In this document: one piece after another, positions 1 to 64,000 of the stretch
How the letters are laid out: each line of letters begins with the position of its first letter
How positions within the stretch are numbered: the first letter of the stretch is position 1
Source of the DNA: Sphaerochaetaceae bacterium
GTDB lineage: Bacteria; Spirochaetota; Spirochaetia; Sphaerochaetales; Sphaerochaetaceae
Assembly (NCBI GenBank): GCA_028700425.1
Contig: JAQVSP010000001.1
Span: forward strand, 1,237-65,236
Direction: 5' to 3'
DNA: 64,000 bases
The notes under the pieces: model-generated
Told to the model about the DNA's origin: nothing
Databases searched by the model: none
Seen by the model: only the letters and a program-made list of their open reading frames with translations
Translations under genes and position numbers: made by a program

Positions 1-1141
1 TTCCCATGGCCTTGAGGTCGCTTATGATCTGCTTGTCTGCATCCTTTACGAAGATGCCCTGGTAGTCGGAAACCTCGCTGGTGAAGTTGCAGTCCTGGTC
101 TATCGGGCAAACCACAGGGATTCCAGTGTCCTTGAGAACCTGGTAGTCATCCTCGCCAAAGCCTGGGGCTGTATGGACTATGCCGCAGCCGTCCTCGGTC
201 GTAACATAGTCGCCTAGCACTGTTATGAAGGCTCCCTTTGCCTTCAGGTCCTTGAAGTATGGGAAAAGAGGCTCATAGGTCTTGCCTGCAAGGTCTGTGC
301 CCTTGCAGCTTTCCAGTATCTCGTACTCGCTTTCGTCCTTGTAGTAGGCATGAAGCCTGGCCTTGCCGAGGATGTACTTCTCACCAGAGGCCTTGTCAAG
401 GATCTTGACATAGTCAATGTCCTTTCCCAGAGCAAGGGCAAGGTTGCTTGGAAGGGTCCACGGGGTTGTGGTCCATGCAAGGAAGTAGGAGTCATCGTCG
501 TCCCTCTTGAACTTAACGGTTATTGCCTGGTCTACCACATCCTGATAGCCGCCCAGGTTCACCTCCATGTTTGAAAGCGGTGAGCCTAGCCCTGGCGAAT
601 AAGCAAGAACATTGTAGCCTTCATAGATGAGGCCCTTGTCATAAAGGGTCTTGAAGATCCACCAGATGCTCTCCATATAGCTTGTGTCCATGGTCTTGTA
701 GCCATGCTCGAAGTCCACCCAGCGTCCAATGCGGGAGATGATCTGCTTCCATTCCTCAGTGTAGGTGAGCACAATGGACCTGCAGTACTCATTGTACTTG
801 GCCACTCCGTACTCCTCTATTGCATTGTGCCCGCTGATTCCAAGGCGCTTGTTTGCATCGTTCTCAACCGGAAGACCGTGGCAGTCCCATCCGAAGGTGC
901 GCGGGACCTTGTAGCCCTGCATTGTCTTGTAGCGAGGGAAAATGTCCTTTATGGTACCAGGCACAAGATGGCCGAAGTGAGGCAAGCCGGTAGCAAAGGG
1001 AGGGCCGTCATAAATCCTATACTCCTTGCTGGACTGTCTTTGATCAATTGACTTCTGGAAGATGTCATTATCATTCCAGAACTTGAGTACTGACTCTTCC
1101 ATCTTCGGAAACTGAACTTTTGGATCTACGCTCTTATACAT
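1..1141 (-). CDS. ileS: isoleucine--tRNA ligase, N-terminal part (gene runs off the window start)
   Basis: Absent from the ORF track because it is open at the window edge. My reverse-strand translation from the ATG at 1141..1139 gives [31 protein letters not shown]...[50 protein letters not shown]. This shows the class I HIGH motif (HFGH) and the WDCHGLP block of type 2 (eukaryote-like) IleRS. AGGAGG lies 8 nt upstream. Confidence 0.9.
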
Positions 1142-1250
1142 TGTATGAGCCTCCTGTGTAACGTTGACATTATGGTCATTTTGTCCCTTTGTTTCAACCG
1201 TTGGCTTGAACTCTATTCCAGCACAATTTCTTTTTTGCTATCATGAAGCC

Positions 1251-2579
1251 ATGTTGAGCTATCCTGTTTCACAAAAGCTGTCAGACTTTGCCAAGATATT
1301 CACAAAGCAAGGCAGAAAGGTCTATCTGGTTGGAGGCGCTGTTCGCGACTTCCTTCTTGGAGAGCCTAACGATGACTATGATTTCTGCACAGATGCAAGG
1401 CCTGAAGATGTCATCTCGATGTTTCGAAGGACCTATCCAACAGGCATAAAGCATGGAACAGTGACTGTCCGCTTCAACGGCGAATGCTATGAGGTGACAA
1501 CCTTTCGCACAGACGGCTCCTACATTGACCATCGCCACCCTCAGGATGTGAGCTTCACAGAGGACATAGCCCAGGACCTTTGCAGGCGGGACTTCACAAT
1601 CAATGCCTTTGCTGCTGACTTGGGAACTGGTGCGATCATTGACCTGTTCAATGGCTGCGAGGACCTTAGGCAAGGGGTTGTAAGATGCATCGGAGAGCCC
1701 CAAAAGCGCTTTGAGGAGGATGCCCTGAGGCTCATGAGAGCCATAAGGTTTGCCTCCAAGCTTGGCTTTATCATTGAGGATGAAACCTGGAAAGCCCTAT
1801 GCCTCAAGCATTCAGACCTGGCCTTTGTTGCCAAGGAAAGAATCCGCGAGGAGCTTATGAAGATCATCAACGGCCCTCGACCTGAAATGGGGATAAGGCT
1901 CATGCATGAAAGCGGCCTCCTTTCCATAGTCCTTCCAGAGCTTGAGGCCTGTGAATCGATTGCTCCCTGCAAGCATCATAGCCGCCCTCTGCTTGAGCAT
2001 CAGTTAGCCGCCCTTGACTTTGCCTCTTCCCAAAACTATTGCCAGGCTGTAAGGCTTGCCGCCTTGCTTCATGACATCGGCAAGCCTGAAGCTGCTGTAG
2101 TCCGAAATGACAGTGAGACCTACTATGGACACGAGATCATCTCAGAAAGCATGACAAGGGCCCTGATGAATCGCCTTCGCTTCTCAAACGACGAGATCGA
2201 TCTTACCTGCCATCTGGTTGCCAATCATATGTTCCATTACGAGGCAAGCTGGACAGATGCCGCAGTCAGACGGTTTGTCAACAAGGTTGGACTGGATTGC
2301 TTAGAGCTTCTTTTCCAGCTTCGCAGATGTGACCGATACGCCATAGACGGCAGCCTGGACGAATCAGACATCATTGAGCTAGGCAGGAGGATAAGGGAGA
2401 TACAGTCCCCTAGCCTCTTGATAAAGGACCTGGCTGTGAATGGGCGCGACATGATGGGCCTTGGCCTGAAGGGCCAGGATATAGGAAGGGTTCTCAGCGC
2501 TCTTCTGGAGAAGGTCATCGAGAGCCCTGAACTAAATGAAAAAAAGACCTTGCTGGATCTAGCTAGGTCTCTTTTGTAG
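1251..2579 (+). CDS. cca: CCA-adding enzyme / tRNA nucleotidyltransferase with C-terminal HD domain
   Basis: VYLVGGAVRDFLLG...DYDF and RRDFTINA polymerase-beta nucleotidyltransferase motifs, plus an LHDIGKP HD motif. I prefer the ATG at 1251 (MLSYPVSQKL...) to the TTG at 1164 given in the track. Confidence 0.8.
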   Translation: MLSYPVSQKLSDFAKIFTKQGRKVYLVGGAVRDFLLGEPNDDYDFCTDARPEDVISMFRRTYPTGIKHGTVTVRFNGECYEVTTFRTDGSYIDHRHPQDVSFTEDIAQDLCRRDFTINAFAADLGTGAIIDLFNGCEDLRQGVVRCIGEPQKRFEEDALRLMRAIRFASKLGFIIEDETWKALCLKHSDLAFVAKERIREELMKIINGPRPEMGIRLMHESGLLSIVLPELEACESIAPCKHHSRPLLEHQLAALDFASSQNYCQAVRLAALLHDIGKPEAAVVRNDSETYYGHEIISESMTRALMNRLRFSNDEIDLTCHLVANHMFHYEASWTDAAVRRFVNKVGLDCLELLFQLRRCDRYAIDGSLDESDIIELGRRIREIQSPSLLIKDLAVNGRDMMGLGLKGQDIGRVLSALLEKVIESPELNEKKTLLDLARSLL

Positions 2580-2580
2580 G

Positions 2581-3159
2581 TCAATTCTTCTCAAAGCAGG
2601 AATCAAGGGCCTCCTTTAGCTTGTCAAAGGCCTGGCTAGCCTGCTGAGGATCTGGGAAAAGGGATGCATCGGTGCAGACAGCCTTGATTGTGCTTTCGAT
2701 CTGAGCCTTTACATTGGCAACGGGAATCATGTGAAGCACCCACACTCCTCCGCTCTTGTCCTCCCAGAAGTCGACCTCTGTTACGCCGGTCAGCAAGGCT
2801 TTTCCTGCTTCTACGGCCTGGGAGACAAACCTGTCAATGTAGGTCTCCTTGCCATCTTCGCTTGTCTCCTCCAGGTAGCGGTCTCGCACAGCCTCTACAG
2901 ACTTGGAAACCCAGAGAGCGATGTTGGCATCAGCGTTCAGCTTGGCCTTAAGCAAGGCTGTCTCAAAGGTCTTGCCAGTGCCATAGCCGGAGGCATAGTG
3001 CTTGAAGTCATTTGACTGGTCCTGAATGACCCAGTCAGGACGGCTTATCCCGTTCTTTCCCTTGACGCTCTTGTTCTGTGACATAGCCACATCATGGTTT
3101 GTTGCACACGATGACAGCAGAAGAAGCGCAGCTAGCATTATAAGGATGGCTTTTCTCAT
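2581..3159 (-). CDS. putative lipoprotein (LPP20-like)
   Basis: Signal peptide plus lipobox MRKAILIMLAALLLLSSC. GGAG lies 6 nt upstream of the ATG at 3159. The function is not recognisable with certainty. Confidence 0.6.
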   Translation of the reverse strand: MRKAILIMLAALLLLSSCATNHDVAMSQNKSVKGKNGISRPDWVIQDQSNDFKHYASGYGTGKTFETALLKAKLNADANIALWVSKSVEAVRDRYLEETSEDGKETYIDRFVSQAVEAGKALLTGVTEVDFWEDKSGGVWVLHMIPVANVKAQIESTIKAVCTDASLFPDPQQASQAFDKLKEALDSCFEKN

Positions 3160-3212
3160 TGTAATCTCCACCTCTTAATGCTAAGGCTTTTCTGTGTTCT
3201 TGAAAAGACCTT

Positions 3213-3953
3213 TTATTCCTTGTCAAGATCGAGAGCTTCTACTGCAAGCCTTGCAGCATTCTGCTCGGCTTCCTTCTTGTTCCGGCCTTGCACTGGTCCA
3301 TAGGAGAAGCCGTGGAACTCCACCTTGTATGTAAAGACCTGGTCATGATCAGGTCCGCTGTGATCCAGCATTGTGTAGGAAGGCACTTTCTTGAAGCGCT
3401 TCTGGACATATTCCTGAAGAATTGTCTTGTAGTCCTTATGGCCCTTGTTTGAGATCACCTGCTGAATCTGGGGAACAAGAAGCCTGAGGATGAGAGCTTG
3501 CGCTGCTTCCAGCCCGCTGTCCAGCGACACTGAAGCAAAGACAGCTTCCATGCAATCGGCAAGAATGGCTTTCTTGCGCGGTCCACCGGTAGCTGCCTCT
3601 CCCTTGCCGACTCTGATGAAGGAGCTTATATCAAGCAAGCTTGCAGCTGTTGCAAGGGCTTCCTCGCTGACTACCGAGCTTCTTATGCGTGTGCATTCAC
3701 CCTCATTGAAGTCATAGTGATCATAAAGATATCTAGAGATTGCATATTCCAGCACAGCATCCCCAAGGAACTCAAGCCTTTCATTATCCTGAAAGCCTTG
3801 GTCCCTGTTCTCATTGGCAAAAGAGCTGTGGGTGAGAGCCTGGTCCAGGATCTCAACGCTCTTGAAGCTATACTGAAGAGCTTGCTGAAATAGAAAAAGC
3901 TCCTTCTGCCTTTCTGGGGACAGTTGAGGAGCTCTAGCGCTGGCTGATACCAT
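3213..3953 (-). CDS. rnc: ribonuclease III
   Basis: ERLEFLGDAVLE signature and a C-terminal dsRBD (KDYKTILQEYVQK...). Sits in the rpmF-acpP-rnc synteny. Confidence 0.9.
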   Translation of the reverse strand: MVSASARAPQLSPERQKELFLFQQALQYSFKSVEILDQALTHSSFANENRDQGFQDNERLEFLGDAVLEYAISRYLYDHYDFNEGECTRIRSSVVSEEALATAASLLDISSFIRVGKGEAATGGPRKKAILADCMEAVFASVSLDSGLEAAQALILRLLVPQIQQVISNKGHKDYKTILQEYVQKRFKKVPSYTMLDHSGPDHDQVFTYKVEFHGFSYGPVQGRNKKEAEQNAARLAVEALDLDKE

Positions 3954-3954
3954 C

Positions 3955-4200
3955 TTAGCCTATTATCTTGACCAGGTACTTAACCACGTCTCCGACAGTC
4001 TCGAAGCTTCTGACATCCGCCTCAGGAATCTCCTGAAGACTGAAGGTCTCCTCAAAGTTGCTGACCATCTCAAGAATATCCATGCTGTCTGCGCGCAAAT
4101 CATTGACAAAGGATGCTTCTGCCTTTACAGCAGCTTCATCAACTCCAAGCTGATTGACTATGGTCTTCTTGACTGTATCGAATATCTGATTCTCTGTCAT
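3955..4200 (-). CDS. acpP: acyl carrier protein
   Basis: 81 aa with a DLRADSMDILEMV phosphopantetheine-attachment Ser motif. Confidence 0.9.
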   Translation of the reverse strand: MTENQIFDTVKKTIVNQLGVDEAAVKAEASFVNDLRADSMDILEMVSNFEETFSLQEIPEADVRSFETVGDVVKYLVKIIG

Positions 4201-4203
4201 TTG

Positions 4204-4386
4204 CTATTTCTCCAGCTCAACAACCTGCTGACCCTTGTAGTAGCCGCACTTTGGGCAAACTCTATGGGGCAGGATCATATTGCCGCAGGAAGGGCACTTG
4301 CACAAGGTTGGAGCGGCAAGCTTCATGTTTGAAGCCTTTCTTGATGCGGCCTTGGCCTTGGAAGTTTTATATTTTGGAACTGCCAT
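4204..4386 (-). CDS. rpmF: 50S ribosomal protein L32
   Basis: MAVPKYKTSKAKAASRKA... with CPSCG...CPKCG zinc ribbon. Start trimmed to the ATG at 4386, which has an AGGA upstream. Confidence 0.9.
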   Translation of the reverse strand: MAVPKYKTSKAKAASRKASNMKLAAPTLCKCPSCGNMILPHRVCPKCGYYKGQQVVELEK

Positions 4387-4480
4387 TATTTTTTCCTCTC
4401 TTATGAAAAATTCTTTTACGAGAATACCCAATATGCATTCCTTAGTCAACACTTGGGTCAATTATGCAAGAAAAAACTCC

Positions 4481-5833
4481 TTACATCCTCTTTATCAGCC
4501 TGATAGCCATTGGATACATTGGATCGGAGGTCTTTCGCCTATACTCAAAGCCCGGCATGCCGAAGGTCCTGAGGACTATGCAATGGTCCTTGTCGGCTTC
4601 AGTGCTGGTCATGTAGTATGGCTTGTCAAATCCAAAATATGAAAGGTCAATAGGCTCTCCCTTGCTCTTGCTATAGGCAATTACATTGTTGAAATAGCGA
4701 AGAAGCTCGGCCATCTCCGATCTTGAAGGGATGAACCAGCCCTCTCCAAGCGCCTTGATGAAAGGCAGGTCCATCTTAAGGGTGTTTGACAGCCCATCTG
4801 AGTCGGCTCCCGTCAATACGCCATCGCTGCCGTAGGAGAATGCGTTTGACACAAAGCCATCGCTTCCAGTGATCTGCAGATCTGTGTCTGCGGCCTTAAG
4901 ATAGCGCCAGCCCTCTGTTTCCTCTCCCTTGTCATAGAAGCAATAGCCTTGAGGAAAGCCAGAGCTCCTGCAGATGGATATGGTCTTGCTTCGCAGCCCT
5001 AGCGGGCTGATGCAGAAGGCCTCATATTCCTCATCCTCGGCAATCTCAATGGGCTGTGTGTAAAGCCTAGCTTCAAGCTCGCTTGATCGCTTTGCATAGA
5101 TGAAGCTTCCCTTCGGACTTGAAAGCCTGAGCATCGAGGTTTCAATCTCATAGGCAGGCTCTATGGCTCTAGTTATCTCAATGCGCTTGACAACAGCATT
5201 TGCCTTGCCAGCAGTCCTGCAGTCCAGCTTGCATGGCCTTGAGATGCTTATGGCCTGATCATAGAGAGCAAAGGCGGATCCATCGATCCTGAACTCGATC
5301 TTGTCCTTGCCTGAAAGGGTCACAAGCTTCTTCTCTCCAAGAAACAGATCCTTGACGCAGGCCTTGGGAAGCTCTGAAGAGGGGCTGTATGAATAGGATG
5401 CAACCATAGTCTCTGCGATCGAGTCTCCCCTGTTCTCAAGTCCATAGGCCTCGACAACATCCCCATCGCTGAGCTCAATAGGCCCATCGTAGACCTGGAA
5501 GGCCCCATTGCCCTTCCTATAGGCAAGCTTCAGCCCAATTGGAGCGATTATCTCCAGCCTGTCATCCTTCAGCGAGAAAGAGGGAGCTGGAAGGCTTGAG
5601 ACAAGGAAGGTCTCGATAGCCTGGGCTGTGCATCCTTCACAGCAGGCCTTTATCGTCACATCGCCCTTGAAGCACAAGGGCTGGGTGTAGGCAGCTCTTG
5701 TTGCGCTGAAAGAAGGGTCTGTCAAGTCGCTAGTGTAGTAGACAGTTCGGCCATCATGAGAGAATAGCATCACCTGTGCGCCTTGTGTCACTGGACCTGA
5801 AAAGCTTATCACTGGCTTATTATTGTTGTTCAT
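4481..5833 (-). CDS. hypothetical repeat protein: four Ig/Fn3-associated-like modules plus a C-terminal DUF1566-like domain
   Basis: Four roughly 75-aa modules each carry a Y-[TD]-[QG]-[PA]-[LI] motif (AAYTQPLCF, FQVYDGPIEL, FALYDQAISI, ARLYTQPIEI). The C-terminus GEGWFIPSRSEMAELL...YYMTSTE...IRLI resembles the Lcl/DUF1566 pattern. No signal peptide is seen. The family assignment comes from motif memory only. Confidence 0.5.
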   Translation of the reverse strand: MNNNNKPVISFSGPVTQGAQVMLFSHDGRTVYYTSDLTDPSFSATRAAYTQPLCFKGDVTIKACCEGCTAQAIETFLVSSLPAPSFSLKDDRLEIIAPIGLKLAYRKGNGAFQVYDGPIELSDGDVVEAYGLENRGDSIAETMVASYSYSPSSELPKACVKDLFLGEKKLVTLSGKDKIEFRIDGSAFALYDQAISISRPCKLDCRTAGKANAVVKRIEITRAIEPAYEIETSMLRLSSPKGSFIYAKRSSELEARLYTQPIEIAEDEEYEAFCISPLGLRSKTISICRSSGFPQGYCFYDKGEETEGWRYLKAADTDLQITGSDGFVSNAFSYGSDGVLTGADSDGLSNTLKMDLPFIKALGEGWFIPSRSEMAELLRYFNNVIAYSKSKGEPIDLSYFGFDKPYYMTSTEADKDHCIVLRTFGMPGFEYRRKTSDPMYPMAIRLIKRM

Positions 5834-5858
5834 TTTTTGCCTCTGCCTGATTATGCAT

Positions 5859-6344
5859 CTATTTTACATCCTTTGCTAGCTTGTCCTGCAGCTTTGCTGC
5901 CACAAGAGGGTCCACCATTGCCGAGATATCGCCTCCGAAGGTGGCTATCTCCTTTATGGCAGAGGATCTGAGAAGAAAGAACTTGGGATCTGTGGGCATG
6001 AAAAGCACTTCCAGGGAAGGAAGAAGCTCACGGTTTGTCATTGCAAGCTCGAATTCATAGCCAAAGTCGTTCAAGGCTCGAACCCCTCTGATCATTACGG
6101 TTATCTCGTGGCTTCTTGCGAATTCAACCACAAGGCCTCTGTGAATCACTACTTCCACATTGTCAAGGTCCTTGAGAAGAGCTTCAAGAAGCTCCTTTCT
6201 TTCCTGTGCAGAGAACAGGCTCTTCTTGTAGATGTTCTCGCTGATCACAACAAAAAGCCTGTCATAAAGCTTGGCTGATCTTCTTATGATATCAAGATGG
6301 CCAAGAGTCGGCGGATCGAAGGATCCTGGAAGCATGGCTATCAT
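5859..6344 (-). CDS. coaD: phosphopantetheine adenylyltransferase
   Basis: GSFDPPTLGHLDII nucleotidyltransferase motif, 161 aa. ATGA overlap with the upstream gene. Confidence 0.9.
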   Translation of the reverse strand: MIAMLPGSFDPPTLGHLDIIRRSAKLYDRLFVVISENIYKKSLFSAQERKELLEALLKDLDNVEVVIHRGLVVEFARSHEITVMIRGVRALNDFGYEFELAMTNRELLPSLEVLFMPTDPKFFLLRSSAIKEIATFGGDISAMVDPLVAAKLQDKLAKDVK

Positions 6345-6832
6345 GACTTAAGCTCCTCGACATAGCGCTTGTGGCTGGCATATTGCTCATTGGTCTCATA
6401 GGCTATGCGCTTAACTATCTCGAACTTGTTTTCCTCGGTCGTCCTGATAACGGCAAACGCGCCTTTTCCAACATAGCTTATCTTCTCGTCGCTCTTGATT
6501 TGCTCATCTTCTGCGATCTTCTTGATCACACAGTCAAAATGGCTGTAGCCATTATCGCCTTCGCTTATAGCCTCAGCAATTGCTCCTATGGGCTGGCCGC
6601 ATAAGGCACAGAGCACCTTTGGCTCATTGACTCTCTTAAGCTCTATTGAGTAGTCAAGCACTTTCGGGTTGCTCCTGCGAACCTCATCTGGCTTAAGAAC
6701 ATTGAAGGCTTTCTGTTGCTGCTGCTTCTGCTTGACCTGCTGGGCCTTCTGAGGGCTGTTCTGTCCTTGCTTCTGAGCTTTCCTTCGCCTTTTCTGGCCG
6801 CCTTTCCTGGCGTCCTGGATCTTCTCTTCCAA
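6341..6832 (-). CDS. hypothetical basic protein with a K/Q-rich N-terminus and a CxxC...HxxC motif
   Basis: TTG start with AGGAG 7 nt upstream. N-terminus KGGQKRRRKAQKQGQNSPQKAQQVKQKQQQQK, then CALCGQP...HFDC. Translationally coupled to coaD. Confidence 0.5.
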   Translation of the reverse strand: MEEKIQDARKGGQKRRRKAQKQGQNSPQKAQQVKQKQQQQKAFNVLKPDEVRRSNPKVLDYSIELKRVNEPKVLCALCGQPIGAIAEAISEGDNGYSHFDCVIKKIAEDEQIKSDEKISYVGKGAFAVIRTTEENKFEIVKRIAYETNEQYASHKRYVEELKS

Positions 6833-6893
6833 TTGATCGCTCCTTAAGGAAAATATAGATTAAAAAGACTTGATTCTTCAAGCCTGCGGATAC

Positions 6894-6926
6894 ACAAAAA
6901 CGACGGATGCAATCGCGTTCCGCCGT
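6894..6926 (-). terminator. rho-independent terminator after rplS
   Basis: Reverse strand reads ACGGCGGA-loop-TCCGTCGT followed by TTTTG. The stem has a G.U on the minus-strand RNA but an A.C mismatch on the plus strand, so the orientation fits the rplS operon. Confidence 0.6.
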
Positions 6927-6956
6927 TTTTTAATCAAATAGGCCAGATGGCCTTGA

Positions 6957-7313
6957 TCAAGCCTGCTTCTTCTTGATGAGCTCAGGAACCTTGGCAGCCT
7001 TGCCGACCTTGTCCCTGAGGTAATAGAGCTTGGCGCGTCTTACGCGGCCACGGCGTACGACCTCGATCCTCTCCACTCTGGGTGAATGAAGGGGAAAGAT
7101 CCTCTCAACTCCAACTCCATTGGAAATCTTCCTGACAACGAATGTCTTTCTGATTCCGCCGTTGTTGATGGCGATGATGATGCCCTCGAAGACCTGAACT
7201 CTTTCTGTGGCTCCCTCGACAATCTTGAAATATACCTTAGCGGTATCACCAACGTGAATCTCGGTCACGTTCTCTTTGATCTGCTGCTCTTCGATGGCTT
7301 TAATGGTGTCCAT
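6957..7313 (-). CDS. rplS: 50S ribosomal protein L19
   Basis: [13 protein letters not shown]...VGDTAKV...[16 protein letters not shown]. Start trimmed to the ATG at 7313 (GAGGA upstream). Confidence 0.9.
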
Positions 7314-7329
7314 TGCTTTTCCTCGCAAA

Positions 7330-8043
7330 TTAATAATTCTTCTTCAAGAGCCTTCTCGCCCTGTCATCCAAAAATGACAGATCATAAAGCTCCGGCCGGT
7401 TGGACAATGTCTTCTCCAGCCTTTTTTGCATCCGCCACTGTTCTATGTTGGCGTGATGACCGGACAATAATACATCAGGAACCGTCTTTTCGCAATAGGT
7501 TTGCGGCCTAGTATATTGCGGATATTCGAGAAAAGGTCCGGTGAAACTTTCCTCGCTCAACGATTCAGGTGCAAGCACTCCAGGCACCAGGCGATATACA
7601 GCATCCACAATGGCAAGGCATGCCACCTCTCCGCTGCTTATCACATAGTCTCCTATGCTTATCTCATCATCTACCCAGAGATCTATGATCCTTTGGTCAA
7701 GGCCTTCATAGTGTCCGCAGATGATGACCAGGTTCTCCTCGCGGGAAAGCTCCTGGGCATAGGACTGGGTGAACTGCCGTCCTGATGGGGACATGTAGAT
7801 CACTCGCTTGGATCTGGCATTCAGGGCTTCAAGGGCTTTTCCAAGAGGCTCAGGCTTGAGCACCATGCCTGCTCCCCCGCCATAAGGTACGTCATCGCAC
7901 TTATGATGAGGATCCTCTGCATAAGGCCTCCAGTCGATCAAGCTGTATGAGATGATTCCATTCTCTACAGCCCTCTTCATTATGGAGTTCTCAAAAAAGC
8001 CTTCAAGCATCCCCGGGAAAAGAGTAAGAACCTCGATGTTCAT
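7330..8043 (-). CDS. trmD: tRNA (guanine37-N1)-methyltransferase
   Basis: [12 protein letters not shown]...[13 protein letters not shown]...GHYEGLDQR motifs in operon context. Confidence 0.9.
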
Positions 8044-8546
8044 TCAGCAAGCCTCGGTTCAAGAAGGACCAGGGTGCCTGCCTTAAGGTCAATCTGACCT
8101 ACGTAGACATCCCGAAGGAAAGGCAGAAAGTAAACTGCGCTTTCCCTCTTGACTTCCAGAAGAATGGCCTGTGCGCCTTCGCACCAGCTTTTCACTATTC
8201 CAAGATGCTGTCCATCTGGGTCTATGACATTCAAGCCGATCAAGTCAGAGATATAATGCTCTCCCTTCTTCAGCTTGCTTGCCTGTGTCCGAGGCACAAG
8301 TATCTCATAGCCATTGAAGGCTTTCGCCTTCTCAGGACTATCAATGCCTTCAAAGCGGATCATCGGACCATCTGCGCAAAGCTCACACTCGACAATGACA
8401 GCCTTCTTCAGCTCATCACCCTTCTTCAGGACAACCTCATGAAGGCTCTTGAAGTGAGAGAAATCATCTGAAAAGGCCTGAACTTTCAGAAATCCCTTCA
8501 GCCCAAAGGCTGTCCGGACCCTTCCAGTGGCCAAAAGGCCGTCCAT
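8040..8546 (-). CDS. rimM: 16S rRNA processing protein RimM
   Basis: GRVRTAFGLKGFLKV N-terminus and a PRC-barrel C-terminus. Start trimmed to the ATG at 8546, which overlaps the KH gene stop by 1 nt (TGATG). Confidence 0.8.
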   Translation of the reverse strand: MDGLLATGRVRTAFGLKGFLKVQAFSDDFSHFKSLHEVVLKKGDELKKAVIVECELCADGPMIRFEGIDSPEKAKAFNGYEILVPRTQASKLKKGEHYISDLIGLNVIDPDGQHLGIVKSWCEGAQAILLEVKRESAVYFLPFLRDVYVGQIDLKAGTLVLLEPRLAE

Positions 8547-8785
8547 CAGTCCATTATCTCCAGTGTGGCTCTCGCTCCAGTCTTCGAAGCACATGCGCTT
8601 AGCACTGTGCGTATGGCCTTTGCGATCCTGCCTTGCTTTCCGATCACCTTGCCAACATCGCTTTCAGCCACTGACAGCTTGAGGACAACTTCATTGCCGT
8701 CCCCACCCTCAGCTACGCTGACCTGGTCAGGATTGTCGACCAGGGCCTTGGCAAGGAATTCTACCAGTTCCTTTTCCATTTCCAT
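8546..8785 (-). CDS. KH domain RNA-binding protein (UPF0109/YlqC-like)
   Basis: 79 aa with the VIGKQGRIAKAIR KH motif, located between rpsP and rimM. Confidence 0.8.
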   Translation of the reverse strand: MEMEKELVEFLAKALVDNPDQVSVAEGGDGNEVVLKLSVAESDVGKVIGKQGRIAKAIRTVLSACASKTGARATLEIMD

Positions 8786-9051
8786 TACTGAGCCTTGCTC
8801 GGTGCAAGACTGATGCCCTTCCTGTTCAGAAGGCCCTTGACTGTTGTGCTTGGGACTGCACCCTTTGCAATCCAGTCTACAGCCTTGTCGGCATCGATCT
8901 CGATCTGCTTGTCTTCAGCCTCTACAGGATGATATAAGCCAATCTCGTCGATGACCTTTCCGCTGATAGCCCTATGGCTGTCCATGATGACGACCCTGTA
9001 GTAAGGTCTCTTCTTGGTGCCGAAGCGCTTAAGTCTCATGCTTACGCTCAC
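8785..9051 (-). CDS. rpsP: 30S ribosomal protein S16
   Basis: MSVSMRLKRFGTKKRPYYRVVIMDS. Confidence 0.9.
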   Translation of the reverse strand: MSVSMRLKRFGTKKRPYYRVVIMDSHRAISGKVIDEIGLYHPVEAEDKQIEIDADKAVDWIAKGAVPSTTVKGLLNRKGISLAPSKAQ

Positions 9052-9060
9052 TTGTTCCTC

Positions 9061-10401
9061 CTACTCAGGTTTCACGCCCATTTGCTGCAAGAGCGCTGCC
9101 TGGTACTTTTTATTCTTGGCGATCTTCTTCATCTGAAGCCGCAATTTCTCAAATTTCTTCAATAGCCGGCTTACATCGCTGAGGTTGGTTCCGCTTCCCT
9201 TAGCAATTCTCTTCCGACGAGCCGGACCTATTATATAGGAATTCTTCCTTTCAGAAAAGGTCATTGACTGGATAATTGCCTTTTCTTGGAGCAATTCCTT
9301 CTTGTCAATGTCATCTTCGCTTATAGAGGCGCCCCCAGGAAGCATCTGGGCAAGCTTCTCGATGCCTCCCATCTTGGTCATGCTCTCCAGCTGCTCAAGG
9401 TAGTCCCCAAGATCGAAGGCGCTTTTGGCCATCTTCTCCTGAAGCTTGAGAGCCTTCTCCTGGTCGAAGGTCTCCTGGGCTTTCTCAACCAGGCTGACTA
9501 CATCTCCCATCCCAAGTATTCGGCTTGCGATGCGGTCTGGATAGAAGATCTCAAGATCCTCCATCTTCTCTCCGACTCCAATGAACTTGACCGGCTTGCC
9601 GACAACGCCCATGATGGACATGGCCGCTCCGCCTCTGGTATCAGAATCGAACTTGGAAAGGACCACTCCGGTTATTCCCACCTTCTGCTCGAATTCCTGG
9701 GCTATGATGACAGCATTCTGGCCAGTCATGGCATCGCTGACAAAGAGCTTCTCTTCGGGCTTGATGGCGCTGGCTATGTTCACGATCTCAGCCATGAGCT
9801 GGTCGTCAAGGTGCATTCTTCCGCTTGTATCGACGATCAAGGTGTCATACTGGCCCTTTCTCGCCTTTTCAAGAGCGTTGCGTGCAACCTTTACCGGGTC
9901 CTTGGCTCCTTCCTCGCTGTAGAGCGGAACCTTCACCTGGTCCGCAAGGATCTGAAGCTGAAGCACTGCTGCTGGACGAACCAGGTCGCAGGCTGCCAGC
10001 ATGACTCGCCTTCCCTGCCTTGAAAGCTTGAGAGCAAGCTTGGCTGCAGTTGTGGTCTTTCCAGAGCCCTGAAGGCCCATCATGAGTATGACGCTTGTTA
10101 CATCAGGTCCCTTCAGCTCCAGGTTCTGCGATCCTTCTCCGCCAAGAAGGCTCACCATCTTGTCATAGACGATCTTTACAAACTGCTGGCCAGGGTCAAC
10201 GGCATTCAGGACCTTCTCGCCCTTTGCCTCCTCTGCTGTCTGGTTTATGAAGCGCCTTACAACACGAAGGTTCACATCGGCATCTATAAGGGCCGTCTTG
10301 ATCACTTCCATGGCGTCGCTGATATTCTTCTCGGATATCTTGGACTTGCCTGAAAGGCTTCTTAAAAGATTGCTGAACTTCTGACTGAGTGACTCAAACA
10401 T
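9061..10401 (-). CDS. ffh: signal recognition particle protein Ffh
   Basis: GLQGSGKTTTAAKLA, DTSGR and SKFD G motifs, plus a Met-rich M domain. Confidence 0.95.
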   Translation of the reverse strand: MFESLSQKFSNLLRSLSGKSKISEKNISDAMEVIKTALIDADVNLRVVRRFINQTAEEAKGEKVLNAVDPGQQFVKIVYDKMVSLLGGEGSQNLELKGPDVTSVILMMGLQGSGKTTTAAKLALKLSRQGRRVMLAACDLVRPAAVLQLQILADQVKVPLYSEEGAKDPVKVARNALEKARKGQYDTLIVDTSGRMHLDDQLMAEIVNIASAIKPEEKLFVSDAMTGQNAVIIAQEFEQKVGITGVVLSKFDSDTRGGAAMSIMGVVGKPVKFIGVGEKMEDLEIFYPDRIASRILGMGDVVSLVEKAQETFDQEKALKLQEKMAKSAFDLGDYLEQLESMTKMGGIEKLAQMLPGGASISEDDIDKKELLQEKAIIQSMTFSERKNSYIIGPARRKRIAKGSGTNLSDVSRLLKKFEKLRLQMKKIAKNKKYQAALLQQMGVKPE

Positions 10402-10468
10402 AACTTATAATTTATAAAACAATTTACCCTATTGTGTCAACGAAATGGCAGGCAGGACAAGCTCAGTA

Positions 10469-13243
10469 TCAATATACGCCTTGCATATTCGGCTCGCTTC
10501 CAAGACGGAAGCTGACTGAGGTGGACACTCCAGGCTCCTCCTGCACGACTCCAAGCAAGGTTGAGGCTGCAGTGGCTGTAGCCTTGTTATGGGTTATGAT
10601 TATGAACTGGCTCTTCTCGCCGAACACATCAAGAACCGACATGAAGGCTCCAATGTTCCTTCTGTCAAGAGCTGCATCTATCTCGTCCAGGATGCAGAAG
10701 GGAGATGGCTTGACCATGTAGGTTGCAAACAGCAGGGCAACGGCGGTCATCGATCTTTCTCCTCCGCTTAGAAGAGAAAGCGGGTTCATCTTCTTTCCAG
10801 GCGGCTGAGCGCTGATGATTATTCCGCTTTCCAGCGGGTTGTCGGGATCCTCAAGCTCCAGGGCGGCCTTGCCGCCGGACAGCAGCTTGGAGAACATCTC
10901 CTGGAAGGCTTCGCTGATCTTGGTGTAGGTCTCCATGAAGAGGTCCTCGCTTTGCTTGCGGATCTGCTCAATGACAGTAAGCAGGTCCTCCTTGGCCTTG
11001 TTCAGGTCAGCAAGGTTGCCAGACAAAAAGTCGTACTTGGTCTTTGCTTCCTGAAACTCGTCCTCGGCCATCTCGTTGACAAAGCCAAAGGCTGCAATCT
11101 TGCGTTTAAGCTCATCCAGGCGCTGCCTTAGCTCTTCCGGATTCTCGCTGATCTGGCGGGATTCAAATTCATGAAGGTTCTTGCCAGTGGAATCAAAGAA
11201 GGAGGAATAGGCTGCGCTTATCTGCTCAGCAAGGTTGGCTATGTTGGTTTCAAGCTTGATCTTCTCATTGCCAAGCGTTGTGATCTGGTCAAAGAGAGAG
11301 CTCAGAAGGCTGTCATGGCCGCTGATTCTCCTGTTAAGCTCGTCTATCTGGTTTCCGACCTCAGAAAGCAGCTCTCTCTGGCTGGCGATCCTGTCAGCAG
11401 AATCAGCCATTTCAGCCTTTGTCTGCCTGATGTCATCAAGAGCCTTCTCAATGTTGGCATCCTCGCTGTCCATAGCCTGAAGGGCTTCGTCATAGTTGTC
11501 CCTTCTCTCCTCCAGCTGGCTCTTGAACTCCTCAATGGCTCGCTGGGCGCTTGCACACTGGTAGGAAAGATCATTGTTGGCAATCACCTGGCTTGAAAGC
11601 GCCTCGCTCTTTGAGCTTATCAGGGTTTCAAGGCGCTCTATCTCAACTCCAAGCTTCTCTATGGAGGACCTGTCCAGCGCAATCTGGTCTGCAACCTCGC
11701 TGTATTGCTTGTCCAGCAGCCTCTTCTGGGCGATGATGCCGCTTGGAGAGAGAAGATCATCTATGAAGTTTGGCACCGTTCCTGAGTATTCCTGGAAAAG
11801 GCCGTTGAGCTCGTCTAGGTCATCCCTTATCTGCTCGAAGGTCATGGAAACCGCATTATCCTGGGCATCGGTTCCAAGGACGCCCTTGATGAAGTCCTCC
11901 TTCTCAAGGATGGCCTTTCTCATCTGTCCTAGCTTTGACAGGAAGGATCTCTCTGCATCAAGGCGCACCCTTGAGCTGTAGCCGCTTCCCTTCAGCTTCT
12001 CATCCAGCTGGCTGACTATCTCGCCGGTAAGAGATGTAAGGCTCATGGTGAACTCGTGCAGCTTTGACTCTCCAAGGCTTACAGACTTCTCAAGCTCGCC
12101 TATCTCAGATCTTCTTCTGTCCTTCTGGCTCTTGGATTCTGCAAGCTCGCTCTCAAGCCTCTTCTGCAAGGCCAGGCCATCAAGATATCGGTTCTTAAGG
12201 TCGCTGATTCTCTCAAGCCGCTGGTTCATCTGGTCCTGGGCATTGTCCAGGATCTCCTTGTTCCTTGTGACTCTCTCAGCAATCTGGGCCTTGCGCGTCT
12301 TGTACTCATAAAGCCTGTCGTTCTGATAATCAAGGGTTCTCTGATAGCCCTTGACCTGCTCATCCAAGGCAGCTATTCGGCTTGTTATGTCGCTCTTGCG
12401 ATCCTGAGCCTCTCTTAGGTCCTCCTGCTCCTGGCTTGAGGAGGACTTGAAGCTCTCCTGCTTTTCCAAGGCGTCGGCCAATGCACTTGAGGCATCCTCA
12501 AGCCTTTTAGCCAAGGAATCCTTAAGCATGCCGTAGGTCTGTATAGTCGAGAGCTGAAGGCTTATCTCGCAATCCAGCACCTCAGCCTTGGCCTCATGAT
12601 AGGATCTTGTACGAGAGGCCTGGACCTTTCTGCTGTCGTAGGTCCTCTTGACCTCGGCAAGCACGCTTTCAACCTGGAAGATGTTTCTTTCAGTGTTCTC
12701 AAGCTTGCGCTGGCTTTCGGCGGTCTGAACCTTGAAGCGCGATATCCCGGCGGCTTCCTCAAAGACGTATCTTCTCTCCTCAGGCTTGTTGGACAGGATC
12801 AGGTCGATCTTTCCCTGCTCAAGGATCGAGTAGGCTGACTTGCCCACTCCAGTGTCCATGAAAAGCTCCTTGACATTCTTAAGAAGGCATCTTTGGCCAT
12901 TGATCTGGTACTCTGACTCGCCGTTTCTGAAAAGGCGTCGCAAGATGCTGACTTCAGGATAGTCGATCTGCAGTATTCCTTCCTCGTTGTCGATGACCAG
13001 CAGCACCTCGGCCATCTGCATAGGCTTGCGAAGGGCTGTGCCGTTGAAGATCACATCCTCTCTCTTGGAAGCTCTGAGGCTCTTGATGTTCTGCTCTCCC
13101 AGAACCCACTTTATGGCATCTACGACATTGCTCTTGCCGCACCCGTTGGGTCCAAGAAGCGCAGTGATGCCATCGGCGAAGTCGAATCTGGTTCTCTCTG
13201 GGAATGATTTGAAGCCGAATAGTTCAAGATACTTTAAGAACAC
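10469..13243 (-). CDS. smc: chromosome segregation protein SMC (compact, 924 aa)
   Basis: GTG start. N-terminal LLGPNGCGKSNVVDA Walker A, long coiled coils, and C-terminal LSGGERSMTAVALLFA signature plus ILDEIDAALD Walker B. Confidence 0.9.
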   Translation of the reverse strand: MFLKYLELFGFKSFPERTRFDFADGITALLGPNGCGKSNVVDAIKWVLGEQNIKSLRASKREDVIFNGTALRKPMQMAEVLLVIDNEEGILQIDYPEVSILRRLFRNGESEYQINGQRCLLKNVKELFMDTGVGKSAYSILEQGKIDLILSNKPEERRYVFEEAAGISRFKVQTAESQRKLENTERNIFQVESVLAEVKRTYDSRKVQASRTRSYHEAKAEVLDCEISLQLSTIQTYGMLKDSLAKRLEDASSALADALEKQESFKSSSSQEQEDLREAQDRKSDITSRIAALDEQVKGYQRTLDYQNDRLYEYKTRKAQIAERVTRNKEILDNAQDQMNQRLERISDLKNRYLDGLALQKRLESELAESKSQKDRRRSEIGELEKSVSLGESKLHEFTMSLTSLTGEIVSQLDEKLKGSGYSSRVRLDAERSFLSKLGQMRKAILEKEDFIKGVLGTDAQDNAVSMTFEQIRDDLDELNGLFQEYSGTVPNFIDDLLSPSGIIAQKRLLDKQYSEVADQIALDRSSIEKLGVEIERLETLISSKSEALSSQVIANNDLSYQCASAQRAIEEFKSQLEERRDNYDEALQAMDSEDANIEKALDDIRQTKAEMADSADRIASQRELLSEVGNQIDELNRRISGHDSLLSSLFDQITTLGNEKIKLETNIANLAEQISAAYSSFFDSTGKNLHEFESRQISENPEELRQRLDELKRKIAAFGFVNEMAEDEFQEAKTKYDFLSGNLADLNKAKEDLLTVIEQIRKQSEDLFMETYTKISEAFQEMFSKLLSGGKAALELEDPDNPLESGIIISAQPPGKKMNPLSLLSGGERSMTAVALLFATYMVKPSPFCILDEIDAALDRRNIGAFMSVLDVFGEKSQFIIITHNKATATAASTLLGVVQEEPGVSTSVSFRLGSEPNMQGVY

Positions 13244-13300
13244 TGTTATTTCCTTTTTCCTTGCTAGGGAATATTATCATAAATAAGAAACGAGGTGTAT

Positions 13301-13885
13301 ATGTCTGATGGATTTCTTTTCGATGTGGATCCGGGGCTTGTCTGCGGCAGCGACGAGGCCGGCAGAGGACCCTTGGCTGGACCTGTCTATGCAGCTTCCG
13401 TTGTACTGCCTTCTGACTTTCCTGTCGAGATCCTTGGAGATTCCAAGGCCTTGAGCCTCAAGAGAAGGCTCTATGCTGAAGCCATCATAAAGGAAAAGGC
13501 TGTATGGGCAGTTAGCTTCTGCACAGCAGAGGAGATTGACAGGATCAACATACTCCAGGCTTCCCTGCTTGCCATGGCCAAGAGCGCACAGAAGGTTCAT
13601 GAGAAGGCCGCGTTTGACTGTCTGCTGGTGGATGGCAACAAGAAGCCTCTTGTCCCATGGCCCTGCAATGCTATAGTCAAGGGAGATGCAACCATACCTC
13701 AGATAATGGCTGCATCGATTCTAGCCAAGTGCGCAAGGGACCGCTTCATGGAGAGCGCCGCGCTGAAGTGGCCTCATTATGGCTTTGAAGTGAACAAGGG
13801 CTACCCTACCAAGGCTCACAGGCAAGCTTGCCTTGAATGGGGCCTATGCCCTATTCACAGAAGGACCTTCACTCTTCGTCCGTGA
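13301..13885 (+). CDS. rnhB: ribonuclease HII
   Basis: GSDEAGRGPLAGPV motif. ATG at 13301 with GAGG 5 nt upstream is preferred to the GTG at 13295. Confidence 0.9.
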   Translation: MSDGFLFDVDPGLVCGSDEAGRGPLAGPVYAASVVLPSDFPVEILGDSKALSLKRRLYAEAIIKEKAVWAVSFCTAEEIDRINILQASLLAMAKSAQKVHEKAAFDCLLVDGNKKPLVPWPCNAIVKGDATIPQIMAASILAKCARDRFMESAALKWPHYGFEVNKGYPTKAHRQACLEWGLCPIHRRTFTLRP

Positions 13886-14114
13886 CCTTTGCATTCTTCT
13901 TTACATAGTCGACGCCCTTGCCAAGCTCTCTTAGGAACTGGCCAAGATCCTCTGGATAGATGATGATCGATTGGCGTATGAACTTGCCTTCGCTCTGCTT
14001 GGACTCAACCACGTTGAGATAGATGTCGCCACGGATATTCTCCTTCACATTGAAGAAGTAAGTCCTGTCCCTTGTCTGAAAACTAGAGGAGTAAACCTCA
14101 CCTCTCTGTCCCAT
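13869..14114 (-). CDS. PUR-alpha-like nucleic-acid-binding protein (DUF3276 family)
   Basis: EVYSSSFQTRDRTYFFNVKENIRGDIYLNVVESKQ...IIIYPEDLGQFL matches the single PUR repeat known from the Borrelia PUR-alpha homologue. Sits in the smc-rnhB-PUR synteny. AGGAGG lies 6 nt upstream of the ATG at 14114. Confidence 0.7.
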   Translation of the reverse strand: MGQRGEVYSSSFQTRDRTYFFNVKENIRGDIYLNVVESKQSEGKFIRQSIIIYPEDLGQFLRELGKGVDYVKKNAKVTDEE

Positions 14115-14136
14115 GATCAGCCTCCTGCCTTCTGGC

Positions 14137-14161
14137 AAAAAAAAATCCCGTCGACCGGGAT
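14137..14161 (-). terminator. rho-independent terminator immediately 3' of tRNA-Gly
   Basis: Reverse strand reads ATCCCG-GTCGA-CGGGAT followed by nine T. Confidence 0.7.
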
Positions 14162-14164
14162 CTT

Positions 14165-14235
14165 AGCATCCGACGGGAGTCGAACCCGCGTCTTCAGCTT
14201 GGAGGGCTGAGGTAATACCGTTATACCACAGATGC
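14165..14235 (-). tRNA. tRNA-Gly (anticodon UCC)
   Basis: Reverse complement is GCATCTGTGGTATAACGGTATTACCTCAGCCCTCCAAGCTGAAGACGCGGGTTCGACTCCCGTCGGATGCT. It folds as a cloverleaf and aligns closely with E. coli tRNA-Gly(UCC). The anticodon loop is CCTCCAA. No CCA is encoded. Confidence 0.85.
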
Positions 14236-14247
14236 AATACACAAAGC

Positions 14248-14276
14248 TTTATACAGAAAAGCTGGTTTTTCGTCAA
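14248..14276 (-). promoter_or_regulatory. candidate sigma-70 promoter of tRNA-Gly
   Basis: Reverse strand reads TTGACG-17 nt-TATAAA, ending 12 nt before the mature 5' end. Confidence 0.5.
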
Positions 14277-14494
14277 GCCGTTGGGTTGAAGATTATCAAT
14301 AATAATCATTTTCCCTGCAATGAGCCTTGTCATTGGTTTCATTAATGCAGCCTGAAGTTGCTTCACCGCATGATCCTTGGCATCGAGCAATTGCCTGCTC
14401 TGGCTCTCCTTGATTGCAGTCCAGGGCGCAATTATAGGCGAGGCTCTTAGTTCCCAGTCTTGAAAGTAAATGTTCAAAGCCTTATCCTAGTGCC

Positions 14495-15490
14495 ATGAAA
14501 ATCAGCTTTGACGATTATTGCTCAAGGGTCATAAAGGACCTTCTCAAGCTTGAGGGCGGAGAGGCCCTCCATATAAATGTAGATGAAGCCAACACGGTCT
14601 ATGCCTCGCGCCTTGCACAGAAGGCGGCCAATATCACTGGAGTTGCCAGCCAGCTGGTGATCCTGCAGTCAGGCCGTCCCATGGATGTCATGAGCTTTGA
14701 GCCTGAGCTCTTTGCCCCTGCCCAGGCCTTCACCAGGCCTGTCCTGCTGCATCTAAAGGGCGGTGAAAGCTACTTTGGCTCTGAGGAGCTTGGATTCATG
14801 GCTCGTCATGGCCATCTCAGCGATCCAGCGGACTTCACCAGGACCATAACCGTTCCCTACTCTGTCCTGCAGGCCTACGACGATGATTTTGAGGGCTTTG
14901 CCTACAGCCTTGAGAAAGAGAATGCAATTCAGAGTGCACAGAAGGAGCTGAACAGGCTTGCTATGAGAAGGATCCACATCGAAGGTCCTGGCACTGATTT
15001 GGTTCTGGCTCCGCTTAGGGACAGCCTCTGGATATCGCCCTTGATCAACCTTGGCTCCAGGGCTTTCTGGGAAAGCGATGGGAGCTTTTCCCTTCAGATA
15101 AGCCTTGACAGCGCCATAGGCGAAGGGCGGGCAAGGCTTAGATCTTCAATCCTTTCCCAGAGCTTTGACCTTGATCTCATTTTCAAGAGTGGCAGGGTCT
15201 GCAACTCCCTGCTTCAGGAAGAAGGTGTCAAGGAGTTTCTGAACAGGGATGAGGACCTCAAGCGCTCAGGCTATCTTAGCCTGGAGGACGGCTCTGTGGC
15301 TCTTGCCCTGGGCGGTGGGCTTCCCCGGTCATACAACGGCCCAAGCCTTGAGGATGAGCAGGTTCCAGAGGGCTTTAACAGCTGCATCTATCGTCTTGTC
15401 TGCACACTTGAGGCCGACAGGATCACTGCAGTCCTTCCAGACAGGTCTGAAAGAGTCATCTATGAAAAGGGCAAGGCTTGCTTAAGCTGA
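14495..15490 (+). CDS. M29 aminopeptidase-like protein, divergent and probably non-catalytic paralogue
   Basis: Co-linear weak similarity to the downstream M29 enzyme, but 74 aa shorter. It lacks the C-terminal GEVALV / DENASCHIALG / HTDFMIG metal-site blocks. Confidence 0.5.
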   Translation: MKISFDDYCSRVIKDLLKLEGGEALHINVDEANTVYASRLAQKAANITGVASQLVILQSGRPMDVMSFEPELFAPAQAFTRPVLLHLKGGESYFGSEELGFMARHGHLSDPADFTRTITVPYSVLQAYDDDFEGFAYSLEKENAIQSAQKELNRLAMRRIHIEGPGTDLVLAPLRDSLWISPLINLGSRAFWESDGSFSLQISLDSAIGEGRARLRSSILSQSFDLDLIFKSGRVCNSLLQEEGVKEFLNRDEDLKRSGYLSLEDGSVALALGGGLPRSYNGPSLEDEQVPEGFNSCIYRLVCTLEADRITAVLPDRSERVIYEKGKACLS

Positions 15491-15499
15491 GGAGCTATT

Positions 15500-16717
15500 A
15501 TGGATATCAAGAGCATCAATGAGAAGTATGCCAGCCTGGTGCTGGATTTCGGACTTAACCTGGACAAGGGCCGCGGAGTGCTTATTACCACCCCGATAAG
15601 CGCCTATGACTTTGCCCTTGAGCTTGCACGCCAGGCTTACGACAGGGGTGCAGGCTATGTTCATATAAAGCCGGAGACTGTTCTTCTTGACAAGTACAGA
15701 AGCACCTGCCAGACAAGAGAGCAGATGGCTGAAATCCCAGGCTTCATAGCCGACATGTTCAAGTATATTGGAGAAAATGACTGGGCGACCATTTCAATCG
15801 ATCCAGTCTCATCAGACAATGTCAAGGCTGCTCTTGACCGAGAAGGCTATGATGCCTACAGGTCGGAGCTTCTGAAGGTCCAGAAGCCTTGGAGAGATAA
15901 GGCCATGTGCAACCAGTCTCCCTGGTGCGTTGTCGCCTACCCTGATGATTTTTGGTCCAGCATGATCCTTGGCCAGGACAAGAAGGCAGTCGACCTGTTT
16001 GAGAGACTGCTGCCAATCCTGCATCTTGACAGCGAGGATCCAGTGGCCATGTGGAAAAAGGACTCTGACAATCTTCAAGCAAGGCGTGCAAGGCTCACCA
16101 AGCTGGGCATAGAGAGCCTGCACTACACAAGCTCGGTGACCGACCTGACAATCGGCCTAGGCAGGAAAGCTGTGTTTCAGGGCGGATCGGCCGACCTTCC
16201 AGATGGAAGGTGGTTCAACCCAAACATTCCCACCGCCGAGGTCTTCACAGCCCCTGACAAGTACATGGCTGAAGGCTATGTGAAGACCACAAGGCCAGTA
16301 AGCGTCAAGGGAGAGAGCACTCTTGGAGTCACTCTTACCTTTAGAGATGGCAAGGTAATCGATGTGAAGGCAGAGGAAGGGCTTGATGTGATGCAGCGCT
16401 ATCTAGCCAAGCAAGGAGCAGACCGGATAGGAGAGGTCGCACTGGTCGACGAGTCAAGCCCCATTGCCCAGGCAGGCCTGGTCTTCAAGTCCATCCTCTA
16501 TGATGAGAATGCATCCTGCCACATAGCCCTTGGAGCTGGATACCCTGACTGCATATCCTCAGCCATAGAGAGCGAGGCTGACTATGAGGCCAATCACCTG
16601 AACCACAGCCTTGAGCATACCGATTTCATGATCGGCTCAAGGGACATGGACATAGAAGCCACCACCTATGATGGCAAGACTGTTCAGATAATGAGAAAGG
16701 GAAGATTTACAATCTGA
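15500..16717 (+). CDS. aminopeptidase, peptidase family M29 (AmpS/PepS-like)
   Basis: EVFTAP, RIGEVALVDE, YDENASCHIALGAGY and LEHTDFMIG blocks. GGAG lies upstream. Confidence 0.85.
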   Translation: MDIKSINEKYASLVLDFGLNLDKGRGVLITTPISAYDFALELARQAYDRGAGYVHIKPETVLLDKYRSTCQTREQMAEIPGFIADMFKYIGENDWATISIDPVSSDNVKAALDREGYDAYRSELLKVQKPWRDKAMCNQSPWCVVAYPDDFWSSMILGQDKKAVDLFERLLPILHLDSEDPVAMWKKDSDNLQARRARLTKLGIESLHYTSSVTDLTIGLGRKAVFQGGSADLPDGRWFNPNIPTAEVFTAPDKYMAEGYVKTTRPVSVKGESTLGVTLTFRDGKVIDVKAEEGLDVMQRYLAKQGADRIGEVALVDESSPIAQAGLVFKSILYDENASCHIALGAGYPDCISSAIESEADYEANHLNHSLEHTDFMIGSRDMDIEATTYDGKTVQIMRKGRFTI

Positions 16718-17482
16718 TCACTGATTGAGCTGCGAAAGAAGCCTTAGGCCGTTGAGGGTATGGTCCCTGTCAACCAGGTCGATCTCGCTTATCAATGAGC
16801 TGATCGTGGTTGCAAGCCCGCCTGTTGCAATGACATAGGGCTTCTTCCCTATTTCCTCGGAAGCCCTTCTTATCAAGGCTGACGCCAAGCCGCTGTAGCC
16901 TATCATGATGCCGCTGCGTATTGAGGACTCGCTGTCCATGCCAAGAACCCTTGAAGGCACCTTTAGCTCAACCTGCTTAAGCTGTGCTGTATTGCCCGCA
17001 AGCGCCTTGACAGCTGTCACCAGCCCAGGCGCTATGGAGGCGCCAAGCACTCTTCCGTTCTCATCCACTGCGCTGAGGGTCAAGGCTGTGCCAAAGTCCA
17101 TTACGATGCAGGGACCTTGCGGGTGCATGTCATGAGCCTGAGCCAGGTTGCAGAGTATGTCCGAGCCCATTTCAATGGGTATTGTCTCTTTTACAAGACC
17201 GCTGTCAAGATCATGGCTGACAATCATTGCATTAAGTGCGAACACCTTATATACAGCCTTGGCAACCGACCTGGTGAGAGCTGGAACTACAGAGGCTACA
17301 ATGGCCTTGTCTATGATTCCAAGCTCAAGGCCTGTGGAGTTGAAGAGCTCTCTCAAGGAGAGGAAAAGCTCATCTGAAGTGGACGCTGGATCGGTATGGA
17401 TTCGCCACACATTGATCCAATTGTCGCCATCGTGTATTGCGATGACTATGTTTGTGTTTCCGATGTCTATTGCAAGCAGCAT
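16718..17482 (-). CDS. coaX: type III pantothenate kinase
   Basis: MLLAIDIGNTNIVIA and MDFGTALT actin-fold motifs. Confidence 0.9.
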   Translation of the reverse strand: MLLAIDIGNTNIVIAIHDGDNWINVWRIHTDPASTSDELFLSLRELFNSTGLELGIIDKAIVASVVPALTRSVAKAVYKVFALNAMIVSHDLDSGLVKETIPIEMGSDILCNLAQAHDMHPQGPCIVMDFGTALTLSAVDENGRVLGASIAPGLVTAVKALAGNTAQLKQVELKVPSRVLGMDSESSIRSGIMIGYSGLASALIRRASEEIGKKPYVIATGGLATTISSLISEIDLVDRDHTLNGLRLLSQLNQ

Positions 17483-17489
17483 GTGCCTA

Positions 17490-19124
17490 TTATAGCATCA
17501 CTGTGCCGTTTGAGCCATACATCTGCTGGCGAAGAGCCTTGATTGACTCGTCGGAGAAGTAATCCTCGAAGTTCATCCTCCTGTCGAGGACTCCGCTTGG
17601 AGTGAACTCTATGATCCTGTTTGCCACAGTGGATACAAACTCATGGTCATGGCTGTTGAAAAGCACAACTCCCTTGAATTCCTCCAGAGCATTGTTGAGG
17701 CTTGTGATGGCTTCCAGGTCGAGATGGCTTGTTGGCTCGTCGAAGATCAGGCAGTTGGCGCCTTCCAGCATCAGCTTTGCCAGCACGCATCTCACCTTCT
17801 CTCCCCCACTTAGAACCCTGCAGTCCTTAAGGCTTTCATCGCCTGTGAAAAGCATTCTTCCAAGGAAGCTCCGAATGAAGGTCTCATCCTTCTCCTCTGA
17901 GAACTGAGCAAGCCAATCCATGATGCTGATCTCCTGCTGGAAATAGCGGGAATTGTCCTTGGGAAAGTAGCCAACCGATGTGGTGACTCCCCACTCATAG
18001 GTTCCGCTGTCGCACTCCATCTGGCCGCTTATGATCTCAAAGAGCACTGTCTTGGCATAATGGTTGGGTCCGACGAAGGCTATCTTGTCTCCAGGAAGGA
18101 CCTCCAGGTCATAGTCAGTGAGTATGGGCTCGCCATCTATGCTCTTGCTTATGGCATAGCAGTTGAGAACATTCTTGCCAATATCCCTGTTGGGCTTGAA
18201 GGCAACATAGGGAAAGCGCCTTGAAGAGGGCTTGATGTCATCAATTGTCAGCTTGTCTATGAGCTTCTTGCGGCTGGTGGCCTGCTTTGCCTTGGCCACG
18301 TTGCTGCTGAAGCGCTGGATGAACTCCTTCAGCTCGCTGATCTTCTCATCCCGCCTTTTCTTCTCATCCTTCATCTGCTTGAGGGCAAGCTGGCTTGACA
18401 GGTACCAGAAGTCATAGTTGCCCACATATAGCTGAATTCGGCCAAAGTCTATGTCGGCAATATGGGTGCAGACTGTGTTGAGAAAGTGCCTGTCGTGGGA
18501 GACAACGATGACAGTGTTATTGAAATGTGCCAGAAAATCATCCAGCCAATGCACGCTTTCCAGGTCAAGGTGGTTTGTAGGCTCATCCAGAAGCAGGATG
18601 TCAGGATTTCCAAAAAGCGCCTGGGCAAGAAGGACTCTTACCTTGAGGTTGTCCTCGATGTCGCTCATAAGCTTGTCATGAAGATCGGTGGGTATCCCAA
18701 GTCCATCAAGAAGGACTCCAGCATCGCTCTCGGCTTCCCAGCCTCCTATCTCGGCAAACTCTGTCTCCAGCTCGGAGGCTCGTATGCCATCGGCTTCAGT
18801 GAATTCAGCCTTCTCGTATATGGCATCCTTCTCCTTCATGGTGGAGTAGAGCTTGGGGTAGCCTTTTATTACGGTCTCTATGACTGTAAAGTCATTGAAC
18901 TCAAAATGGTCCTGCTTAAGGGTGGCAAGGCGCTCACCCGGGGTGATGATGATCTCTCCGGTATCCGGCTCAAGATCTCCGCTAAGGATCTTCAGGAAGG
19001 TGGACTTTCCAGCACCATTTGCACCTATTATGCCATAGCAGTTTCCTGGAGTGAACTTGAGATTCACCTCCTTGAAAAGAACCTGAGTTCCAAAAGATAG
19101 AGAAACATTGGCAGCAGTAAGCAT
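17490..19124 (-). CDS. ABC-F family ATPase (two ABC domains, no transmembrane domain)
   Basis: Two Walker A sites (GANGAGKST; GPNHYAKT), two LSGGE-type signatures, and a charged linker KDEKKRRDEKISELKEF. Confidence 0.9.
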   Translation of the reverse strand: MLTAANVSLSFGTQVLFKEVNLKFTPGNCYGIIGANGAGKSTFLKILSGDLEPDTGEIIITPGERLATLKQDHFEFNDFTVIETVIKGYPKLYSTMKEKDAIYEKAEFTEADGIRASELETEFAEIGGWEAESDAGVLLDGLGIPTDLHDKLMSDIEDNLKVRVLLAQALFGNPDILLLDEPTNHLDLESVHWLDDFLAHFNNTVIVVSHDRHFLNTVCTHIADIDFGRIQLYVGNYDFWYLSSQLALKQMKDEKKRRDEKISELKEFIQRFSSNVAKAKQATSRKKLIDKLTIDDIKPSSRRFPYVAFKPNRDIGKNVLNCYAISKSIDGEPILTDYDLEVLPGDKIAFVGPNHYAKTVLFEIISGQMECDSGTYEWGVTTSVGYFPKDNSRYFQQEISIMDWLAQFSEEKDETFIRSFLGRMLFTGDESLKDCRVLSGGEKVRCVLAKLMLEGANCLIFDEPTSHLDLEAITSLNNALEEFKGVVLFNSHDHEFVSTVANRIIEFTPSGVLDRRMNFEDYFSDESIKALRQQMYGSNGTVML

Positions 19125-19141
19125 TTTGGAGCCTCCATGGC

Positions 19142-19166
19142 AAAAAAATAGGCAGCCTCAGCTGCC
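19142..19166 (-). terminator. rho-independent terminator after the tRNA-Gln/tRNA-Glu pair
   Basis: Reverse strand reads GGCAGC-TGAG-GCTGCC-TA-TTTTTTT. Confidence 0.7.
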
Positions 19167-19169
19167 TTA

Positions 19170-19241
19170 TAGTCCCAAGGGGAGTCGAACCCCTGTTTAG
19201 AGACTGAGAATCTCCTGTCCTAACCACTAGACGATGGGACC
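19170..19241 (-). tRNA. tRNA-Glu (anticodon CUC)
   Basis: Reverse complement is GGTCCCATCGTCTAGTGGTTAGGACAGGAGATTCTCAGTCTCTAAACAGGGGTTCGACTCCCCTTGGGACTA. D-arm is typical of tRNA-Glu. The anticodon loop is TTCTCAG. Confidence 0.85.
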
Positions 19242-19253
19242 GTCTTTACTCAA

Positions 19254-19324
19254 CTGGGATGGAGGGACTCGAACCCCCAAAGGCAGAACCAGAATCTGCA
19301 GTGTTACCGTTACACCACATCCCA
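19254..19324 (-). tRNA. tRNA-Gln (anticodon CUG)
   Basis: Reverse complement is TGGGATGTGGTGTAACGGTAACACTGCAGATTCTGGTTCTGCCTTTGGGGGTTCGAGTCCCTCCATCCCAG. It has the U1-A72 pair typical of tRNA-Gln. The anticodon loop is TTCTGGT. Confidence 0.85.
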
Positions 19325-19336
19325 AACAACATCGGT

Positions 19337-19365
19337 AGAATAAAGAAAAGGCTTTTCTTTGTCAA
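19337..19365 (-). promoter_or_regulatory. candidate sigma-70 promoter of the tRNA-Gln/Glu pair
   Basis: Reverse strand reads TTGACA-17 nt-TATTCT, ending 12 nt before the tRNA-Gln 5' end. Confidence 0.5.
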
Positions 19366-19394
19366 TAACAAAAAGTGCCTTGGCAACTTGTTTT

Positions 19395-19880
19395 TCAATA
19401 GCTTATGAGAGTCTTCACATCATAGGACAGAAGATTCTCCTCATATCCCCTGTCCTTGAGGCCGATTATCCCAAAAATGGCCCCAACTGCTGAACCTCTG
19501 CCCTCAATGCACTGTGCGGCCGACAGGGCTGTCTTGCCGCTGGCGATCAGGTCGTCCACAATCAAAAACTTCATGTTGCTGTCGATCTGGTCCCTTGGAG
19601 TGTTGAGGGTGTAGTTCTCCTGATGAAAAGCATTGTGCAGTGTCTCAAGAAACATGAGGGGAAGATGCATGCGATAGGCAAAAGGGGCTGCAAAGACTAC
19701 TCCCCTGCCGCTGGAGCATGCAACTGCATCCAGCCTGAGATCGCGGTAGAACTCGCACATCATGTCAACGCAATATGAAAGAGCATCGGGATTGAGGATG
19801 ATCTTGCGCACTTCATAGAAGACCTGTCCGCTTTCAGTCTGCTTCTTCGCTATAAGCTTGTCGATATCATATGGCTTCAT
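19395..19880 (-). CDS. type I phosphoribosyltransferase family protein (Apt-like)
   Basis: FLIVDDLIASGKTA PRPP-binding motif. Start trimmed to the ATG at 19880 (AGGAG upstream), which removes the overlap with tsaD. Confidence 0.7.
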   Translation of the reverse strand: MKPYDIDKLIAKKQTESGQVFYEVRKIILNPDALSYCVDMMCEFYRDLRLDAVACSSGRGVVFAAPFAYRMHLPLMFLETLHNAFHQENYTLNTPRDQIDSNMKFLIVDDLIASGKTALSAAQCIEGRGSAVGAIFGIIGLKDRGYEENLLSYDVKTLISY

Positions 19881-19890
19881 TGCAACTCCT

Positions 19891-20901
19891 TCACTGCTTC
19901 TTGAAAGCAGCAACCCTAGCGCTTGGCTCAAGGTCAAGGCCGCTGGAATATCCATCGCTTAGGTATTTGTATCCTAGTCCTGCAACCATTGCTGCGTTGT
20001 CTGTGCATAGCTTAAGGGAAGGAAAGGAGGTTTGCACTCCCCGCTTCTCGAACTGCTTGAGAGAGGACCTGATAAGCGAGTTGGCAGCAACTCCGCCACC
20101 TGCTGCAAGCCTCATAAGGCCAGTATCCTTTAGAGCCTTGTCTACTCTTTTGACCAGGATCCCTACAGCGCATCTTTGGAAGCTGGCGCAGATATCCTCT
20201 ACCTTTACGTTCTGGGCATCCCCGAACTTGGCCAGCTGGTTGATCACCGCTGTCTTGAGGCCTGAATATGACATGTCGTAAGGATGCCCCTTCTTGTTGA
20301 TGCAGGCGCCTGGAAACATGAAGGCCTTGGGATCTCCGCTCTGGGCGAGCCTGTCAATCCTGACCCCACCTGGATAGCCCAGCTGATAATGCTTGGCAAC
20401 CTTGTCAAAGGCCTCTCCGATAGCATCATCGATGGTCGTTCCAAGAACGTCGATGTCATCATAGCCATCGACCTGGCATATGACAGTATGTCCGCCTGAA
20501 ACCAAGACTCCAAGATAAGGGTACTCAAGAGGGTTCTCGATCTGAGACGCATAAAGATGGGCCCTGATATGATCTATCCCAATGAAGGGCTTATCCAAGG
20601 AAACTGCATAGGCCTTGGCAAAGTTGACACCGACCAGAAGCGATCCAAGAAGTCCAGGACGGGAGGTCACGGCGACTGCATCCACATCGGCGCTGGTCAT
20701 TCCAGCCTTTTCAAGGGCTGCCTTTGCAACCTGCTCTATCCATTGGGTATGAAGCCTTGAGGCAATCTCAGGCACAACCCCATCAAAGCACTTATGAAGC
20801 TCTATCTGGGTTGCAATGACATTTGAGAGTATTCTATGCCCATTCTCTACAACAGCTGCCGAGCACTCATCGCAGGATGTCTCGATTCCTAGGACTTTCA
20901 T
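19891..20901 (-). CDS. tsaD: tRNA N6-adenosine threonylcarbamoyltransferase
   Basis: MKVLGIETSCDE...HIRAHLY...VSGGHT...GGVAAN motifs of Kae1/TsaD. Confidence 0.9.
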   Translation of the reverse strand: MKVLGIETSCDECSAAVVENGHRILSNVIATQIELHKCFDGVVPEIASRLHTQWIEQVAKAALEKAGMTSADVDAVAVTSRPGLLGSLLVGVNFAKAYAVSLDKPFIGIDHIRAHLYASQIENPLEYPYLGVLVSGGHTVICQVDGYDDIDVLGTTIDDAIGEAFDKVAKHYQLGYPGGVRIDRLAQSGDPKAFMFPGACINKKGHPYDMSYSGLKTAVINQLAKFGDAQNVKVEDICASFQRCAVGILVKRVDKALKDTGLMRLAAGGGVAANSLIRSSLKQFEKRGVQTSFPSLKLCTDNAAMVAGLGYKYLSDGYSSGLDLEPSARVAAFKKQ

Positions 20902-21239
20902 TTCTTCTTCTTTGCCTTCTTGGCCTTGGCCTGCGGCTTCTCGGTATAGATGATGTCCTCGGTGAAATCCTCAAGATCCTCATCAAGGAAGCTGCCAAGG
21001 TCATCAAGCCCATATTCTGCAGGATACTCCAGGCCATCCATATAGGACCCTATAACCTGGCTGGGAATCTGGCTTGGCCTTGGGGCTGTGAACATCATGT
21101 GAAGACTGAAGCTATAGGGATATGCAGTCTTCAAAAAACCGTAGGTTTCTAGAGACAAGGGGCTTGAGCTTTGGTAAGCTCCCCTCTTATGCATCGGCTC
21201 TTTCAGCGTCCAGTCAAGGGACTTGATCTTTTCATTCAT
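20898..21239 (-). CDS. hypothetical protein with an acidic core and a poly-Lys tail
   Basis: 113 aa ending KPQAKAKKAKKKK. ATGA overlap with the tsaD start. No family recognised. Confidence 0.45.
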   Translation of the reverse strand: MNEKIKSLDWTLKEPMHKRGAYQSSSPLSLETYGFLKTAYPYSFSLHMMFTAPRPSQIPSQVIGSYMDGLEYPAEYGLDDLGSFLDEDLEDFTEDIIYTEKPQAKAKKAKKKK

Positions 21240-21282
21240 GATTTAAGTAAACGTTTTTTTCAGGCCAAGGTCAATATAGCTG

Positions 21283-21311
21283 TTGATTTTTTTATGTAGA
21301 GCCAATAATAT
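21283..21311 (+). promoter_or_regulatory. candidate sigma-70 promoter of tRNA-Thr
   Basis: TTGATT-17 nt-TAATAT, ending 9 nt before the tRNA 5' end. Confidence 0.5.
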
Positions 21312-21320
21312 CATTAGAGC

Positions 21321-21392
21321 GCCAAAATGGCTCAGGGGTAGAGCAGCTCACTCGTAATGAGCAGGTCCTCGGTTCGAATCCGAGTTTTGGCT
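21321..21392 (+). tRNA. tRNA-Thr (anticodon CGU)
   Basis: GCCAAAATGGCTCAGGGGTAGAGCAGCTCACTCGTAATGAGCAGGTCCTCGGTTCGAATCCGAGTTTTGGCT. Anticodon stem GCTCA/TGAGC, anticodon loop CTCGTAA. Confidence 0.9.
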
Positions 21393-21394
21393 GA

Positions 21395-21422
21395 GGCCTT
21401 CCTTGTGAAGGCCATTTCTTTT
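21395..21422 (+). terminator. rho-independent terminator after tRNA-Thr
   Basis: GGCCTTC-CTTGT-GAAGGCC followed by ATTTCTTTT. Confidence 0.6.
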
Positions 21423-21453
21423 AGAAGAAGAGGCCCTTTCGGGCCTCTTTCTT
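21423..21453. terminator. bidirectional hairpin terminator (serves ppdK on the minus strand)
   Basis: GAGGCCC-TTTC-GGGCCTC flanked by T-rich runs on both strands, 7 nt downstream of the ppdK stop. Confidence 0.6.
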
Positions 21454-21459
21454 GATTTG

Positions 21460-24150
21460 CTACCTTAAAGCAGCCTGGGCGGCTGAAAGACGAGCAATAG
21501 GCACTCTGAATGGAGAGCAGGACACATAGTTCAATCCTACCTTCTGGCAGAATGCAATGGTCTTGGGATCTCCACCATGCTCGCCGCAGATTCCCATCTT
21601 AAGATTAGGCTTCACGCTTCTTCCAAGCTCGACTGCCATCTTCAGGATCTTCCCTACTCCACCTTCGTCTATTGTTGCAAAGGGGTCGTAGTCGTAGAAC
21701 ATCTTGTCTGGATCGTTGACATAAGGAATCAGGAAGCTTGATGCGTCGTCTCTCGAGAAGCCGCAGGTCATCTGAGTAAGGTCGTTTGTTCCAAAGCTGA
21801 AGAACTCAGCAGACCTGGCGATCTCGTCAGCTGTGATGGCGGCTCTAGGAACCTCTATCATTGTACCGATTCTGTACTCAACCTTCTTGCCGGTCTTTTC
21901 AAAGACCTCCTTGATGGCTTCCTCTGCCTTGGCCTTGCAGTAGTCAAACTCCTTGTAGTTGCCCACAAGAGGTATCATGATCTCTGGCTTGACAGATATT
22001 CCAGCTTCATTGACCTCGATGGCAGCCTCGATGATGGCCTTGACCTGCATCCTGAGAATCTCTGGGTAGACTATTGCAAGCCTGCATCCTCTAAATCCAA
22101 GCATGGGGTTGAACTCCATGAGCTCGTTGGTCTTCTTTGCAATCTCATCAACTGTCGTGTTGAGCTTAAGGCTCATCTCATGGCGGCTGGTATGGTCATT
22201 GGGGAGGAACTCGTGAAGCGGCGGGTCAAGAAGCCTGATGGTAGCCGGGCGTCCCTGAAGGGTCTTGAACATGGCAACGAAGTCTTCCTTCTGCATGGGG
22301 AGAAGCTCATCGAGAGCTCTCTCTCGCTCGATTCGGTTGTTGGCAAGAATCATCTTGCGAATGCTTATGATCCTCTTCTCTCCAAAGAACATGTGCTCAG
22401 TCCTGCAAAGCCCGATGCCCTCTGCTCCAAGAAGGATTGCAGTCACAGTATCTGCTGGGGTGTCGGCATTGGTCCTGACGCCCATGGTCTTGTACTCGTC
22501 AACATAGCCCATGAACTTGCGGTAGTTGGTGTAGAGATTGCTGTCAGCTTCCTTCATCTGTCCGCGAAGAACCTGCATGATCTCTGAGTCCTTGACCTCG
22601 ATCTTGGTTGCATAGATCGCTCCAGTGAAGCCGTCGATGGAAACGAAGTCTCCCTTCTTGAGAGTGATTCCGTTGACTTCCATGAGGTTCTCTCTCTCGT
22701 TGACCCGGATTGCTCCTGCACCAGAGACACAGGGGCAGCCCATTCCGCGAGCAACCACTGCAGCATGGCTTGTCATGCCGCCTCTGCAGGTGATCACACC
22801 GCGGGACACATGCATGCCTCCGATGTCCTCGGGGCTGGTTTCAGTCCTGACAAGTATGACATCATGGCCTTCCTTGCTCAGGGCCTCTGCATCAAGTGCA
22901 GTGAAGCAAATCTGTCCGCAGGCTCCTCCTGGTGAGGCATTGAGGCCGTTTGTAACCGGCTTTATGTTGTTTGCCTTTATGCTCTTCTGGTCAAGAATCG
23001 GTGCAAAAAGCTTGTTGAACTCAGAGGCTGGCACTCTAAGGATGGCTGTCTTCTTGTCGATGAGGCCTTCCTCTACCATCTCAACCTGGGTTCTGAGCCA
23101 GCTGAATATGGTTCTCTTTCCATTTCTGGTCTGGAGCATGAACAGCTTGCCTTCCTGGATGGTGAACTCAATGTCCTGCATGTCGTGGTAATGATTTTCA
23201 AGAGTGGTCCTGATCTGGCAAAGCTGATTGTAGACATCAGGATTGATCTTCTCAAGGGTATCTATGGTCTGAGGCGTCCTTATGCCTGCAACCACATCCT
23301 CACCCTGTGCGTTCATCAGGAACTCCCCGTAGAACCTGTTCTCTCCGGTGGAAGGGTCTCTTGTAAAGGCCACTCCTGTTCCGCTTGTCAGGCCCATGTT
23401 TCCAAAGACCATGCTCTGCACGTTTACAGCAGTTCCAAGAAGGCCGCGGATGTCGTTGAGCTGTCGGTACTTGATGGCTCTCTCATTATTCCAGGAGCCA
23501 AAGACAGCATCGATGGCCTTGAAGAGCTGGGTCTCAGGGTCAGTGGGGAAGCTCTCTCCAGTGGCCTTCTTGTAGATCCTCTTGTACTTCTCGACAAGCT
23601 TCTTCAGGTCGTCTGTTGTCATCTCAAGGTCCTGGACAATGTTCCTTTCCGCCTTGATGGACTCGATGGCCTCTTCAAAGAGTGCGTGAGGCACTCCCAT
23701 GACCACATCGCCGAACATCTGCATGAAGCGCCTGTAGGAGTCCCATGCAAAGCGCTCATTTCCAGTCTTCTTGATAAGCCCCTGAACTGAATCCGGATTC
23801 ATTCCCAAATTCAGCACAGTGTCCATCATTCCAGGCATTGACTGAGCAGCTCCGCTTCGCACTGAAACCAGCAGTGGATTGTCCTTGTCGCCGAGTCTGG
23901 CTCCCATAATCTGCTCAAGCTTATGGAGGTTGGCAAGAACCTCCTCCTTCATTCCCTCAGGATACTGTCCCTTGCTGGACGAAAAAAAAGCACAGGCTTC
24001 TGTGCTTATAGTGAATCCCGGTGGGACCGGGAGTCCGATTGCGGTCATCTCTGCAAGATTCGCGCCTTTTCCTCCGAGAAGATCCTTCATCTCGGCCTTT
24101 CCTTCCGCAACGCCATTTGCGAAGAAGAAAACGTACTTCTTAGAATCCAT
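21460..24150 (-). CDS. ppdK: pyruvate, phosphate dikinase
   Basis: KDLLGGKGANLAEM, GGMTSHAAVVARGMG (phospho-His loop) and CGEHGGDP C-terminal PEP-utilising motifs. Start trimmed to the ATG at 24150 (MDSKKYVFFF), which has AGGAG upstream. Confidence 0.95.
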   Translation of the reverse strand: MDSKKYVFFFANGVAEGKAEMKDLLGGKGANLAEMTAIGLPVPPGFTISTEACAFFSSSKGQYPEGMKEEVLANLHKLEQIMGARLGDKDNPLLVSVRSGAAQSMPGMMDTVLNLGMNPDSVQGLIKKTGNERFAWDSYRRFMQMFGDVVMGVPHALFEEAIESIKAERNIVQDLEMTTDDLKKLVEKYKRIYKKATGESFPTDPETQLFKAIDAVFGSWNNERAIKYRQLNDIRGLLGTAVNVQSMVFGNMGLTSGTGVAFTRDPSTGENRFYGEFLMNAQGEDVVAGIRTPQTIDTLEKINPDVYNQLCQIRTTLENHYHDMQDIEFTIQEGKLFMLQTRNGKRTIFSWLRTQVEMVEEGLIDKKTAILRVPASEFNKLFAPILDQKSIKANNIKPVTNGLNASPGGACGQICFTALDAEALSKEGHDVILVRTETSPEDIGGMHVSRGVITCRGGMTSHAAVVARGMGCPCVSGAGAIRVNERENLMEVNGITLKKGDFVSIDGFTGAIYATKIEVKDSEIMQVLRGQMKEADSNLYTNYRKFMGYVDEYKTMGVRTNADTPADTVTAILLGAEGIGLCRTEHMFFGEKRIISIRKMILANNRIERERALDELLPMQKEDFVAMFKTLQGRPATIRLLDPPLHEFLPNDHTSRHEMSLKLNTTVDEIAKKTNELMEFNPMLGFRGCRLAIVYPEILRMQVKAIIEAAIEVNEAGISVKPEIMIPLVGNYKEFDYCKAKAEEAIKEVFEKTGKKVEYRIGTMIEVPRAAITADEIARSAEFFSFGTNDLTQMTCGFSRDDASSFLIPYVNDPDKMFYDYDPFATIDEGGVGKILKMAVELGRSVKPNLKMGICGEHGGDPKTIAFCQKVGLNYVSCSPFRVPIARLSAAQAALR

Positions 24151-24210
24151 AAAAACTCCTAACTCTTTCTTTGTAGTTCTTTTTTTGCTTCTTTTCAAAA
24201 CAGATAGTTG

Positions 24211-24239
24211 AATTTATCCCCTTTAACCTTATTTGTCAA
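24211..24239 (-). promoter_or_regulatory. candidate sigma-70 promoter of ppdK
   Basis: Reverse strand reads TTGACA-17 nt-TAAATT, about 60 nt upstream of the start codon. Confidence 0.45.
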
Positions 24240-24302
24240 TCTATATAAATCACAGATGTTACTTTTAGGTGATTTTGAAGCGTTTTTTTTCATGTTATGA
24301 AC

Positions 24303-24330
24303 AAAAAAAGAGCAGGATCAGCTCCTGCTC
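24303..24330 (-). terminator. rho-independent terminator after the sigma factor gene
   Basis: Reverse strand reads GAGCAGGA-GCTGA-TCCTGCTC-TTTTTTT. Confidence 0.7.
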
Positions 24331-24350
24331 TTTCTATATCATGGCATTAC

Positions 24351-25202
24351 CTAGGCTGAATATATCTTCAGCTGCTGGAAATCCTCATCGCTTGCAAGCT
24401 TCTTCATCATCTTGCCCTCGATCTGGCGAATTCTTTCCTTTGTAAGGTTATAGAGCTCTCCAATCTCCTTTAGGCTCATCGGATGATTGCCATTCAGCCC
24501 AAAGCGCAGCTCAAGTATGTTGCGATCCTTCTCCGGGAACTTCGCAAGAACCTTGTTTATCTCAGTCTTCAGGCTCTGATCCATGACTACATCATCAGGA
24601 GCCTTCTCATCGCTTTCAATGAACTCTCCTAGTGAGGAGGATCCAGCGACGGTGGTGATCGGCGCCTCAAGACTTGTCATCTCGCGGCTGATCGATATCA
24701 AGGCCCTGACATCATCGCTTTCAAGGTTGCATACTTCTGCAAGCTCCTCAACAGTAGGCTCCTTGCCAGTCTTCTGCTCCAGATGGAACCTGGCCTTCTG
24801 TATGTTGGCTAGGTCAGCTCCCTTGTTCATTGGAAGCCTTATCATCCTGACCTTGTCTCCAAGGCTCTTCAGGATCGCCTGCTTGATCCACCATACTGCA
24901 TAGGATATGAAGTGATAGCCCTTCTCAGGCTCGAACTTGTCTACAGCTGTCATAAGACCTATATTGCCCTCATTGATGAGGTCGATAAGAGGGATTCCCC
25001 TCTTCTGGTATTTCTTGGCTATGCTGACCACGAAGCGAAGGTTTGCCTCTATGACTCGATTGCGGGCGCTAACGTCTCCGGACTTTGCCTTCATGCACAG
25101 ATCATATTCCTCTTCCCTAGAGAGAAGTGGAATGGCTTCAATCTCCTTCAGATACATTGCCAGGAAATTGTCGTCTTCGTTATATAGGCTTGCTTTGTCC
25201 AT
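24351..25202 (-). CDS. RNA polymerase sigma factor, sigma-70 family group 2 (RpoS-like, 284 aa)
   Basis: Region 1.2 (YLKEIEAIPLLSREEEYDL), region 2 (NLRFVVSIAKKY...DLINEGNIGLMTAVDKF...YAVWWIKQAI), and region 4 (MSLKEIGELYNLTKERIRQIEGK). Too short for RpoD, and region 1.2 argues against FliA. Start trimmed to the ATG at 25202 (AAGGAG 7 nt upstream). Confidence 0.8.
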   Translation of the reverse strand: MDKASLYNEDDNFLAMYLKEIEAIPLLSREEEYDLCMKAKSGDVSARNRVIEANLRFVVSIAKKYQKRGIPLIDLINEGNIGLMTAVDKFEPEKGYHFISYAVWWIKQAILKSLGDKVRMIRLPMNKGADLANIQKARFHLEQKTGKEPTVEELAEVCNLESDDVRALISISREMTSLEAPITTVAGSSSLGEFIESDEKAPDDVVMDQSLKTEINKVLAKFPEKDRNILELRFGLNGNHPMSLKEIGELYNLTKERIRQIEGKMMKKLASDEDFQQLKIYSA

Positions 25203-25226
25203 TGTTAAACTCCTTGACAATGACAA

Positions 25227-25242
25227 TGCAAGAATCGTGCCA
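25227..25242 (-). promoter_or_regulatory. sigma-54 (RpoN) -24/-12 promoter
   Basis: Reverse strand reads TGGCACGATTCTTGCA, an exact match to TGGCACG-N4-TTGCW. The -12 GC lies 26 nt upstream of the sigma factor ATG. Confidence 0.75.
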
Positions 25243-25385
25243 AACAACATAACTCCACTAAATACATGATTTAATGCTTATTCTTGATAAGGATGCTAAG
25301 TTGAAACGGGTCATTTTAACCCATCTGCCTCAAAACATATAAAAAAAGGGTCATCTTGACACGTTTTTCTGCAGATTTATCAGAA

Positions 25386-25793
25386 TCAGACACATTTCTC
25401 GAAGAATTGACCCACCTGGGCCTCTTCTGGACACTCTATATCATATGGAAAGTCTATCCTGACCATCTTGTAGAGCCTCCTTGGCTCTGAGAAGAGATTG
25501 ACGTAATCCTTCACGTCCTCCCACTTCTCCTTGATCAAGGCGTAAATCATGTCCCCTTCGCAGAAGCTCATGTTCAGGCTTCTTCTTGAAAGAAGGTAGA
25601 TGGTCATCTGAATCTCAAAGAAGCTATAGAAGTCCTTGTCAATGGAGAGGCATCTTGCGTTGCGGAAGAAGAAAGCGTTGCAGAGGCACCTTAGTGCATT
25701 TGCCAGGTCGGCAGAGCGTGCAAAGACCTTGGCCAGGTCATAAAACTCAGTCCCTGGATCCTTTCTTGTCACATTGCATAGCTGAAAGACCAT
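25386..25793 (-). CDS. hypothetical protein (135 aa, Cys/Phe-rich)
   Basis: GAGGAG SD 8 nt upstream of the ATG. No recognisable family. Confidence 0.45.
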   Translation of the reverse strand: MVFQLCNVTRKDPGTEFYDLAKVFARSADLANALRCLCNAFFFRNARCLSIDKDFYSFFEIQMTIYLLSRRSLNMSFCEGDMIYALIKEKWEDVKDYVNLFSEPRRLYKMVRIDFPYDIECPEEAQVGQFFEKCV

Positions 25794-25889
25794 ACTTTCT
25801 TCTCCTCGAAGGCAAATATAAGCAAAAAAAACGTCCAGGGCAAATATCTTGCTTCACAAATCTACATAAAAAGCCTATGTTGCTTGAAT

Positions 25890-27659
25890 ATGTCAAGAAA
25901 GCAGAACCTCAGGCTCATCAGCCGCGTCTTCTTCAGCCTATGCAGCTTCGGCATGCTATATGCACTTTGCATGAGGCTATTGATATCTCCAGCTCTTGAG
26001 TGGCTCTACGGACTTCTTCTCAAGGCTTTTGGAATCTCCTACCTATCAATGTCAAATATCACTCTTTGCCTTTCTAGGCCTCTGCTTGGACTGGGAGTGA
26101 TTCTTATTGGCTTTCTTTCCGGCTATTTTCTGAGCCTTGAGATAGCAGGCCTGGTATATCTGCTGTCTGAGGCTCAGAAAGGCAGAAAAGCGACCTTGCT
26201 TGAAGCCCTGTGCATCTCCTTTTCATCCTGCCTCAGGCTGTTTATACCATGCAACTGGCCTCTATTACTTTTCTCTGTCGCCCTTCTGCCCAACCTGCCA
26301 ATAGTCTTCTCTACTTCCATAGTGGGCAAGCTTGCCATTCCCAAGTTCATAACAGGAGCCCTGAACACCCCGCTTTTGCTTATACTGTATTCAGCCTTCA
26401 TAGCAGCCATGGTGATTGTCAGTGTCTACGGCTTCTTTGCCTACCATGTCTTCTTCCTGAAAAAGACAAGCGCATGGAAGGCCTATCAAAAGTCCGCTAG
26501 CCTCATCAAGGGCAAGGCAATAAGGACTGCCTGGTCCTTACTGACTTCCCAGCTTTGGGGCTTTCTGCTTACGCTTTTGCTGATAGGCCTCATAGCAGCT
26601 CCCATCCTAATCAACGCCTACCACAACTCCTATGAGATGTCCTCCTACTTTGGCATCTACCTTGGGCTCAAGAGCCTGCTTCTGGTTCTTATAACAAGAG
26701 TGCCTATAGCCTTTGGCTACAGCTGGCTGACAATCGCATATATAGGCAAGGCAGAAAGCCTCAAGGGCTCAAGGACTCGCATCTCGACGATACTGGCCTT
26801 CTTAATCCTTGCCTGCCTCACCGCGCTAGGGTGCATCGCAAGCTGCCTTCTCAGCGCAGAGAAGGCCAAGCAGGGCCCAAGGGCCTCAATTGAGGTCATC
26901 GCCCACAGAGGAGTTTCAGCCCAGGCGCCGGAGAACACCCTGCCAGCCTTTGAGCTAGCACAGCTCTACAGGGCTGACTGGGCTGAGACCGATGTGCAGC
27001 TTACAAGGGACAAGAAGCTTGTCCTTAGCCACGATGCCACGCTCAAGCGTATGCTAGGATCAGACAGCAAGGCCTGTGAGCTGACTCTCTCGGAGATCCA
27101 GAGCTATGACATTGTAAATTGCCCGCCTCAATACAAGGGCCTGAGGCTCTGCACTCTTGAAGATATCCTTATGCAAGACAGGGGCTCAATGAAGATCCTA
27201 ATCGAGCTCAAGACCCAGGGTGGAGATGAAGCCATGCTGGCAAAGGCTGTGCTTGACTGCATCAAGGCTTGCGGCGCAGAAAGCCAATGCGCTGTTCACA
27301 GCGAGAGCCTGGAAGCGCTCAAGGCTTTCAGAAGCCTGGATAGAAGCATTCCAATAGGATGGTGCACTCCAATCATCAAAGGTGAGCTTATTGACATGGA
27401 TGTAGACTTCCTGTCCCTAGAGCAGACCTATCTCAAGGAGGACCTAATAGCATCTGCCCATAAGATGGGCAAGAAGATATATATCTGGACAGTCAATTAC
27501 CTCACCGACATCAGGGCCTGCCTGGAAAAAGGCGCTGATGGAATCAAAACCGACAATGCCCAGGATGCACGGGATGTAATCCAGGCCTCCACTGTCGTTG
27601 ATGCCTTCATATATGATCTAATTAATGACCAAGTTGACTGGGAGCATCTAGACTACTGA
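25890..27659 (+). CDS. membrane-anchored glycerophosphodiester phosphodiesterase
   Basis: Multi-TM N-terminal half, then a GDPD domain (VIAHRGVSAQAPENTLPAFE...ETDVQLTRD). ATG at 25890 is preferred to the TTG at 25884. The start is uncertain. Confidence 0.8.
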   Translation: MSRKQNLRLISRVFFSLCSFGMLYALCMRLLISPALEWLYGLLLKAFGISYLSMSNITLCLSRPLLGLGVILIGFLSGYFLSLEIAGLVYLLSEAQKGRKATLLEALCISFSSCLRLFIPCNWPLLLFSVALLPNLPIVFSTSIVGKLAIPKFITGALNTPLLLILYSAFIAAMVIVSVYGFFAYHVFFLKKTSAWKAYQKSASLIKGKAIRTAWSLLTSQLWGFLLTLLLIGLIAAPILINAYHNSYEMSSYFGIYLGLKSLLLVLITRVPIAFGYSWLTIAYIGKAESLKGSRTRISTILAFLILACLTALGCIASCLLSAEKAKQGPRASIEVIAHRGVSAQAPENTLPAFELAQLYRADWAETDVQLTRDKKLVLSHDATLKRMLGSDSKACELTLSEIQSYDIVNCPPQYKGLRLCTLEDILMQDRGSMKILIELKTQGGDEAMLAKAVLDCIKACGAESQCAVHSESLEALKAFRSLDRSIPIGWCTPIIKGELIDMDVDFLSLEQTYLKEDLIASAHKMGKKIYIWTVNYLTDIRACLEKGADGIKTDNAQDARDVIQASTVVDAFIYDLINDQVDWEHLDY

Positions 27660-27675
27660 TTTTGCTGCGTTTCTC

Positions 27676-27704
27676 TTGCCTTTGGCATCGTGTTTAATTA
27701 TATT
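27676..27704 (+). promoter_or_regulatory. candidate sigma-70 promoter of groES
   Basis: TTGCCT-17 nt-TATATT. No CIRCE inverted repeat is present. Confidence 0.4.
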
Positions 27705-27745
27705 ATCCTAAGATTCAATGAATTCAATTTCCAAGGAGAAATGCT

Positions 27746-28006
27746 ATGAATATCAAGCCATTAGGGGAAAGAGTCCTGGTAAGGGACGAAGAGCTCGCAC
27801 AGAAGACTGCTAGCGGAATCATCATTCCACAGACTGCACAGGAAAAGACACAGATCGGTATTGTTGAGGCTGTTGGAAGCGAAGTCAAGCTCATCAATGT
27901 CGGAGACAGGATTCTGCATGACAAGTACTCTGGAACCACCGTAAAGGTGGAGGGCACTGAGTACCTCATCCTCGAGTCAAAGAACGTTCTGGCTATTTTG
28001 GCCTAG
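27746..28006 (+). CDS. groES: co-chaperonin GroES
   Basis: MNIKPLGERVLVR...ASGIIIP...GDRILHDKYSGT. AAGGAG SD. No groEL follows. Confidence 0.9.
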   Translation: MNIKPLGERVLVRDEELAQKTASGIIIPQTAQEKTQIGIVEAVGSEVKLINVGDRILHDKYSGTTVKVEGTEYLILESKNVLAILA

Positions 28007-28029
28007 CTTCTTTGCTTGCTAAAATCATG

Positions 28030-28055
28030 AAGGCCGCCTTAGGGTGGCCTTTTTT
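28030..28055 (+). terminator. rho-independent terminator after groES
   Basis: AAGGCCGCC-TTAG-GGTGGCCTT-TTTT. Confidence 0.65.
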
Positions 28056-28957
28056 CATGCCAGGAAAAGCAGCATAACCCCGCTTATTGATATCAGGGTG
28101 CCTGCAATGGAGAAGCCGCTGGGCCTCTTGTGGCAATAAAGCAAGTCAATAACTAGAAGAATGACAGGGCTTATCTGAGTTATTGCAGTGACAACCCCAA
28201 GGCTTGCAAGGGTAAAGGCCTTCATCTCAAGGCACATTCCCAGCGCAGGGCCCAGGAAGGCAGCGCTTAGCAGAAGCAGTCCATCAGGCTTCTTGGCCAT
28301 TATCCTGAAGTCGCTGGCCCATTGGCCATTGGCAAGCCTAAATACGGACAAGCTCACAAGGCCTCCAATGCAGCGCACAAGATTCACGCTGTAGGGATCG
28401 ATCTCTGAATTGGCTTTTCTTGCAAGCACAAGGCTCAAGGCCTGAAAGAAGGCTGCCCCTGTTGCAAGAGCTATTCCCTTCAGCCTATTGTCCTTGCTTC
28501 TCCCCCTTCTCTCCTTTTCCAGGTCAGGGTATACAAGGACAATCACGCCTGCCGCTGTCACCATCATGCCTATGGCCTGGCTGATAGTAAGCTTCTGGCC
28601 AAGAAAGAAGAAGGCCATGATTGCAGAAATGCAAGGATTGAGGGTGAATATGCTTACGCTCTCCCTTGGACCTATGTACTGATAGGACCTGATCTGAAAC
28701 ACGTCGGTTATTTAGAAGCCAAGCAAGCCAGAACCAAGCAGATATGCCCAGTCAGATAGGCTAAGGCAGGGACTGATGACACGGCTGTTCATCACAAGGT
28801 TTATGACAATCAGCATGGGAAGAGCAAGGTACAGCCTGACAGAGGCTATTGCATCAGCATCGTTGGTCTTTCCGAGCCTGCTGTATATCAAGGAGTTCTG
28901 GCTCCAGCAGAAAGCCACGACAAGGCTAAAGGCCTGCCCAAGATAGGAACTGCTCAT
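28055..28957 (-). pseudogene. EamA/DMT family transporter interrupted by one in-frame TAA
   Basis: ORFs 28712..28957 and 28055..28702 are in the same frame (their starts differ by 657 = 3x219 nt) and are separated only by the TAA at 28714..28712. Read-through gives ...LLGSGLLGF*ITDVFQIRSYQYIGPRES..., a continuous roughly 300-aa 10-TM EamA architecture. Confidence 0.65.
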
Positions 28958-31068
28958 CAGTAAAGGAATTCCTCGATCTTATTGCAGACCCCTTCGCTCA
29001 GGGTATCGGGGTGATAGCTGTCTGGAAGGCTTCTTATCATGGCAAGCCCATAGTTCTTGGTGACTATCCTGGAATCCAGGATAAGCACAATGCCCTTGTC
29101 GGTGGCGCTTCTTATAAGCCTGCCGAATCCTTGCTTAAGGCGCATCGTGGCATCTGGAACCGACAGCTCAAAGAAGCTTGAGCCTCCATCCTTCTCGATT
29201 CTCTCGCTTCTTGCCTGGAAGACCGGCTCATCAGGGGCTGTGAACGGCAGCTTCACAATTATGACCATTCTCAAGGTGTTGCCCGGCGCATCAACCCCTT
29301 CCCAGAAGGAGTTGGTTGCAAAGAGGCAGGAATCCTCGTCGGCCTTGAAATCCACAAGCAGCTTCGCCCTGTCAGATTTCTTGCTCTGAAGAAAGGTATT
29401 GATGCCATGGACCTGAAGCTGAGGGGCCAGCTCATGGTGTATGTCCTCCATAAGAGACTGGTTGGTGAAAAGAGCAAGGCATCCACCCCCTGAGGAGAGG
29501 ATGGCATCACGTATCATGGCCTTGACGTAAATCAGGAAGGCTTCCATGTTGTCCTTGCTGTATCTAGGGGAATCTGCTGGGGTCAGCAGCAGAAGATTAT
29601 GCTGATAGTCAAAGGCAGAGGCGTAGATCGCCTTTATCATAGGCTTTTGGCAAAGGTTAAGCCCTACTCTTCTCATCCAGAAGGCAAAGTCATCGTTGAG
29701 GTCCATGGTAGCCGAGCAGCAGACGATGCTTTCAATCCTTGAGAACAAGGTCTTGTTGAGTATCTCTGCAACTGACAGAGGGGCAAGGCAGACATTGAAT
29801 ATCTGCTCGTTTCTCCTTGTCTCGCGTTCAAGGAAGTGCACCCAGTTATCATCGGTGAAGGCGCAGAAGCTCTTCAGGATATTGCCAAAGTCCTCGAAGT
29901 TCTTCTGAAACACATCAAACTCCTCGATGCGTCCCACTGGAGTGTCCTTTGCCTGCAGGGACTCTGAAAACTCCCTAAGCCTGGCAGCTGCACGGAATAG
30001 TGTCTCCTGAACCTGGACGGCAACTGGGAAGAACTCCTTAAGCCGGGGCAAGCTCTTCTCTTCGGCCTTGACCAGGTAGCTTGTTCTGCCCTTGAGTTCA
30101 TTGAAGAAAAGCTGAAGGTAGGAGTCAAGGGTGACAGTGCGCTCTCCAAGGAGCTTGAGTATGTCAGGTATTACGTCCACCACATCCTTCTTCTCTGAAA
30201 AGGGAATGAGGCTCTCAAAGGCGCTTTTCCCGCTGAAGCGCCTCTGGTTGAACTTGTAGATCAGTCTACGAACTGAATGTCCGCTGTATACCGAGGAGAA
30301 GAGGTCGGTTGCATTGCGCTCCATGTTATGAGCCTCGTCCACCACAAGGCTGGAGAAGGCTGGCAGCAGGCAATCCTCGTCATATTCGACAAAGCCCTCG
30401 TCTCTCATGCTTGCATCTGTGAAAAGAAGATGATGGTTGGTGATTATGATCCTGGACTCAACAGCCTGATGCTTTGCCTTCTGATAGAAGCAATCCTGGG
30501 CAAAGGGGCACTTGAAGCCGGCGCAGGTCTCAAAGTCGCTGCACACATCAGCCCATAACGAGGGGTCGCTGAAGTTGAATGGCAGGTCAGTCCTTGAGCC
30601 TGGAAAGTCATTCCTAAGGCACCAGGCAAGCTTTCCTTCATCCGTCTGCGGGTCTTCAGCCAGCAAGGGCTGCTGGGCAATCCTCTCCTTGGCTCTTCTC
30701 TTGCATAGATAGTTGGAACGGCCAAAGAGCACTGAAACAGTCACCTTCTTTCCCAGGCAGTCAAAGACTGAGGGAACATCCTTGTCAAAGAGCTGGCGCT
30801 GAAGGTTGATTGTGGAGGTGGCTATGACAACACGCTTGTCTGGATTCTCGAGGCAGTTTAAGAGGTGGGGCACCAGGTAGGCAAAGCTCTTGCCTATTCC
30901 GGTCCCTGCCTCAATGGCGGCAACGCAGCCTTGGTTTATGGCATCGGTGACATTGAGGGCCATCTGGACCTGCTCTTCCCTGTATTCATAGCCTGAAAAG
31001 GATCTCGACAGAATGCCATCAGTGTCGAAGACCTTCAGGATGTCGTCATGATTCATCCGCTTCCCCAT
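28957..31068 (-). CDS. DinG/XPD-family ATP-dependent DNA helicase (Fe-S type)
   Basis: AIEAGTGIGKSFAYLVP Walker A, DEAH box (VVDEAHNM), and a four-Cys cluster region CSDFETCAGFKCPFAQDCF. The start could be 31068 or 31056. Confidence 0.8.
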   Translation of the reverse strand: MGKRMNHDDILKVFDTDGILSRSFSGYEYREEQVQMALNVTDAINQGCVAAIEAGTGIGKSFAYLVPHLLNCLENPDKRVVIATSTINLQRQLFDKDVPSVFDCLGKKVTVSVLFGRSNYLCKRRAKERIAQQPLLAEDPQTDEGKLAWCLRNDFPGSRTDLPFNFSDPSLWADVCSDFETCAGFKCPFAQDCFYQKAKHQAVESRIIITNHHLLFTDASMRDEGFVEYDEDCLLPAFSSLVVDEAHNMERNATDLFSSVYSGHSVRRLIYKFNQRRFSGKSAFESLIPFSEKKDVVDVIPDILKLLGERTVTLDSYLQLFFNELKGRTSYLVKAEEKSLPRLKEFFPVAVQVQETLFRAAARLREFSESLQAKDTPVGRIEEFDVFQKNFEDFGNILKSFCAFTDDNWVHFLERETRRNEQIFNVCLAPLSVAEILNKTLFSRIESIVCCSATMDLNDDFAFWMRRVGLNLCQKPMIKAIYASAFDYQHNLLLLTPADSPRYSKDNMEAFLIYVKAMIRDAILSSGGGCLALFTNQSLMEDIHHELAPQLQVHGINTFLQSKKSDRAKLLVDFKADEDSCLFATNSFWEGVDAPGNTLRMVIIVKLPFTAPDEPVFQARSERIEKDGGSSFFELSVPDATMRLKQGFGRLIRSATDKGIVLILDSRIVTKNYGLAMIRSLPDSYHPDTLSEGVCNKIEEFLY

Positions 31069-32410
31069 AGCTCTGGAGCTTTCTGAAGAGCGTCTTCCTT
31101 CCTATTCCAAGCACCTCGCTGGCCTTGGACTTGTTTCCATTGCAAAATCCCAGCGTTGCCATTATGAAGGCTTTCTCAGCTTCATCCATGGTCGAGCCCA
31201 AGGGAATGCTTATCTCGCTGGAGCCCTTGAATGAGGACACCTGGTAAGGCAGGTCGCTAAGCTCTATCTGGCTTGTGCGGCAGAGAACCACTGCGCTTTC
31301 TATGGCGTTGCGAAGCTCCCTTATATTGCCAGGCCAGCTGTAGCGGAACAAGGCGTTTCTTGCTTCATTGGAGAAGCCGGTTATGCTTCTGCTGTTCTCC
31401 TTTGCAAAGGTCTCCAGGAAGTTCTGGGCCAGAAGCGGAATATCGTCCTTTCTGTCGCGCAAAGGCGGAACCTCAAGATGAACGACGTTGAGCCTGTAGT
31501 AAAGATCCTCTCGGAAGCTGCCCTTGCGGATCTCCTCCTCAAGGTTGCGGTTGGTTGCTGCTATTACACGCACATCCACATTGATTGTCTTCTGTCCACC
31601 TACTCTCTCAAAGGCCATCTCCTGAAGCACGCGCAGGATCTTTATCTGTATCGACTGGTTTATCTCTCCTATCTCATCCAGGAAGATCGTTCCTCCGTCA
31701 GCCAGCTCAAAGCGTCCCTTGGACTGAGTGACTGCTCCTGTGAAGGCGCCTTTCTCATGGCCAAAGAGCTCGCTTTCAAGAAGGCCTTCTGCAAGAGCCA
31801 TGCAATGGACCTTCACAAAGGGCTTGTCCGCTCTATTGGAGGCCTTGAATATCGCATCAGCCACAAGCTCCTTTCCAACTCCGCTTTCTCCAGTAATAAG
31901 GACCGAGGCCTTGGTTGGTGCAACCTGGCCTATCACCTCCATAAGGCGAGTAACGCTCTGGTTCTTGCCTATGATGCGCTTGAAGCTGTCCTTGGCTTCC
32001 AGGGCATTGACCTGAGCCTGCAAGGCCTCGTTTCTGCTTGCCAGCTCTGAGTTCTGGAAGATCTTCTTCAAGAGCACAGACAGGTGTGCCAGATTTACAG
32101 GCTTTGTCAGGAAATCGGAAGCTCCGTTTCTCATTGCCTGAACAGCGGTCTCCACTGTTCCATGGCCTGTGAGCACAATGATGGGCAGCCTTGGGTAGGC
32201 GGCAGTGGCCTTCCTTAAAAGCTCCTCGCCGGTTAGCTCCGGCATCCTGAGGTCTGTAATGACGCAATCTGGGTTCTGGGAGTTGATCAGGTTCCAGGCT
32301 TGCAGGCCGTCAGCGGCCTCGATTGTCTTGTAGCCTTCTCTCTCAAGGGCGATTGAAAGACCCGCCCTGATGGAGGATTCATCATCCGCAATGAGTATTG
32401 TTCTAGCCAT
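31046..32410 (-). CDS. sigma-54-dependent response regulator (NtrC family; Rrp2-like)
   Basis: Receiver domain (ILIADDE...TDLRMP), AAA+ domain with GESGVGKE and GAFTGA (GHEKGAFTGA), and a C-terminal Fis-type HTH. Confidence 0.9.
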   Translation of the reverse strand: MARTILIADDESSIRAGLSIALEREGYKTIEAADGLQAWNLINSQNPDCVITDLRMPELTGEELLRKATAAYPRLPIIVLTGHGTVETAVQAMRNGASDFLTKPVNLAHLSVLLKKIFQNSELASRNEALQAQVNALEAKDSFKRIIGKNQSVTRLMEVIGQVAPTKASVLITGESGVGKELVADAIFKASNRADKPFVKVHCMALAEGLLESELFGHEKGAFTGAVTQSKGRFELADGGTIFLDEIGEINQSIQIKILRVLQEMAFERVGGQKTINVDVRVIAATNRNLEEEIRKGSFREDLYYRLNVVHLEVPPLRDRKDDIPLLAQNFLETFAKENSRSITGFSNEARNALFRYSWPGNIRELRNAIESAVVLCRTSQIELSDLPYQVSSFKGSSEISIPLGSTMDEAEKAFIMATLGFCNGNKSKASEVLGIGRKTLFRKLQSYGEADES

Positions 32411-33599
32411 TGTTCGCCTCCAGTCGCATTCGCTCGCTCTGAGGAACAGGCAAGGTGACAGTGAATGAAGTGCCCTCGCCCTCCTCGCTGATCAGCCCGA
32501 CCTCGCCGTTGTGCTCCTTTATGACCTTGAAGAAGACAGTAAGCCCAAGTCCTGTGCCCTTTGCCTTTGTTGTGTAGTATGGCTCGAAGATCTTGGTCTG
32601 GTTGGCCTTGCTGATGCCCATTCCATTGTCGCTGACAATGATTTCCACATGATTGCCGGAGAACTTGCTGGAAAGGGTTATCTGGCCCTTGAAGCCAGGA
32701 ATCGCCGCCTGCTTCTCCTCCAAGGTCTGCTGGGCATTGTAGATTAGGTTCAGAAGCGCCTGGTTCAAGAGGTTCTGGTCCAAAAGCAGCTTTGGCGCCC
32801 TCTTGTCAAGCTGCAGCACAAGCTCGATGCCCTTCTGCTCCAGATCGGGGTGCACGAACTCCTCCAGGCTGATGAGAAGAGGGTTGATATCCTGAAGCTT
32901 GAGCTTGCTGTCCATGGGGCGGACAGCAAACAGGAAGTCGACTACGATCGAATCGAGCCTGTCAAGCTGACTTGACATGATCCCAATGTACTTTCTTGCT
33001 GTGTCAGGATCTATAGATCCTTTCTCATCCAGGTCCTGTGCCAGGAGCTGCAGATAAATGCTTATTGAAGCCAGCGGATTCTTTATCTCATGGGCAACTC
33101 CAGCTGCCATTGTCGTCATGGCCGCAAGGCTCTCGTTGCGCCTAAGCTTGGCGCTGTCCTTTCGGGCCTGGGTGACATCGGTCAGGCACATAAGGATCAC
33201 GCTCTTGCTTTCAAGAAGCTTGTCGGTGAGAATAAGCCTTATGACAACGGTCTTCAAGGATCCCAGCGTGTCGAAGGTGAACTCCTTCTCGGAATTGGTG
33301 TAGGTGTCCTGGCTGGCAAAATCCTTGAGATAAGTCAGCACGTCAGCATCGGCTATGAACTTGGATGCCTTGGAGGAAGGGACCTGATAGCGAGGCCTGA
33401 CAGGCATGAGGCTGTTGACAATCCGGTTGGTGTAGATCACGCTCAAGTCCCTTGAAAGTATGACAAGGCCTCTTTCTACAAGGTCAAGAAGGCTGTCCAG
33501 CATACCAAGCTCCTTTTGCTGGTTGTCAAGGATATCCTGTATGACCTGAGGCTCAAGCTGGCTTATCCTGGCTGCAGCCTTTTCTATGAAGCGCTTCAA
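32403..33599 (-). CDS. cytoplasmic PAS-domain sensor histidine kinase (Hk2-like)
   Basis: No TM segments. PAS-like N-terminus, H-box AAGVAHEIKNPL, and N/G boxes (NLIYNA, DNGMGI, GTGLGL). 8-nt overlap with the regulator gene. Confidence 0.85.
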   Translation of the reverse strand: MKRFIEKAAARISQLEPQVIQDILDNQQKELGMLDSLLDLVERGLVILSRDLSVIYTNRIVNSLMPVRPRYQVPSSKASKFIADADVLTYLKDFASQDTYTNSEKEFTFDTLGSLKTVVIRLILTDKLLESKSVILMCLTDVTQARKDSAKLRRNESLAAMTTMAAGVAHEIKNPLASISIYLQLLAQDLDEKGSIDPDTARKYIGIMSSQLDRLDSIVVDFLFAVRPMDSKLKLQDINPLLISLEEFVHPDLEQKGIELVLQLDKRAPKLLLDQNLLNQALLNLIYNAQQTLEEKQAAIPGFKGQITLSSKFSGNHVEIIVSDNGMGISKANQTKIFEPYYTTKAKGTGLGLTVFFKVIKEHNGEVGLISEEGEGTSFTVTLPVPQSERMRLEANNG

Positions 33600-34702
33600 T
33601 TGTTCAGCATCCCCCTTATCTCGTAGCTTAGCGCAGTCAAGGTAAGGCTGGCGCTTTGATTATAGACAAGGGCGCTCTTGCAGAGGCGGTTTATCGCCTC
33701 CTGCATCCTGCGAGCCTTGTCGTACTTGATCTTTCCGCTTCTGAAGGCCTCCTGGGCCTCTCTTGAAAGCATCTCATAGAACCAGGATGTCATGTCGCAC
33801 CTTGCCATCTCGTCGCAGGCCTGCCTTATGCCCTCATCCCTGCCTTGGATGATTGAAGCTGCACAATCCTTGAGAGCCTTGAGGTTGATGTTCGAGCTGG
33901 CGAGAAAAAACTCCTCAAGACTGCTGTAGCCTGTCGGGTCCACTCTCATCACAGAAGAAAGCAGGCTTCTGGTCATCTGCTCATCCAGGGCCTTGAAGGA
34001 ATAGCGGCGAAGACGGGACAGGATTGTTGGCATTATCCTCTCTGCCTTGGAGCTTATCATGATGAAGTAGGTGTTCTCCGGCGGCTCCTCAAGAGTCTTC
34101 AGCAGTGCGTTCTTGGCAGCATCGTTGGCATCCTCTATGCCCTCTATGATGATGAGCCGGGGCTTGCCGGAAGCTGTGGTGTCAGAGGCCCACTTGCCAA
34201 TCAGCCTTGCCTGGGCTATGGAGACTCCGCCGGTCTTGCGGCAATTGGCAAGAACCTTCTGGCAGCTTGCCCTCAGGGTCTTGCAGAAGGCTGGAACCTC
34301 GTCCTCGTGGATCATCTTCAGAGCCTTGAGGCTGTCGCTTATATCGCATGCAAGAGCGAAGTTTGGCTTCTCAGAGGCGCTTGCGCACTGGGCCATGGCC
34401 CCATTGTACTGAAGAAGAAGGACGCTTAAGGTCCTTTGAAGGATATCCCTGCTTGCGTTGTTCCTGGCCTTTTCAAAGTTGTTGATTGCAGATTCAACCA
34501 GCATCTTCTGCTCTCGTCTGGAGATGATCAGCATGTCGCCAAGGCTGCAGCCCAAGGCCTCAGCCACGCAAAGAGCAGCATGCATTCGCCCTGTGTACCG
34601 AGGACCCGCAAAGAGCATGGCATAAGGAAGCAGCCCCTTTTCAAGCTGCTCCTCCAGGATCAGAGCGTTCTCCTTCTGGGTCAGCTCAAGAGTGTCAAGC
34701 AT
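33596..34702 (-). CDS. DNA polymerase III delta-prime-like clamp-loader subunit
   Basis: Degenerate P-loop FAGPRYTGRM, and NALLKTLEEPPENTYFIMIS...ILSRL (SRC-like) motifs. Confidence 0.65.
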   Translation of the reverse strand: MLDTLELTQKENALILEEQLEKGLLPYAMLFAGPRYTGRMHAALCVAEALGCSLGDMLIISRREQKMLVESAINNFEKARNNASRDILQRTLSVLLLQYNGAMAQCASASEKPNFALACDISDSLKALKMIHEDEVPAFCKTLRASCQKVLANCRKTGGVSIAQARLIGKWASDTTASGKPRLIIIEGIEDANDAAKNALLKTLEEPPENTYFIMISSKAERIMPTILSRLRRYSFKALDEQMTRSLLSSVMRVDPTGYSSLEEFFLASSNINLKALKDCAASIIQGRDEGIRQACDEMARCDMTSWFYEMLSREAQEAFRSGKIKYDKARRMQEAINRLCKSALVYNQSASLTLTALSYEIRGMLNN

Positions 34703-35162
34703 TCACCAGTCTCCCGCCAGTATCCAGGATCCAGGATAGGATGTTGGTGATGATCCAGCTTTCGTCAAAGATCGGGCCAAGGGTTATGAAGTCGAGGCTT
34801 GCTATAAGCGCATAAAGCAAGGCCAGCACCACAAGGGCCTCTGCAATGCCCAGCACAAAGCCCAGGGCATGATTTACAAAGCCAATCCTTATGGCATCCA
34901 AGGCCTTTGCAAGAAGCGCTCCCAGGCCTCTTATCAGGAAGAAGAAAAGGACATAGAGAATGACATAGCTCAAGAAGAGGGACCAGAATGCATCGAAGGG
35001 GAACAGCGCAGACAGGTCCTTGGCAAACACTAGGGCGAATACCAGGGAGAAGACATAGCCGAACTTGCGAAATACGCTGTCTATAAAGCCATAGATGGCG
35101 CCTGCAACGCCCCCCAGCAGGCAAATGAAGCATAGCACCCAATCGACAATGTTAAAGCTCAT
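34695..35162 (-). CDS. CvpA family membrane protein
   Basis: 155 aa with four predicted TM helices. N-terminus MSFNIVDWVL...GGVAGAIYGF is typical of CvpA. Confidence 0.7.
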   Translation of the reverse strand: MSFNIVDWVLCFICLLGGVAGAIYGFIDSVFRKFGYVFSLVFALVFAKDLSALFPFDAFWSLFLSYVILYVLFFFLIRGLGALLAKALDAIRIGFVNHALGFVLGIAEALVVLALLYALIASLDFITLGPIFDESWIITNILSWILDTGGRLVNA

Positions 35163-36201
35163 CCAGATCCTCCTTGATCAGCCTTGCTATCAAGCCTGCA
35201 GGGTTTTCATTGCTGCCCTGCTGGTGGCGATCCTCAAGCCTGAAGCTCATCACAGTTTGCACCAGAAGAGAATAATCGTCAATCACCAAGGCCTTGTGGA
35301 GACTTTGCTGGATCCGTGCATTCTCTATCTGGTCTCCTCTTGAAGCCCCTAGGGAAAGAGGCACAAGCACCATAGGCACCCCAAGGGCGCTTAGCTCAGC
35401 GATAGTCCCTGCCCCGGATCTGCTAACACATAGCGAAGAAGCCTTCATGGCCCCTCCAATGTTCTCTATGAACTCAAGAGGAAGGTAGTCCTTTTTCCTC
35501 TCGGCAGTCATCTTCCCCCTGCCGGTCTGATGCACAACGAAGAATCTCTTGCAGATTGTGTCTAGAGCCTTGATGATTGCATCGTTCAGGCCGGCAGCCC
35601 CCTGAGAGCCTCCAAGGACAAGGAGAATGGGCTTGCTGGCTCTTATGCTGTATTGCTTGAGAAAGGCATCAGCCGATGCATCCAGAACCTCCTGCCTTAT
35701 GGGGTTGCCTGTGTAAACACCGTTCCTGAGGGCCTTGGCGCATTGCTCATAGCCGCAGAACACAAGCCTGCTTGAGCCTTTGTTGAGCCTGGTAGCCAAG
35801 CCTGGGGTGCTGTCAGACTCGTGGCTGTAGACAGGGATGCCCAAGATCCTTGCGGCAAGCACCGGACCAAAGGACACATAGCCTCCCTTTGAAAAAAGAG
35901 CGGCAGGCCTTCTTGAAGCAAGTATCCTTCTTGCCTGGAAGAAGCCAAGACCTACATTGAAGGCATCTGAGAAATTCTGCCATGAAAAATAGCGCCGCAG
36001 CTTGCCGGATCTGATGGGCAGGAACTCAATGCCCTTGGATTGGACTGATTGTCTTTCAAGAGAATCCTCGCGTCCTATGTAGAACAGCTCATAGCCATAG
36101 GCTCTGAGACACTCGGCCACAGCCAAGGCAGGCTCCACATGGCCCAGTGTTCCTCCGCCTGTGATTGCGATTAAATTGCAGCTTCGTCCTTTTCTATTCA
36201 T
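35152..36201 (-). CDS. murG: undecaprenyldiphospho-muramoylpentapeptide beta-N-acetylglucosaminyltransferase
   Basis: ITGGGTLGHVEPALAV G-loop and a C-terminal GAGTIAELSALGVP. ATG at 36201 is preferred; an alternative TTG lies at 36207. Confidence 0.85.
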   Translation of the reverse strand: MNRKGRSCNLIAITGGGTLGHVEPALAVAECLRAYGYELFYIGREDSLERQSVQSKGIEFLPIRSGKLRRYFSWQNFSDAFNVGLGFFQARRILASRRPAALFSKGGYVSFGPVLAARILGIPVYSHESDSTPGLATRLNKGSSRLVFCGYEQCAKALRNGVYTGNPIRQEVLDASADAFLKQYSIRASKPILLVLGGSQGAAGLNDAIIKALDTICKRFFVVHQTGRGKMTAERKKDYLPLEFIENIGGAMKASSLCVSRSGAGTIAELSALGVPMVLVPLSLGASRGDQIENARIQQSLHKALVIDDYSLLVQTVMSFRLEDRHQQGSNENPAGLIARLIKEDLDEL

Positions 36202-36224
36202 CTTCAAATCATTATACTGTATTC

Positions 36225-38945
36225 ATGTCTAGTTTTTTAAGTAAGCTGTTCGGTTCTAAGAGTCAAAAGGATGAAAAAAAGCTTCTTCCTATAGTCGCGT
36301 CAGTAAACGCCCAGGAACAATGGGCGAAAAGTCTCAGCAAGGATGACTTTCCCAAGGCCACACAGGCCTTCAAGGAAGCCTTCAGCAAGGGCGAAAGCCT
36401 TGATTCCATGCTCCCCAAAGCCTTTGCGCTTGCTCGTGAAGCTGCTTTCAGGGTCCTTGGAGAAAGAGCCTACGATGTTCAGGTAATGGGATCCATCGTG
36501 CTTCACCAAGGCAACATCCTTGAGATGAAGACCGGTGAGGGCAAGACCCTCACCTCCGTTCCTGCCGCCTACCTCAATGCCATTGAGTCAAAGGGAGTCC
36601 ATATAGTCACAGTCAACGATTATCTTGCCCAACGCGACAGCCAGTGGATGGGGCCGGTGTTCCAGTACCTTGGGCTGACAGTTGGCTGCATACTCTCCTC
36701 AATGGACAATGAGGCCAGAAGGAAGGCTTATTCGGCCGACATCACCTACGGCACCAACAACGAGTTTGGCTTCGACTATCTCAGGGACAACATGAAGTCC
36801 CGCTTCAGCGACAAGATACAGCCTTCTCACCACTTCTGCATCATCGATGAGATTGACTCCATCCTCATAGATGAGGCAAGAACCCCCCTGATAATCAGCG
36901 GAGGCAGCGATGATGACACAATGCTTGCCATAAACGCCCAGAAGATCGTCTCCTACTTCACCGAGTGCGAGAAGGATCCTGAGACAGGAGACTACCCAGT
37001 CGAATCCCCTCTTGCTCGCTTTGATGCATCTGCCCAGGTGGAGATCAAGGGCGACTACATGGTCAATGAGAAGTCTCGCCACGTGACCTTCACCAAGCAA
37101 GGCATGGAGCACATGGAGGAGCTTCTCAAGCGCTTTGGGATCATAAGCTCCAGCATCTACGATGATGAGAACTTCGAGTACGTTCACTACGTGACCCAGG
37201 CTCTGACCGCACAGCTTCTCTACAAGAAGGATACAGACTACATAGTCAAGGACGGGGTTGTCCAGATAGTCGATGAGTTCACAGGGCGAATCCTTGAAGG
37301 CAGGCGCTACAGCGAAGGCCTTCACCAGGCCATTGAGGCCAAGGAGCACATAAAGGTCCTTGGCAGGTCGACCACCCTTGCAACCATCACCTTCCAGAAC
37401 TTCTTCAGAATGTATGAGAAGCTCAGCGGAATGACTGGAACAGCTGCAACAGAGGCAACTGAGTTCATGGAGATCTACGGACTTGACGTAGTGGTGGTTC
37501 CGACCAACCTTCCTGTTCAGCGAAAGGACCTGACAGACCTGGTCTACCTCAACGAGAGCTTCAAGTACAAGGCAGTCATCGAGGAGATAAGGCGCGTCCA
37601 TGCCACAGGCCAGCCAATACTTGTGGGAACCACAAGCATAGAGAAGAGCGAGTTCGTCAGTTCCCTTTTGCTTAAGTGCGGCATAAAGCACAATGTGCTC
37701 AATGCCAAGAACCATGCCCGCGAGGCTGCCATCATTGAGGAGGCCGGAAGGCTTGGAAGCGTCACCATATCCACCAACATGGCTGGTCGTGGAACCGATA
37801 TCAAGCTTGGAGGAAACCTTGAGGCCATGGCCAGAAGCCGCATGGCCGAGGATGCCAGCGAAGAGGCCGTGAAGGCCAAGATGGAGGAGCTCAGGCCTGC
37901 CTATCTCAAGGAATATGAACAAGTCAAGGCCCTTGGAGGCCTTTACATCCTTGGCACTGAGCGTCATGAGTCAAGAAGAATCGACAATCAGCTTCGAGGA
38001 AGATCCGGAAGACAGGGAGACCCAGGAATTTCACGCTTCATGGTAAGCCTGGACGATCCGCTGATGAGAATATTCGCAAAGGACAACATAAGAGTCCTTC
38101 TTGGACGGCTGGGGATGAACGATGGAACGCCTATCGAGAACTCAATGGTCGCCAAGACCGTGGAGAACGCCCAGAAGCAGGTCGAGGAGCGCAACTACGA
38201 GATCAGAAAGCACCTTCTTGAGTACGACAACGTTCTCAACGACCAGAGGAACTTCATCTACAGCCAGCGCGATTCCATACTCAGCGACGAGGCCCTGTTC
38301 GACAGGATCCTCAATGCTGCCTCCGAGTTTGTCGAGGACAGCCTGGAGGATACCCAGAAGCTCAGTCCTGAAGCCAGGGCGAAAAAAGCGCTTGCCGAGC
38401 TCAAGGAGACCCTGTCCTATGAGCCCTCAAGGGCCCTGGATGCAGCTGACCTGAAGGCAGACATCGAGAAGGACATAGAGCAGACTCTGAGAGCCAAGGC
38501 CTCCGCCCTGCCGCCACAGGTCTTCAATGAATACATAAGGATGATCTATCTCAGGCAGATAGACTCCCGCTGGCAGGAGCATCTCAACGAGCTTGAAGCC
38601 CTTCGCGATGCAGTGAGCCTAAGGTCCTATGCCCAGAAGAATCCGCTTCTTGAGTATAAGCTGGAAGGCTCCGATATCTTCGACGAGCTTCTCTATTCCA
38701 TCAAGAAAGCCGTCGTCAGGAGCATACTGCTTGTCAAGATCAATGTCTCAGCCTCACCCGTTCAGCGCCAGGCTCGCCCAATCATCCTTGGCAGGCCAGC
38801 AGCCGCCCCATCAAGCTCCCACGAAGCCCTTCCAGGCCAGCAGAGCGTGCAGGTTGTCAGGTCCAACCCCAAGGTAGGACGCAATGATCCCTGCCCTTGC
38901 GGATCGGGAAAGAAATACAAGAACTGCTGCGGACGCAACGCCTGA
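36225..38945 (+). CDS. secA: preprotein translocase ATPase SecA
   Basis: MSSFLSKLFGSKSQKDEKKL..., MKTGEGKTL Walker A, DEIDSILIDEARTPLIISG, and a C-terminal zinc motif CPCGSGKKYKNCCG. Start at the ATG at 36225. Confidence 0.95.
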   Translation: MSSFLSKLFGSKSQKDEKKLLPIVASVNAQEQWAKSLSKDDFPKATQAFKEAFSKGESLDSMLPKAFALAREAAFRVLGERAYDVQVMGSIVLHQGNILEMKTGEGKTLTSVPAAYLNAIESKGVHIVTVNDYLAQRDSQWMGPVFQYLGLTVGCILSSMDNEARRKAYSADITYGTNNEFGFDYLRDNMKSRFSDKIQPSHHFCIIDEIDSILIDEARTPLIISGGSDDDTMLAINAQKIVSYFTECEKDPETGDYPVESPLARFDASAQVEIKGDYMVNEKSRHVTFTKQGMEHMEELLKRFGIISSSIYDDENFEYVHYVTQALTAQLLYKKDTDYIVKDGVVQIVDEFTGRILEGRRYSEGLHQAIEAKEHIKVLGRSTTLATITFQNFFRMYEKLSGMTGTAATEATEFMEIYGLDVVVVPTNLPVQRKDLTDLVYLNESFKYKAVIEEIRRVHATGQPILVGTTSIEKSEFVSSLLLKCGIKHNVLNAKNHAREAAIIEEAGRLGSVTISTNMAGRGTDIKLGGNLEAMARSRMAEDASEEAVKAKMEELRPAYLKEYEQVKALGGLYILGTERHESRRIDNQLRGRSGRQGDPGISRFMVSLDDPLMRIFAKDNIRVLLGRLGMNDGTPIENSMVAKTVENAQKQVEERNYEIRKHLLEYDNVLNDQRNFIYSQRDSILSDEALFDRILNAASEFVEDSLEDTQKLSPEARAKKALAELKETLSYEPSRALDAADLKADIEKDIEQTLRAKASALPPQVFNEYIRMIYLRQIDSRWQEHLNELEALRDAVSLRSYAQKNPLLEYKLEGSDIFDELLYSIKKAVVRSILLVKINVSASPVQRQARPIILGRPAAAPSSSHEALPGQQSVQVVRSNPKVGRNDPCPCGSGKKYKNCCGRNA

Positions 38946-38952
38946 TTTAGGG

Positions 38953-38980
38953 CCAGTGGCTTCATTGCTGAAGCCACTGG
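38953..38980. terminator. 11-bp perfect hairpin between convergent secA and the LysM gene (no U-tract)
   Basis: CCAGTGGCTTC-ATTGCT-GAAGCCACTGG. Confidence 0.45.
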
Positions 38981-39032
38981 AAACCTTGATTGAGGAAGGC
39001 TTGCTGAGCTCTGCCTGAAAAATAAAGGAAGC

Positions 39033-40061
39033 TTAGAAGACCGAAGTAGGATCCAGGGCTATGTTGCTCTGCTCTACCTTGAAGTACAGGACGCTGTCAG
39101 CGCTGCTGTAGGCAATAGCCTTGCCCACTGTGCCGATTACAGTCTTGGCCTCGACAGTGTCGTCTGCCTTGACAGTGCAGGTGGCAAGGTTGATGTAGCT
39201 TGTAGTGTAAAGGCCATCATGGCTGATCTTCACAACATAGGCTCCAAGATCTGTATTCATGTCTGCAGATACTACAACTCCTCTTGCTGCAGCCTTCACC
39301 GGCTCATCAGCAATTCCCTGTATGTATATTCCTTCAAGGCTCGTGATCCTTCTAGTGAAAGGATCTGGGACTTTCTGGCCGAAGTAGACTATTGTGCGTC
39401 CGTCCATCGGGCTTGAGAACCTAAGGCCCCCTGCTGTCATGGATATGGAGGAAGCAGAGGTCTCGTCAGGAATGAAGAGGCTCTGGCCTGCCATGAGCTT
39501 GTCGGTTTCCAGTCCATTGATCTCCTGAAGGGCTATATAGCCTATGGAAAGGTCGAACTGAGTTGTTATGAAGCTAAGGGTATCTCCGCTTTGAACGGTG
39601 TAAAGAAAGCCATCCCGATCAGGAATCTGAAGAGTGTCGCCCTGCTTGAGAGCAGAAGGGTTTGTAATCTTGTTTACTGAGATGATCGTCCTTTCGCTTA
39701 TGCCAAAGGCCTGGCTTATCTTGGCAAGCGTATCATCGCCAGTCACGATGTATTTCTGATACTGGACGCTTGAGCCTGAGGATGCGGGCTTTATGCTGTC
39801 CAGCCCAACTGCCTTGTCCTGGCTCTCTTGGGGCTGGGCAGCCTGTGCGACTGGGGAGGCTGGAGCTTCCGGCTCAACCGGATTCGCAATTGCTGGTTCA
39901 GGGGTGACAGCCTCGACAGGAGCTTCAGGGCGTGTGAGAACGTAGATAAGCACAGCTGCACATACAAGAAGGGCAAGAGACAATATGGCGACAATCAAGA
40001 TCATCCTAAGGTTGGCGCTGAGCTTCCTTGGTCCCTGAAGGTCATCATAATCATTTGCCAT
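39033..40061 (-). CDS. LysM-repeat protein with a degenerate M23/LytM domain
   Basis: N-terminal TM, Pro/Ala-rich linker, and two LysM repeats (YIVTGDDTLAKISQAFGI; YTVQSGDTLSFITTQF). The C-terminal LytM fold has lost the HxxxD and HxH zinc ligands (IYIQG, YINL, VLYFKVE). Confidence 0.8.
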   Translation of the reverse strand: MANDYDDLQGPRKLSANLRMILIVAILSLALLVCAAVLIYVLTRPEAPVEAVTPEPAIANPVEPEAPASPVAQAAQPQESQDKAVGLDSIKPASSGSSVQYQKYIVTGDDTLAKISQAFGISERTIISVNKITNPSALKQGDTLQIPDRDGFLYTVQSGDTLSFITTQFDLSIGYIALQEINGLETDKLMAGQSLFIPDETSASSISMTAGGLRFSSPMDGRTIVYFGQKVPDPFTRRITSLEGIYIQGIADEPVKAAARGVVVSADMNTDLGAYVVKISHDGLYTTSYINLATCTVKADDTVEAKTVIGTVGKAIAYSSADSVLYFKVEQSNIALDPTSVF

Positions 40062-40109
40062 AACGGGCCTCCTATCGACTTTTAACAGCTACAATACTAC
40101 AATATTCCC

Positions 40110-41723
40110 ATGGCAAATACCAGTCGCAAAAGCACTTTTTACTTTCTTAGCTTTCTCCTTGCCCTTATTGCCATGATTGTCCTGATCATCCATTCTGCAG
40201 CGATAATCCTAGGCGGCGCATCCAAGGCCTATGACGACCCCCTGGTCGCACAGTCCTTCTCAAGAGGAAACATCTATGATGCAAAAGGCCGGCTGATTGC
40301 CACGGACAAGACTATGTGGACCTTGTCGGTTCTTTTGAAGAAGGCTGATGACCTGCCTGCAATAGCAGCCTTCATAGCCCCTTTTACAGACCAGACCCCC
40401 GAGCAGGTTCTTCAGATATGCTCTGGCTATGAGACCTTTGCAAGGATCACAAGGCAATTTGATCCCTCTCGGGTCGAAAGCTTTCTAGCAAAGTCAAGAA
40501 AGAATGGCTATGCCAATGCTCTTGTTCTGGAGCCCTACCAAGGAAGATACTATCCCTACAGCTATCATGCTGCAAACCTTATCGGCTTTGTCGGTTGGGA
40601 TGGCTTTGGCCTGGAAGGCATTGAGCTGAGCTATGAAAGCTGGCTCAGGGCCAAGGGCAAGCTTGGAGAGGCTTTCAGCCAGGGCTCAGACCTCTATCTA
40701 AGCCTGGACATGGACATCCAGTACGCCCTCGATGTAGCCATCCAGGCAATGGTTGATGAGAATCCCTGCGACTTTGCAGTGGCAATGATTGTCTCCTCCT
40801 CGACAGGAGAGATAGCTGCATGCACTTCATGGCCATGGTATAATCCGAACCGCTACTGGACCTACAGTGATGATAAGCGCAACAATCTTGCCTTCAACGC
40901 TGCCTTTGAGCCTGGATCGGTATTCAAGGTCTTCTCGCTGGCTTCAGCGCTTGAGGCTGGGACAGCTGACTTTGATGCCAGCTTTCATTGCGATGGCTCC
41001 TACACCTTCACCCACAACGGCCAGAGCTTCACGATTACCTGCCATTCAGCCCATGGGGATATAGACATTGATTCCATGATAGCCAAGTCCTGCAATGCCG
41101 CTGCAGCGCACTGGGCTCTTCAGACAGAGGACGCTGCATTTCTTGAGACCCTGACAAGCCTTGGCTTCTCCAAGGCACCTCAGACAAGGCTTCCAGCTAC
41201 AAGCGGCGTGGTATACCCAATCTCCAGGTGGTCTGCCAGAAGCAAGGCTACAATGGCCTTTGGACAGGAGCTGACAGCATCAGCCCTGCAGCTCTGCATG
41301 GCCGCCACGGCCATAGCCAACGATGGGCGCAGGCTTGATCCAGTTCTTGTAAAGAGCATAGAAAGCGATGGTGAATCCGTATTCAAGGCAGTTCTGGGCA
41401 CAGGACCGCAGGCCTTGTCAGCCTCCACCGCCCAGAGAGTGCTTGAGGCCATGTCAACGGCTACAGGCAAGGGCGGAACAGCAGTGCTTGCACAGGTCGA
41501 GGGCATAGAGGTTGCTGCCAAGACAGGCACTTCCCAGCTTCTTGGAACCGAAGGCGGAAACCTGGCCTCTACTCTTGCCATTGTACCAGGCTATGTGATC
41601 TACATAGCCGCCTACAACCCACAAGGCTCAACCATTTGGGGAGCGAACATTGCAAGCCCTGCAATAGCCGATGTGGTCAAGGCAATGGCAAGCCAGGGGC
41701 TTATCAGATACGAAGGGACTTGA
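40110..41723 (+). CDS. class B penicillin-binding protein (transpeptidase)
   Basis: N-terminal TM, PBP dimerisation region, and intact SxxK (SVFK), SxN (SCN) and KTG (KTGTSQ) motifs. Confidence 0.85.
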   Translation: MANTSRKSTFYFLSFLLALIAMIVLIIHSAAIILGGASKAYDDPLVAQSFSRGNIYDAKGRLIATDKTMWTLSVLLKKADDLPAIAAFIAPFTDQTPEQVLQICSGYETFARITRQFDPSRVESFLAKSRKNGYANALVLEPYQGRYYPYSYHAANLIGFVGWDGFGLEGIELSYESWLRAKGKLGEAFSQGSDLYLSLDMDIQYALDVAIQAMVDENPCDFAVAMIVSSSTGEIAACTSWPWYNPNRYWTYSDDKRNNLAFNAAFEPGSVFKVFSLASALEAGTADFDASFHCDGSYTFTHNGQSFTITCHSAHGDIDIDSMIAKSCNAAAAHWALQTEDAAFLETLTSLGFSKAPQTRLPATSGVVYPISRWSARSKATMAFGQELTASALQLCMAATAIANDGRRLDPVLVKSIESDGESVFKAVLGTGPQALSASTAQRVLEAMSTATGKGGTAVLAQVEGIEVAAKTGTSQLLGTEGGNLASTLAIVPGYVIYIAAYNPQGSTIWGANIASPAIADVVKAMASQGLIRYEGT

Positions 41724-42642
41724 CCTTATCCATTAAAAGCGATGCTGAGGCCAGCTTGAAGCCCTGCTCAGGAACGCTGGAGTCCTGAAGGCAGTAGGCC
41801 TTCAGGCCATGAGCGTGCAAGAAGCTCAGCGACATTCCTATGTCCTTTGCCAGGTCCAGCTTTGTTATGGCTGCACAGCTGAAGGGGAACAGGGTGCATA
41901 GCTTGTCCATCTGCTCAAGGTTATCAGGATCGGATGCATCTATTACAAGACAGTATCTTGGGTTCATTGGAGAGAGCACGGAGGCTATGGCATCCACATC
42001 CTCCTTCGTCTCTGGATAGAAGCAGTCGATTATATTGTGCTGTGCGTTGGCAGAGGCCTGCACATCTTCCTTGGTATGGCCAATCTCAAGCCTGGAAAGC
42101 TTGACCTTCTCGGCTGTGTACCTTTGGGTGTACAAGGCCAGAAGGTTGCTGCATATCAGGGACTTGCCCGAATTTGCAAGCCCAAGTATGGCAAGGGCCT
42201 GAGGACAGTAGAGCTGGGTCTGTACGTCGATATCGATGACAGACCTTATATACGAATACAGGGTATGCTCGATGCTGAGGTTGTCTGCATCCTTGATCAT
42301 GGAGGTCAGGGCTTCCAGTGCGCTGTCAATATAGTCAGAGGAGAAGCCGTTGTCCTCAAGAAGAGATCTTGCATACTGGGACTGTGGATCCTCGTTTCCG
42401 CTTTTTCTGCTCTTGAAGGTCTTTGCCTCAAACTCGAAGCGGTCGATGACAGTGGCTTCATTGTCGTCCTTCTTGGCATTCTGAGGGATGAAGCAAAGGA
42501 TCTCGCAGCGAGGCTTGGACAAGAAGAGAAACCCTCTGTAGAAGTCGCGCCTCTGGTGGACGACTATATTCCATCCATATCGTCGGCGTGCCTTCTTCAG
42601 CGCGTTCTCATAGCTGTCTGCCTCTACTGCAAAGAATTCCAC
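41704..42642 (-). CDS. FlhF-like SRP-family GTPase homologue with degenerate G motifs
   Basis: GTG start overlapping the hslU stop by 1 nt. N-terminus MEFFAVEADSYENALKKARRRYGWNIVV...GFLFL resembles the spirochaete FlhF B-domain. G1 is GLANSGKS, G3 is DASD in place of DTAG, and G4 is ITKLD...GMSLSFL...VPEQGF. The assignment comes from motif comparison only. Confidence 0.55.
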   Translation of the reverse strand: MEFFAVEADSYENALKKARRRYGWNIVVHQRRDFYRGFLFLSKPRCEILCFIPQNAKKDDNEATVIDRFEFEAKTFKSRKSGNEDPQSQYARSLLEDNGFSSDYIDSALEALTSMIKDADNLSIEHTLYSYIRSVIDIDVQTQLYCPQALAILGLANSGKSLICSNLLALYTQRYTAEKVKLSRLEIGHTKEDVQASANAQHNIIDCFYPETKEDVDAIASVLSPMNPRYCLVIDASDPDNLEQMDKLCTLFPFSCAAITKLDLAKDIGMSLSFLHAHGLKAYCLQDSSVPEQGFKLASASLLMDKVKSLRI

Positions 42643-44021
42643 TATAGTATGTACCTCGAAAGATCCAGGTTCTTCACCAGCGATCCAAGCCTTTCATCCA
42701 CATAGCTTGGGGTGATGGTTATGCTCTGCCCTCCAAGCTTGTCGGCATTGAAGCTCAAGTCCTCAAGCAGCGTCTCCATGACAGTGTAGAGCCTTCTTGC
42801 GCCGATGTTCTCTGTATTGCAGTTCACATCATAAGCAATTTCGCTGATTCTATGAAGAGCCTCATCAGTGAAGATCAGGTTTACATCCTCTGTCTTCAGC
42901 AGCTGAATGTACTGCAGGGTTATGGCATTCTCGGGCTCTGTAAGGATCCTGTAGAAATCCTCTGCCTTCAGGTCGGAAAGCTCGACGCGCAGCGGGAATC
43001 TTCCCTGAAGCTCAGGGATAAGGTCGCTGGGCTTGCTTACTGAGAAAGCTCCGGCTGCGATGAAGAGTATGTGGGTTGTGTCGATAACACCCCACTTCGT
43101 GTTCACCTTGCTTCCCTCGACAATCGGCAGTATGTCCCTCTGGACTCCTTCGCGGGATATGTCAGGAGAGGAGGAGTTGGCGTTCTTGCCGGCTATCTTG
43201 TCGATCTCGTCGATGAAGACTATTCCCATCTGCTCGGTTCTTTCCTTTGCAATATCAATGAGCTTGTCCTTGTCGACGCTTCGATCGGTCTCATCCTCTC
43301 TGAAGATCTCCCTAGCCCTCTTGACTGTGACCTTCTTCTTCTTTCTCTGCCCTGCAGGGCCAAGGGAGCCGAATATCGAGCCGAGGGAGTTGACTGCATT
43401 CTGAAGATCCTCAGGACCTCCCTGGCCTGCAAGCTCGATGCCGAACTTTGGAGCCGGTCCATCTATCTCCACCTCGCGATCCTCAAGAAGGCCCTCGCGA
43501 AGCATCTGCCTGAAGCTCTCCCTGGTTGCGGGCTTGCTCTGGTCGAACTGAGCTGAGCCGGAGGCCTCTGGCCTGAGGTTGGGAAGCAGGGCATCAAGAA
43601 GCCTCTCCTCCACCTTTGAATTGACTGCCTCGGTGTTGCTTGAGGCCAGTTCGTTCTTGACCAGGCTTATGGCGCTTGCCATAAGATCCCTTATTATGGA
43701 CTCAACATCTCGGCCTACATATCCCACCTCTGTGTACTTTGTGGCCTCAACCTTTATGAAAGGCGCGCTTGACAGCTTTGCAATCCTTCTGGCTATCTCA
43801 GTCTTTCCGACTCCAGTGGATCCAATCATGATGATGTTCTTCGGGAAGACCTCATCTCTCATGCCTTCCCCAAGCCTTTTTCGCCTTGTCCTGTTTCGAA
43901 GAGCCACGGCTATTATCCTCTTGGCCCTGTCCTGTCCTATTATGTACTTGTTAAGCTGCTCTACGATCTGCGATGGTGTCATGTCATCCATGTTGATCTG
44001 TGGGCTTGGCAATTGATTCAT
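42642..44021 (-). CDS. hslU: ATP-dependent protease ATPase subunit HslU
   Basis: MTPSQIVEQLNKYIIGQDRAKR, GSTGVGKTEIARR Walker A, FIDEIDKI Walker B. Confidence 0.95.
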   Translation of the reverse strand: MNQLPSPQINMDDMTPSQIVEQLNKYIIGQDRAKRIIAVALRNRTRRKRLGEGMRDEVFPKNIIMIGSTGVGKTEIARRIAKLSSAPFIKVEATKYTEVGYVGRDVESIIRDLMASAISLVKNELASSNTEAVNSKVEERLLDALLPNLRPEASGSAQFDQSKPATRESFRQMLREGLLEDREVEIDGPAPKFGIELAGQGGPEDLQNAVNSLGSIFGSLGPAGQRKKKKVTVKRAREIFREDETDRSVDKDKLIDIAKERTEQMGIVFIDEIDKIAGKNANSSSPDISREGVQRDILPIVEGSKVNTKWGVIDTTHILFIAAGAFSVSKPSDLIPELQGRFPLRVELSDLKAEDFYRILTEPENAITLQYIQLLKTEDVNLIFTDEALHRISEIAYDVNCNTENIGARRLYTVMETLLEDLSFNADKLGGQSITITPSYVDERLGSLVKNLDLSRYIL

Positions 44022-44022
44022 A

Positions 44023-44571
44023 CTACTTTCTTCCTTCTAGATGGTCGCTTATGATGTTGTGATTTGTATATATGCAGATGTCAGCAGCAATTGAAACCGC
44101 CTTTCTGGCTATCTGCTCCGCTGTAAGGTCGTTGGGATAATCCAGGTAGGCCCTTGCTGCGCTCTGGGCGTAGTTGCCGCCGCTTCCAATCCCTATAGCG
44201 TCATACTCTGGCTCAAGTATGTCTCCTGCTCCGGAAACATAGAAGAGCTTGTCTCCATCGCTTGCCAGTATTACTGCCTCAAGCTTGCGATAGTTCCGGT
44301 CCATTCGCCATTCACGAGCCAGGCTGATTATAGCCTTTGAAAGGTCCCCTGAGGCTTCCTTAAGCTTGGACTCAAAGAGGTCGAAGAGAACAAAGGCATC
44401 GGCGACTGTGCCGGCAAAGCCTGTGATTATCTTATCATCAAAGATCCTTCGGATCTTTCTTGAGTTTCCCTTGACAACTGTATCGCCGCTTGTAGCCTGT
44501 CCATCGCCAGCTATGGCGACCACGCCGCCCTTGCGCACGGCGCATATTGTTGTTCCTTCCAGCTTATTCAT
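44023..44571 (-). CDS. hslV: ATP-dependent protease subunit HslV
   Basis: MNKLEGTTICAVRKGG (catalytic Thr) and GSGGNYA. Start trimmed to the ATG at 44571 (GGAG upstream). Confidence 0.9.
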   Translation of the reverse strand: MNKLEGTTICAVRKGGVVAIAGDGQATSGDTVVKGNSRKIRRIFDDKIITGFAGTVADAFVLFDLFESKLKEASGDLSKAIISLAREWRMDRNYRKLEAVILASDGDKLFYVSGAGDILEPEYDAIGIGSGGNYAQSAARAYLDYPNDLTAEQIARKAVSIAADICIYTNHNIISDHLEGRK

Positions 44572-45460
44572 CGCTCTTTCTCCCATGTGGATGGCTTGCG
44601 TTATAGACATCCCTTAATCTTTTGCTTGACACATGAGTGTAGATCTGGGTGGTGGATATGCTGCTGTGTCCCAGCATCTCCTGCACAAGCCTTATCCCAG
44701 TGTCGTTGTCCAGCATATGAGTTGCAAAGCTGTGGCGCAGAGTGTGGGGAGAAAACTGCTTGGTAAGCCCCATTTCTTCCTTGGTCCTGTAAAAAATACA
44801 ATGAACTTGTGAAACAGACAACTGTTTTCCCTTTGAATTCAGAAAAAGCCATCTCTGCTCATCAGTGCACAGCGTGCCTCGAAGCTTCAGGTATTGTCTG
44901 AGTACCTGCTCACACCTTGGCGTGAAAAAGCACCAGCGCTGTTTGCTCCCCTTTCCAGTGACTAGAATCTGCCTTGCCTCAAGGTCCATGTCATCCAGCC
45001 TTGCATCTATGGCTTCGCTGAGCCTGCAGCCTGTGCTGTAGAAGAAGTTGAACAGGGCAAGGCTCAGCAGATCGTCATAGCTTTCCCAGTCTCTGTTGAT
45101 CAGCCTTGATACCTCCTCCTCGCTCAGGACGCTTGGAAGCCTTCGCTGTCTCTTCGTGGAAGCTATGCGTGCAAAGGGATTCGACTTGAGCCGCATATGG
45201 GAGCATTGATAGGAGAAGAAGCTTCTCAGGGCGCAGAGCATGCGGTTTGTCGAGGAGACGGCCAGGCCCTTGGAAAGAAGCTCTCCGGAGAGCTGGCGTG
45301 CATCCTGGTAGGTGAAGTCCTCCAGGCTTATTGATCTAAGCCTAGTGAACTCAACAAGATGGCTCAGGTCCCTTCGATAGGCATCTACAGTGTTTTGACT
45401 CTTGCCTCCTACATTTCTCAGGAACTCCAGATAGTCCTTGACTTCCTTTTCAGTATCCAT
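44564..45460 (-). CDS. xerC: tyrosine recombinase XerC/CodV-like
   Basis: N-terminal SAM-like domain (SQNTVDAYRRDLSHL) and C-terminal R..HxxR..Y residues (TLRHSFATHML...GHSSISTTQIYTHV). The symbol is assigned from its position immediately upstream of hslV. Confidence 0.75.
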   Translation of the reverse strand: MDTEKEVKDYLEFLRNVGGKSQNTVDAYRRDLSHLVEFTRLRSISLEDFTYQDARQLSGELLSKGLAVSSTNRMLCALRSFFSYQCSHMRLKSNPFARIASTKRQRRLPSVLSEEEVSRLINRDWESYDDLLSLALFNFFYSTGCRLSEAIDARLDDMDLEARQILVTGKGSKQRWCFFTPRCEQVLRQYLKLRGTLCTDEQRWLFLNSKGKQLSVSQVHCIFYRTKEEMGLTKQFSPHTLRHSFATHMLDNDTGIRLVQEMLGHSSISTTQIYTHVSSKRLRDVYNASHPHGRKSDE

Positions 45461-45464
45461 GGCT

Positions 45465-46223
45465 CTAGAATATATCAAAACCCACCTTGATGAGAAGCAT
45501 GGCCATGACAATGAGCATCATAGGCTTTACAGCCGCAGCTCCTTTCTTGACCACAAGCCTGGAGCCCAGGAAATTGCCAAGCATTGAGCAAAGCGCACAG
45601 GGGATGGCGACCTGGTAGACCACAACCTTATTGATTATGAATGTTGCCAGCGCCGCTGCATTGCTTGACAGGTTCACCAGCTTGGCATTGCCGCAGCTTT
45701 TCCTGGAATCCAAGGATATAACCAAGGCAAACATCAAGGTCAGGAACATCCCGGTCCCAGGCCCAAAGAAGCCGTCATAAAATCCAATGAGGATTGAGAA
45801 GGCCAGGCATATAAGGATTCTCGCACCTGTAATCCTGACCTCTCTGCCTTCATGGTCCCAGTCCTTCTTGAAGATAGTTATTACAGCAAGCGCCGGCACA
45901 AGGATGAAAAGCATTATTGCAAAGGCCTTTTCGTCCATCAGCAGCGAAACCCTGGAGCCGAAGGCCGAGCCCACGAAGGCGCCAATTACGCTGGATACAG
46001 CTGTCCTTGGCTCAAAATCCCTCTCATGAACGTACTGGGCTGAGGCAATCAGGCTTCCGCTGAAGGAGGAGAACTTATTGGTGCCCAGGGCATAATGGGA
46101 CGGAATGCCAAAGGCTACATAGGCCGAAAGGCTTATCAAGCCACCCCCTCCTGCAATTGAATCAATAAAGCCGGCCAGCCCGACAATCAGGCATAGAATA
46201 ACCAGCATCCAGCCGTCAATCAT
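45465..46223 (-). CDS. TauE/SafE family anion exporter membrane protein
   Basis: 252 aa, about 8 TM helices, Gly-rich repeats (GGGGLISL, GPGTGMF). Confidence 0.75.
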   Translation of the reverse strand: MIDGWMLVILCLIVGLAGFIDSIAGGGGLISLSAYVAFGIPSHYALGTNKFSSFSGSLIASAQYVHERDFEPRTAVSSVIGAFVGSAFGSRVSLLMDEKAFAIMLFILVPALAVITIFKKDWDHEGREVRITGARILICLAFSILIGFYDGFFGPGTGMFLTLMFALVISLDSRKSCGNAKLVNLSSNAAALATFIINKVVVYQVAIPCALCSMLGNFLGSRLVVKKGAAAVKPMMLIVMAMLLIKVGFDIF

Positions 46224-47106
46224 CCTTGCGCTCCTTTGACAGAGGATGATGCTTCAGGAACTCCCTTTTCAGATCATCGTTGTCTACATGGGTATAGATC
46301 TGGGTTGTTCTCAGGTCGCTGTGTCCAAGAAGCTCTTGGACGACCCTGAGATCAGCTCCTCCGCGAAGCATATGGGTGGCATAGCTGTGGCGCAGGGTAT
46401 GGACCTTTGCGTTTACTCCGCAGGCCTCTCTAATCTGGGAGAAGCGCTTCCATATCTCAGCTCGGGTGAGCTTGTTGCCTCTCCTTCCTATAAAAAGGCT
46501 GGAGCATTTAGGCTTAAGAAGGGGCCTAGAATAGCGAAGGTACTGGTCAAGCCTTTCCATGGCAACCTGCCCTATGGGAACACGCCGTTCCTTGTCGCCC
46601 TTTCCGATTACCCTGAGGCTTGCCTGGCGCAGGTCCAGGTCGCTTAGCTTAAGGGAAGCTGCCTCGCTTATCCTAAGACCGCAGGAATAAATCAGCTCAA
46701 AGAGAGTCCTGTCCCTGATGGAAAGCGGATCTTCGCCCTTTATTGAGTCGAGAAGCTTGTCTACATCATCGTAGTCCATGGCCTTGATCATTGGTCTTGA
46801 GACCTTGGTCTTCATTACAAGAAGATCTGGGTTGTCTGGCCTTATATCCTCATCCTGTATGTAGCGAAAGAAGCTTGCAAGGCTTGTCTGAATGCGAGAA
46901 ACGGTCCTTGGACAAAGACCGTTTCCCCTCTTGCTGATATAAGCCTCTATGTCTGAGGCATCTACGTCCTCAATTTCCTTGTCTAGGCTCTGCAGAAAAA
47001 GCCGAGCCTCTCTTTTGTAGCTCTCTATAGTAGCCTTGGCAAGCCTTCTCTCTATCAGAAGATGGCTTGCATAAGCATCCAGAAGGTCGCTGTAGGCTGG
47101 GCTCAT
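46216..47106 (-). CDS. xerD: tyrosine recombinase XerD-like
   Basis: ERRLAKATIESYKREARLFL, plus TLRHSYATHMLRGGADLRVVQELLGHSDLRTTQIYTHV. Start trimmed to the ATG at 47106 (ATGA overlap with the ftsZ stop). Confidence 0.75.
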   Translation of the reverse strand: MSPAYSDLLDAYASHLLIERRLAKATIESYKREARLFLQSLDKEIEDVDASDIEAYISKRGNGLCPRTVSRIQTSLASFFRYIQDEDIRPDNPDLLVMKTKVSRPMIKAMDYDDVDKLLDSIKGEDPLSIRDRTLFELIYSCGLRISEAASLKLSDLDLRQASLRVIGKGDKERRVPIGQVAMERLDQYLRYSRPLLKPKCSSLFIGRRGNKLTRAEIWKRFSQIREACGVNAKVHTLRHSYATHMLRGGADLRVVQELLGHSDLRTTQIYTHVDNDDLKREFLKHHPLSKERKDD

Positions 47107-48299
47107 TGCTCGTTTTTCTTTGCACCATAGCGCAGTATTGCTGGAACGCTGAAGTCCTTGAGATCGGCATCCCTGTAGCCGCCCTGGCTTGAGATCTTGT
47201 TCTGAAGATCCTGCCAACGGTTGACGGTTATAACCTCAGGCTTGGGCACTGTAGGCTCAGGAGCCTTGTAAGGCTTGTCCTGCTCGCCAGCTGCCGAGGC
47301 TGAAGCTTCCTCGAAGGTAGGCTCAGCTGCCTTGAAGCCGGTGGCTACCACGGTGACCTTTATCTGGTCTCCAAGCTCAGGCTTGAAGGCCTGGCCGCTG
47401 ATAATAAGGGCCTCTGGATCGCACTTCTTGCTGATAAGGTCCACCACAACCTGGTATTCCTCAAGAGTAAGGTTCTCTCCTCCTGTCAGGTTTACAAGAA
47501 CAGCCTTGGCTCCTTCTATTGTGGCATTCTCTAAGAGAGGATTGCTTATAGCCTGGGTTGCAGCATCTACAGCCCTGTTGGCTCCCTCGCCAAGCCCGAT
47601 GCCCATCAGGGCATCGCCCTTGTTGCTCATGACAGTTCTCACATCGGCAAAGTCGATGTTTATCTCGCCGGGCTCAGTTATGAGCTCGGTTATTCCCTGA
47701 ACGCCCTGGCGAAGCACATCGTCAGCCATCAGGAAGGCCTGCTTTATCGGGGTGGCCTTGTCTGCAACCTTCAAGAGGTACTGGTTTGGGATGAGGATCA
47801 TGGTGTCCACGTTCTTGCGAAGCTTCTCGATTCCCACCTGGGCAAGCTCAAGCTTCTTCTTTCCCTCAAAGGAGAACGGCGTGGTTACAACAGCTACGGT
47901 CAGAATGCCCTCGGCTCGCGCTACCTCGGCGACAATTGGAGCGGCTCCAGTGCCGGTGCCGCCGCCCATGCCTGCGGTTATGAAGACCATATCAGTGCCC
48001 TGGAGGATCTTTCGGATCTCCTCCTTGGACTCTATTGCGGCCTTCTCACCCACTTCCGGCACGCCGCCTGCTCCCAGCCCGCCTGTAAGCTCCTTTCCAA
48101 TTGGAAGCCTGATCTGGGCGTTGGACCTGTATAGAGCCTGCATGTCTGTATTCATCGCTACATAGGTGACCTTCTTAAGGCCATTGAGAATCATGCGATT
48201 TACAGCATTGCCGCCTGCCCCTCCAACACCGACAACCTTTATATCGGTTGGTGTTACGGGCTCTTCATATACTAGGTCTTCAACCATTCCAAAATCCAT
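47103..48299 (-). CDS. ftsZ: cell division protein FtsZ
   Basis: IKVVGVGGAGGNAVNRM and GGGTGTGAAP tubulin signature. Start trimmed to the ATG at 48299. Confidence 0.95.
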   Translation of the reverse strand: MDFGMVEDLVYEEPVTPTDIKVVGVGGAGGNAVNRMILNGLKKVTYVAMNTDMQALYRSNAQIRLPIGKELTGGLGAGGVPEVGEKAAIESKEEIRKILQGTDMVFITAGMGGGTGTGAAPIVAEVARAEGILTVAVVTTPFSFEGKKKLELAQVGIEKLRKNVDTMILIPNQYLLKVADKATPIKQAFLMADDVLRQGVQGITELITEPGEINIDFADVRTVMSNKGDALMGIGLGEGANRAVDAATQAISNPLLENATIEGAKAVLVNLTGGENLTLEEYQVVVDLISKKCDPEALIISGQAFKPELGDQIKVTVVATGFKAAEPTFEEASASAAGEQDKPYKAPEPTVPKPEVITVNRWQDLQNKISSQGGYRDADLKDFSVPAILRYGAKKNEQ

Positions 48300-48309
48300 A
48301 TCTACCTCT

Positions 48310-49557
48310 TTAGAAATTCTTCTTGAACATGCTTGCCAGAGCCTTGAATGGATTGGCTCTCTTGGCAGATGCTGAGCCTGAGGAACGCCCTGCAGGCTTT
48401 TGCGCCAGACGCGCTGCCTCATTCTTCATCAACCCAAGCACTGTGGTGTACCGGGGATCTATATAGTTGCGATCCAGGCCCTTGAGGGCTTCAGGGAAGC
48501 CTATCCTGGCTGGACATCTGAAAATCTCGCTGGCAAGCTCTGTCACTCCAGAAAGCAGAGCTCCTCCTCCGACCAATATCACCCCGCTTCCCCAGTTGGA
48601 CTGAGGATTGACCCTGTCCAGCTCGCTCTTGAGAATTGAGAAGATCTCAGCCATCCTGGGCTCAATGATCTTGCTCAGCTCGCTAAGGGGCATCTGGATC
48701 GGGGCAAGCCCGCTTACCGCGGGAATGGTGAGAATCTGGTCATGGGACACAGAGGGGGTGTAGCAGTAGCCTTTTTCGCACTTGATCTGCTCGGCAACCG
48801 ATGCAGGCTTGCCAAGTATGAAGGCTATGTCGCTTGTTATATTGAAGCCGCCAAGGTCGATGCCGCCTGTAAAGCAGGGAGTTCCATTGCTGTAGGCTAT
48901 CATGTTGGTCACATCGCGGCCGATGTTGATGACTATGGCTCCAACCTCCTTCTCCTCAGCAGAGAGCACTATCTCTGCATCAGCAAGGGAGCTGAGTATC
49001 ATCCTGTCTACAGTGTAGCCAGCTCTCTGGAGGGTCTTTCGCTCATTCTGAAGGCTCTGGGCGCTTGCGGTTATCACAAGGACCTCGGTCTCAAGCCTAT
49101 GTCCAATCATGCCCTTTGGGTTCTTTATGCTGGGAACTCCATCGACGATGAAGTTCTGCACCAGGCTATGAAGTATGGTCCTGTCAGAGCTCATGTTTAT
49201 GGCGCAAGCCACATCCACTGAATGCTTGATGTCCTCATTCTTGATTTCAAGGTCGCTGTTTCGGATTCCGACCACGCCCTGGGATTGGGTTCCCATTATA
49301 GACTTGCCGCCTACTCCGGTTATCACAGAGTCTATCTCGCAGCCGGCTTGAAGCTCGGCATCGTGTATTGTTGCAGTTATGGTCTTGAGGGCTTGCTCCA
49401 CATTCACTATGGCACCATGGCTTATGCCCTCGCTTGGCCTTTCACTTATGCTTTCAATAGTCAAGGCACCCGACTCGCGGGCAATCGAGCCTATTACAGC
49501 CCTCACCTTAGAGGTTCCAAGATCCAAGGTCATCAGCATTTTATCAGCAGGCATCAT
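48310..49557 (-). CDS. ftsA: cell division protein FtsA
   Basis: Actin-fold motifs LDLGTSKVRAVIG, IDLGGFNIT and VGGGALL, plus a C-terminal amphipathic tail. Confidence 0.9.
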   Translation of the reverse strand: MMPADKMLMTLDLGTSKVRAVIGSIARESGALTIESISERPSEGISHGAIVNVEQALKTITATIHDAELQAGCEIDSVITGVGGKSIMGTQSQGVVGIRNSDLEIKNEDIKHSVDVACAINMSSDRTILHSLVQNFIVDGVPSIKNPKGMIGHRLETEVLVITASAQSLQNERKTLQRAGYTVDRMILSSLADAEIVLSAEEKEVGAIVINIGRDVTNMIAYSNGTPCFTGGIDLGGFNITSDIAFILGKPASVAEQIKCEKGYCYTPSVSHDQILTIPAVSGLAPIQMPLSELSKIIEPRMAEIFSILKSELDRVNPQSNWGSGVILVGGGALLSGVTELASEIFRCPARIGFPEALKGLDRNYIDPRYTTVLGLMKNEAARLAQKPAGRSSGSASAKRANPFKALASMFKKNF

Positions 49558-50255
49558 TCCTCCGAAGCTTCTTGCACAAGTGCATCTTCATATAAGCTGA
49601 ACCGGCCATCTGAGACAGGGCTTTGCTGAACCTTGGCCCAGGCTGCATTGAGCTTGGCCAAGCCAACTGGGTCCTTGACGCTTAGGCTTGCTCTATCTGA
49701 ATAGAATGTCCAGGTTCCAAAATCTTCATCTGGATTATACACATAATCCTGACGGCATATCAAGGATTGTGACTGATCAAGGTTCTCGTTATAGACTCCT
49801 ATGATCCAAAGGCTCTCATCCATCCGCTTGTCCTGAAGCCAATTCATATACACAGGCTGGCACTCAAGCACCCTATGATGCTCAAGCTTCCCCAGCTCTG
49901 CCTTTCGCATATAGTCAGCCTGTGTGCACACGGCCATGCAGGATTCTCCATCGGTTGCAGCAAGCAAGCCGTCCCTGTAGGCTATGCTCACCACAAGCTC
50001 GCCTGGGAACTGGAACTCGACAAAGAATCTTTCTATGAAGGGATCGTTTGCAAAATGCGCCTTTGCCTTGCTTGAAGCTGAGAAGAGGCTCTTTCCTCTT
50101 AGGCCTTCCAGATACTTTATGTCAGCACCTTCAATGCCGGGGTTGCTTGTATTCAGCTGAAGCTTTCGAAAGCTCATTGTCATGTAGACCAGAAGGCCAA
50201 GGAGGATGACTATCAAGACCGAGACAGTTATTAGCAAGGCTGTCTTTTTCTTCAT
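49554..50255 (-). CDS. FtsQ/DivIB-like cell division protein
   Basis: Single N-terminal TM (KKKTALLITVSVLIVILLGLLVY), located between ftsW and ftsA. Start trimmed to the ATG at 50255 (ATGA overlap with ftsW, GGAG upstream). Confidence 0.6.
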   Translation of the reverse strand: MKKKTALLITVSVLIVILLGLLVYMTMSFRKLQLNTSNPGIEGADIKYLEGLRGKSLFSASSKAKAHFANDPFIERFFVEFQFPGELVVSIAYRDGLLAATDGESCMAVCTQADYMRKAELGKLEHHRVLECQPVYMNWLQDKRMDESLWIIGVYNENLDQSQSLICRQDYVYNPDEDFGTWTFYSDRASLSVKDPVGLAKLNAAWAKVQQSPVSDGRFSLYEDALVQEASEE

Positions 50256-51355
50256 AGGCTTTCTCCTCTCTCGCTGTCTCTCATCACCTTGGCTATCATA
50301 GCCGATTCCATGATGACCACCAGAAGGTTTGTTCCACCTTGTGAGAAGAATGGAAGCGGGATGCCGGTTGGAGGAAGAAGGCCTGTGACCACCGCGATGT
50401 TCACAATGGCCTGGAAGATCACCATGAAGGTGAATCCATAGCACATGTAGGAGTAGAACCGATTCCTCTCCAGCTGCCTTCTAGATGCAGAAAAGCCAAG
50501 AAAGGCGAAGGCTAGAAAGGCGCTGCAAATCAGGATTATGCCAAGCAGCCCTGTCTCTTCAGCAATGGAAGCGAAGATGAAATCGCTCTGGACCTCTGGG
50601 ATGCTTCCCAGCTTGCCTGTTCCCTTGCCTATTCCACTTCCAAGAAAAAGGCCCCTGGATATGGCTGCCTTGGCATTGGTGACCTGGTAGTTGATTCCGC
50701 TTGGATCCAGGTCTGGGAAAAGAAAGCTTGCTATTCGAAGTATCCTGAAGGGCTTCAGGGCGATGAAAAGAAGAAGCGGAACAATGCTGGCTCCGATGAT
50801 CAGGCCTGTCCACTTGAGATCAAAGCCGCCAAGCATCATCATCCCCAGGCAGGTGCCCAGGTATATGATCGAGGTTGAGAAGTCCTTCTGGGCAAGTATC
50901 AGGAGGGCAAAGGATCCAATTGCTGCAACTGTGATCGCATAGTCCCTGAGCCTGAGCTTTTCAGGGCACTTGGAGAAATACCATGCCAGAAACAGGATTG
51001 TTGAGAGCTTTACAAGCTCCGATGGCTGAAACTGGGGAAGAGGGCCTAGCTTGAGCCATCTTCTTGCTCCAAGAATTGTCTGTCCATAGCTTGTGAAGAG
51101 CGTCATGAGCATCAAGACCAGGCATAAAGCAAGAAGCGGAATGATGAAAAGCCTTATTAGGCGCTCTGGAACGGCAATAATGACAATTGAAGCAGCTAGT
51201 CCAAGAAGGGCAAAGACAGCCTGGCGCTTGAAGTAATAGGAGGCCTCCAGGCCTTCCTTGATTGCCTCATAGCTTGAGGCGCTGTACATGCACACAAGGC
51301 CATAGAGGACAAGGATGGTCACAAGAACAATGAAAATTGCGCTTCTTCTCACCAT
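50252..51355 (-). CDS. ftsW: SEDS protein FtsW
   Basis: Polytopic membrane protein with the SEDS blocks RWLKLGPLPQFQPSEL and SDFIFA...EETG. Start trimmed to the ATG at 51355 (GGAGG upstream). The 105-aa N-terminal extension in the track overlaps mraY. Confidence 0.85.
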   Translation of the reverse strand: MVRRSAIFIVLVTILVLYGLVCMYSASSYEAIKEGLEASYYFKRQAVFALLGLAASIVIIAVPERLIRLFIIPLLALCLVLMLMTLFTSYGQTILGARRWLKLGPLPQFQPSELVKLSTILFLAWYFSKCPEKLRLRDYAITVAAIGSFALLILAQKDFSTSIIYLGTCLGMMMLGGFDLKWTGLIIGASIVPLLLFIALKPFRILRIASFLFPDLDPSGINYQVTNAKAAISRGLFLGSGIGKGTGKLGSIPEVQSDFIFASIAEETGLLGIILICSAFLAFAFLGFSASRRQLERNRFYSYMCYGFTFMVIFQAIVNIAVVTGLLPPTGIPLPFFSQGGTNLLVVIMESAMIAKVMRDSERGESL

Positions 51356-52254
51356 ATCGCCTCCACAAGGATCCACAGAAGTGCACAGCCTAGCCCGATG
51401 GCTGAGAAAAGCAGGGTTATCCTGACCTCCTTGACCTTCTTCATCTGAAAAATGTGATGCAGCGGGGCGATTGGGAAGACCTTCTTTCCAAAGGCCCTGA
51501 TGCTGAATATCTGCAAGGCGGAGCTTGCCAGCTCTGCAATCATGACCAAAAGCGCAAGGGGCATTGTAATCCAGCAATCCTGAAGAAGGGCAAGCATGCC
51601 AAGCGTAGAGCCAATCAGATGGCTTCCGCTGTCGCCCATGAAGATCTTTGCTGGATTCCAGTTGAAGCATAGATAGGCAAGTATGGCTGCAAGCAGAAAA
51701 GCTGCAGGAAACACCAGGCCTGACTGGCTGAACAGGATGATGAAGGCTATGAGAGCCTCTGAGCTCAGAGTCCCAGCAAGGCCGTCAAGGCCGTCTGTAA
51801 TGTTGACTGCATTGACCACTGTCACAATGTAGAGGCATCGCATCAAGAATATCCAAGGCCCTCTGCTTTCAAGCGCTCCTAGAGTTATGGCTCCATAGAC
51901 AGCCAAGGCTGAGGCAGTGAGCTGCAGGGTGAGCTTCAGCAGGCTGGAAAGCCCATCTGAGGACTTCTTTGCAAGCTTTGAAAGATCATCAGCTATGCCT
52001 ATAAAAAAGAAAAGGCCAGAGCAGATGCAAAGCGCTGCGGTCTGCTTGGAGAAGCTGAAGAGCAAGGAGGCAGCAATGAATGCAAAGGCAATGGCGATGC
52101 CCCCAAAGGAGGACACCTTCTCCTTCTCCCTGGATTGAAAGCCAGACAGCTCAATCTTATTGGGCACATAAGCCTTACCGCTTGTCCTGACGATCAGATA
52201 ACAAGCGGCAAGGCTTAGCAGGAAGGAAGTTGGTGCTCCAAGAACAGCTGTCAT
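51349..52254 (-). CDS. mraY: phospho-N-acetylmuramoyl-pentapeptide transferase (compact, 301 aa)
   Basis: GIADD, NAVNITDGLDGLA, FMGDSGS and APLHHIF motifs. It is 50-60 aa shorter at the N-terminus than E. coli MraY. Confidence 0.85.
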   Translation of the reverse strand: MTAVLGAPTSFLLSLAACYLIVRTSGKAYVPNKIELSGFQSREKEKVSSFGGIAIAFAFIAASLLFSFSKQTAALCICSGLFFFIGIADDLSKLAKKSSDGLSSLLKLTLQLTASALAVYGAITLGALESRGPWIFLMRCLYIVTVVNAVNITDGLDGLAGTLSSEALIAFIILFSQSGLVFPAAFLLAAILAYLCFNWNPAKIFMGDSGSHLIGSTLGMLALLQDCWITMPLALLVMIAELASSALQIFSIRAFGKKVFPIAPLHHIFQMKKVKEVRITLLFSAIGLGCALLWILVEAIW

Positions 52255-53597
52255 ACTGCTTCCATCGCCTCTATCAGCCTTTCCATCTTCATGACCCTGG
52301 ATCCCTTGACAAGCAGAAGGTCGCCCTTCTTTCGCCTATCCATCATGGCATCCTTGACATTCTCGATCTCAGTGGACCAATAGGCGCTCTTATGAGCCTT
52401 CTGCAGCATCTCATAGGCGCTTTTCATGGCTTCTCCATAAAGGTAGTACTGATCAAGGCTTGTCCTTGAAAGCCTTTTTCCCAGCTCTATATGAAGATTC
52501 TCTGTTGCTGCTCCAAGCTCGCTCATGGAACCTAGCGCTGCCACCTTGCGCCCGCAGTATGGCAGGTCCTGCACAAACCCAAGTATGGGCATGAAGGAAG
52601 AGAGATTTGCGTTGTAGGTATCATCTATCAGGCAGGAATCCTTGGTCCAGATGACACGCGATCTTCCATTGATTGCCTTGACGGATTCTAGGCCGGTCTT
52701 GATGGCCTCAAGGCTGGCACCCATGTTCTGGGCAAGCCTTATTGCACCCACCGCATCTGCCAGGCAATGCCTGCCGATGAGGGAAAGCCTGATGCGCACT
52801 CCCTGATAGGAGAATGACCAGCCATCAAGGCCCCTGTCCTGGATATCGTAAATGTCCCCTAATCCATAGAAGTTGATGTCTGGGCATGAGGAGAGAACCT
52901 TCTTCTTGAAGGCGATTCCATCGTAGGCAAAAGCGCTCTGGCCTGGGGCAAAAAGCCTTGTCTTCTCTTCAGCCACGGTTTCCAGGTCCTTGAAATTGCC
53001 CAGATGGGCAGGTCCAATGGCCGTAAGAAGGCTTGACTGAGGCTTGAGAGCTTCAACCATCCTGTCCATCTCGCCGATGTGATAGATTACTATCTCAAAT
53101 ACGCCATACATAGATCCGGGCTGCGCCATGAGCATGGCTAGCGGAAGGCCTGTGGTGCTATTGTAGTTTCCTGGATTCTTGCAGGTTGGACCCATCTTCT
53201 CAAGTATTGCTGCAGTCAGCTCCTTTGTGGTGGTCTTGCCACAGGAGCCTGATATTCCTGCAGTCCTTATGCTGAGCCTGGAATAGCAATAGCCAGCAAG
53301 GTCCATAAGGGCCTGGGCTGAATCGCGAACGCTTATTACATTGGCATGCCTGTCGCCAAGGCCTCTGAGGACCTTTTCCTCGGAGGCGCTGTCGATGACC
53401 ACAATCCTTGCACCCTTGTCAACGGCTTGGCTGACATAGTCAGAGCCGTCATTGGTGCTGCCTTTAAGGGCAAAGAACACTGAGTCTCTGCCAGCAAGAC
53501 GAGAGTCTATCTGGACATTGGATGCCTTGTCCTCTTCGCAGCTTCTTATGAGCTTTCCCGAGCATGCCTTATTGATGACTTTAGTGTCAAGGTCCAT
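52251..53597 (-). CDS. murF: UDP-N-acetylmuramoyl-tripeptide--D-alanyl-D-alanine ligase
   Basis: Mur ligase P-loop GISGSCGKTTTKE and DDTYNAN, in dcw context. Confidence 0.85.
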   Translation of the reverse strand: MDLDTKVINKACSGKLIRSCEEDKASNVQIDSRLAGRDSVFFALKGSTNDGSDYVSQAVDKGARIVVIDSASEEKVLRGLGDRHANVISVRDSAQALMDLAGYCYSRLSIRTAGISGSCGKTTTKELTAAILEKMGPTCKNPGNYNSTTGLPLAMLMAQPGSMYGVFEIVIYHIGEMDRMVEALKPQSSLLTAIGPAHLGNFKDLETVAEEKTRLFAPGQSAFAYDGIAFKKKVLSSCPDINFYGLGDIYDIQDRGLDGWSFSYQGVRIRLSLIGRHCLADAVGAIRLAQNMGASLEAIKTGLESVKAINGRSRVIWTKDSCLIDDTYNANLSSFMPILGFVQDLPYCGRKVAALGSMSELGAATENLHIELGKRLSRTSLDQYYLYGEAMKSAYEMLQKAHKSAYWSTEIENVKDAMMDRRKKGDLLLVKGSRVMKMERLIEAMEAV

Positions 53598-53601
53598 TCT
53601 A

Positions 53602-53880
53602 TCACCCGAGATATCCTATATCCGCTATTGTCAGCGCCTTGAGCCTGATCTGGCTCTCTGCCAGGGCCTTGATGATGGCTTCTGGAGTCTGGCAGCTGAC
53701 CTGCTCAGAGCCCAGCTCGCTTAAGTCCTTCTGCACGCTTGCAATCTGTACGCTCATATCTTCAAGCCTTGTCTGAAGGGCAAGGTTCTGACTGGAAAGC
53801 CAGACTGGGACAAGAAGACAGATGTTGGCAAAAGCCAGCATGCATGCAACAGCCATTATCTTTCTCAGCTTTCCTTTCAT
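53602..53880 (-). CDS. FtsL-like small bitopic division protein
   Basis: 92 aa, one TM (IMAVACMLAFANICLLVPVWL) then a coiled coil, located between rsmH and murF. GGAGG SD. Confidence 0.5.
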   Translation of the reverse strand: MKGKLRKIMAVACMLAFANICLLVPVWLSSQNLALQTRLEDMSVQIASVQKDLSELGSEQVSCQTPEAIIKALAESQIRLKALTIADIGYLG

Positions 53881-53890
53881 ATGAACCTCC

Positions 53891-54781
53891 TCAGATCTTC
53901 TGCACAATCCTAAGCTTCGCACTATGTGAAGCGCTGTTCTCTGCCATCTCCTGCTCGCTTGGCTCAAGGGGATGGCGCGTGATTATCCTTATGTCCTGCG
54001 GCCCATCGCTTCCGGCATGCTTTCTGAACAGCCATTTCACTGGCCTGTCCTCAAGGCTATGGAAGCTTATGACAGCTAGATATCCATTCTTCTCAAGGTG
54101 TCTTATCGCTCCTTCAAGAGCCCTCTCTATGCGTCCAAGCTCGTTGTTCACCTCAATCCTGATTGCCTGGAACGTCCTTGTTGCAGGATGTATTCGTCCG
54201 TTTCGGTACTCCACTGGAACCGCTCCGCCGATTATGTAAGCAAGGGCCTTGCTGGTCCTGATTGGCTCCTTTGCCCTCTCTCGGCATATAGCCTGGGCAA
54301 TGCGCCTGCTGTACCTTTCCTCTCCGTACTTGTAGATAAGGTCAGCAAGATCCTCTTCCCTGTAGTGATTGACAACGTCAAAGGCAGTCAGATCGGCATC
54401 TACATCCAGGCGCATGTCAAGCTCCTCATCCTTCAAGAATGAGAAGCCTCTCTGGGAAAGCTCGAAATGATAGGTGCTTATTCCCAGGTCAAAAAGGATG
54501 AAACAAGCTTCGCCCTCGAAGTCCTCGAAAAAGTCGTCGTACCAGCTGTTGACAGCCTTGAAGCGCGATCCGAAGGCCTCGAGGCGCGAAACCGCCCTAT
54601 TTTGTATCGTCCTATCCCTGTCAACTCCAATTACGGAGAGCTTAGGATGGCTTTCAAGGAAAAGCTCGGTGTGTCCACCTTCGCCGAGTGTGCAGTCGAT
54701 CATCACACCTGGCCTGGTGTCATCTATTGGTATGTTGGCAAGTATGTCCCTTGCCATGACTGGGTAATGAACAGGCTGCAT
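53891..54781 (-). CDS. rsmH: 16S rRNA (cytosine1402-N4)-methyltransferase
   Basis: HYPVM...DCTLGEGGHTE...FDLGISTYH motifs. Start at the ATG at 54781 (GGAG 8 nt upstream). Confidence 0.9.
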   Translation of the reverse strand: MQPVHYPVMARDILANIPIDDTRPGVMIDCTLGEGGHTELFLESHPKLSVIGVDRDRTIQNRAVSRLEAFGSRFKAVNSWYDDFFEDFEGEACFILFDLGISTYHFELSQRGFSFLKDEELDMRLDVDADLTAFDVVNHYREEDLADLIYKYGEERYSRRIAQAICRERAKEPIRTSKALAYIIGGAVPVEYRNGRIHPATRTFQAIRIEVNNELGRIERALEGAIRHLEKNGYLAVISFHSLEDRPVKWLFRKHAGSDGPQDIRIITRHPLEPSEQEMAENSASHSAKLRIVQKI

Positions 54782-54782
54782 A

Positions 54783-55244
54783 TCACCACTCCCATTTGCT
54801 TGTCGCAGCTTCATCAATGGTCAGGCCATTCATGTTGGCGTTCAAGCTGTCAAGATAGCTGAAGTAGACCTGAGCGTTCCAGATCTCAATGTACTTGTTG
54901 CTTCCCACAATGGCGCAGGAGTCCTTTCCGTTTATGCGAGCTGCGTTGCGCAGCTCCTGCGGTATGGCAAGCCTTCCGTTCTTGTCAAGACAAAGCGGGC
55001 GGGCTGGATTTATGACAAGACGCTTGAAGTTCATCGTGGTTGGATTGAACAGCACCTTTGGGGAGGACCCATCATCTATGCACCTTGAAAGGGCCTTGAA
55101 GGAATCCTCTGTGAAAAGCCAAAGGCAGGAGGAAGTGCTTCTGGTAAGGTACAGCGTCCCTGACCCCAGCTCATCTCTGAAAACTGGAGGGATCATAAGC
55201 CGTCCCTTTTCGTCTATAGTGTTCTGAAATTCACCGAGAAACAC
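54783..55244 (-). CDS. mraZ: transcriptional regulator MraZ
   Basis: MFLGEFQNTIDEKGRLMIPPVFR plus a second DKNGRLAIPQELR repeat. I prefer the GTG at 55244 (AGGAG 9-10 nt upstream) to the GTG at 55256, which abuts the SD. Confidence 0.85.
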   Translation of the reverse strand: MFLGEFQNTIDEKGRLMIPPVFRDELGSGTLYLTRSTSSCLWLFTEDSFKALSRCIDDGSSPKVLFNPTTMNFKRLVINPARPLCLDKNGRLAIPQELRNAARINGKDSCAIVGSNKYIEIWNAQVYFSYLDSLNANMNGLTIDEAATSKWEW

Positions 55245-55273
55245 TTGTTCACGCACTCCTTTTACATCAAATA

Positions 55274-55319
55274 CACACTAACTACCACTTTTTCCCACTC
55301 AGTTTAACTGCTTTACCAC
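55274..55319 (-). promoter_or_regulatory. candidate MraZ operator: phased GTG[GT][GT] direct repeats
   Basis: Reverse strand has GTGGT (55319..55315), GTGGG (55298..55294), GTGGT (55288..55284) and GTGTG (55278..55274). The last three are spaced exactly 10 bp apart, and the first lies 21 bp upstream of them. Confidence 0.45.
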
Positions 55320-55473
55320 AAAGGGCGCAAGTGAAAGAATCAAAAGAAAATTCCCAGCTTGATAGTTTTTCTGCAGGTTTTGCAATGAATTCTATATGAC
55401 TGTTAAGTTACTTGACACATTTTTTAGAAGTGTATTTTTAAAATGAGCAGCGGGAAGCTTCATCCAAGTGGAT

Positions 55474-55511
55474 AAAGAAAGAGGCCGGAAAGCTCTGCGC
55501 TTGCCGGCCTC
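55474..55511 (-). terminator. rho-independent terminator after the GH57 operon
   Basis: Reverse strand reads GAGGCCGG-15 nt loop-CCGGCCTC followed by TTTCTTTAT. Confidence 0.55.
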
Positions 55512-55537
55512 CTAAAGGAAAAGCAGGTAATGCCTGC

Positions 55538-57139
55538 CTATGCCTCAACGCCTCTGCTGAAGATGTTGTAGTCGATGTTTGGGAATATGGCATTGGCTTT
55601 TTCAGCCTTTACCAGCCATTCTGTGTTCACAGCATTCTTGCACATGTTGTTATAGACAAGCCCAATGTTCTCTAGATGGCTGAGAAGGCGATTCTTGGCA
55701 TAGCCTGCGCTTGTGTTGCTATGTATGATGAATGGCCAGTCGCTTGCCATCAGCAGCAGCGTCTCCCTTGCAGCCTGGCTTAGGAAGCGCTTCTTGAGCG
55801 AGGTCTGCTGGGAGAATCTCTCAGCAAGCTCCTGCATGTTCTCGATGGCCTTGAAGGTATGCCTATACAGCCATGCATTGTTCTCTGAATCAAGCCACAC
55901 TGAATTGAAGCCGCCCTCACCCCAGCTTGACCATCCTGGCTCCATGACCTGGGCATCAGGATGCCCCAGGATATAGTCGCCCTGGCTCTGAAGCTCGATA
56001 TCGGGGCTCTTGGCCATGCCCTTGATAAGCTCTTCCAGAAAATCAATGCCCTCGTACCACCAATGCCCAAACAGCTCGGCGTCAAAGCTCACTGTGAAGT
56101 ATGGATCATCGCCAATGAGAGGCCTGATCATGTCTGCCCTGGTCCTAAGGCTGTAGATGAAGTTGGATGCATGCTCCTTGACCTTCTCCTTCGCCTTCTT
56201 CGGGTCATACAGGACCTTCTCGTTGGTATGGCCTGTGACAGCCCAGTACTTATAGCCAGTGAAGACCCTCACTCCAGGCTCATGGATATATGGCCTGATG
56301 TAGTCCATATCAAGATCATAGCCGATGTCGCGATAGAACTCCCTGTAGTCCGGATCGCTTGGATAGCCGCTCTTGTCAGACCATATCAGGTTTGACAGAT
56401 AAAGATCCCTGGAGAAGGCATATACCCCGCTAGGTGTCTTGATTGGGGCAAAATTGCCCTTCAGGGGCAATTGGCTTCCTGTAAGCAGAGCCTGGGAAGA
56501 AAGCGGAATCCATTCTACGTTCTGATGGGCAAGAATCTTCTCCAGGCCTGGATAATATGCGCATTCAGGAAGCCAGAAGCCTCTGGAATGCTCATCAAGG
56601 CAGTAATCCAAGGTCTGCAGACCCACCTCCACCTGGGCATTCACTGCCCTGGGATAATCCTGGTAGAGGGGAAGATAGGCATGTGTTGCACATGTGGTGA
56701 TTATCTCCAGCACACCCTTCTTCTCAAGCTTCTGAAATGAGCTGAGAAGGCTGGATGCACAGGCATCCTTGTAGAACGCAAGGTTTGAAGCAAGCCCATC
56801 ATGATAGTTGCGTGCAAGAGCCTGGGCAGCAGGATTGCCCTCAAGACGCTGAATCTCCTTCTCCCCTAGCTCTATGTGGCATAGCATGTATTGCACAAAG
56901 CGCTCGTTGAGAGCCTTGTCGCCAAGCATGGTGCACAGAGTGGGCGAAAGGGAGATGCAGATGCGAAATCCGCTGATAGTGGAGCTGACCCTGCCTAGCA
57001 TGCGCAGCAAAGGTATGTAGGACTCATTCATGGCCTCGAAAAGCCAGTCCTCCTCGAGGAACTTTGGGTAGTCAATGTGTCTTACGTATGGCAGATGAGC
57101 ATTGAGTATTATTCCGAGCCTGCTTCTTGGATTCTTCAT
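55538..57139 (-). CDS. glycoside hydrolase family 57 enzyme (1,4-alpha-glucan branching enzyme type)
   Basis: N-terminus LGIILNAHLPYVRH...EEDWLFEAMNESYIPLL and the block FDAELFGHWWYEG are typical of GH57 branching enzymes. Confidence 0.8.
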   Translation of the reverse strand: MKNPRSRLGIILNAHLPYVRHIDYPKFLEEDWLFEAMNESYIPLLRMLGRVSSTISGFRICISLSPTLCTMLGDKALNERFVQYMLCHIELGEKEIQRLEGNPAAQALARNYHDGLASNLAFYKDACASSLLSSFQKLEKKGVLEIITTCATHAYLPLYQDYPRAVNAQVEVGLQTLDYCLDEHSRGFWLPECAYYPGLEKILAHQNVEWIPLSSQALLTGSQLPLKGNFAPIKTPSGVYAFSRDLYLSNLIWSDKSGYPSDPDYREFYRDIGYDLDMDYIRPYIHEPGVRVFTGYKYWAVTGHTNEKVLYDPKKAKEKVKEHASNFIYSLRTRADMIRPLIGDDPYFTVSFDAELFGHWWYEGIDFLEELIKGMAKSPDIELQSQGDYILGHPDAQVMEPGWSSWGEGGFNSVWLDSENNAWLYRHTFKAIENMQELAERFSQQTSLKKRFLSQAARETLLLMASDWPFIIHSNTSAGYAKNRLLSHLENIGLVYNNMCKNAVNTEWLVKAEKANAIFPNIDYNIFSRGVEA

Positions 57140-57855
57140 ACAAACTCCTGCTTGTTCAGCTTTTTGATCGCCATATCCACCAGCCTGTTGCCTATCGGAG
57201 CTCGATCCTTGTTGAGAATCGAGCTGAAGAGAAGGCAGATGCGGTCAGGATCGTTCTTGATCTCATCTATGTGGTCCAGCAGCACTGAGCGAGGAACAGT
57301 TATTATATTGGATTCTGCAAGCAATATGTCCTGGTCCTTGGTCTTTGCAAAAAGGCTTACTCGATACTTGCATCCAAGATCCGGAAGAGAGAAGTTCCAG
57401 GAGCTGTCTTCAAGGTCGATGTCTATCTTAAAGGATTCTCGAACAGAAAGGTCGTCATCAAGCTCGTAGGCTTCCAGATAAAGGGAGAATTCAGGATCTA
57501 TCTCATTCAGCTTCTCCTCCTCGTTGGGCCCGAGGGACCAGAAGATGTAAGCCCAGTTGATGTCCTTTGGCAGGATCCTTATGGCTGTCTCCATATAAAC
57601 GGGAGGAAGCTTCTCAACTCCGGGAAGGCGGAATGTCCCATCGCTTTGTACATCAGTCAGGCCCTTGCAGAACTTAAGCCTTCTGTTGCCTGAAGTTAGC
57701 TCCCCTTCGCTTGCCATGGCATCTTCGCCATAGATGTCGTTCAGGCACTCAATGAGCTGCTGACGATTCATACTCTGCCAGCCATCCACGTTCTCTGAAG
57801 AGACAATGTACCTAAGCTCGCAATCATTCAGGCTTGATATGTTGATTAAAACCAT
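57136..57855 (-). CDS. hypothetical protein coupled to GH57 (Rho_N/SAP-like N-terminus; DUF4912-like)
   Basis: LNDCELRYIVSSENVDGWQSMNRQQLIECL helix-extended-helix motif. 4-nt overlap with the GH57 gene. The family call comes from memory of DUF4912 co-occurring with GH57. Confidence 0.45.
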   Translation of the reverse strand: MVLINISSLNDCELRYIVSSENVDGWQSMNRQQLIECLNDIYGEDAMASEGELTSGNRRLKFCKGLTDVQSDGTFRLPGVEKLPPVYMETAIRILPKDINWAYIFWSLGPNEEEKLNEIDPEFSLYLEAYELDDDLSVRESFKIDIDLEDSSWNFSLPDLGCKYRVSLFAKTKDQDILLAESNIITVPRSVLLDHIDEIKNDPDRICLLFSSILNKDRAPIGNRLVDMAIKKLNKQEFV

Positions 57856-58041
57856 TGTTGCTCCCTTTGTATGCTAGATTCTAAGAAGTTATGTGATTTT
57901 AGTCAATCAAAGTGCCTTTTCCTGCCGCCTTATACGTTTTTACAGCCCCTTGATTCATCCTTGTTTTCAGTCTTTCACCTAGGCTTGCCAAGCATGCACC
58001 CTCGTGCATAACAGCACCCAGTTGTGATATCATTGCAGGCG

Positions 58042-60294
58042 ATGAAGACAGACCTTATAATTCACGGGCATTTCTACCAGCCCCCAAGACAGAATCCTTC
58101 CACAGGCCTTATAGACAAGGAGATAAGCGGCTCACGCTTTCTGGACTACAATCAGCTCATAAGCGACAGCTGCTACGAAGCCAATGCCCACTCGCGCTAC
58201 CTGAGCTTTGACGGACGGATCCTAAAGATAATCAACAACTATGCCTACATGTCCTTCAACTTCGGCCCTACTCTGCTTTCATGGTTCGATGAAAACAAGC
58301 CCTGGATCCTTGATCGCCTTGTCCAGGCCGATCAGATGAGCATCCAGCGCCTTGGACATGGAAATGCCATAGCCCAGGGCTACAACCACTCCATCCTTCC
58401 CCTTTCAAGCCCAAGGTCAAGGCTTTTGCAGATTGACTGGGCATTAAAGGATTTTGAGAGACGATTCAAGAGGCCAAGCGAAGGCTTTTGGTGCCCTGAG
58501 TGCGCTGTAGATGAGCAGACGCTCTACAGCCTGGCCTCAAGCGGCATCAAGTATGTCATCCTATCCCCTTTCCAGGCCAGGGCAGCCAGGCAGGATTCCC
58601 AGGAAGCCAAGAAGGTCATCGAAGGCCGCATAGGCTGGGACGAAAGCTTTGCCATAAACATAAGGGACAAGAGCATTGCAGCCTTCTTCTATAACCCTGA
58701 GCTGGCATCGGCTGTCAGCTTCTCCCACATGCTTCGCTCTGCCGACAGCATGTACTCAAGGCTTCTTGAGATCCGAAAGGCTACACCTCGCCTTATAACC
58801 TACGCCACAGACGGTGAGATCTATGGCCACCATGAAGGCTATGGAGACATGGCCATAGCAGCCCTGATTGAGAAGGTGGAGAGCAAGCCTGACTTCGAGC
58901 TGACGAACTTTGCAGCAGTGCTTGAGAAAAGGCCGCCTAGAAAGGAGGCCTTCATCCACAGCCCATCCTCCTGGTCTTGCGGCCATGGGGTGGAGCGATG
59001 GAGAAGCGACTGCGGCTGCTCCACTGGAGCCAAGCCAGGCTGGAACCAGAAGTGGAGAAGTCCTCTTCGTCAGGGCTTTGAAGCTGTCTTGGAGCGCTCG
59101 GAAGCCATATTTGATTCCAGTATGGCCAGGCTCATCCCAGGCCAATATGATGGTGCCAGGCTTCTAACGGATTACGGCAGCGTGCTTTGCCATGATATCA
59201 GCATCCAGGATCTTGGAAGAAGATGGAATGTCAGGCAAGATGACATGACTGACTTTGCAAGCCTTCTTGAGATGCGCAGGTGCATGGAGAATGCCTTCAC
59301 CTCCTGTGGCTGGTTCTTCAATGACATAAGCGGACTCGAGCCAAGGAAGAACATAGCGTTCTGCCTAAGGGCCATAGAGCTCATGGAGCGCTTCAGCTCA
59401 GAGGACCTCAGAGGTCTTCTTTTCAGCTATCTGGAGAAGGCTCAGAGCAACGTAGAAGGCAATGGCAAGACCATTGCGCTAAGAGACAGCCAGACGCTCA
59501 AGGGCTTTCTGGAAGCATGCCTCTACTTCTATGTAGGCAGCATCCTTCACTCAGGCTCCATTAAGTATGGCGACTGGAAGCTTGTGAACCTAAGAGGAGC
59601 CTTTATGACCATCCTGAACGAGAGGAGCCTTGAGACAAGGAATCTTGAGATCAACGAGACGACCAGTCCATGGTCTCTTGTGGTCAAGGACTTTGATAAA
59701 AGCCATGTCATTCGGACAAAGGACATACCAGAGCGCCTTATGGGCACAATAGCGCTTTGGATAGACGAGAAGCTTCAGAGATTCGACCACAGATACCTTG
59801 AGGACCTGGCCACCAGCCTGACTGTCTATGGAAGGCTTCTTGGAAGATCCGGCTTCAAGAGCTCAGACCTGTTCTACTCAGAAAACTGCTCCATCTGCGT
59901 CAAGGCCCTCAAGGCCTTCTTCGACAGGCCTGTGGAGAACATGGGAGAGTTCTGGGTCGAGCATAGGCAGAAGCTGACGATCATACTGGAATTCATAGCT
60001 TCCAAGGGCCGAAAGAGCGACATTGAAGCCATAGAGGAGCTAGCCAACACACAGCTTGAAAGAGTGGCTGCCTGGATAGCAGACAAGGAATTCACTGCCT
60101 TCCGCATAGACTGCATACTTGAAATCCTAGCTCTTGCTAGGGCCAACGGCATGCAGCCCAAGCTCACAGGCCTGCAGGATGCAGCCTACGATGCAATGCT
60201 TAAGGGACAGCTTGATGAGAAGGACAGCTTTAGGCTCTGCCAGCAGCTCAACCTCAACCTAAGCCTTGCTGCAAGGCAAGCTCAAGGTCACTAA
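58042..60294 (+). CDS. glycoside hydrolase family 57 protein with a long C-terminal helical domain (DUF3536-type)
   Basis: LIIHGHFYQPPRQNP, FWCPECAV and DGEIYGHHEGYGD blocks. ATG at 58042 is preferred to the GTG at 58024. Confidence 0.75.
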   Translation: MKTDLIIHGHFYQPPRQNPSTGLIDKEISGSRFLDYNQLISDSCYEANAHSRYLSFDGRILKIINNYAYMSFNFGPTLLSWFDENKPWILDRLVQADQMSIQRLGHGNAIAQGYNHSILPLSSPRSRLLQIDWALKDFERRFKRPSEGFWCPECAVDEQTLYSLASSGIKYVILSPFQARAARQDSQEAKKVIEGRIGWDESFAINIRDKSIAAFFYNPELASAVSFSHMLRSADSMYSRLLEIRKATPRLITYATDGEIYGHHEGYGDMAIAALIEKVESKPDFELTNFAAVLEKRPPRKEAFIHSPSSWSCGHGVERWRSDCGCSTGAKPGWNQKWRSPLRQGFEAVLERSEAIFDSSMARLIPGQYDGARLLTDYGSVLCHDISIQDLGRRWNVRQDDMTDFASLLEMRRCMENAFTSCGWFFNDISGLEPRKNIAFCLRAIELMERFSSEDLRGLLFSYLEKAQSNVEGNGKTIALRDSQTLKGFLEACLYFYVGSILHSGSIKYGDWKLVNLRGAFMTILNERSLETRNLEINETTSPWSLVVKDFDKSHVIRTKDIPERLMGTIALWIDEKLQRFDHRYLEDLATSLTVYGRLLGRSGFKSSDLFYSENCSICVKALKAFFDRPVENMGEFWVEHRQKLTIILEFIASKGRKSDIEAIEELANTQLERVAAWIADKEFTAFRIDCILEILALARANGMQPKLTGLQDAAYDAMLKGQLDEKDSFRLCQQLNLNLSLAARQAQGH

Positions 60295-61949
60295 AGAGCA
60301 GAAGCTCCCTCGCCAAGCAGGCTTCTGGCATGCGACAAGGAAGCCTCATCAAGGCTGCCGCTGAGCATGCGCGCAATCTCGTGAACCCTGTCCTCTCCGC
60401 TTGCCTCAAGCAGATTGGTATAGGTTCGGTTGTCCACTGTGCTCTTGCTTACAATGAAATGCTTGTCAGCAAGCCGGGCTATCGAGGCTAGATGCGTGAT
60501 TGTAATGACCTGGCGCTTTTGCGACAAGGCCTTGAGCTTGGCTCCAACCGCAAGGGCCACAGAGCCGCCGATTCCTGCATCTATTTCATCAAAGACCATG
60601 GTCATGATCTCATCGCTTGAACCTAAGGTAGTCTTGATGGCAAGCATGACCCTGGAAAGCTCTCCGCCTGAAGCTATCCTGGAGATCGGCCCCATAGCCT
60701 CTCCGGGGTTGGCGCATAGCATGAAGCATACCTCATCCGCGCCATTAATGCTTATCGGGCAGGACGAGAACTGGATGTCGAATACAGCCTTGCCCATCCC
60801 AAGATCATGAAGGTTCTCCTCTATGCTTGAGCAAAGGGATCTTGCAGCGGCCTTTCTTTCCTGGGTCATCTGCCCAGCCAGGCTCTCTACTTCCTGAATC
60901 AGTAGCTTGTGTGCCTTCTGAAGCTTTGAAAGCTCGATCTCACGCTGGTCGCTGCTTGAGAGGGCAAGCTGGGCATCATCACGGTACTTAATCACAGACT
61001 CATAGGTTCCGCCATACTTCTTGTACAGCCTCTGAAGGCTGGACAGGCGGCCTTGCATGCTGTCAAGCTCCTCCTCGCTGAAGCTCATGGATCCAAGGGT
61101 CTCTACTATGCTCTGGCTTATGTCATCAACCTCGACCATGGAGCTTTGGAGCCTTGTGCAGTAGTCCTTGAGCCCAGGATCCAGCCTTGAGGCCTTTTCC
61201 AGATCTGAAGAGGCTCCATAAAGGCTCTCCAGGCTTGACTTCAGCCTTGATGAACAGTCCCCAAGGCTCTGGCTGATGGCTTCATGCTGGCTTGCTGCGT
61301 GTATCTTGGCCTTGAGATCCTCAAGCTCACCGGATTTTGGGTCTATCCTGTTGATCTCAGAGAGTGCAAACTGCATGTAGTCGCTGTCCCTGAGAGCCGT
61401 GTCAATGGAAGCCTGAAGCTCGGCGATTCTCCTTTCCAGGTCCTGGCTCTGCTCATAGGCCTTGCGAAAGGCAGAAGCATCAAGCCTGGCATAGCTGTCA
61501 AGAATAGCTCGCTGCCTGTCTTGCCTGAGCAGGCTCTGATGCTCGCTTTGGCCATGCATGTCGAACAGTGACTCGCCAATAAAGCCCAGATCCCCGCGGC
61601 TCATGAACTGCCCGTTGAGATAGATGGAGGACTTGTTGGCTGCCTTCCTTATGATGCGCCTGATAAGAAGAGCCCCATCCTCGCACTCATAGCCCCTTTC
61701 CCTTAGCCAGGCAAGCAGGCTGTGGTCAGGAGGCAGGCTGATCAATGCATCCACAGTGCAGGTATCCTCGCCGTTTCTTATGCATGAGCTGTCAGCCTTC
61801 TCTCCTATCAGAAGCGCAAGGGCTCCAAGGATTATGGACTTGCCCGAGCCTGTCTCTCCGGTGATGACATTCAAGCGCTCAGAGCAGTCTATCTCCAGAT
61901 TCTCAATCAAGGCAAAGTTATGAATCTTCAGATAATCAAGCATTGACAT
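60291..61949 (-). CDS. recN: DNA repair protein RecN
   Basis: ITGETGSGKSIILGAL Walker A, coiled coil, SGGELSRVMLAIK signature, VFDEIDAGIGG. Confidence 0.9.
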   Translation of the reverse strand: MSMLDYLKIHNFALIENLEIDCSERLNVITGETGSGKSIILGALALLIGEKADSSCIRNGEDTCTVDALISLPPDHSLLAWLRERGYECEDGALLIRRIIRKAANKSSIYLNGQFMSRGDLGFIGESLFDMHGQSEHQSLLRQDRQRAILDSYARLDASAFRKAYEQSQDLERRIAELQASIDTALRDSDYMQFALSEINRIDPKSGELEDLKAKIHAASQHEAISQSLGDCSSRLKSSLESLYGASSDLEKASRLDPGLKDYCTRLQSSMVEVDDISQSIVETLGSMSFSEEELDSMQGRLSSLQRLYKKYGGTYESVIKYRDDAQLALSSSDQREIELSKLQKAHKLLIQEVESLAGQMTQERKAAARSLCSSIEENLHDLGMGKAVFDIQFSSCPISINGADEVCFMLCANPGEAMGPISRIASGGELSRVMLAIKTTLGSSDEIMTMVFDEIDAGIGGSVALAVGAKLKALSQKRQVITITHLASIARLADKHFIVSKSTVDNRTYTNLLEASGEDRVHEIARMLSGSLDEASLSHARSLLGEGASAL

Positions 61950-62769
61950 CTCCTGACCATTTCAGCTTCTGCCTGAGAACTTCAAGATAGCTTCTCTTGA
62001 CAGTCTGCAAGAAGATAACTCCCTCCCCTCTTTGGATGACGATCCTGTCGCCGGCAAGGACTTCCACAGGATTCTGGCCATCGCAGCAAAGGAGTATGGA
62101 GGTGCTCTGCTTCTGGGCAACGGCCAGTGTGACAACCGAGCTGCCCTTGACTACAATCGGCCGATTGGACAAGGTGAAGGGACAGACGGGGTTGATGATC
62201 ATGGCATCCATGCTTGTGTCAAGAATAGGTCCTCCGCTTGCCATGGAATAAGCTGTAGATCCAGTCGGAGTGGCCACTATGAGCCCATCGCTTCTTATTG
62301 AGGCAGCGTCTATGCCATCGATGCTCAGGTTAAGCCTGATCATCTTGCACAGCGTTGAGTAGCTGACAGCAACTTCGTTGAGAGCTCTTGAGGACCAGAT
62401 CATCTGGTCCTCCCTGTATAGAAAGCACTTGAGGCTCATCCTTGAATCGGTTTCAAGCTCGCCATTGAAGAAGCGCTGAAGAGCATCTATTGCGCTGTCA
62501 GCGCAGGTCTGCGAAATATAGCCAAATGTTCCCATGTTTATGGCTAGCACAGGTATCTGCAGGCCCTTGAGCTGGCGGGCACCGCAAAGCACAGTTCCAT
62601 CTCCGCCGATGGTTATCTCAAGACCTACGGTTGAGGCCTGGTCAAACCCATCGGACTGCCAGGTATCCAGCTCGATGACCTCGTGATTGTGTGATTCTAG
62701 CCATGATGACACCTTTGCAGCCAGCTCTATGGCCTCGGGCTTCTTGCTTCTTATGATGAGGACTCTCAT
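61936..62769 (-). CDS. nadK: NAD kinase
   Basis: GGDGTVL motif and TPTGSTAYSMASGGPI. Classic nadK-recN pair. Confidence 0.9.
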   Translation of the reverse strand: MRVLIIRSKKPEAIELAAKVSSWLESHNHEVIELDTWQSDGFDQASTVGLEITIGGDGTVLCGARQLKGLQIPVLAINMGTFGYISQTCADSAIDALQRFFNGELETDSRMSLKCFLYREDQMIWSSRALNEVAVSYSTLCKMIRLNLSIDGIDAASIRSDGLIVATPTGSTAYSMASGGPILDTSMDAMIINPVCPFTLSNRPIVVKGSSVVTLAVAQKQSTSILLCCDGQNPVEVLAGDRIVIQRGEGVIFLQTVKRSYLEVLRQKLKWSGDVNA

Positions 62770-62777
62770 AGCGCTCC

Positions 62778-63782
62778 TTATGGAAGGTGGGACAGCACCT
62801 TCTGTATCTGATCTATCTCATTTGCCTTCAGAAAAGGATAAATGGGAAAGAGCATTGTCCTTTGATAATAAGGTATGGATATCGGAAATCTCTCAAACTC
62901 GTCCACATGATCCTGTCCGGCGACCTCTGTGAAGGCCATCTGCACAGGCACATTGTACTTCTTGCAGAACTTCTGGATCTCATCAACCTTTGTGTCCAGA
63001 AATACTGGAAAACAGCCACAGCAGCCCTCGTAGTCCAGAGAGGCCTCTCCAAAGACCTTGTGGCGTGTCTTCATGAGGCTTGACCTATAGGCCCTGCCTA
63101 TCTCCTGCCGCCTTTTCATGCTGTCATTGTAGCCCAGCAGCTGTATGAGGCCAAGGCTTGCATTCAGGTCTGTCATCCTTTCATAGCTGTCAAGGCCTCC
63201 TTGAAGCTTCTCAGAGACAGCCGGGCTTGAGCAGGCAGCCAAGGCTCCGCCGCCTGTGCTGACCAAGAGGTCATCCTCGAAGGCGCATACAACTACATCG
63301 CCTATGCTGCCTGCCAATCCCTGGCCATGAACAGAGCCCAGGGTCTGGCTGATGTCCTCGATTATGGGAAGGCCTTGATAGTCCTCTGCATCTGCAAGGG
63401 TCCCAAGGCTTTCATTGAGTATGACCAGGTCGCAGCCTGCATTCTCTACGTTTATGCAGCCGTTCTTCTGATAGACGTCGCAGAGGATCAGGGTGCAGCC
63501 AAGCTCCTCGGCAATCCTGGCCCATATGGCTGGAGCAAGAAAGCTTATGGCAACCTTGATCCCTGGCCCGGCTCCAAGGCTGAGAAGAGCATTCCTGATT
63601 GCCTTGGGATAGGTCCTGAAGCAATGTGCAAATTGCTTGGAATCTCCAATGAGATGAAGAAAGGACCTGGCAAACTCATCGGTCCTGGAGCTTGTGGTGA
63701 TCCTTTCATCAACAAGCGTCTGAAGAACGCTGAGCATGTCCTTTCTCTTGATTGTAGGCTTACTGAAGCTTATAGAATCCAT
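62778..63782 (-). CDS. DegT/DnrJ/EryC1-like fold-type I protein lacking the PLP lysine motif
   Basis: N-terminus ISFSKPTIKRKDMLSVLQTLVDERITTSSRTDEFARSF...LGAGPGIKVAISFLAP aligns with the DegT family. At the expected SFHxxKxxxxGEGG block the sequence is CAFEDDLLVSTGGG. Confidence 0.55.
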   Translation of the reverse strand: MDSISFSKPTIKRKDMLSVLQTLVDERITTSSRTDEFARSFLHLIGDSKQFAHCFRTYPKAIRNALLSLGAGPGIKVAISFLAPAIWARIAEELGCTLILCDVYQKNGCINVENAGCDLVILNESLGTLADAEDYQGLPIIEDISQTLGSVHGQGLAGSIGDVVVCAFEDDLLVSTGGGALAACSSPAVSEKLQGGLDSYERMTDLNASLGLIQLLGYNDSMKRRQEIGRAYRSSLMKTRHKVFGEASLDYEGCCGCFPVFLDTKVDEIQKFCKKYNVPVQMAFTEVAGQDHVDEFERFPISIPYYQRTMLFPIYPFLKANEIDQIQKVLSHLP

Positions 63783-63814
63783 GGCTGCATTATAATCCCT
63801 ATCGGCATAAAAGC

Positions 63815-64000
63815 CTAGATGACTGTGAAGGGAATGGTGAAGCTTGAGCTTAGCGTTCCAAGGATATAGAAGTCCGCCTTGATGGTGAAATAGGTTCCAG
63901 CAGGCAGATCCTTGTCCACCAGGACGTCAAAGCCGGAGTACAGGGGATTGTTCAAGGTGCTGTCAATCTGGGCCACAGAGAAGCCAAGCACGTTGGAGGG
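63815..64000 (-). CDS. C-terminal end of an unidentified protein (gene continues beyond the window end)
   Basis: My reverse-strand translation is open for 61 codons (PSNVLGFSVAQIDSTLNNPLYSGFDVLVDKDLPAGTYFTIKADFYILGTLSSSFTIPFTVI) and ends at the TAG at 63817..63815. Confidence 0.4.
   Translation of the reverse strand, partial: PSNVLGFSVAQIDSTLNNPLYSGFDVLVDKDLPAGTYFTIKADFYILGTLSSSFTIPFTVI

Follow-up and report, generated by a model that had tools for sequence, protein, structure and literature searches.

The stretch of DNA analysed here (64 kb, hereafter the window) carries what appears to be a complete sigma-54 control region for a second sigma factor, driven by a neighbouring histidine kinase and response regulator, and we put the probability of this reading at about 85%. 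The predicted control region consists of a -24/-12 promoter and, further upstream, a pair of palindromes, and the kinase/regulator pair, encoded 5.8 kb upstream of the sigma gene, is the probable cognate two-component activator. Promoter, paired palindromes, gene content and synteny are taken from the sequence and from its comparison with orthologous loci, and about 150 further genomes of spirochetes show the arrangement as well, which suggests that the cascade is class-wide in Spirochaetia. The Rrp2-RpoN-RpoS pathway is known as the central virulence switch of the Lyme disease spirochetes and is still described as unique or distinctive; the first-pass annotation of the window said that it is usually treated as a Borrelia hallmark, which is a fair statement, given that a review of 2025 still calls the Borrelia cascade 'unique'. 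On the comparative data, the window would represent a new, enhancer-dependent case of a Borrelia-type cascade.

The promoter is located on the minus strand at 25227..25242 and reads TGGCACGATTCTTGCA, preceded by TT, with the GG doublet at 25241..25240 and the GC doublet at 25229..25228 (the wider promoter-to-start region, also on the minus strand, is gtTTGGCACGATTCTTGCAtt). Its two halves, TGGCAC (25242..25237) and TTGCA (25231..25227), make up an exact TGGCAC-N5-TTGC, within which the GG and GC doublets stand ten bases apart upstream of the sigma gene; promoter and gene share the same strand, and 26 nt separate the -12 C from the ATG at 25202. The first-pass annotation had reported an exact match to the RpoN consensus at this place on the reverse strand, a -12 GC lying 26 nt before the ATG, and no other TGGCAC-N5-TTGC in the 64 kb, all of which held when the sequence was read back, the distance re-measured to the -12 C and the window scanned with the pattern, giving a single exact occurrence. 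The bare match is nevertheless not beyond chance, because shuffled versions of the window contain 0.26 exact matches on average and at least one in 21 of 100 shuffles; when one mismatch is allowed, the window holds five occurrences against 6.2 expected, which is background. The significance of the promoter therefore comes from its position, orientation and conservation and not from the match itself. Pattern and matrix scans of the 64-kb window found no second sigma-54 promoter or enhancer, and a consensus scan of the spacer at 25203..25385 found no sigma-70 promoter.

Conservation was assessed in orthologous loci, of which 80 were fetched from species-representative genomes, another 80 from metagenomes and a few via exact protein look-up. 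The sigma factor orthologues at these loci are 46-63% identical to the window protein and come from Sphaerochaeta, Pleomorphochaeta, Ornithospirochaeta, Sediminispirochaeta, Oceanispirochaeta, Spirochaeta, Rectinema and Treponema. Promoter matches were counted in the 153 non-identical loci that have at least 200 nt upstream, with 9763 windows from the same loci as controls. A match of at least 8/10 is present in 152 of the 153 loci (7.4% of controls), a match of at least 9/10 is kept at the same place in 145 (43 of the 9763 controls, or 0.44%), and a full 10/10 match occurs in 73 loci and in none of the 9763 controls. Flanking positions that were left out of the score also fit the extended sigma-54 consensus, with T before TGG in 86%, G or A after CAC in 80 and 20%, and W after TTGC in 100%. 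As judged from these counts, the -24/-12 element before the sigma gene is under strong purifying selection across the class Spirochaetia.

When 7-mers were counted without bias in the 200 nt that precede the -24 element at 150 loci, three words proved strongly enriched, GTCAAAA (68 of 150 upstream regions vs 6 expected), TGTGTCA (56 vs 3) and TGGGTCA (47 vs 2.7), and the enriched 7-mers build a 17-bp palindrome, TGtGTCA-WWW-TGACaCA. This palindrome is found in 147 of 149 loci, with two copies in 102 of them, three in 21 and one in 24, and most copies are located 70-200 nt upstream of the -24 element. Of about 145 pairs of adjacent palindromes, 117 have a spacing of exactly 40 bp and a further 11 one of 41 bp. 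The region upstream of the promoter contains 8.6 palindromes per kb, compared with 0.07 per kb across 1.16 Mb outside it, a 120-fold enrichment. The window itself has two such putative activator sites, both given here as read on the minus strand: the proximal UAS-2 at 25307..25323 (TGGGTTAAAATGACCCG; centre at about -99; 19.3 bits) and the distal UAS-1 at 25347..25363 (CGTGTCAAGATGACCCT; centre at about -139; 12.6-13.7 bits), which were the best and second-best matches when the family matrix was run over the 64-kb window. Their start-to-start distance is again 40 bp, and this spacing would therefore place both palindromes on the same face of the helix. By its layout, the tandem array is a classic NtrC-type enhancer, as predicted from sequence. 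The palindromes did not figure in the first-pass annotation.

The combination of a palindrome followed within 40-260 nt by a promoter match of at least 9/10 occurs 150 times in 1.4 Mb of spirochete DNA, and 148 of these cases are the sigma gene; the remaining pairs across all loci are two weak singletons (L027 and L103). The module therefore looks dedicated to one target, and the regulator may act on the sigma gene alone, as has been proposed for Borrelia. Lone sites resembling the palindrome were also seen far upstream of the sigma gene in three loci (L088, L092 and L121). The one in L088 is some 50 nt ahead of cvpA, with which the operon that includes the regulator begins, and this hints at autoregulation of that operon; the matrix scan of the window gave no such site ahead of the regulator operon.

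The gene under this control region occupies 24351..25202 on the minus strand and encodes an alternative sigma-70-family factor with Pfam regions 1.2, 2, 3 and 4 and no region 1.1. Its length needs a small correction, as the open reading frame from 25202 to 24351 gives 283 aa and not the 284 aa of the first-pass annotation. A Shine-Dalgarno sequence, AAGGAG, is present at 25210..25215, 7 nt before the ATG at 25202. Public gene callers start the gene at an ATG at 25250, giving a protein of 299 aa, and the promoter would thereby be buried inside the coding sequence; we favour the start at 25202 because of the Shine-Dalgarno sequence and because many homologues are called at 282-285 aa. Across the orthologous loci the -12 C and the ATG are a median of 28 nt apart (interquartile range 24-33), compared with 26 nt in the window, and in 122 of 148 orthologues a core resembling the Shine-Dalgarno sequence comes before the ATG that was chosen. 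Sigma-54 geometry, with the start 11-14 nt past the -12 GC, predicts transcription from 25214..25217 and a leader of about 12-15 nt. Hence the transcript would begin at the Shine-Dalgarno sequence itself with a leader of about 13 nt, and, given the median of 28 nt, leaders starting at the ribosome-binding site are the norm of the family and not an oddity of the window. Directly after the gene there is an intrinsic terminator at 24305..24335 on the minus strand, a 13-bp stem followed by a T-run, so that the transcript should be monocistronic. A hairpin at 25222..25200, which would pair the ATG only in read-through transcripts, was considered as a switch in the leader and rejected, since it is not conserved (median z of -0.13 over 127 loci, with the AUG paired in 28%; z of -0.5 in the window).

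The protein begins at region 1.2, which spans residues 15-43, and gives similar scores with SigA/RpoD (201-221 bits) and with E. coli RpoS (193 bits), while FliA models score far lower (111 bits). It falls below every NCBIfam equivalog cut-off. The proteobacterial RpoS models give 272 bits (TIGR02394, cut-off 378.7) and 262 bits (NF004207, cut-off 394), under the curated cut-offs, and an identity with proteobacterial RpoS was accordingly rejected; likewise, the absence of region 1.1 and scores of 274 and 260 bits on the housekeeping RpoD/SigA models, against cut-offs of 555 and 572, speak against a housekeeping factor. The position equivalent to K173 of RpoS is Ala129 in the window protein and is invariant in the family. 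The term 'RpoS-like' used in the first-pass annotation is thus appropriate insofar as it describes a compact RpoD-like sigma factor without region 1.1, and does not extend to membership in the proteobacterial RpoS family as defined by the equivalog cut-offs.

The proposed activator is an NtrC-type response regulator at 31046..32410 on the minus strand, with Response_reg, Sigma54_activat and HTH_8 domains, of which Sigma54_activat (PF00158) is detected at 3.2e-71 and includes GAFTGA at residues 221-226. It is the positional counterpart of Borrelia Rrp2. The adjacent gene at 32403..33599, also on the minus strand, encodes a histidine kinase with HisKA (H170) and HATPase_c domains, the positional counterpart of Borrelia Hk2 and of T. 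denticola Hpk2; its maximum 19-residue hydropathy of 1.26 predicts no membrane helix, which is why it is described as cytoplasmic. Even at E<=1 no PAS domain is found in the kinase by Pfam, and the sole hint of one is that the protein aligns with the AtoS equivalog over the PAS-HisKA-ATPase part. Upstream of the kinase and in the same direction follow a holB-like gene (33596..34702), cvpA (34695..35162) and murG (35152..36207), while on the other side a DinG/YoaA-like helicase gene (28957..31068, minus strand) overlaps the end of the regulator gene and belongs to a conserved string that runs from the regulator to the sigma gene. The first-pass annotation had described both the NtrC-type protein with GAFTGA and the murG-cvpA-holB-like context, and domain searches bear it out on each.

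This neighbourhood is partly conserved. The order cvpA, holB, kinase, regulator, DinG-like helicase, then groES, then the sigma gene and pyruvate phosphate dikinase is found in at least 13 loci, and the arrangement of the cvpA/murG context with the kinase and regulator is the same in L001 and L088. Of the 80 genome loci, 37 have a DinG-like helicase gene no more than 3 kb upstream of the sigma gene. In distant loci, a candidate regulator C-terminus upstream of the DinG gene was rejected, the segment there being RadC/JAB-like ('HNHPSG'). GAFTGA or a near variant (GSFTGA, GAFSGA) was present in all 13 regulator orthologues that were examined.

No rpoN gene was found in the window by an RpoN-box regular expression or by tblastn with the RpoN of Treponema maltophilum, and the same searches of the fetched loci gave none except in T. 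maltophilum (L169). In this species (strain ATCC 51939), rpoN is located 4 kb upstream of the orthologous sigma gene and encodes a protein of 460 aa with Sigma54_AID, CBD and DBD domains and an ARRTVAKYR box, followed by hpf, hprK and ptsH. Both T. maltophilum ATCC 51939 and T. brennaborense have the promoter together with two or three enhancer sites. According to a published survey, sigma-54 and its activators co-occur almost perfectly, and given this co-occurrence and the GAFTGA activator in the window, the source genome probably encodes RpoN.

The circuit that we propose would work as follows. The cytoplasmic histidine kinase (32403..33599) would phosphorylate the NtrC-type regulator (31046..32410), dimers of which would bind to one face of the helix at the two palindromes (25363..25347 and 25323..25307). 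The bound regulator would then assemble into an active AAA+ ring and loop to the RNA polymerase-sigma-54 holoenzyme at 25242..25227, where the GAFTGA loop would drive open-complex formation. Transcription would start near 25216 and yield a monocistronic mRNA with a very short leader, encoding the 283-aa sigma factor and ending at 24335..24305, and this sigma factor would in turn redirect RNA polymerase to its own regulon. Within this scheme we infer the presence of rpoN, the binding of the regulator to the palindromes, the start site and, beyond the window, a shared ancestry with Hk2-Rrp2-RpoN-RpoS of Borrelia.

The predicted circuit can be compared with several known systems. In enterobacteria, NtrB-NtrC is a two-component kinase with an enhancer-binding regulator that acts at glnAp2 by DNA looping. 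As in the window, tandem 17-bp palindromes of 7-N3-7 form that begin with TG and end with CA precede a -24/-12 promoter at glnAp2 by about 100-140 bp; however, the half-site is TGCACCA and not TGTGTCA, the sites are spaced by about 32 bp and not 40 bp, and the target belongs to nitrogen assimilation, whereas in the window it is a sigma factor gene. In Vibrio, Pseudomonas and Legionella, sigma-54 and an enhancer-binding protein transcribe the FliA gene within the flagellar hierarchy. The target of these flagellar cascades is a group-3 sigma factor, in contrast to the group-1/2-like protein of the window with its regions 1.2 to 4. Among spirochetes, early genome scans by Studholme and Buck are said to have predicted sigma-54 promoters in T. 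pallidum. In Treponema species, too, the sigma gene is preceded by the promoter and enhancer described above. Oxygen or haem is reported to modulate the kinase Hpk2 of T. denticola. This species possesses the Hpk2-Rrp2 pair (TDE1970/TDE1969), in which the kinase is cytoplasmic and of PAS type and the regulator is a predicted sigma-54 enhancer-binding protein, and of which it is written that 'Rrp2 remains unstudied'; it shares with the window the combination of a cytoplasmic kinase and a predicted sigma-54 enhancer-binding regulator in a spirochete other than Borrelia. The full-text literature searched, which some older papers fall outside, held no report of RpoN control of an RpoS-like sigma factor outside Borrelia.

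The Borrelia pathway itself is well described. The rpoS gene (BB0771) has a sigma-54 promoter 62 bp before its ATG, and its transcript starts 14 nt past the GC and is lost in an rpoN mutant. Rrp2 (BB0763) is required at this promoter, activates without an enhancer and shows no binding within 238 bp upstream, and its gene is directly preceded by hk2 (BB0764). Borrelia Rrp2-delta-123 has been studied with a reporter in E. coli. Published tables list BB_0765, cvpA and murG (BB_0767) consecutively. The first-pass annotation had named both this gene context and the transcription of rpoS by Rrp2 plus RpoN from a -24/-12 promoter, and the published text and tables agree with it, including the order murG-cvpA-X-hk-rr. 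Borrelia and the window thus agree in several respects: the gene of a compact RpoD-like alternative sigma factor is directly preceded by a -24/-12 promoter and lies within a few kb of the regulator gene, the activator is of the NtrC type (REC/AAA+/HTH), its gene adjoins that of a histidine kinase which is cytoplasmic, in the window by prediction, and five genes follow the order murG, cvpA, X, hk, rr. They differ in that Borrelia has no detectable enhancer, whereas the window family has two conserved palindromes 40 bp apart, so that the enhancer-independence characteristic of the Borrelia cascade does not apply to this family. They differ also in the leader, which in Borrelia is 50 nt long and leaves the mRNA unstable unless BosR binds it, and in the window is predicted at about 13 nt, and in the place of the sigma gene, which in Borrelia follows flgI-flgJ on the murG side and in the window lies downstream of the regulator, past the DinG-like helicase and groES.

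Three other readings of the locus have to be weighed against the proposed circuit. One is that the promoter match arose by chance or reflects a conserved N-terminal coding extension of the sigma factor, namely the 299-aa frame from the ATG at 25250. The frequency of exact matches in the shuffled windows and the longer frame annotated by gene callers are in its favour. It is hard to reconcile with a motif that is retained in nearly all orthologous loci at a level far above the controls, followed at a conserved distance by a Shine-Dalgarno sequence and an ATG. Moreover, the motif is distributed over the three reading phases relative to the open reading frame (36, 53 and 63 loci), and 77 of 152 loci have an in-frame stop between the two, which means that the conservation of the motif is not a coding constraint. 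Control-window and phase counts together rule out a chance or coding origin, to which we leave only a vanishing probability. Alternatively, the promoter could be real and the palindromes bound by another enhancer-binding protein or by a transcription factor of some other type. Only 10 of the 28 loci with at least 9 kb of upstream flank have a regulator orthologue, at 56-65% identity, no more than 10 kb upstream of the sigma gene, and the pairing of regulator and target therefore has partial linkage only. Against this stand the loci L161, L163 and L168, in which the regulator adjoins the enhancer-promoter-sigma unit at about 0.7-1.6 kb upstream, and the extended order from cvpA and holB through kinase, regulator and helicase to the sigma gene described above. 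The published survey also gives spirochetes an average of one or two sigma-54 activators; the NtrC-like 7-N3-7 palindrome fits the HTH_8 (Fis-type) domain of the regulator, and the site before cvpA in L088 hints that the regulator acts on its own operon. Binding by a different protein is, in our estimate, improbable, and the neighbouring regulator is preferred as the activator.

It has further to be asked whether the circuit, if real, is homologous to RpoN-RpoS of Borrelia or whether an unrelated RpoD duplicate came under sigma-54 control independently. The published view regards BB0771 as a divergent RpoS derived from a separate rpoD duplication, and the lack of an enhancer, the BosR-dependent leader of 50 nt and the location of rpoS on the other side of murG all set Borrelia apart. 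In addition, a family-profile search of 1.84 billion representatives, screened by composition, by the cluster names of 10 AT-rich matches and by a positional test on I79/R121/K122, gave no candidate for Borrelia RpoS among the best 150 representatives, which means that Borrelia RpoS is either very divergent or not an orthologue. Orthology of the two sigma factors is instead proposed on the basis of synteny and parsimony: the order murG, cvpA, X, hk, rr is common to the window and Borrelia, the target is of the same class (a compact sigma factor without region 1.1), the promoter is also of the same class, and the presence of the module in Sphaerochaeta-, Treponema-, Rectinema- and Spirochaeta-type lineages makes a single origin the more parsimonious. 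A faint additional sign is that K127, which is K or R across the family, aligns by offset with K122 of Borrelia RpoS, a residue proposed for promoter selectivity. We consider an independent origin unlikely, though the least unlikely of the three alternatives. The claim of the first-pass annotation that a Borrelia-type cascade also operates in the lineage of the window thus gains support, at the level of sequence comparison, from the conserved promoter, the tandem palindromes and the gene order.

A common origin leads to a plausible scenario for the evolution of the pathway, towards which we lean somewhat: the module of kinase, regulator, sigma-54 and alternative sigma factor, together with the paired 17-bp enhancer, would be ancestral to the whole of Spirochaetia including Treponema, and the Borrelia pathway would be not unique but a reduced derivative in which the enhancer was lost and a BosR-dependent leader was gained. 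For genome annotation, the analysis indicates that many public calls of the sigma gene start too far upstream, hiding the promoter inside the coding sequence. The 17-bp palindrome would offer a defined and testable DNA site, and the 'unstudied' Rrp2 of T. denticola would acquire a concrete predicted target. If the module holds true across free-living and host-associated spirochetes, questions on Hk2-Rrp2 would become approachable outside Borrelia, including in cultured species that carry the module such as T. maltophilum and T. brennaborense; among these questions are which signal is sensed, how Rrp2 came to be independent of an enhancer, why Rrp2 is essential in Borrelia, and what the ancestral 'RpoS' regulon comprised.

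In public gene calls, the alternative sigma factor gene on the minus strand begins at ATG 25250, giving a protein of 299 aa that takes in window 25203..25250, and its relatives are likewise called at 297 or 302 aa, so that the sigma-54 promoter (25242..25227) falls within the annotated coding sequence. Many homologues are called at 282–285 aa, and these, together with the Shine-Dalgarno sequence and the ATG at 25202, indicate that the starts of this gene have been systematically over-extended in the databases.

The closest genome match, at 59% sigma identity, carries the label Selenomonadaceae (locus L006). Its promoter is nonetheless of the spirochete type, and its pyruvate phosphate dikinase shares 75% identity with that of the window; the contig has probably been mis-binned. 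Gene models also vary for the membrane glycerophosphodiester phosphodiesterase, a single ORF of 591 aa in the window (25884..27659) that is called as two genes, of 293 and 221 aa or of 111 and 464 aa, in metagenome contigs (L001 7592..9361 and L002 1340..3109) encoding the identical sigma protein. This suggests either that strains differ by frameshifts or that the assemblies contain errors.

Among the neighbours of the sigma gene, groES (Cpn10) is strikingly conserved, being located divergently upstream in 59 of the 80 genome loci (window 27746..28006, and loci L007–L051), with no groEL found within 3 kb of it. Directly upstream of the enhancer, the pair of palindromes that precedes the sigma-54 promoter, lies a 135-aa ORF (25386..25793) that matches no Pfam family and is kept only in Sphaerochaeta-like relatives, with 27–42% identity and always at the same position. 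Four loci (L023, L054, L067, and L078) carry in their first 100–250 nt an HNHPSG-containing segment that resembles RadC/JAB, either directly upstream of the DinG-like helicase or fused to it, in the position that the regulator gene occupies in the window (31046..32410).

Leader length is another variable feature of the family. The norm is approximately 13 nt, whereas some Treponema-type loci (L052, L060, L084, and L085) have leaders of 82–92 nt, recalling the 50-nt leader of Borrelia, and in Treponema maltophilum ATCC 51939 the leader reaches an unusual 203 nt beyond the -12 element. In this last strain, the orthologous sigma gene has an rpoN-hpf-hprK-ptsH cluster just 4 kb upstream of it (L169 4459..5841 and 9784..10001). 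Obvious inverted repeats are present within some of the 82–92 nt leaders, for example those of L052 and L085, and the leaders of this size class possibly represent an extra layer of post-transcriptional control.

Enhancer-like sequences were also found away from the sigma promoter. In the window, the sole match above 11 bits other than the pair at the sigma gene is TGCGGCAATATGATCCT (4271..4287, 11.7 bits). This match lacks a neighbouring -24/-12 element and probably arose by chance. Single strong palindromes of 17.7–22.4 bits occur in three orthologous loci (L088 653..669, L092 559..575, and L121 1269..1285), 8.6–9.4 kb upstream of the sigma gene. The window lacks an equivalent of these sites; in L088, the palindrome is placed approximately 50 nt 5′ of cvpA, the first gene of the kinase and regulator operon, and this position suggests that the operon may be autoregulated.

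What the first reader, a model, noticed from the sequence alone, without database searches (positions are those of the whole stretch)
41704..42642. Degenerate FlhF-like GTPase as the only gene where the flagellar super-operon normally follows hslVU
This 312-aa protein has an FlhF-type N-terminus (MEFFAVEADSYENALKKARRRYG...GFLFL). It also has an SRP-GTPase core in which G1 (GLANSGKS) and G4 (TKLD) survive but G3 is DASD instead of DTAG.

Its GTG start overlaps the hslU stop by 1 nt. In Bacillus subtilis, codV-clpQ-clpY-codY precede the fla/che operon. As I recall, in Borrelia burgdorferi hslV-hslU are followed by the flgB motility operon, which carries flhA-flhF near its distal end.

Here xerC-hslV-hslU is followed only by this gene, and no flagellar or chemotaxis gene occurs anywhere in the 64 kb. 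Two readings are possible. It may be a relic left after deletion of flgB-to-flhA in a non-flagellated spirochaete lineage. Or it may be an FlhF paralogue repurposed as a flagellum-independent polar or division landmark. It ends the dcw-xer-hslVU transcription unit and converges on a PBP gene.
Basis: partly seen in the sequence, partly recalled or inferred. Interest (0 to 1): 0.65.

Follow-up and report, generated by a model that had tools for sequence, protein, structure and literature searches.

The report
Degenerate FlhF kept without flagella
This gene is a decayed copy of FlhF, the GTPase that positions flagella, and it is kept right after hslVU in a spirochaete family whose cultured members have no flagella, which suggests FlhF has a job unrelated to flagella.

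Summary
The ORF is real: 41704..42642, minus strand, 312 aa, with a GTG start sharing one base with the hslU stop. It is a true FlhF relative. Its N-terminus matches the FlhF model TIGR03499 (E 1.4e-9), and it aligns end to end with FlhF-like proteins. An AlphaFold model (pLDDT 89) matches solved FlhF structures best.

It is not a one-off. In seven loci from other assemblies, labelled Sphaerochaetaceae, Sphaerochaeta sp. or Spirochaetales where a label exists, the same gene directly follows hslU and converges on the same PBP gene. In four Treponema-like loci, hslU is instead followed by flgB-flgC-fliE-fliF-fliG-fliH-fliI. Five Bacillales loci show the same genes about 1 kb further downstream.

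About half of the family keeps all GTPase motifs. The window's copy is among the most decayed:
- the G2/insertion-box segment is deleted;
- G5 is lost;
- only the Walker A motif and TKLD (G4) remain.

The reading frame is intact (chance about 1e-6), and the N-terminal domain is the best-kept part.

Best reading: a retained FlhF orthologue that no longer hydrolyses GTP. Its function is unknown. The absence of flagella in this particular genome is inferred, not shown.

The parts
41704..42642 (-). FlhF-like gene, 312 aa: a degenerate positional orthologue of the Sphaerochaetaceae FlhF-like gene
   Evidence: ORF. TIGR03499 E 1.4e-9. Aligns end to end with the family. AlphaFold pLDDT 89.4. Best Foldseek match is FlhF 8r9r, E 2.1e-12.
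42478..42642 (-). N-terminal domain, residues 1-55 (beta-alpha-beta-beta). It is homologous to the conserved FlhF N-terminus, which in Shewanella is the FliG-interacting domain. It is the best-conserved part of the protein.
   Evidence: TIGR03499 positions 1-65. pLDDT 88-96. Window versus family: 34% identity here against 20% in the G domain. FliG-interacting domain per PMC12826062.
42403..42471 (-). Disordered linker, residues 58-80, containing the FEFEAKT motif (residues 69-75)
   Evidence: pLDDT below 50 for residues 58-80. F69, E70, E72, A73 and T75 are invariant in alignment A2.
42160..42183 (-). G1 / Walker A, GLANSGKS (residues 154-161). The Lys and Ser are kept, but the SRP-type GxxGxGKT pattern is broken (G to N at the fourth position).
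42043..42105 (-). Residues 180-200, the remnant of the G2/insertion-box region. About 25 residues are deleted, and the catalytic DxFRxGAxEQ motif is absent.
   Evidence: Alignment A1, motif table, pairwise alignment with Sphaerochaeta sp. P0218.
42016..42033 (-). G3 position, IIDCFY (residues 204-209). The Asp is kept, but the Thr and Gly of DTxG are lost.
41854..41865 (-). G4, TKLD (residues 260-263), retained
42642..44021 (-). hslU. Its TAG stop overlaps the GTG start of the FlhF-like gene by 1 nt, which suggests translational coupling.
44023..44610 (-). hslV
44564..45511 (-). xerC
40110..41723 (+). Class B penicillin-binding protein, convergent with the FlhF-like gene. The 3' ends overlap by 20 nt. 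It is the conserved neighbour in four of the seven related loci.

Best explanation
The gene is the local, heavily decayed orthologue of FlhF, and I read it as a pseudo-GTPase kept for a flagellum-independent role.

Origin (inferred). In the spirochaete ancestor, xerC-hslV-hslU was followed by the flgB flagellar superoperon, with flhF near its far end. In the Sphaerochaetaceae lineage the flagellar genes were lost, and flhF ended up fused to the end of the hslVU transcription unit.

State in the group (shown). Many members keep a fully canonical SRP-type GTPase. Several sublineages, including this one, have lost the catalytic G2 insertion box and have lost G3 and G5 to varying degrees.

State in the window (shown). 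The protein keeps:
- a folded N-terminal FlhF-type domain;
- a disordered linker;
- an NG scaffold with the P-loop Lys/Ser, the G3 Asp and TKLD.

Mechanism (inferred). It may still bind guanine nucleotide. It cannot form the composite active site of the GTP-dependent FlhF homodimer. FlhG is also not next to it, and FlhG is absent from cultured relatives. The protein most likely acts as a hydrolysis-dead adaptor through its conserved N-terminal domain. It is co-expressed with hslVU, and its partner is no longer FliG.

Shown: homology, fold, synteny, motif losses and ORF integrity. Inferred: the deletion history, nucleotide binding, the adaptor role and the absence of flagella in this particular genome.
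For: Homology:
- TIGR03499 FlhF, E 1.4e-9, on residues 1-64.
- All 30 aligned family members hit TIGR03499.
- The family profile scores FlhF structures at 1.2e-46 and 4e-45, against 2.6e-29 or weaker for SRP54 and FtsY.
- AlphaFold model pLDDT 89.4. The best Foldseek match is S. putrefaciens FlhF.

Synteny:
- hslU-FlhF-like with no flagellar neighbour in L003, L005, L006, L086, L088/L089 and L090/L091.
- The convergent PBP follows in L006, L088/L089 and L090/L091. L005 and L086 end at the gene.
- Source names for these proteins or contigs are Sphaerochaetaceae bacterium, Sphaerochaeta sp. UBA5836, Ca. Ornithospirochaeta and Spirochaetales.
- Treponema-like loci carry hslU-flgB-flgC-fliE-fliF-fliG-fliH-fliI (-fliJ in L007 and L008).
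- Borrelia flhF lies in the flgB superoperon (PMC10802407).

Lineage: the five cultured non-spiral spirochaetes lack FlgB, FlgC, FliF, FliG, FlhA, FlhB, FlhG and others, but FlhF is not on that lost list (PMC12236494 Table S6).

Maintenance:
- Open frame, P about 1e-6 by chance. GC3 of 0.645 resembles hslU at 0.637.
- The window matches 40 of 84 family-consensus positions, against about 27% overall identity.
- The N-terminal domain is the best-conserved region.

Decay: motif table and census. Only 24 of 55 family members keep all of G1-G4.
Against: - No Pfam SRP54 hit, and the TIGR03499 score of 38 bits is far below the 174-bit cut-off.
- The protein evolves very fast: 26-33% identity to orthologues whose HslU is 60-76% identical.
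- The only close relative is 99.8% identical at the DNA level and differs by 2 synonymous and 2 non-synonymous changes. Purifying selection in this sublineage is therefore not demonstrated.
- The window copy is among the shortest full-length family members.
- No experiment or partner protein is known.
- The flagellar inventory of this genome and of the related MAGs could not be made.
- Treponema loci end the hslU-linked operon at fliJ, so the single-deletion scenario needs a Borrelia-like contiguous ancestor. I did not show that.
Confidence: 0.6

Rival explanations
1. Decaying relic. The gene lost its function when the flagellum was lost. In this sublineage it is drifting toward pseudogenisation. 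It is still an open frame only because it is translationally coupled to hslU and has not yet been hit by a stop or frameshift.
For: - Loss of G2, G3 and G5, and a deletion of about 25 aa in the insertion box.
- The G domain is only 20% identical to the family.
- No Pfam hit.
- 2 non-synonymous to 2 synonymous differences against the twin contig.
- Repeated motif loss in other sublineages suggests relaxed constraint on the GTPase.
Against: - With roughly 70% of residues replaced, a neutral sequence would be expected to carry about 14 stops, yet the frame is open.
- Replacements spare family-consensus positions: 40 of 84 are kept.
- The AlphaFold model is confident for a complete NG fold plus the N-terminal domain.
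- The start codon, the coupling to hslU and coding-type GC3 are preserved.
- Every related locus examined still has an intact gene.
Confidence: 0.27
2. Working flagellar FlhF. The organism is flagellated, its flagellar genes lie outside the 64 kb window, and this gene positions flagella as usual.
For: - Only 64 kb of the genome was seen.
- FlhF-type N-terminal domain.
- JGI and UniRef automatically name relatives 'flagellar biosynthesis protein FlhF'.
Against: - No flhA or flhG neighbour, and no flgB operon after hslU, where four flagellated spirochaete loci have it.
- The catalytic motifs are lost.
- The synteny is that of Sphaerochaeta sp. and Sphaerochaetaceae MAGs. Cultured members of that family lack FliG, FliF, FlhA and FlhG (PMC3372971; PMC12236494 Table S6).
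Confidence: 0.05
3. Not FlhF-derived. The gene is a divergent duplicate of Ffh or FtsY, or another P-loop NTPase that happens to lie after hslU.
For: Weak single-sequence hits to G-alpha, ABC transporter and phosphoribulokinase families. Foldseek scores for SRP54 and FtsY are close to those for FlhF.
Against: - The N-terminal FlhF-specific match.
- The family profile prefers FlhF by 17 orders of magnitude.
- All 30 family members hit TIGR03499.
- A normal Ffh is already present at 9061..10401.
Confidence: 0.03

Closest known systems
FlhF (third SRP-type GTPase; TIGR03499; structures 2px0 from B. subtilis and 8r9r from S. putrefaciens)
   Same: B-N-G architecture: a conserved N-terminal domain, a disordered linker and an NG fold. 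FlhF is the best structural and profile match. The window protein keeps the P-loop Lys, the G3 Asp and TKLD.
   Different: - No G2/insertion-box catalytic motif.
- G3 is DCFY, and G5 is lost.
- The TIGR03499 score is far below the family cut-off, and there is no Pfam SRP54 hit.
- It is not next to flhA or flhG, and no flagellar genes are nearby.
- At 312 aa it is short, with a short linker.
Canonical FlhF-like proteins of Sphaerochaetaceae MAGs (for example P0100 'Sphaerochaetaceae bacterium' = L006, and L005 from MAG RUG14151)
   Same: Same locus (hslU-gene, then convergent PBP, M23/LysM, secA, where the contig extends that far), same N-terminal domain, same overall fold. These are positional orthologues.
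   Different: Those proteins keep GPTGxGKTTT, DSFRxGAYEQ, DTIGxSP and TKTDET and hit Pfam SRP54 at 1e-36. The window protein has lost these motifs apart from Walker A and TKLD, and is only 27-29% identical.
Borrelia burgdorferi FlhF (BB0270) in the flgB superoperon
   Same: Spirochaetal FlhF. In Borrelia the flgB operon bb0294-bb0264 contains flhF (PMC10802407). That hslU (bb0295) lies immediately upstream is my own knowledge of the B31 annotation.
   Different: [quoted passage not shown] Here all those neighbours are missing.
Pseudo-GTPases / pseudoenzymes in general
   Same: A conserved fold with lost catalytic residues, possibly retaining nucleotide binding and working as a scaffold.
   Different: No biochemical data exist for this protein. 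This label is an inference from the motifs.

Membership tests
FlhF (TIGR03499 equivalog) | Conserved N-terminal FlhF motif/domain (B-domain start; the FliG-interacting domain in Shewanella) | tested here: met
   TIGR03499 positions 1-65 match residues 1-64, E 1.4e-9. The model shows a folded beta-alpha-beta-beta domain with pLDDT 88-96.
FlhF (TIGR03499 equivalog) | Whole-protein score above the curated cut-off (174.15 bits) | tested here: not met
   38.3 bits
FlhF (TIGR03499 equivalog) | SRP-type NG-domain fold | tested here: met
   AlphaFold pLDDT 89.4 using the family alignment. Foldseek: FlhF 8r9r E 2.1e-12, FlhF 2px0 E 3.5e-10, SRP54/FtsY about 1e-10. Caveat: the model was guided by the family alignment.
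FlhF (TIGR03499 equivalog) | Intact GTPase motifs G1-G5, including the insertion-box G2 (DxxR...Q) and G3 (DTxG) | tested here: not met
   G1 is GLANSGKS (Walker A only). The G2 region is deleted. G3 is DCFY. G4 TKLD is kept. G5 is lost.
FlhF (TIGR03499 equivalog) | Gene neighbourhood with flhA, flhG or other flagellar genes | tested here: not met
   No flagellar Pfam hit or tblastn match in the 64 kb window. The neighbours are hslU and a PBP gene.
FlhF (TIGR03499 equivalog) | Role in flagellar placement or number; GTP-dependent homodimer stimulated by FlhG | not testable with these tools
   Needs biochemistry and genetics. FlhG is listed as absent from cultured non-spiral spirochaetes (PMC12236494 Table S6).
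Pfam SRP54 (PF00448) | Hit above the gathering threshold | tested here: not met
   No hit even at E up to 10. The orthologues in L005 and L006 hit at about 1e-36.
hslU-linked FlhF-like group of Sphaerochaetaceae (defined here) | Lies immediately 3' of hslU, with the same flanking genes where the contig extends that far, and aligns end to end with group members | tested here: met
   Window HslU is 61-71% identical to the HslU of these loci, against 59% to Treponema.

The most novel reading that the evidence does not exclude
FlhF has a flagellum-independent function that was sufficient to keep the gene across the Sphaerochaetaceae after every other flagellar gene, including its partners FliG and FliF and its activator FlhG, was lost. 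That function would reside mainly in the conserved N-terminal 'FliG-interacting' domain together with the NG scaffold. It would not need GTP hydrolysis, as shown by natural hydrolysis-dead variants such as the window protein. The N-terminal domain would then bind a new, or an ancestral but overlooked, partner, for example a pole, envelope or secretion factor.
Probability: 0.35. Interest if true: 0.75.

Novelty: new variant of a known kind. Interest (0 to 1): 0.55.

Why it matters
FlhF is regarded as a dedicated flagellar landmark protein. Its known partners are FliG/FliF, FlhG, HubP and FipA.

Here a whole bacterial family whose cultured members lack flagella, FliG, FliF, FlhA and FlhG still keeps an flhF orthologue. 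The copies range from fully canonical to catalytically dead. This offers two things:

- Comparative evidence that FlhF may do something outside flagellar assembly.
- A set of natural separation-of-function variants showing which parts matter for that role. The N-terminal domain, Walker A and TKLD are kept. G2, G3 and G5 are dispensable.

The locus also marks where the flagellar superoperon was removed during the loss of spirochaete motility. Neither of the two comparative papers on non-spiral spirochaetes that I checked mentions FlhF, and no paper in the searchable library discusses it in Sphaerochaeta.

Tried and rejected
- **Single-sequence searches.** The Pfam, PDB-sequence and word-index homologue searches gave nothing useful. 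Only the exhaustive phmmer search recovered the family.
- **Single-sequence AlphaFold.** The model was useless, with pLDDT 36.
- **Profile search with alignment A1.** Common P-loop words swamped the candidate list, and only 3 proteins were returned.
- **The one allowed genome-contig scan.** I spent it on HslU.
- **dN/dS.** The only close relative differs at 4 sites in the gene, which gives no power.
- **Promoter and terminator scan.** Nothing above the shuffle expectation.
- **Rejected: DASD as G3.** The alignment places it on the strand after G3.
- **Rejected: the dcw-cluster context as evidence for a division role.** The same order precedes hslVU in all the Sphaerochaetaceae-type loci that extend that far, so the context is inherited.
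- **Considered: the PBP neighbour as a sign that this is not a Sphaerochaeta-type organism.** PMC3372971 reports no PBPs in Sphaerochaeta. However, the locus carrying a protein that NCBI assigns to Sphaerochaeta sp. (L090) has the same PBP.
- **Distrusted: the NJ tree grouping of degenerate members.** It is probably long-branch attraction. HslU similarities pair a degenerate member with a canonical one twice: L088 with L006, and L086 with L005, at 76% each.
Full report
**1. The observation**

The ORF is present as described: 41704..42642 on the minus strand, 312 aa, beginning MEFFAVEADSYENALKKARRRYG. Its GTG start shares one base with the TAG stop of the upstream gene, reading ...CTATAGTG.... 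That upstream gene is hslU by its Pfam AAA_2 match and position, and it is preceded by hslV (Pfam Proteasome) and xerC.

Further upstream lies a complete division and cell-wall cluster: mraZ, mraW, murF, mraY, ftsW, an ftsQ-sized ORF, ftsA, ftsZ, xerD and a TauE-family gene. Downstream, a class B penicillin-binding protein gene (40110..41723, plus strand) converges on the ORF, with a 20-nt overlap of the 3' ends.

None of the 49 ORFs of at least 150 aa that I scanned matches a flagellar or chemotaxis Pfam family. tblastn with eight Treponema flagellar proteins finds nothing better than E 0.59 in the window. A normal Ffh is present at 9061..10401.

The frame is not open by chance. Shuffles of the gene carry 13.6 in-frame stops on average, giving P(0) of about 1e-6. 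The GC3 value of 0.645 matches that of hslU, 0.637.

**2. Is it FlhF-like?**

Taken alone, the sequence is hard to place:
- Pfam SRP54 does not hit it at all.
- The PDB sequence search gives only noise.
- NCBIfam TIGR03499 (FlhF) matches residues 1-64 to model positions 1-65 at E 1.4e-9, but at 38 bits against a cut-off of 174.

An exhaustive phmmer search of 1.84 billion representative proteins found 63 relatives. These are 24-37% identical and mostly 330-470 aa long. The window protein aligns with them from the first residue to the last (alignment A1).

Three results place this family in the FlhF branch of the SRP-type GTPases:
- All 30 aligned members hit TIGR03499.
- A profile of the alignment scores the two solved FlhF proteins at 1.2e-46 and 4e-45, against 2.6e-29 or weaker for SRP54 and FtsY.
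- With this alignment, AlphaFold gives a confident model (mean pLDDT 89.4). It shows a folded N-terminal beta-alpha-beta-beta domain (residues 1-55), a disordered linker (58-80) and an NG domain. Its best Foldseek match in the PDB is Shewanella FlhF (8r9r, E 2.1e-12), followed by SRP54, FtsY and Bacillus FlhF.

**3. The GTPase motifs, and one correction**

Read from the alignment, the motifs are as follows:

| Motif | Family consensus | Window protein |
|---|---|---|
| G1 | GPTGxGKTTT | GLANSGKS (Walker A with Lys/Ser kept; SRP-type pattern broken) |
| G2 / insertion box | DxFRxGAxEQ plus the following helix and strand | about 25 residues deleted |
| G3 | LIDTxG | IIDCFY, residues 204-209 |
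| G4 | TKxD | TKLD, kept |
| G5 | TDGQxVPxDI | QDSSVPEQGF, lost |

It aligns with the conserved 'SAS/SAT' strand between G3 and G4.

The protein keeps the residues that usually contact nucleotide and Mg: the P-loop Lys and Ser, the G3 Asp, and the Asp of G4. It lacks those that SRP-type GTPases use for hydrolysis in the dimer.

**4. It is not an isolated oddity**

Looking up where relatives are encoded shows the same arrangement repeatedly. In every case the FlhF-like gene comes immediately after hslU, and no flagellar gene is in view:

| Locus | Protein | GTPase motifs |
|---|---|---|
| L003 | P0002 | canonical |
| L005 (rumen MAG RUG14151; HslU 71% identical to the window's) | — | canonical |
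| L006 (identical to P0100, 'Sphaerochaetaceae bacterium') | P0100 | canonical |
| L086 | P0006 | degenerate |
| L088/L089 ('Sphaerochaetaceae bacterium', GCA_050950065.1) | P0003 | degenerate |
| L090/L091 (WP_293910702.1, 'Sphaerochaeta sp. UBA5836') | P0218 | G3 degenerate |

L005 and L086 end at or just after the gene. In L006, L088/L089 and L090/L091 the gene is followed by the convergent PBP, an M23/LysM gene and secA. L088-L091 continue with murG, cvpA, holB and a histidine kinase with a sigma-54 regulator, as in the window. In L003 the convergent neighbour has no Pfam match, but secA, cvpA, holB and the kinase follow. The window and L090 even share the TauE gene between the two xer genes.

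A search with the canonical L006 protein returned 994 relatives at E 1e-10 or better. The best 120 listed all carry Pfam SRP54. Those with names come from Sphaerochaetaceae or Spirochaetales MAGs.

**5. What sits at this position elsewhere**

In four flagellated-type spirochaete loci, hslU is followed at once by flgB-flgC-fliE-fliF-fliG-fliH-fliI. These loci are two Treponema MAGs, one Treponematales MAG and one Spirochaetaceae MAG. L007 and L008 also show fliJ.

Five Bacillales loci show the same flagellar genes about 1 kb after hslU. This fits the known codV-clpQ-clpY-codY-fla/che order of B. subtilis, which I state from my own knowledge.

In Borrelia burgdorferi the 'flgB operon' runs from bb0294 to bb0264. 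It contains flhF (bb0270), followed by flhG and flgV (PMC10802407). That hslU is bb0295 is also my own knowledge.

One caveat applies. In the Treponema loci the hslU-linked operon ends at fliJ. A single flgB-to-flhA deletion therefore requires a Borrelia-like contiguous ancestor, which I did not demonstrate.

**6. Is the lineage non-flagellated?**

The evidence is indirect:
- The synteny and protein similarities are those of Sphaerochaetaceae. HslU is 61-71% identical to those loci against 59% to Treponema. FtsZ is 71% and SecA 63% identical to Sphaerochaeta sp..
- Cultured Sphaerochaeta have no motility or chemotaxis genes by tBLASTn (PMC3372971).
- A 2025 comparative study lists genes absent from the five cultured non-spiral species. 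The list includes FlgB, FlgC, FlgE, FliF, FliG, FliM, FliI, FliP, FlhA, FlhB, FlhG/YlxH, FliA, FlaA/B and CheB/R/W. FlhF is not on that list and is never mentioned in the text (PMC12236494 Table S6).

That omission is what one would expect if flhF is quietly retained. I found no paper that discusses FlhF in Sphaerochaeta.

**7. Relic or working gene?**

The family evolves fast: FlhF-like proteins are 26-46% identical where HslU is 60-76% identical.

Motif loss is common. Of 52 members of at least 312 aa:
- 50 keep Walker A;
- 42 keep G4;
- 37 keep the SRP-type G1;
- 34 keep G3;
- 25 keep G2.

Of all 55 members, 24 keep G1 through G4 together.

The HslU similarities pair a degenerate member with a canonical one twice: L088 with L006, and L086 with L005, each at 76%. 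The decay therefore seems to have happened several times independently. The NJ tree that groups degenerate forms together is probably long-branch attraction.

This pattern indicates relaxed constraint on hydrolysis, which is plausible once the activator FlhG is gone.

Several observations argue against simple decay:
- Every locus examined has an intact gene.
- The N-terminal domain is the best-conserved region. Mean pairwise identity is 38% there, against 31% in the G domain and 15% in the linker. For the window against the others, the figures are 34% against 20%.
- The window protein keeps 40 of 84 family-consensus positions despite about 27% overall identity.

For the window's own sublineage the test has no power. 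The only close relative (Logan contigs L001 and L002, 99.8% identical over 15.9 kb) differs by 2 synonymous and 2 non-synonymous changes in this gene. That ratio is like its neighbours'.

**8. Most likely mechanism**

The N-terminus of FlhF is the FliG-interacting domain in Shewanella. The NG domain forms a GTP-dependent homodimer whose hydrolysis is stimulated by FlhG (PMC12826062).

FliG and FlhG are absent from the cultured relatives, and no flhG lies nearby. I therefore infer that the family works independently of flagella.

I further infer that the window protein is a hydrolysis-dead scaffold. It may still bind nucleotide, and it would act through its N-terminal domain, possibly with the linker motif FEFEAKT. 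It is translated together with HslU.

The position at the end of the dcw-xer-hslVU block is inherited, so it says nothing about a role in division. I give about 0.6 to 'retained orthologue, pseudo-GTPase with some flagellum-independent role' and about 0.27 to 'relic on its way out'. The remainder goes to a flagellated host or a non-FlhF origin.

**9. Comparison, novelty and score**

The protein works like, and descends from, FlhF. It fails several membership criteria: the family score cut-off, the G2, G3 and G5 motifs, and the flagellar neighbourhood. It is best described as a degenerate member of an hslU-linked FlhF-like group of Sphaerochaetaceae, which makes it a new variant of a known kind.

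The more interesting finding is at the level of the whole group. A flagellar landmark GTPase has outlived the flagellum, and its partner-binding domain is the part best preserved. This makes a flagellum-independent FlhF function testable in a cultivable genus. Interest: 0.55.

Noticed in passing
window 42409-42438 (residues 69-78, minus strand); alignments A1 and A2: A short motif, F-E-x-E-A-x-T-P-x-P, lies in the disordered linker of many Sphaerochaetaceae FlhF-like proteins. In the window it reads FEFEAKTFKS, and F69, E70, E72, A73 and T75 are invariant in A2. It looks like a short linear binding motif.
   Followed up: no
window 40110-41723 (+): A class B PBP (PBP_dimer plus Transpeptidase; best NCBIfam matches SpoVD and PBP2, both far below cut-off) is present and conserved next to the FlhF-like gene. 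It is also present in a locus whose protein NCBI assigns to Sphaerochaeta sp. (L090). This is unexpected, because cultured Sphaerochaeta were reported to lack PBPs (PMC3372971), and MrdA and PBP-3 are listed as absent or lost in PMC12236494 Table S6.
   Followed up: partly
window 24351-25250 (-): A short (299 aa) sigma-70 family factor with regions 1.2, 2, 3 and 4. Its best matches are RpoD C-terminal and RpoS models, all below cut-off, and it is not FliA. PMC12236494 Table S6 lists an 'RpoD' orthologous group and FliA as absent from non-spiral spirochaetes.
   Followed up: partly
window 44564-47217 (-): Two tyrosine recombinase genes (xerD-like at 46216-47217 and xerC-like at 44564-45511) flank a TauE/SafE-family membrane protein gene (45465-46223), between ftsZ and hslV. 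Relatives have dprA at this spot, either instead of TauE (L086) or in addition to it (L090).
   Followed up: partly
loci L033, L034, L044, L056, L083 (Bacillales) and L007-L010 (spirochaetes): The linkage of xerC-hslV-hslU to flgB-flgC-fliE-fliF-fliG-fliH-fliI is shared by Bacillales and spirochaetes, so it is an old arrangement. In the two Treponema loci the hslU-linked operon stops at fliJ, where a convergent 552-aa ORF follows.
   Followed up: partly
window 49554-50444 (-), 14495-15490 (+), 2581-3171 (-), 6341-6832 (-): Four ORFs of 163-331 aa have no Pfam or NCBIfam match. The first sits in the ftsQ position between ftsW and ftsA. In relative L086 the gene at that position has a weak POTRA_1 hit.
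   Followed up: no
window 36769-52642 versus L001: Two Logan assemblies (SRR16980862 and SRR16980863) carry the same region at 99.8% nucleotide identity, with 28 differences in 15.9 kb. The organism therefore recurs in independent samples. Apart from these, the protein has no relative above 37% identity among about 15 billion proteins.
   Followed up: partly
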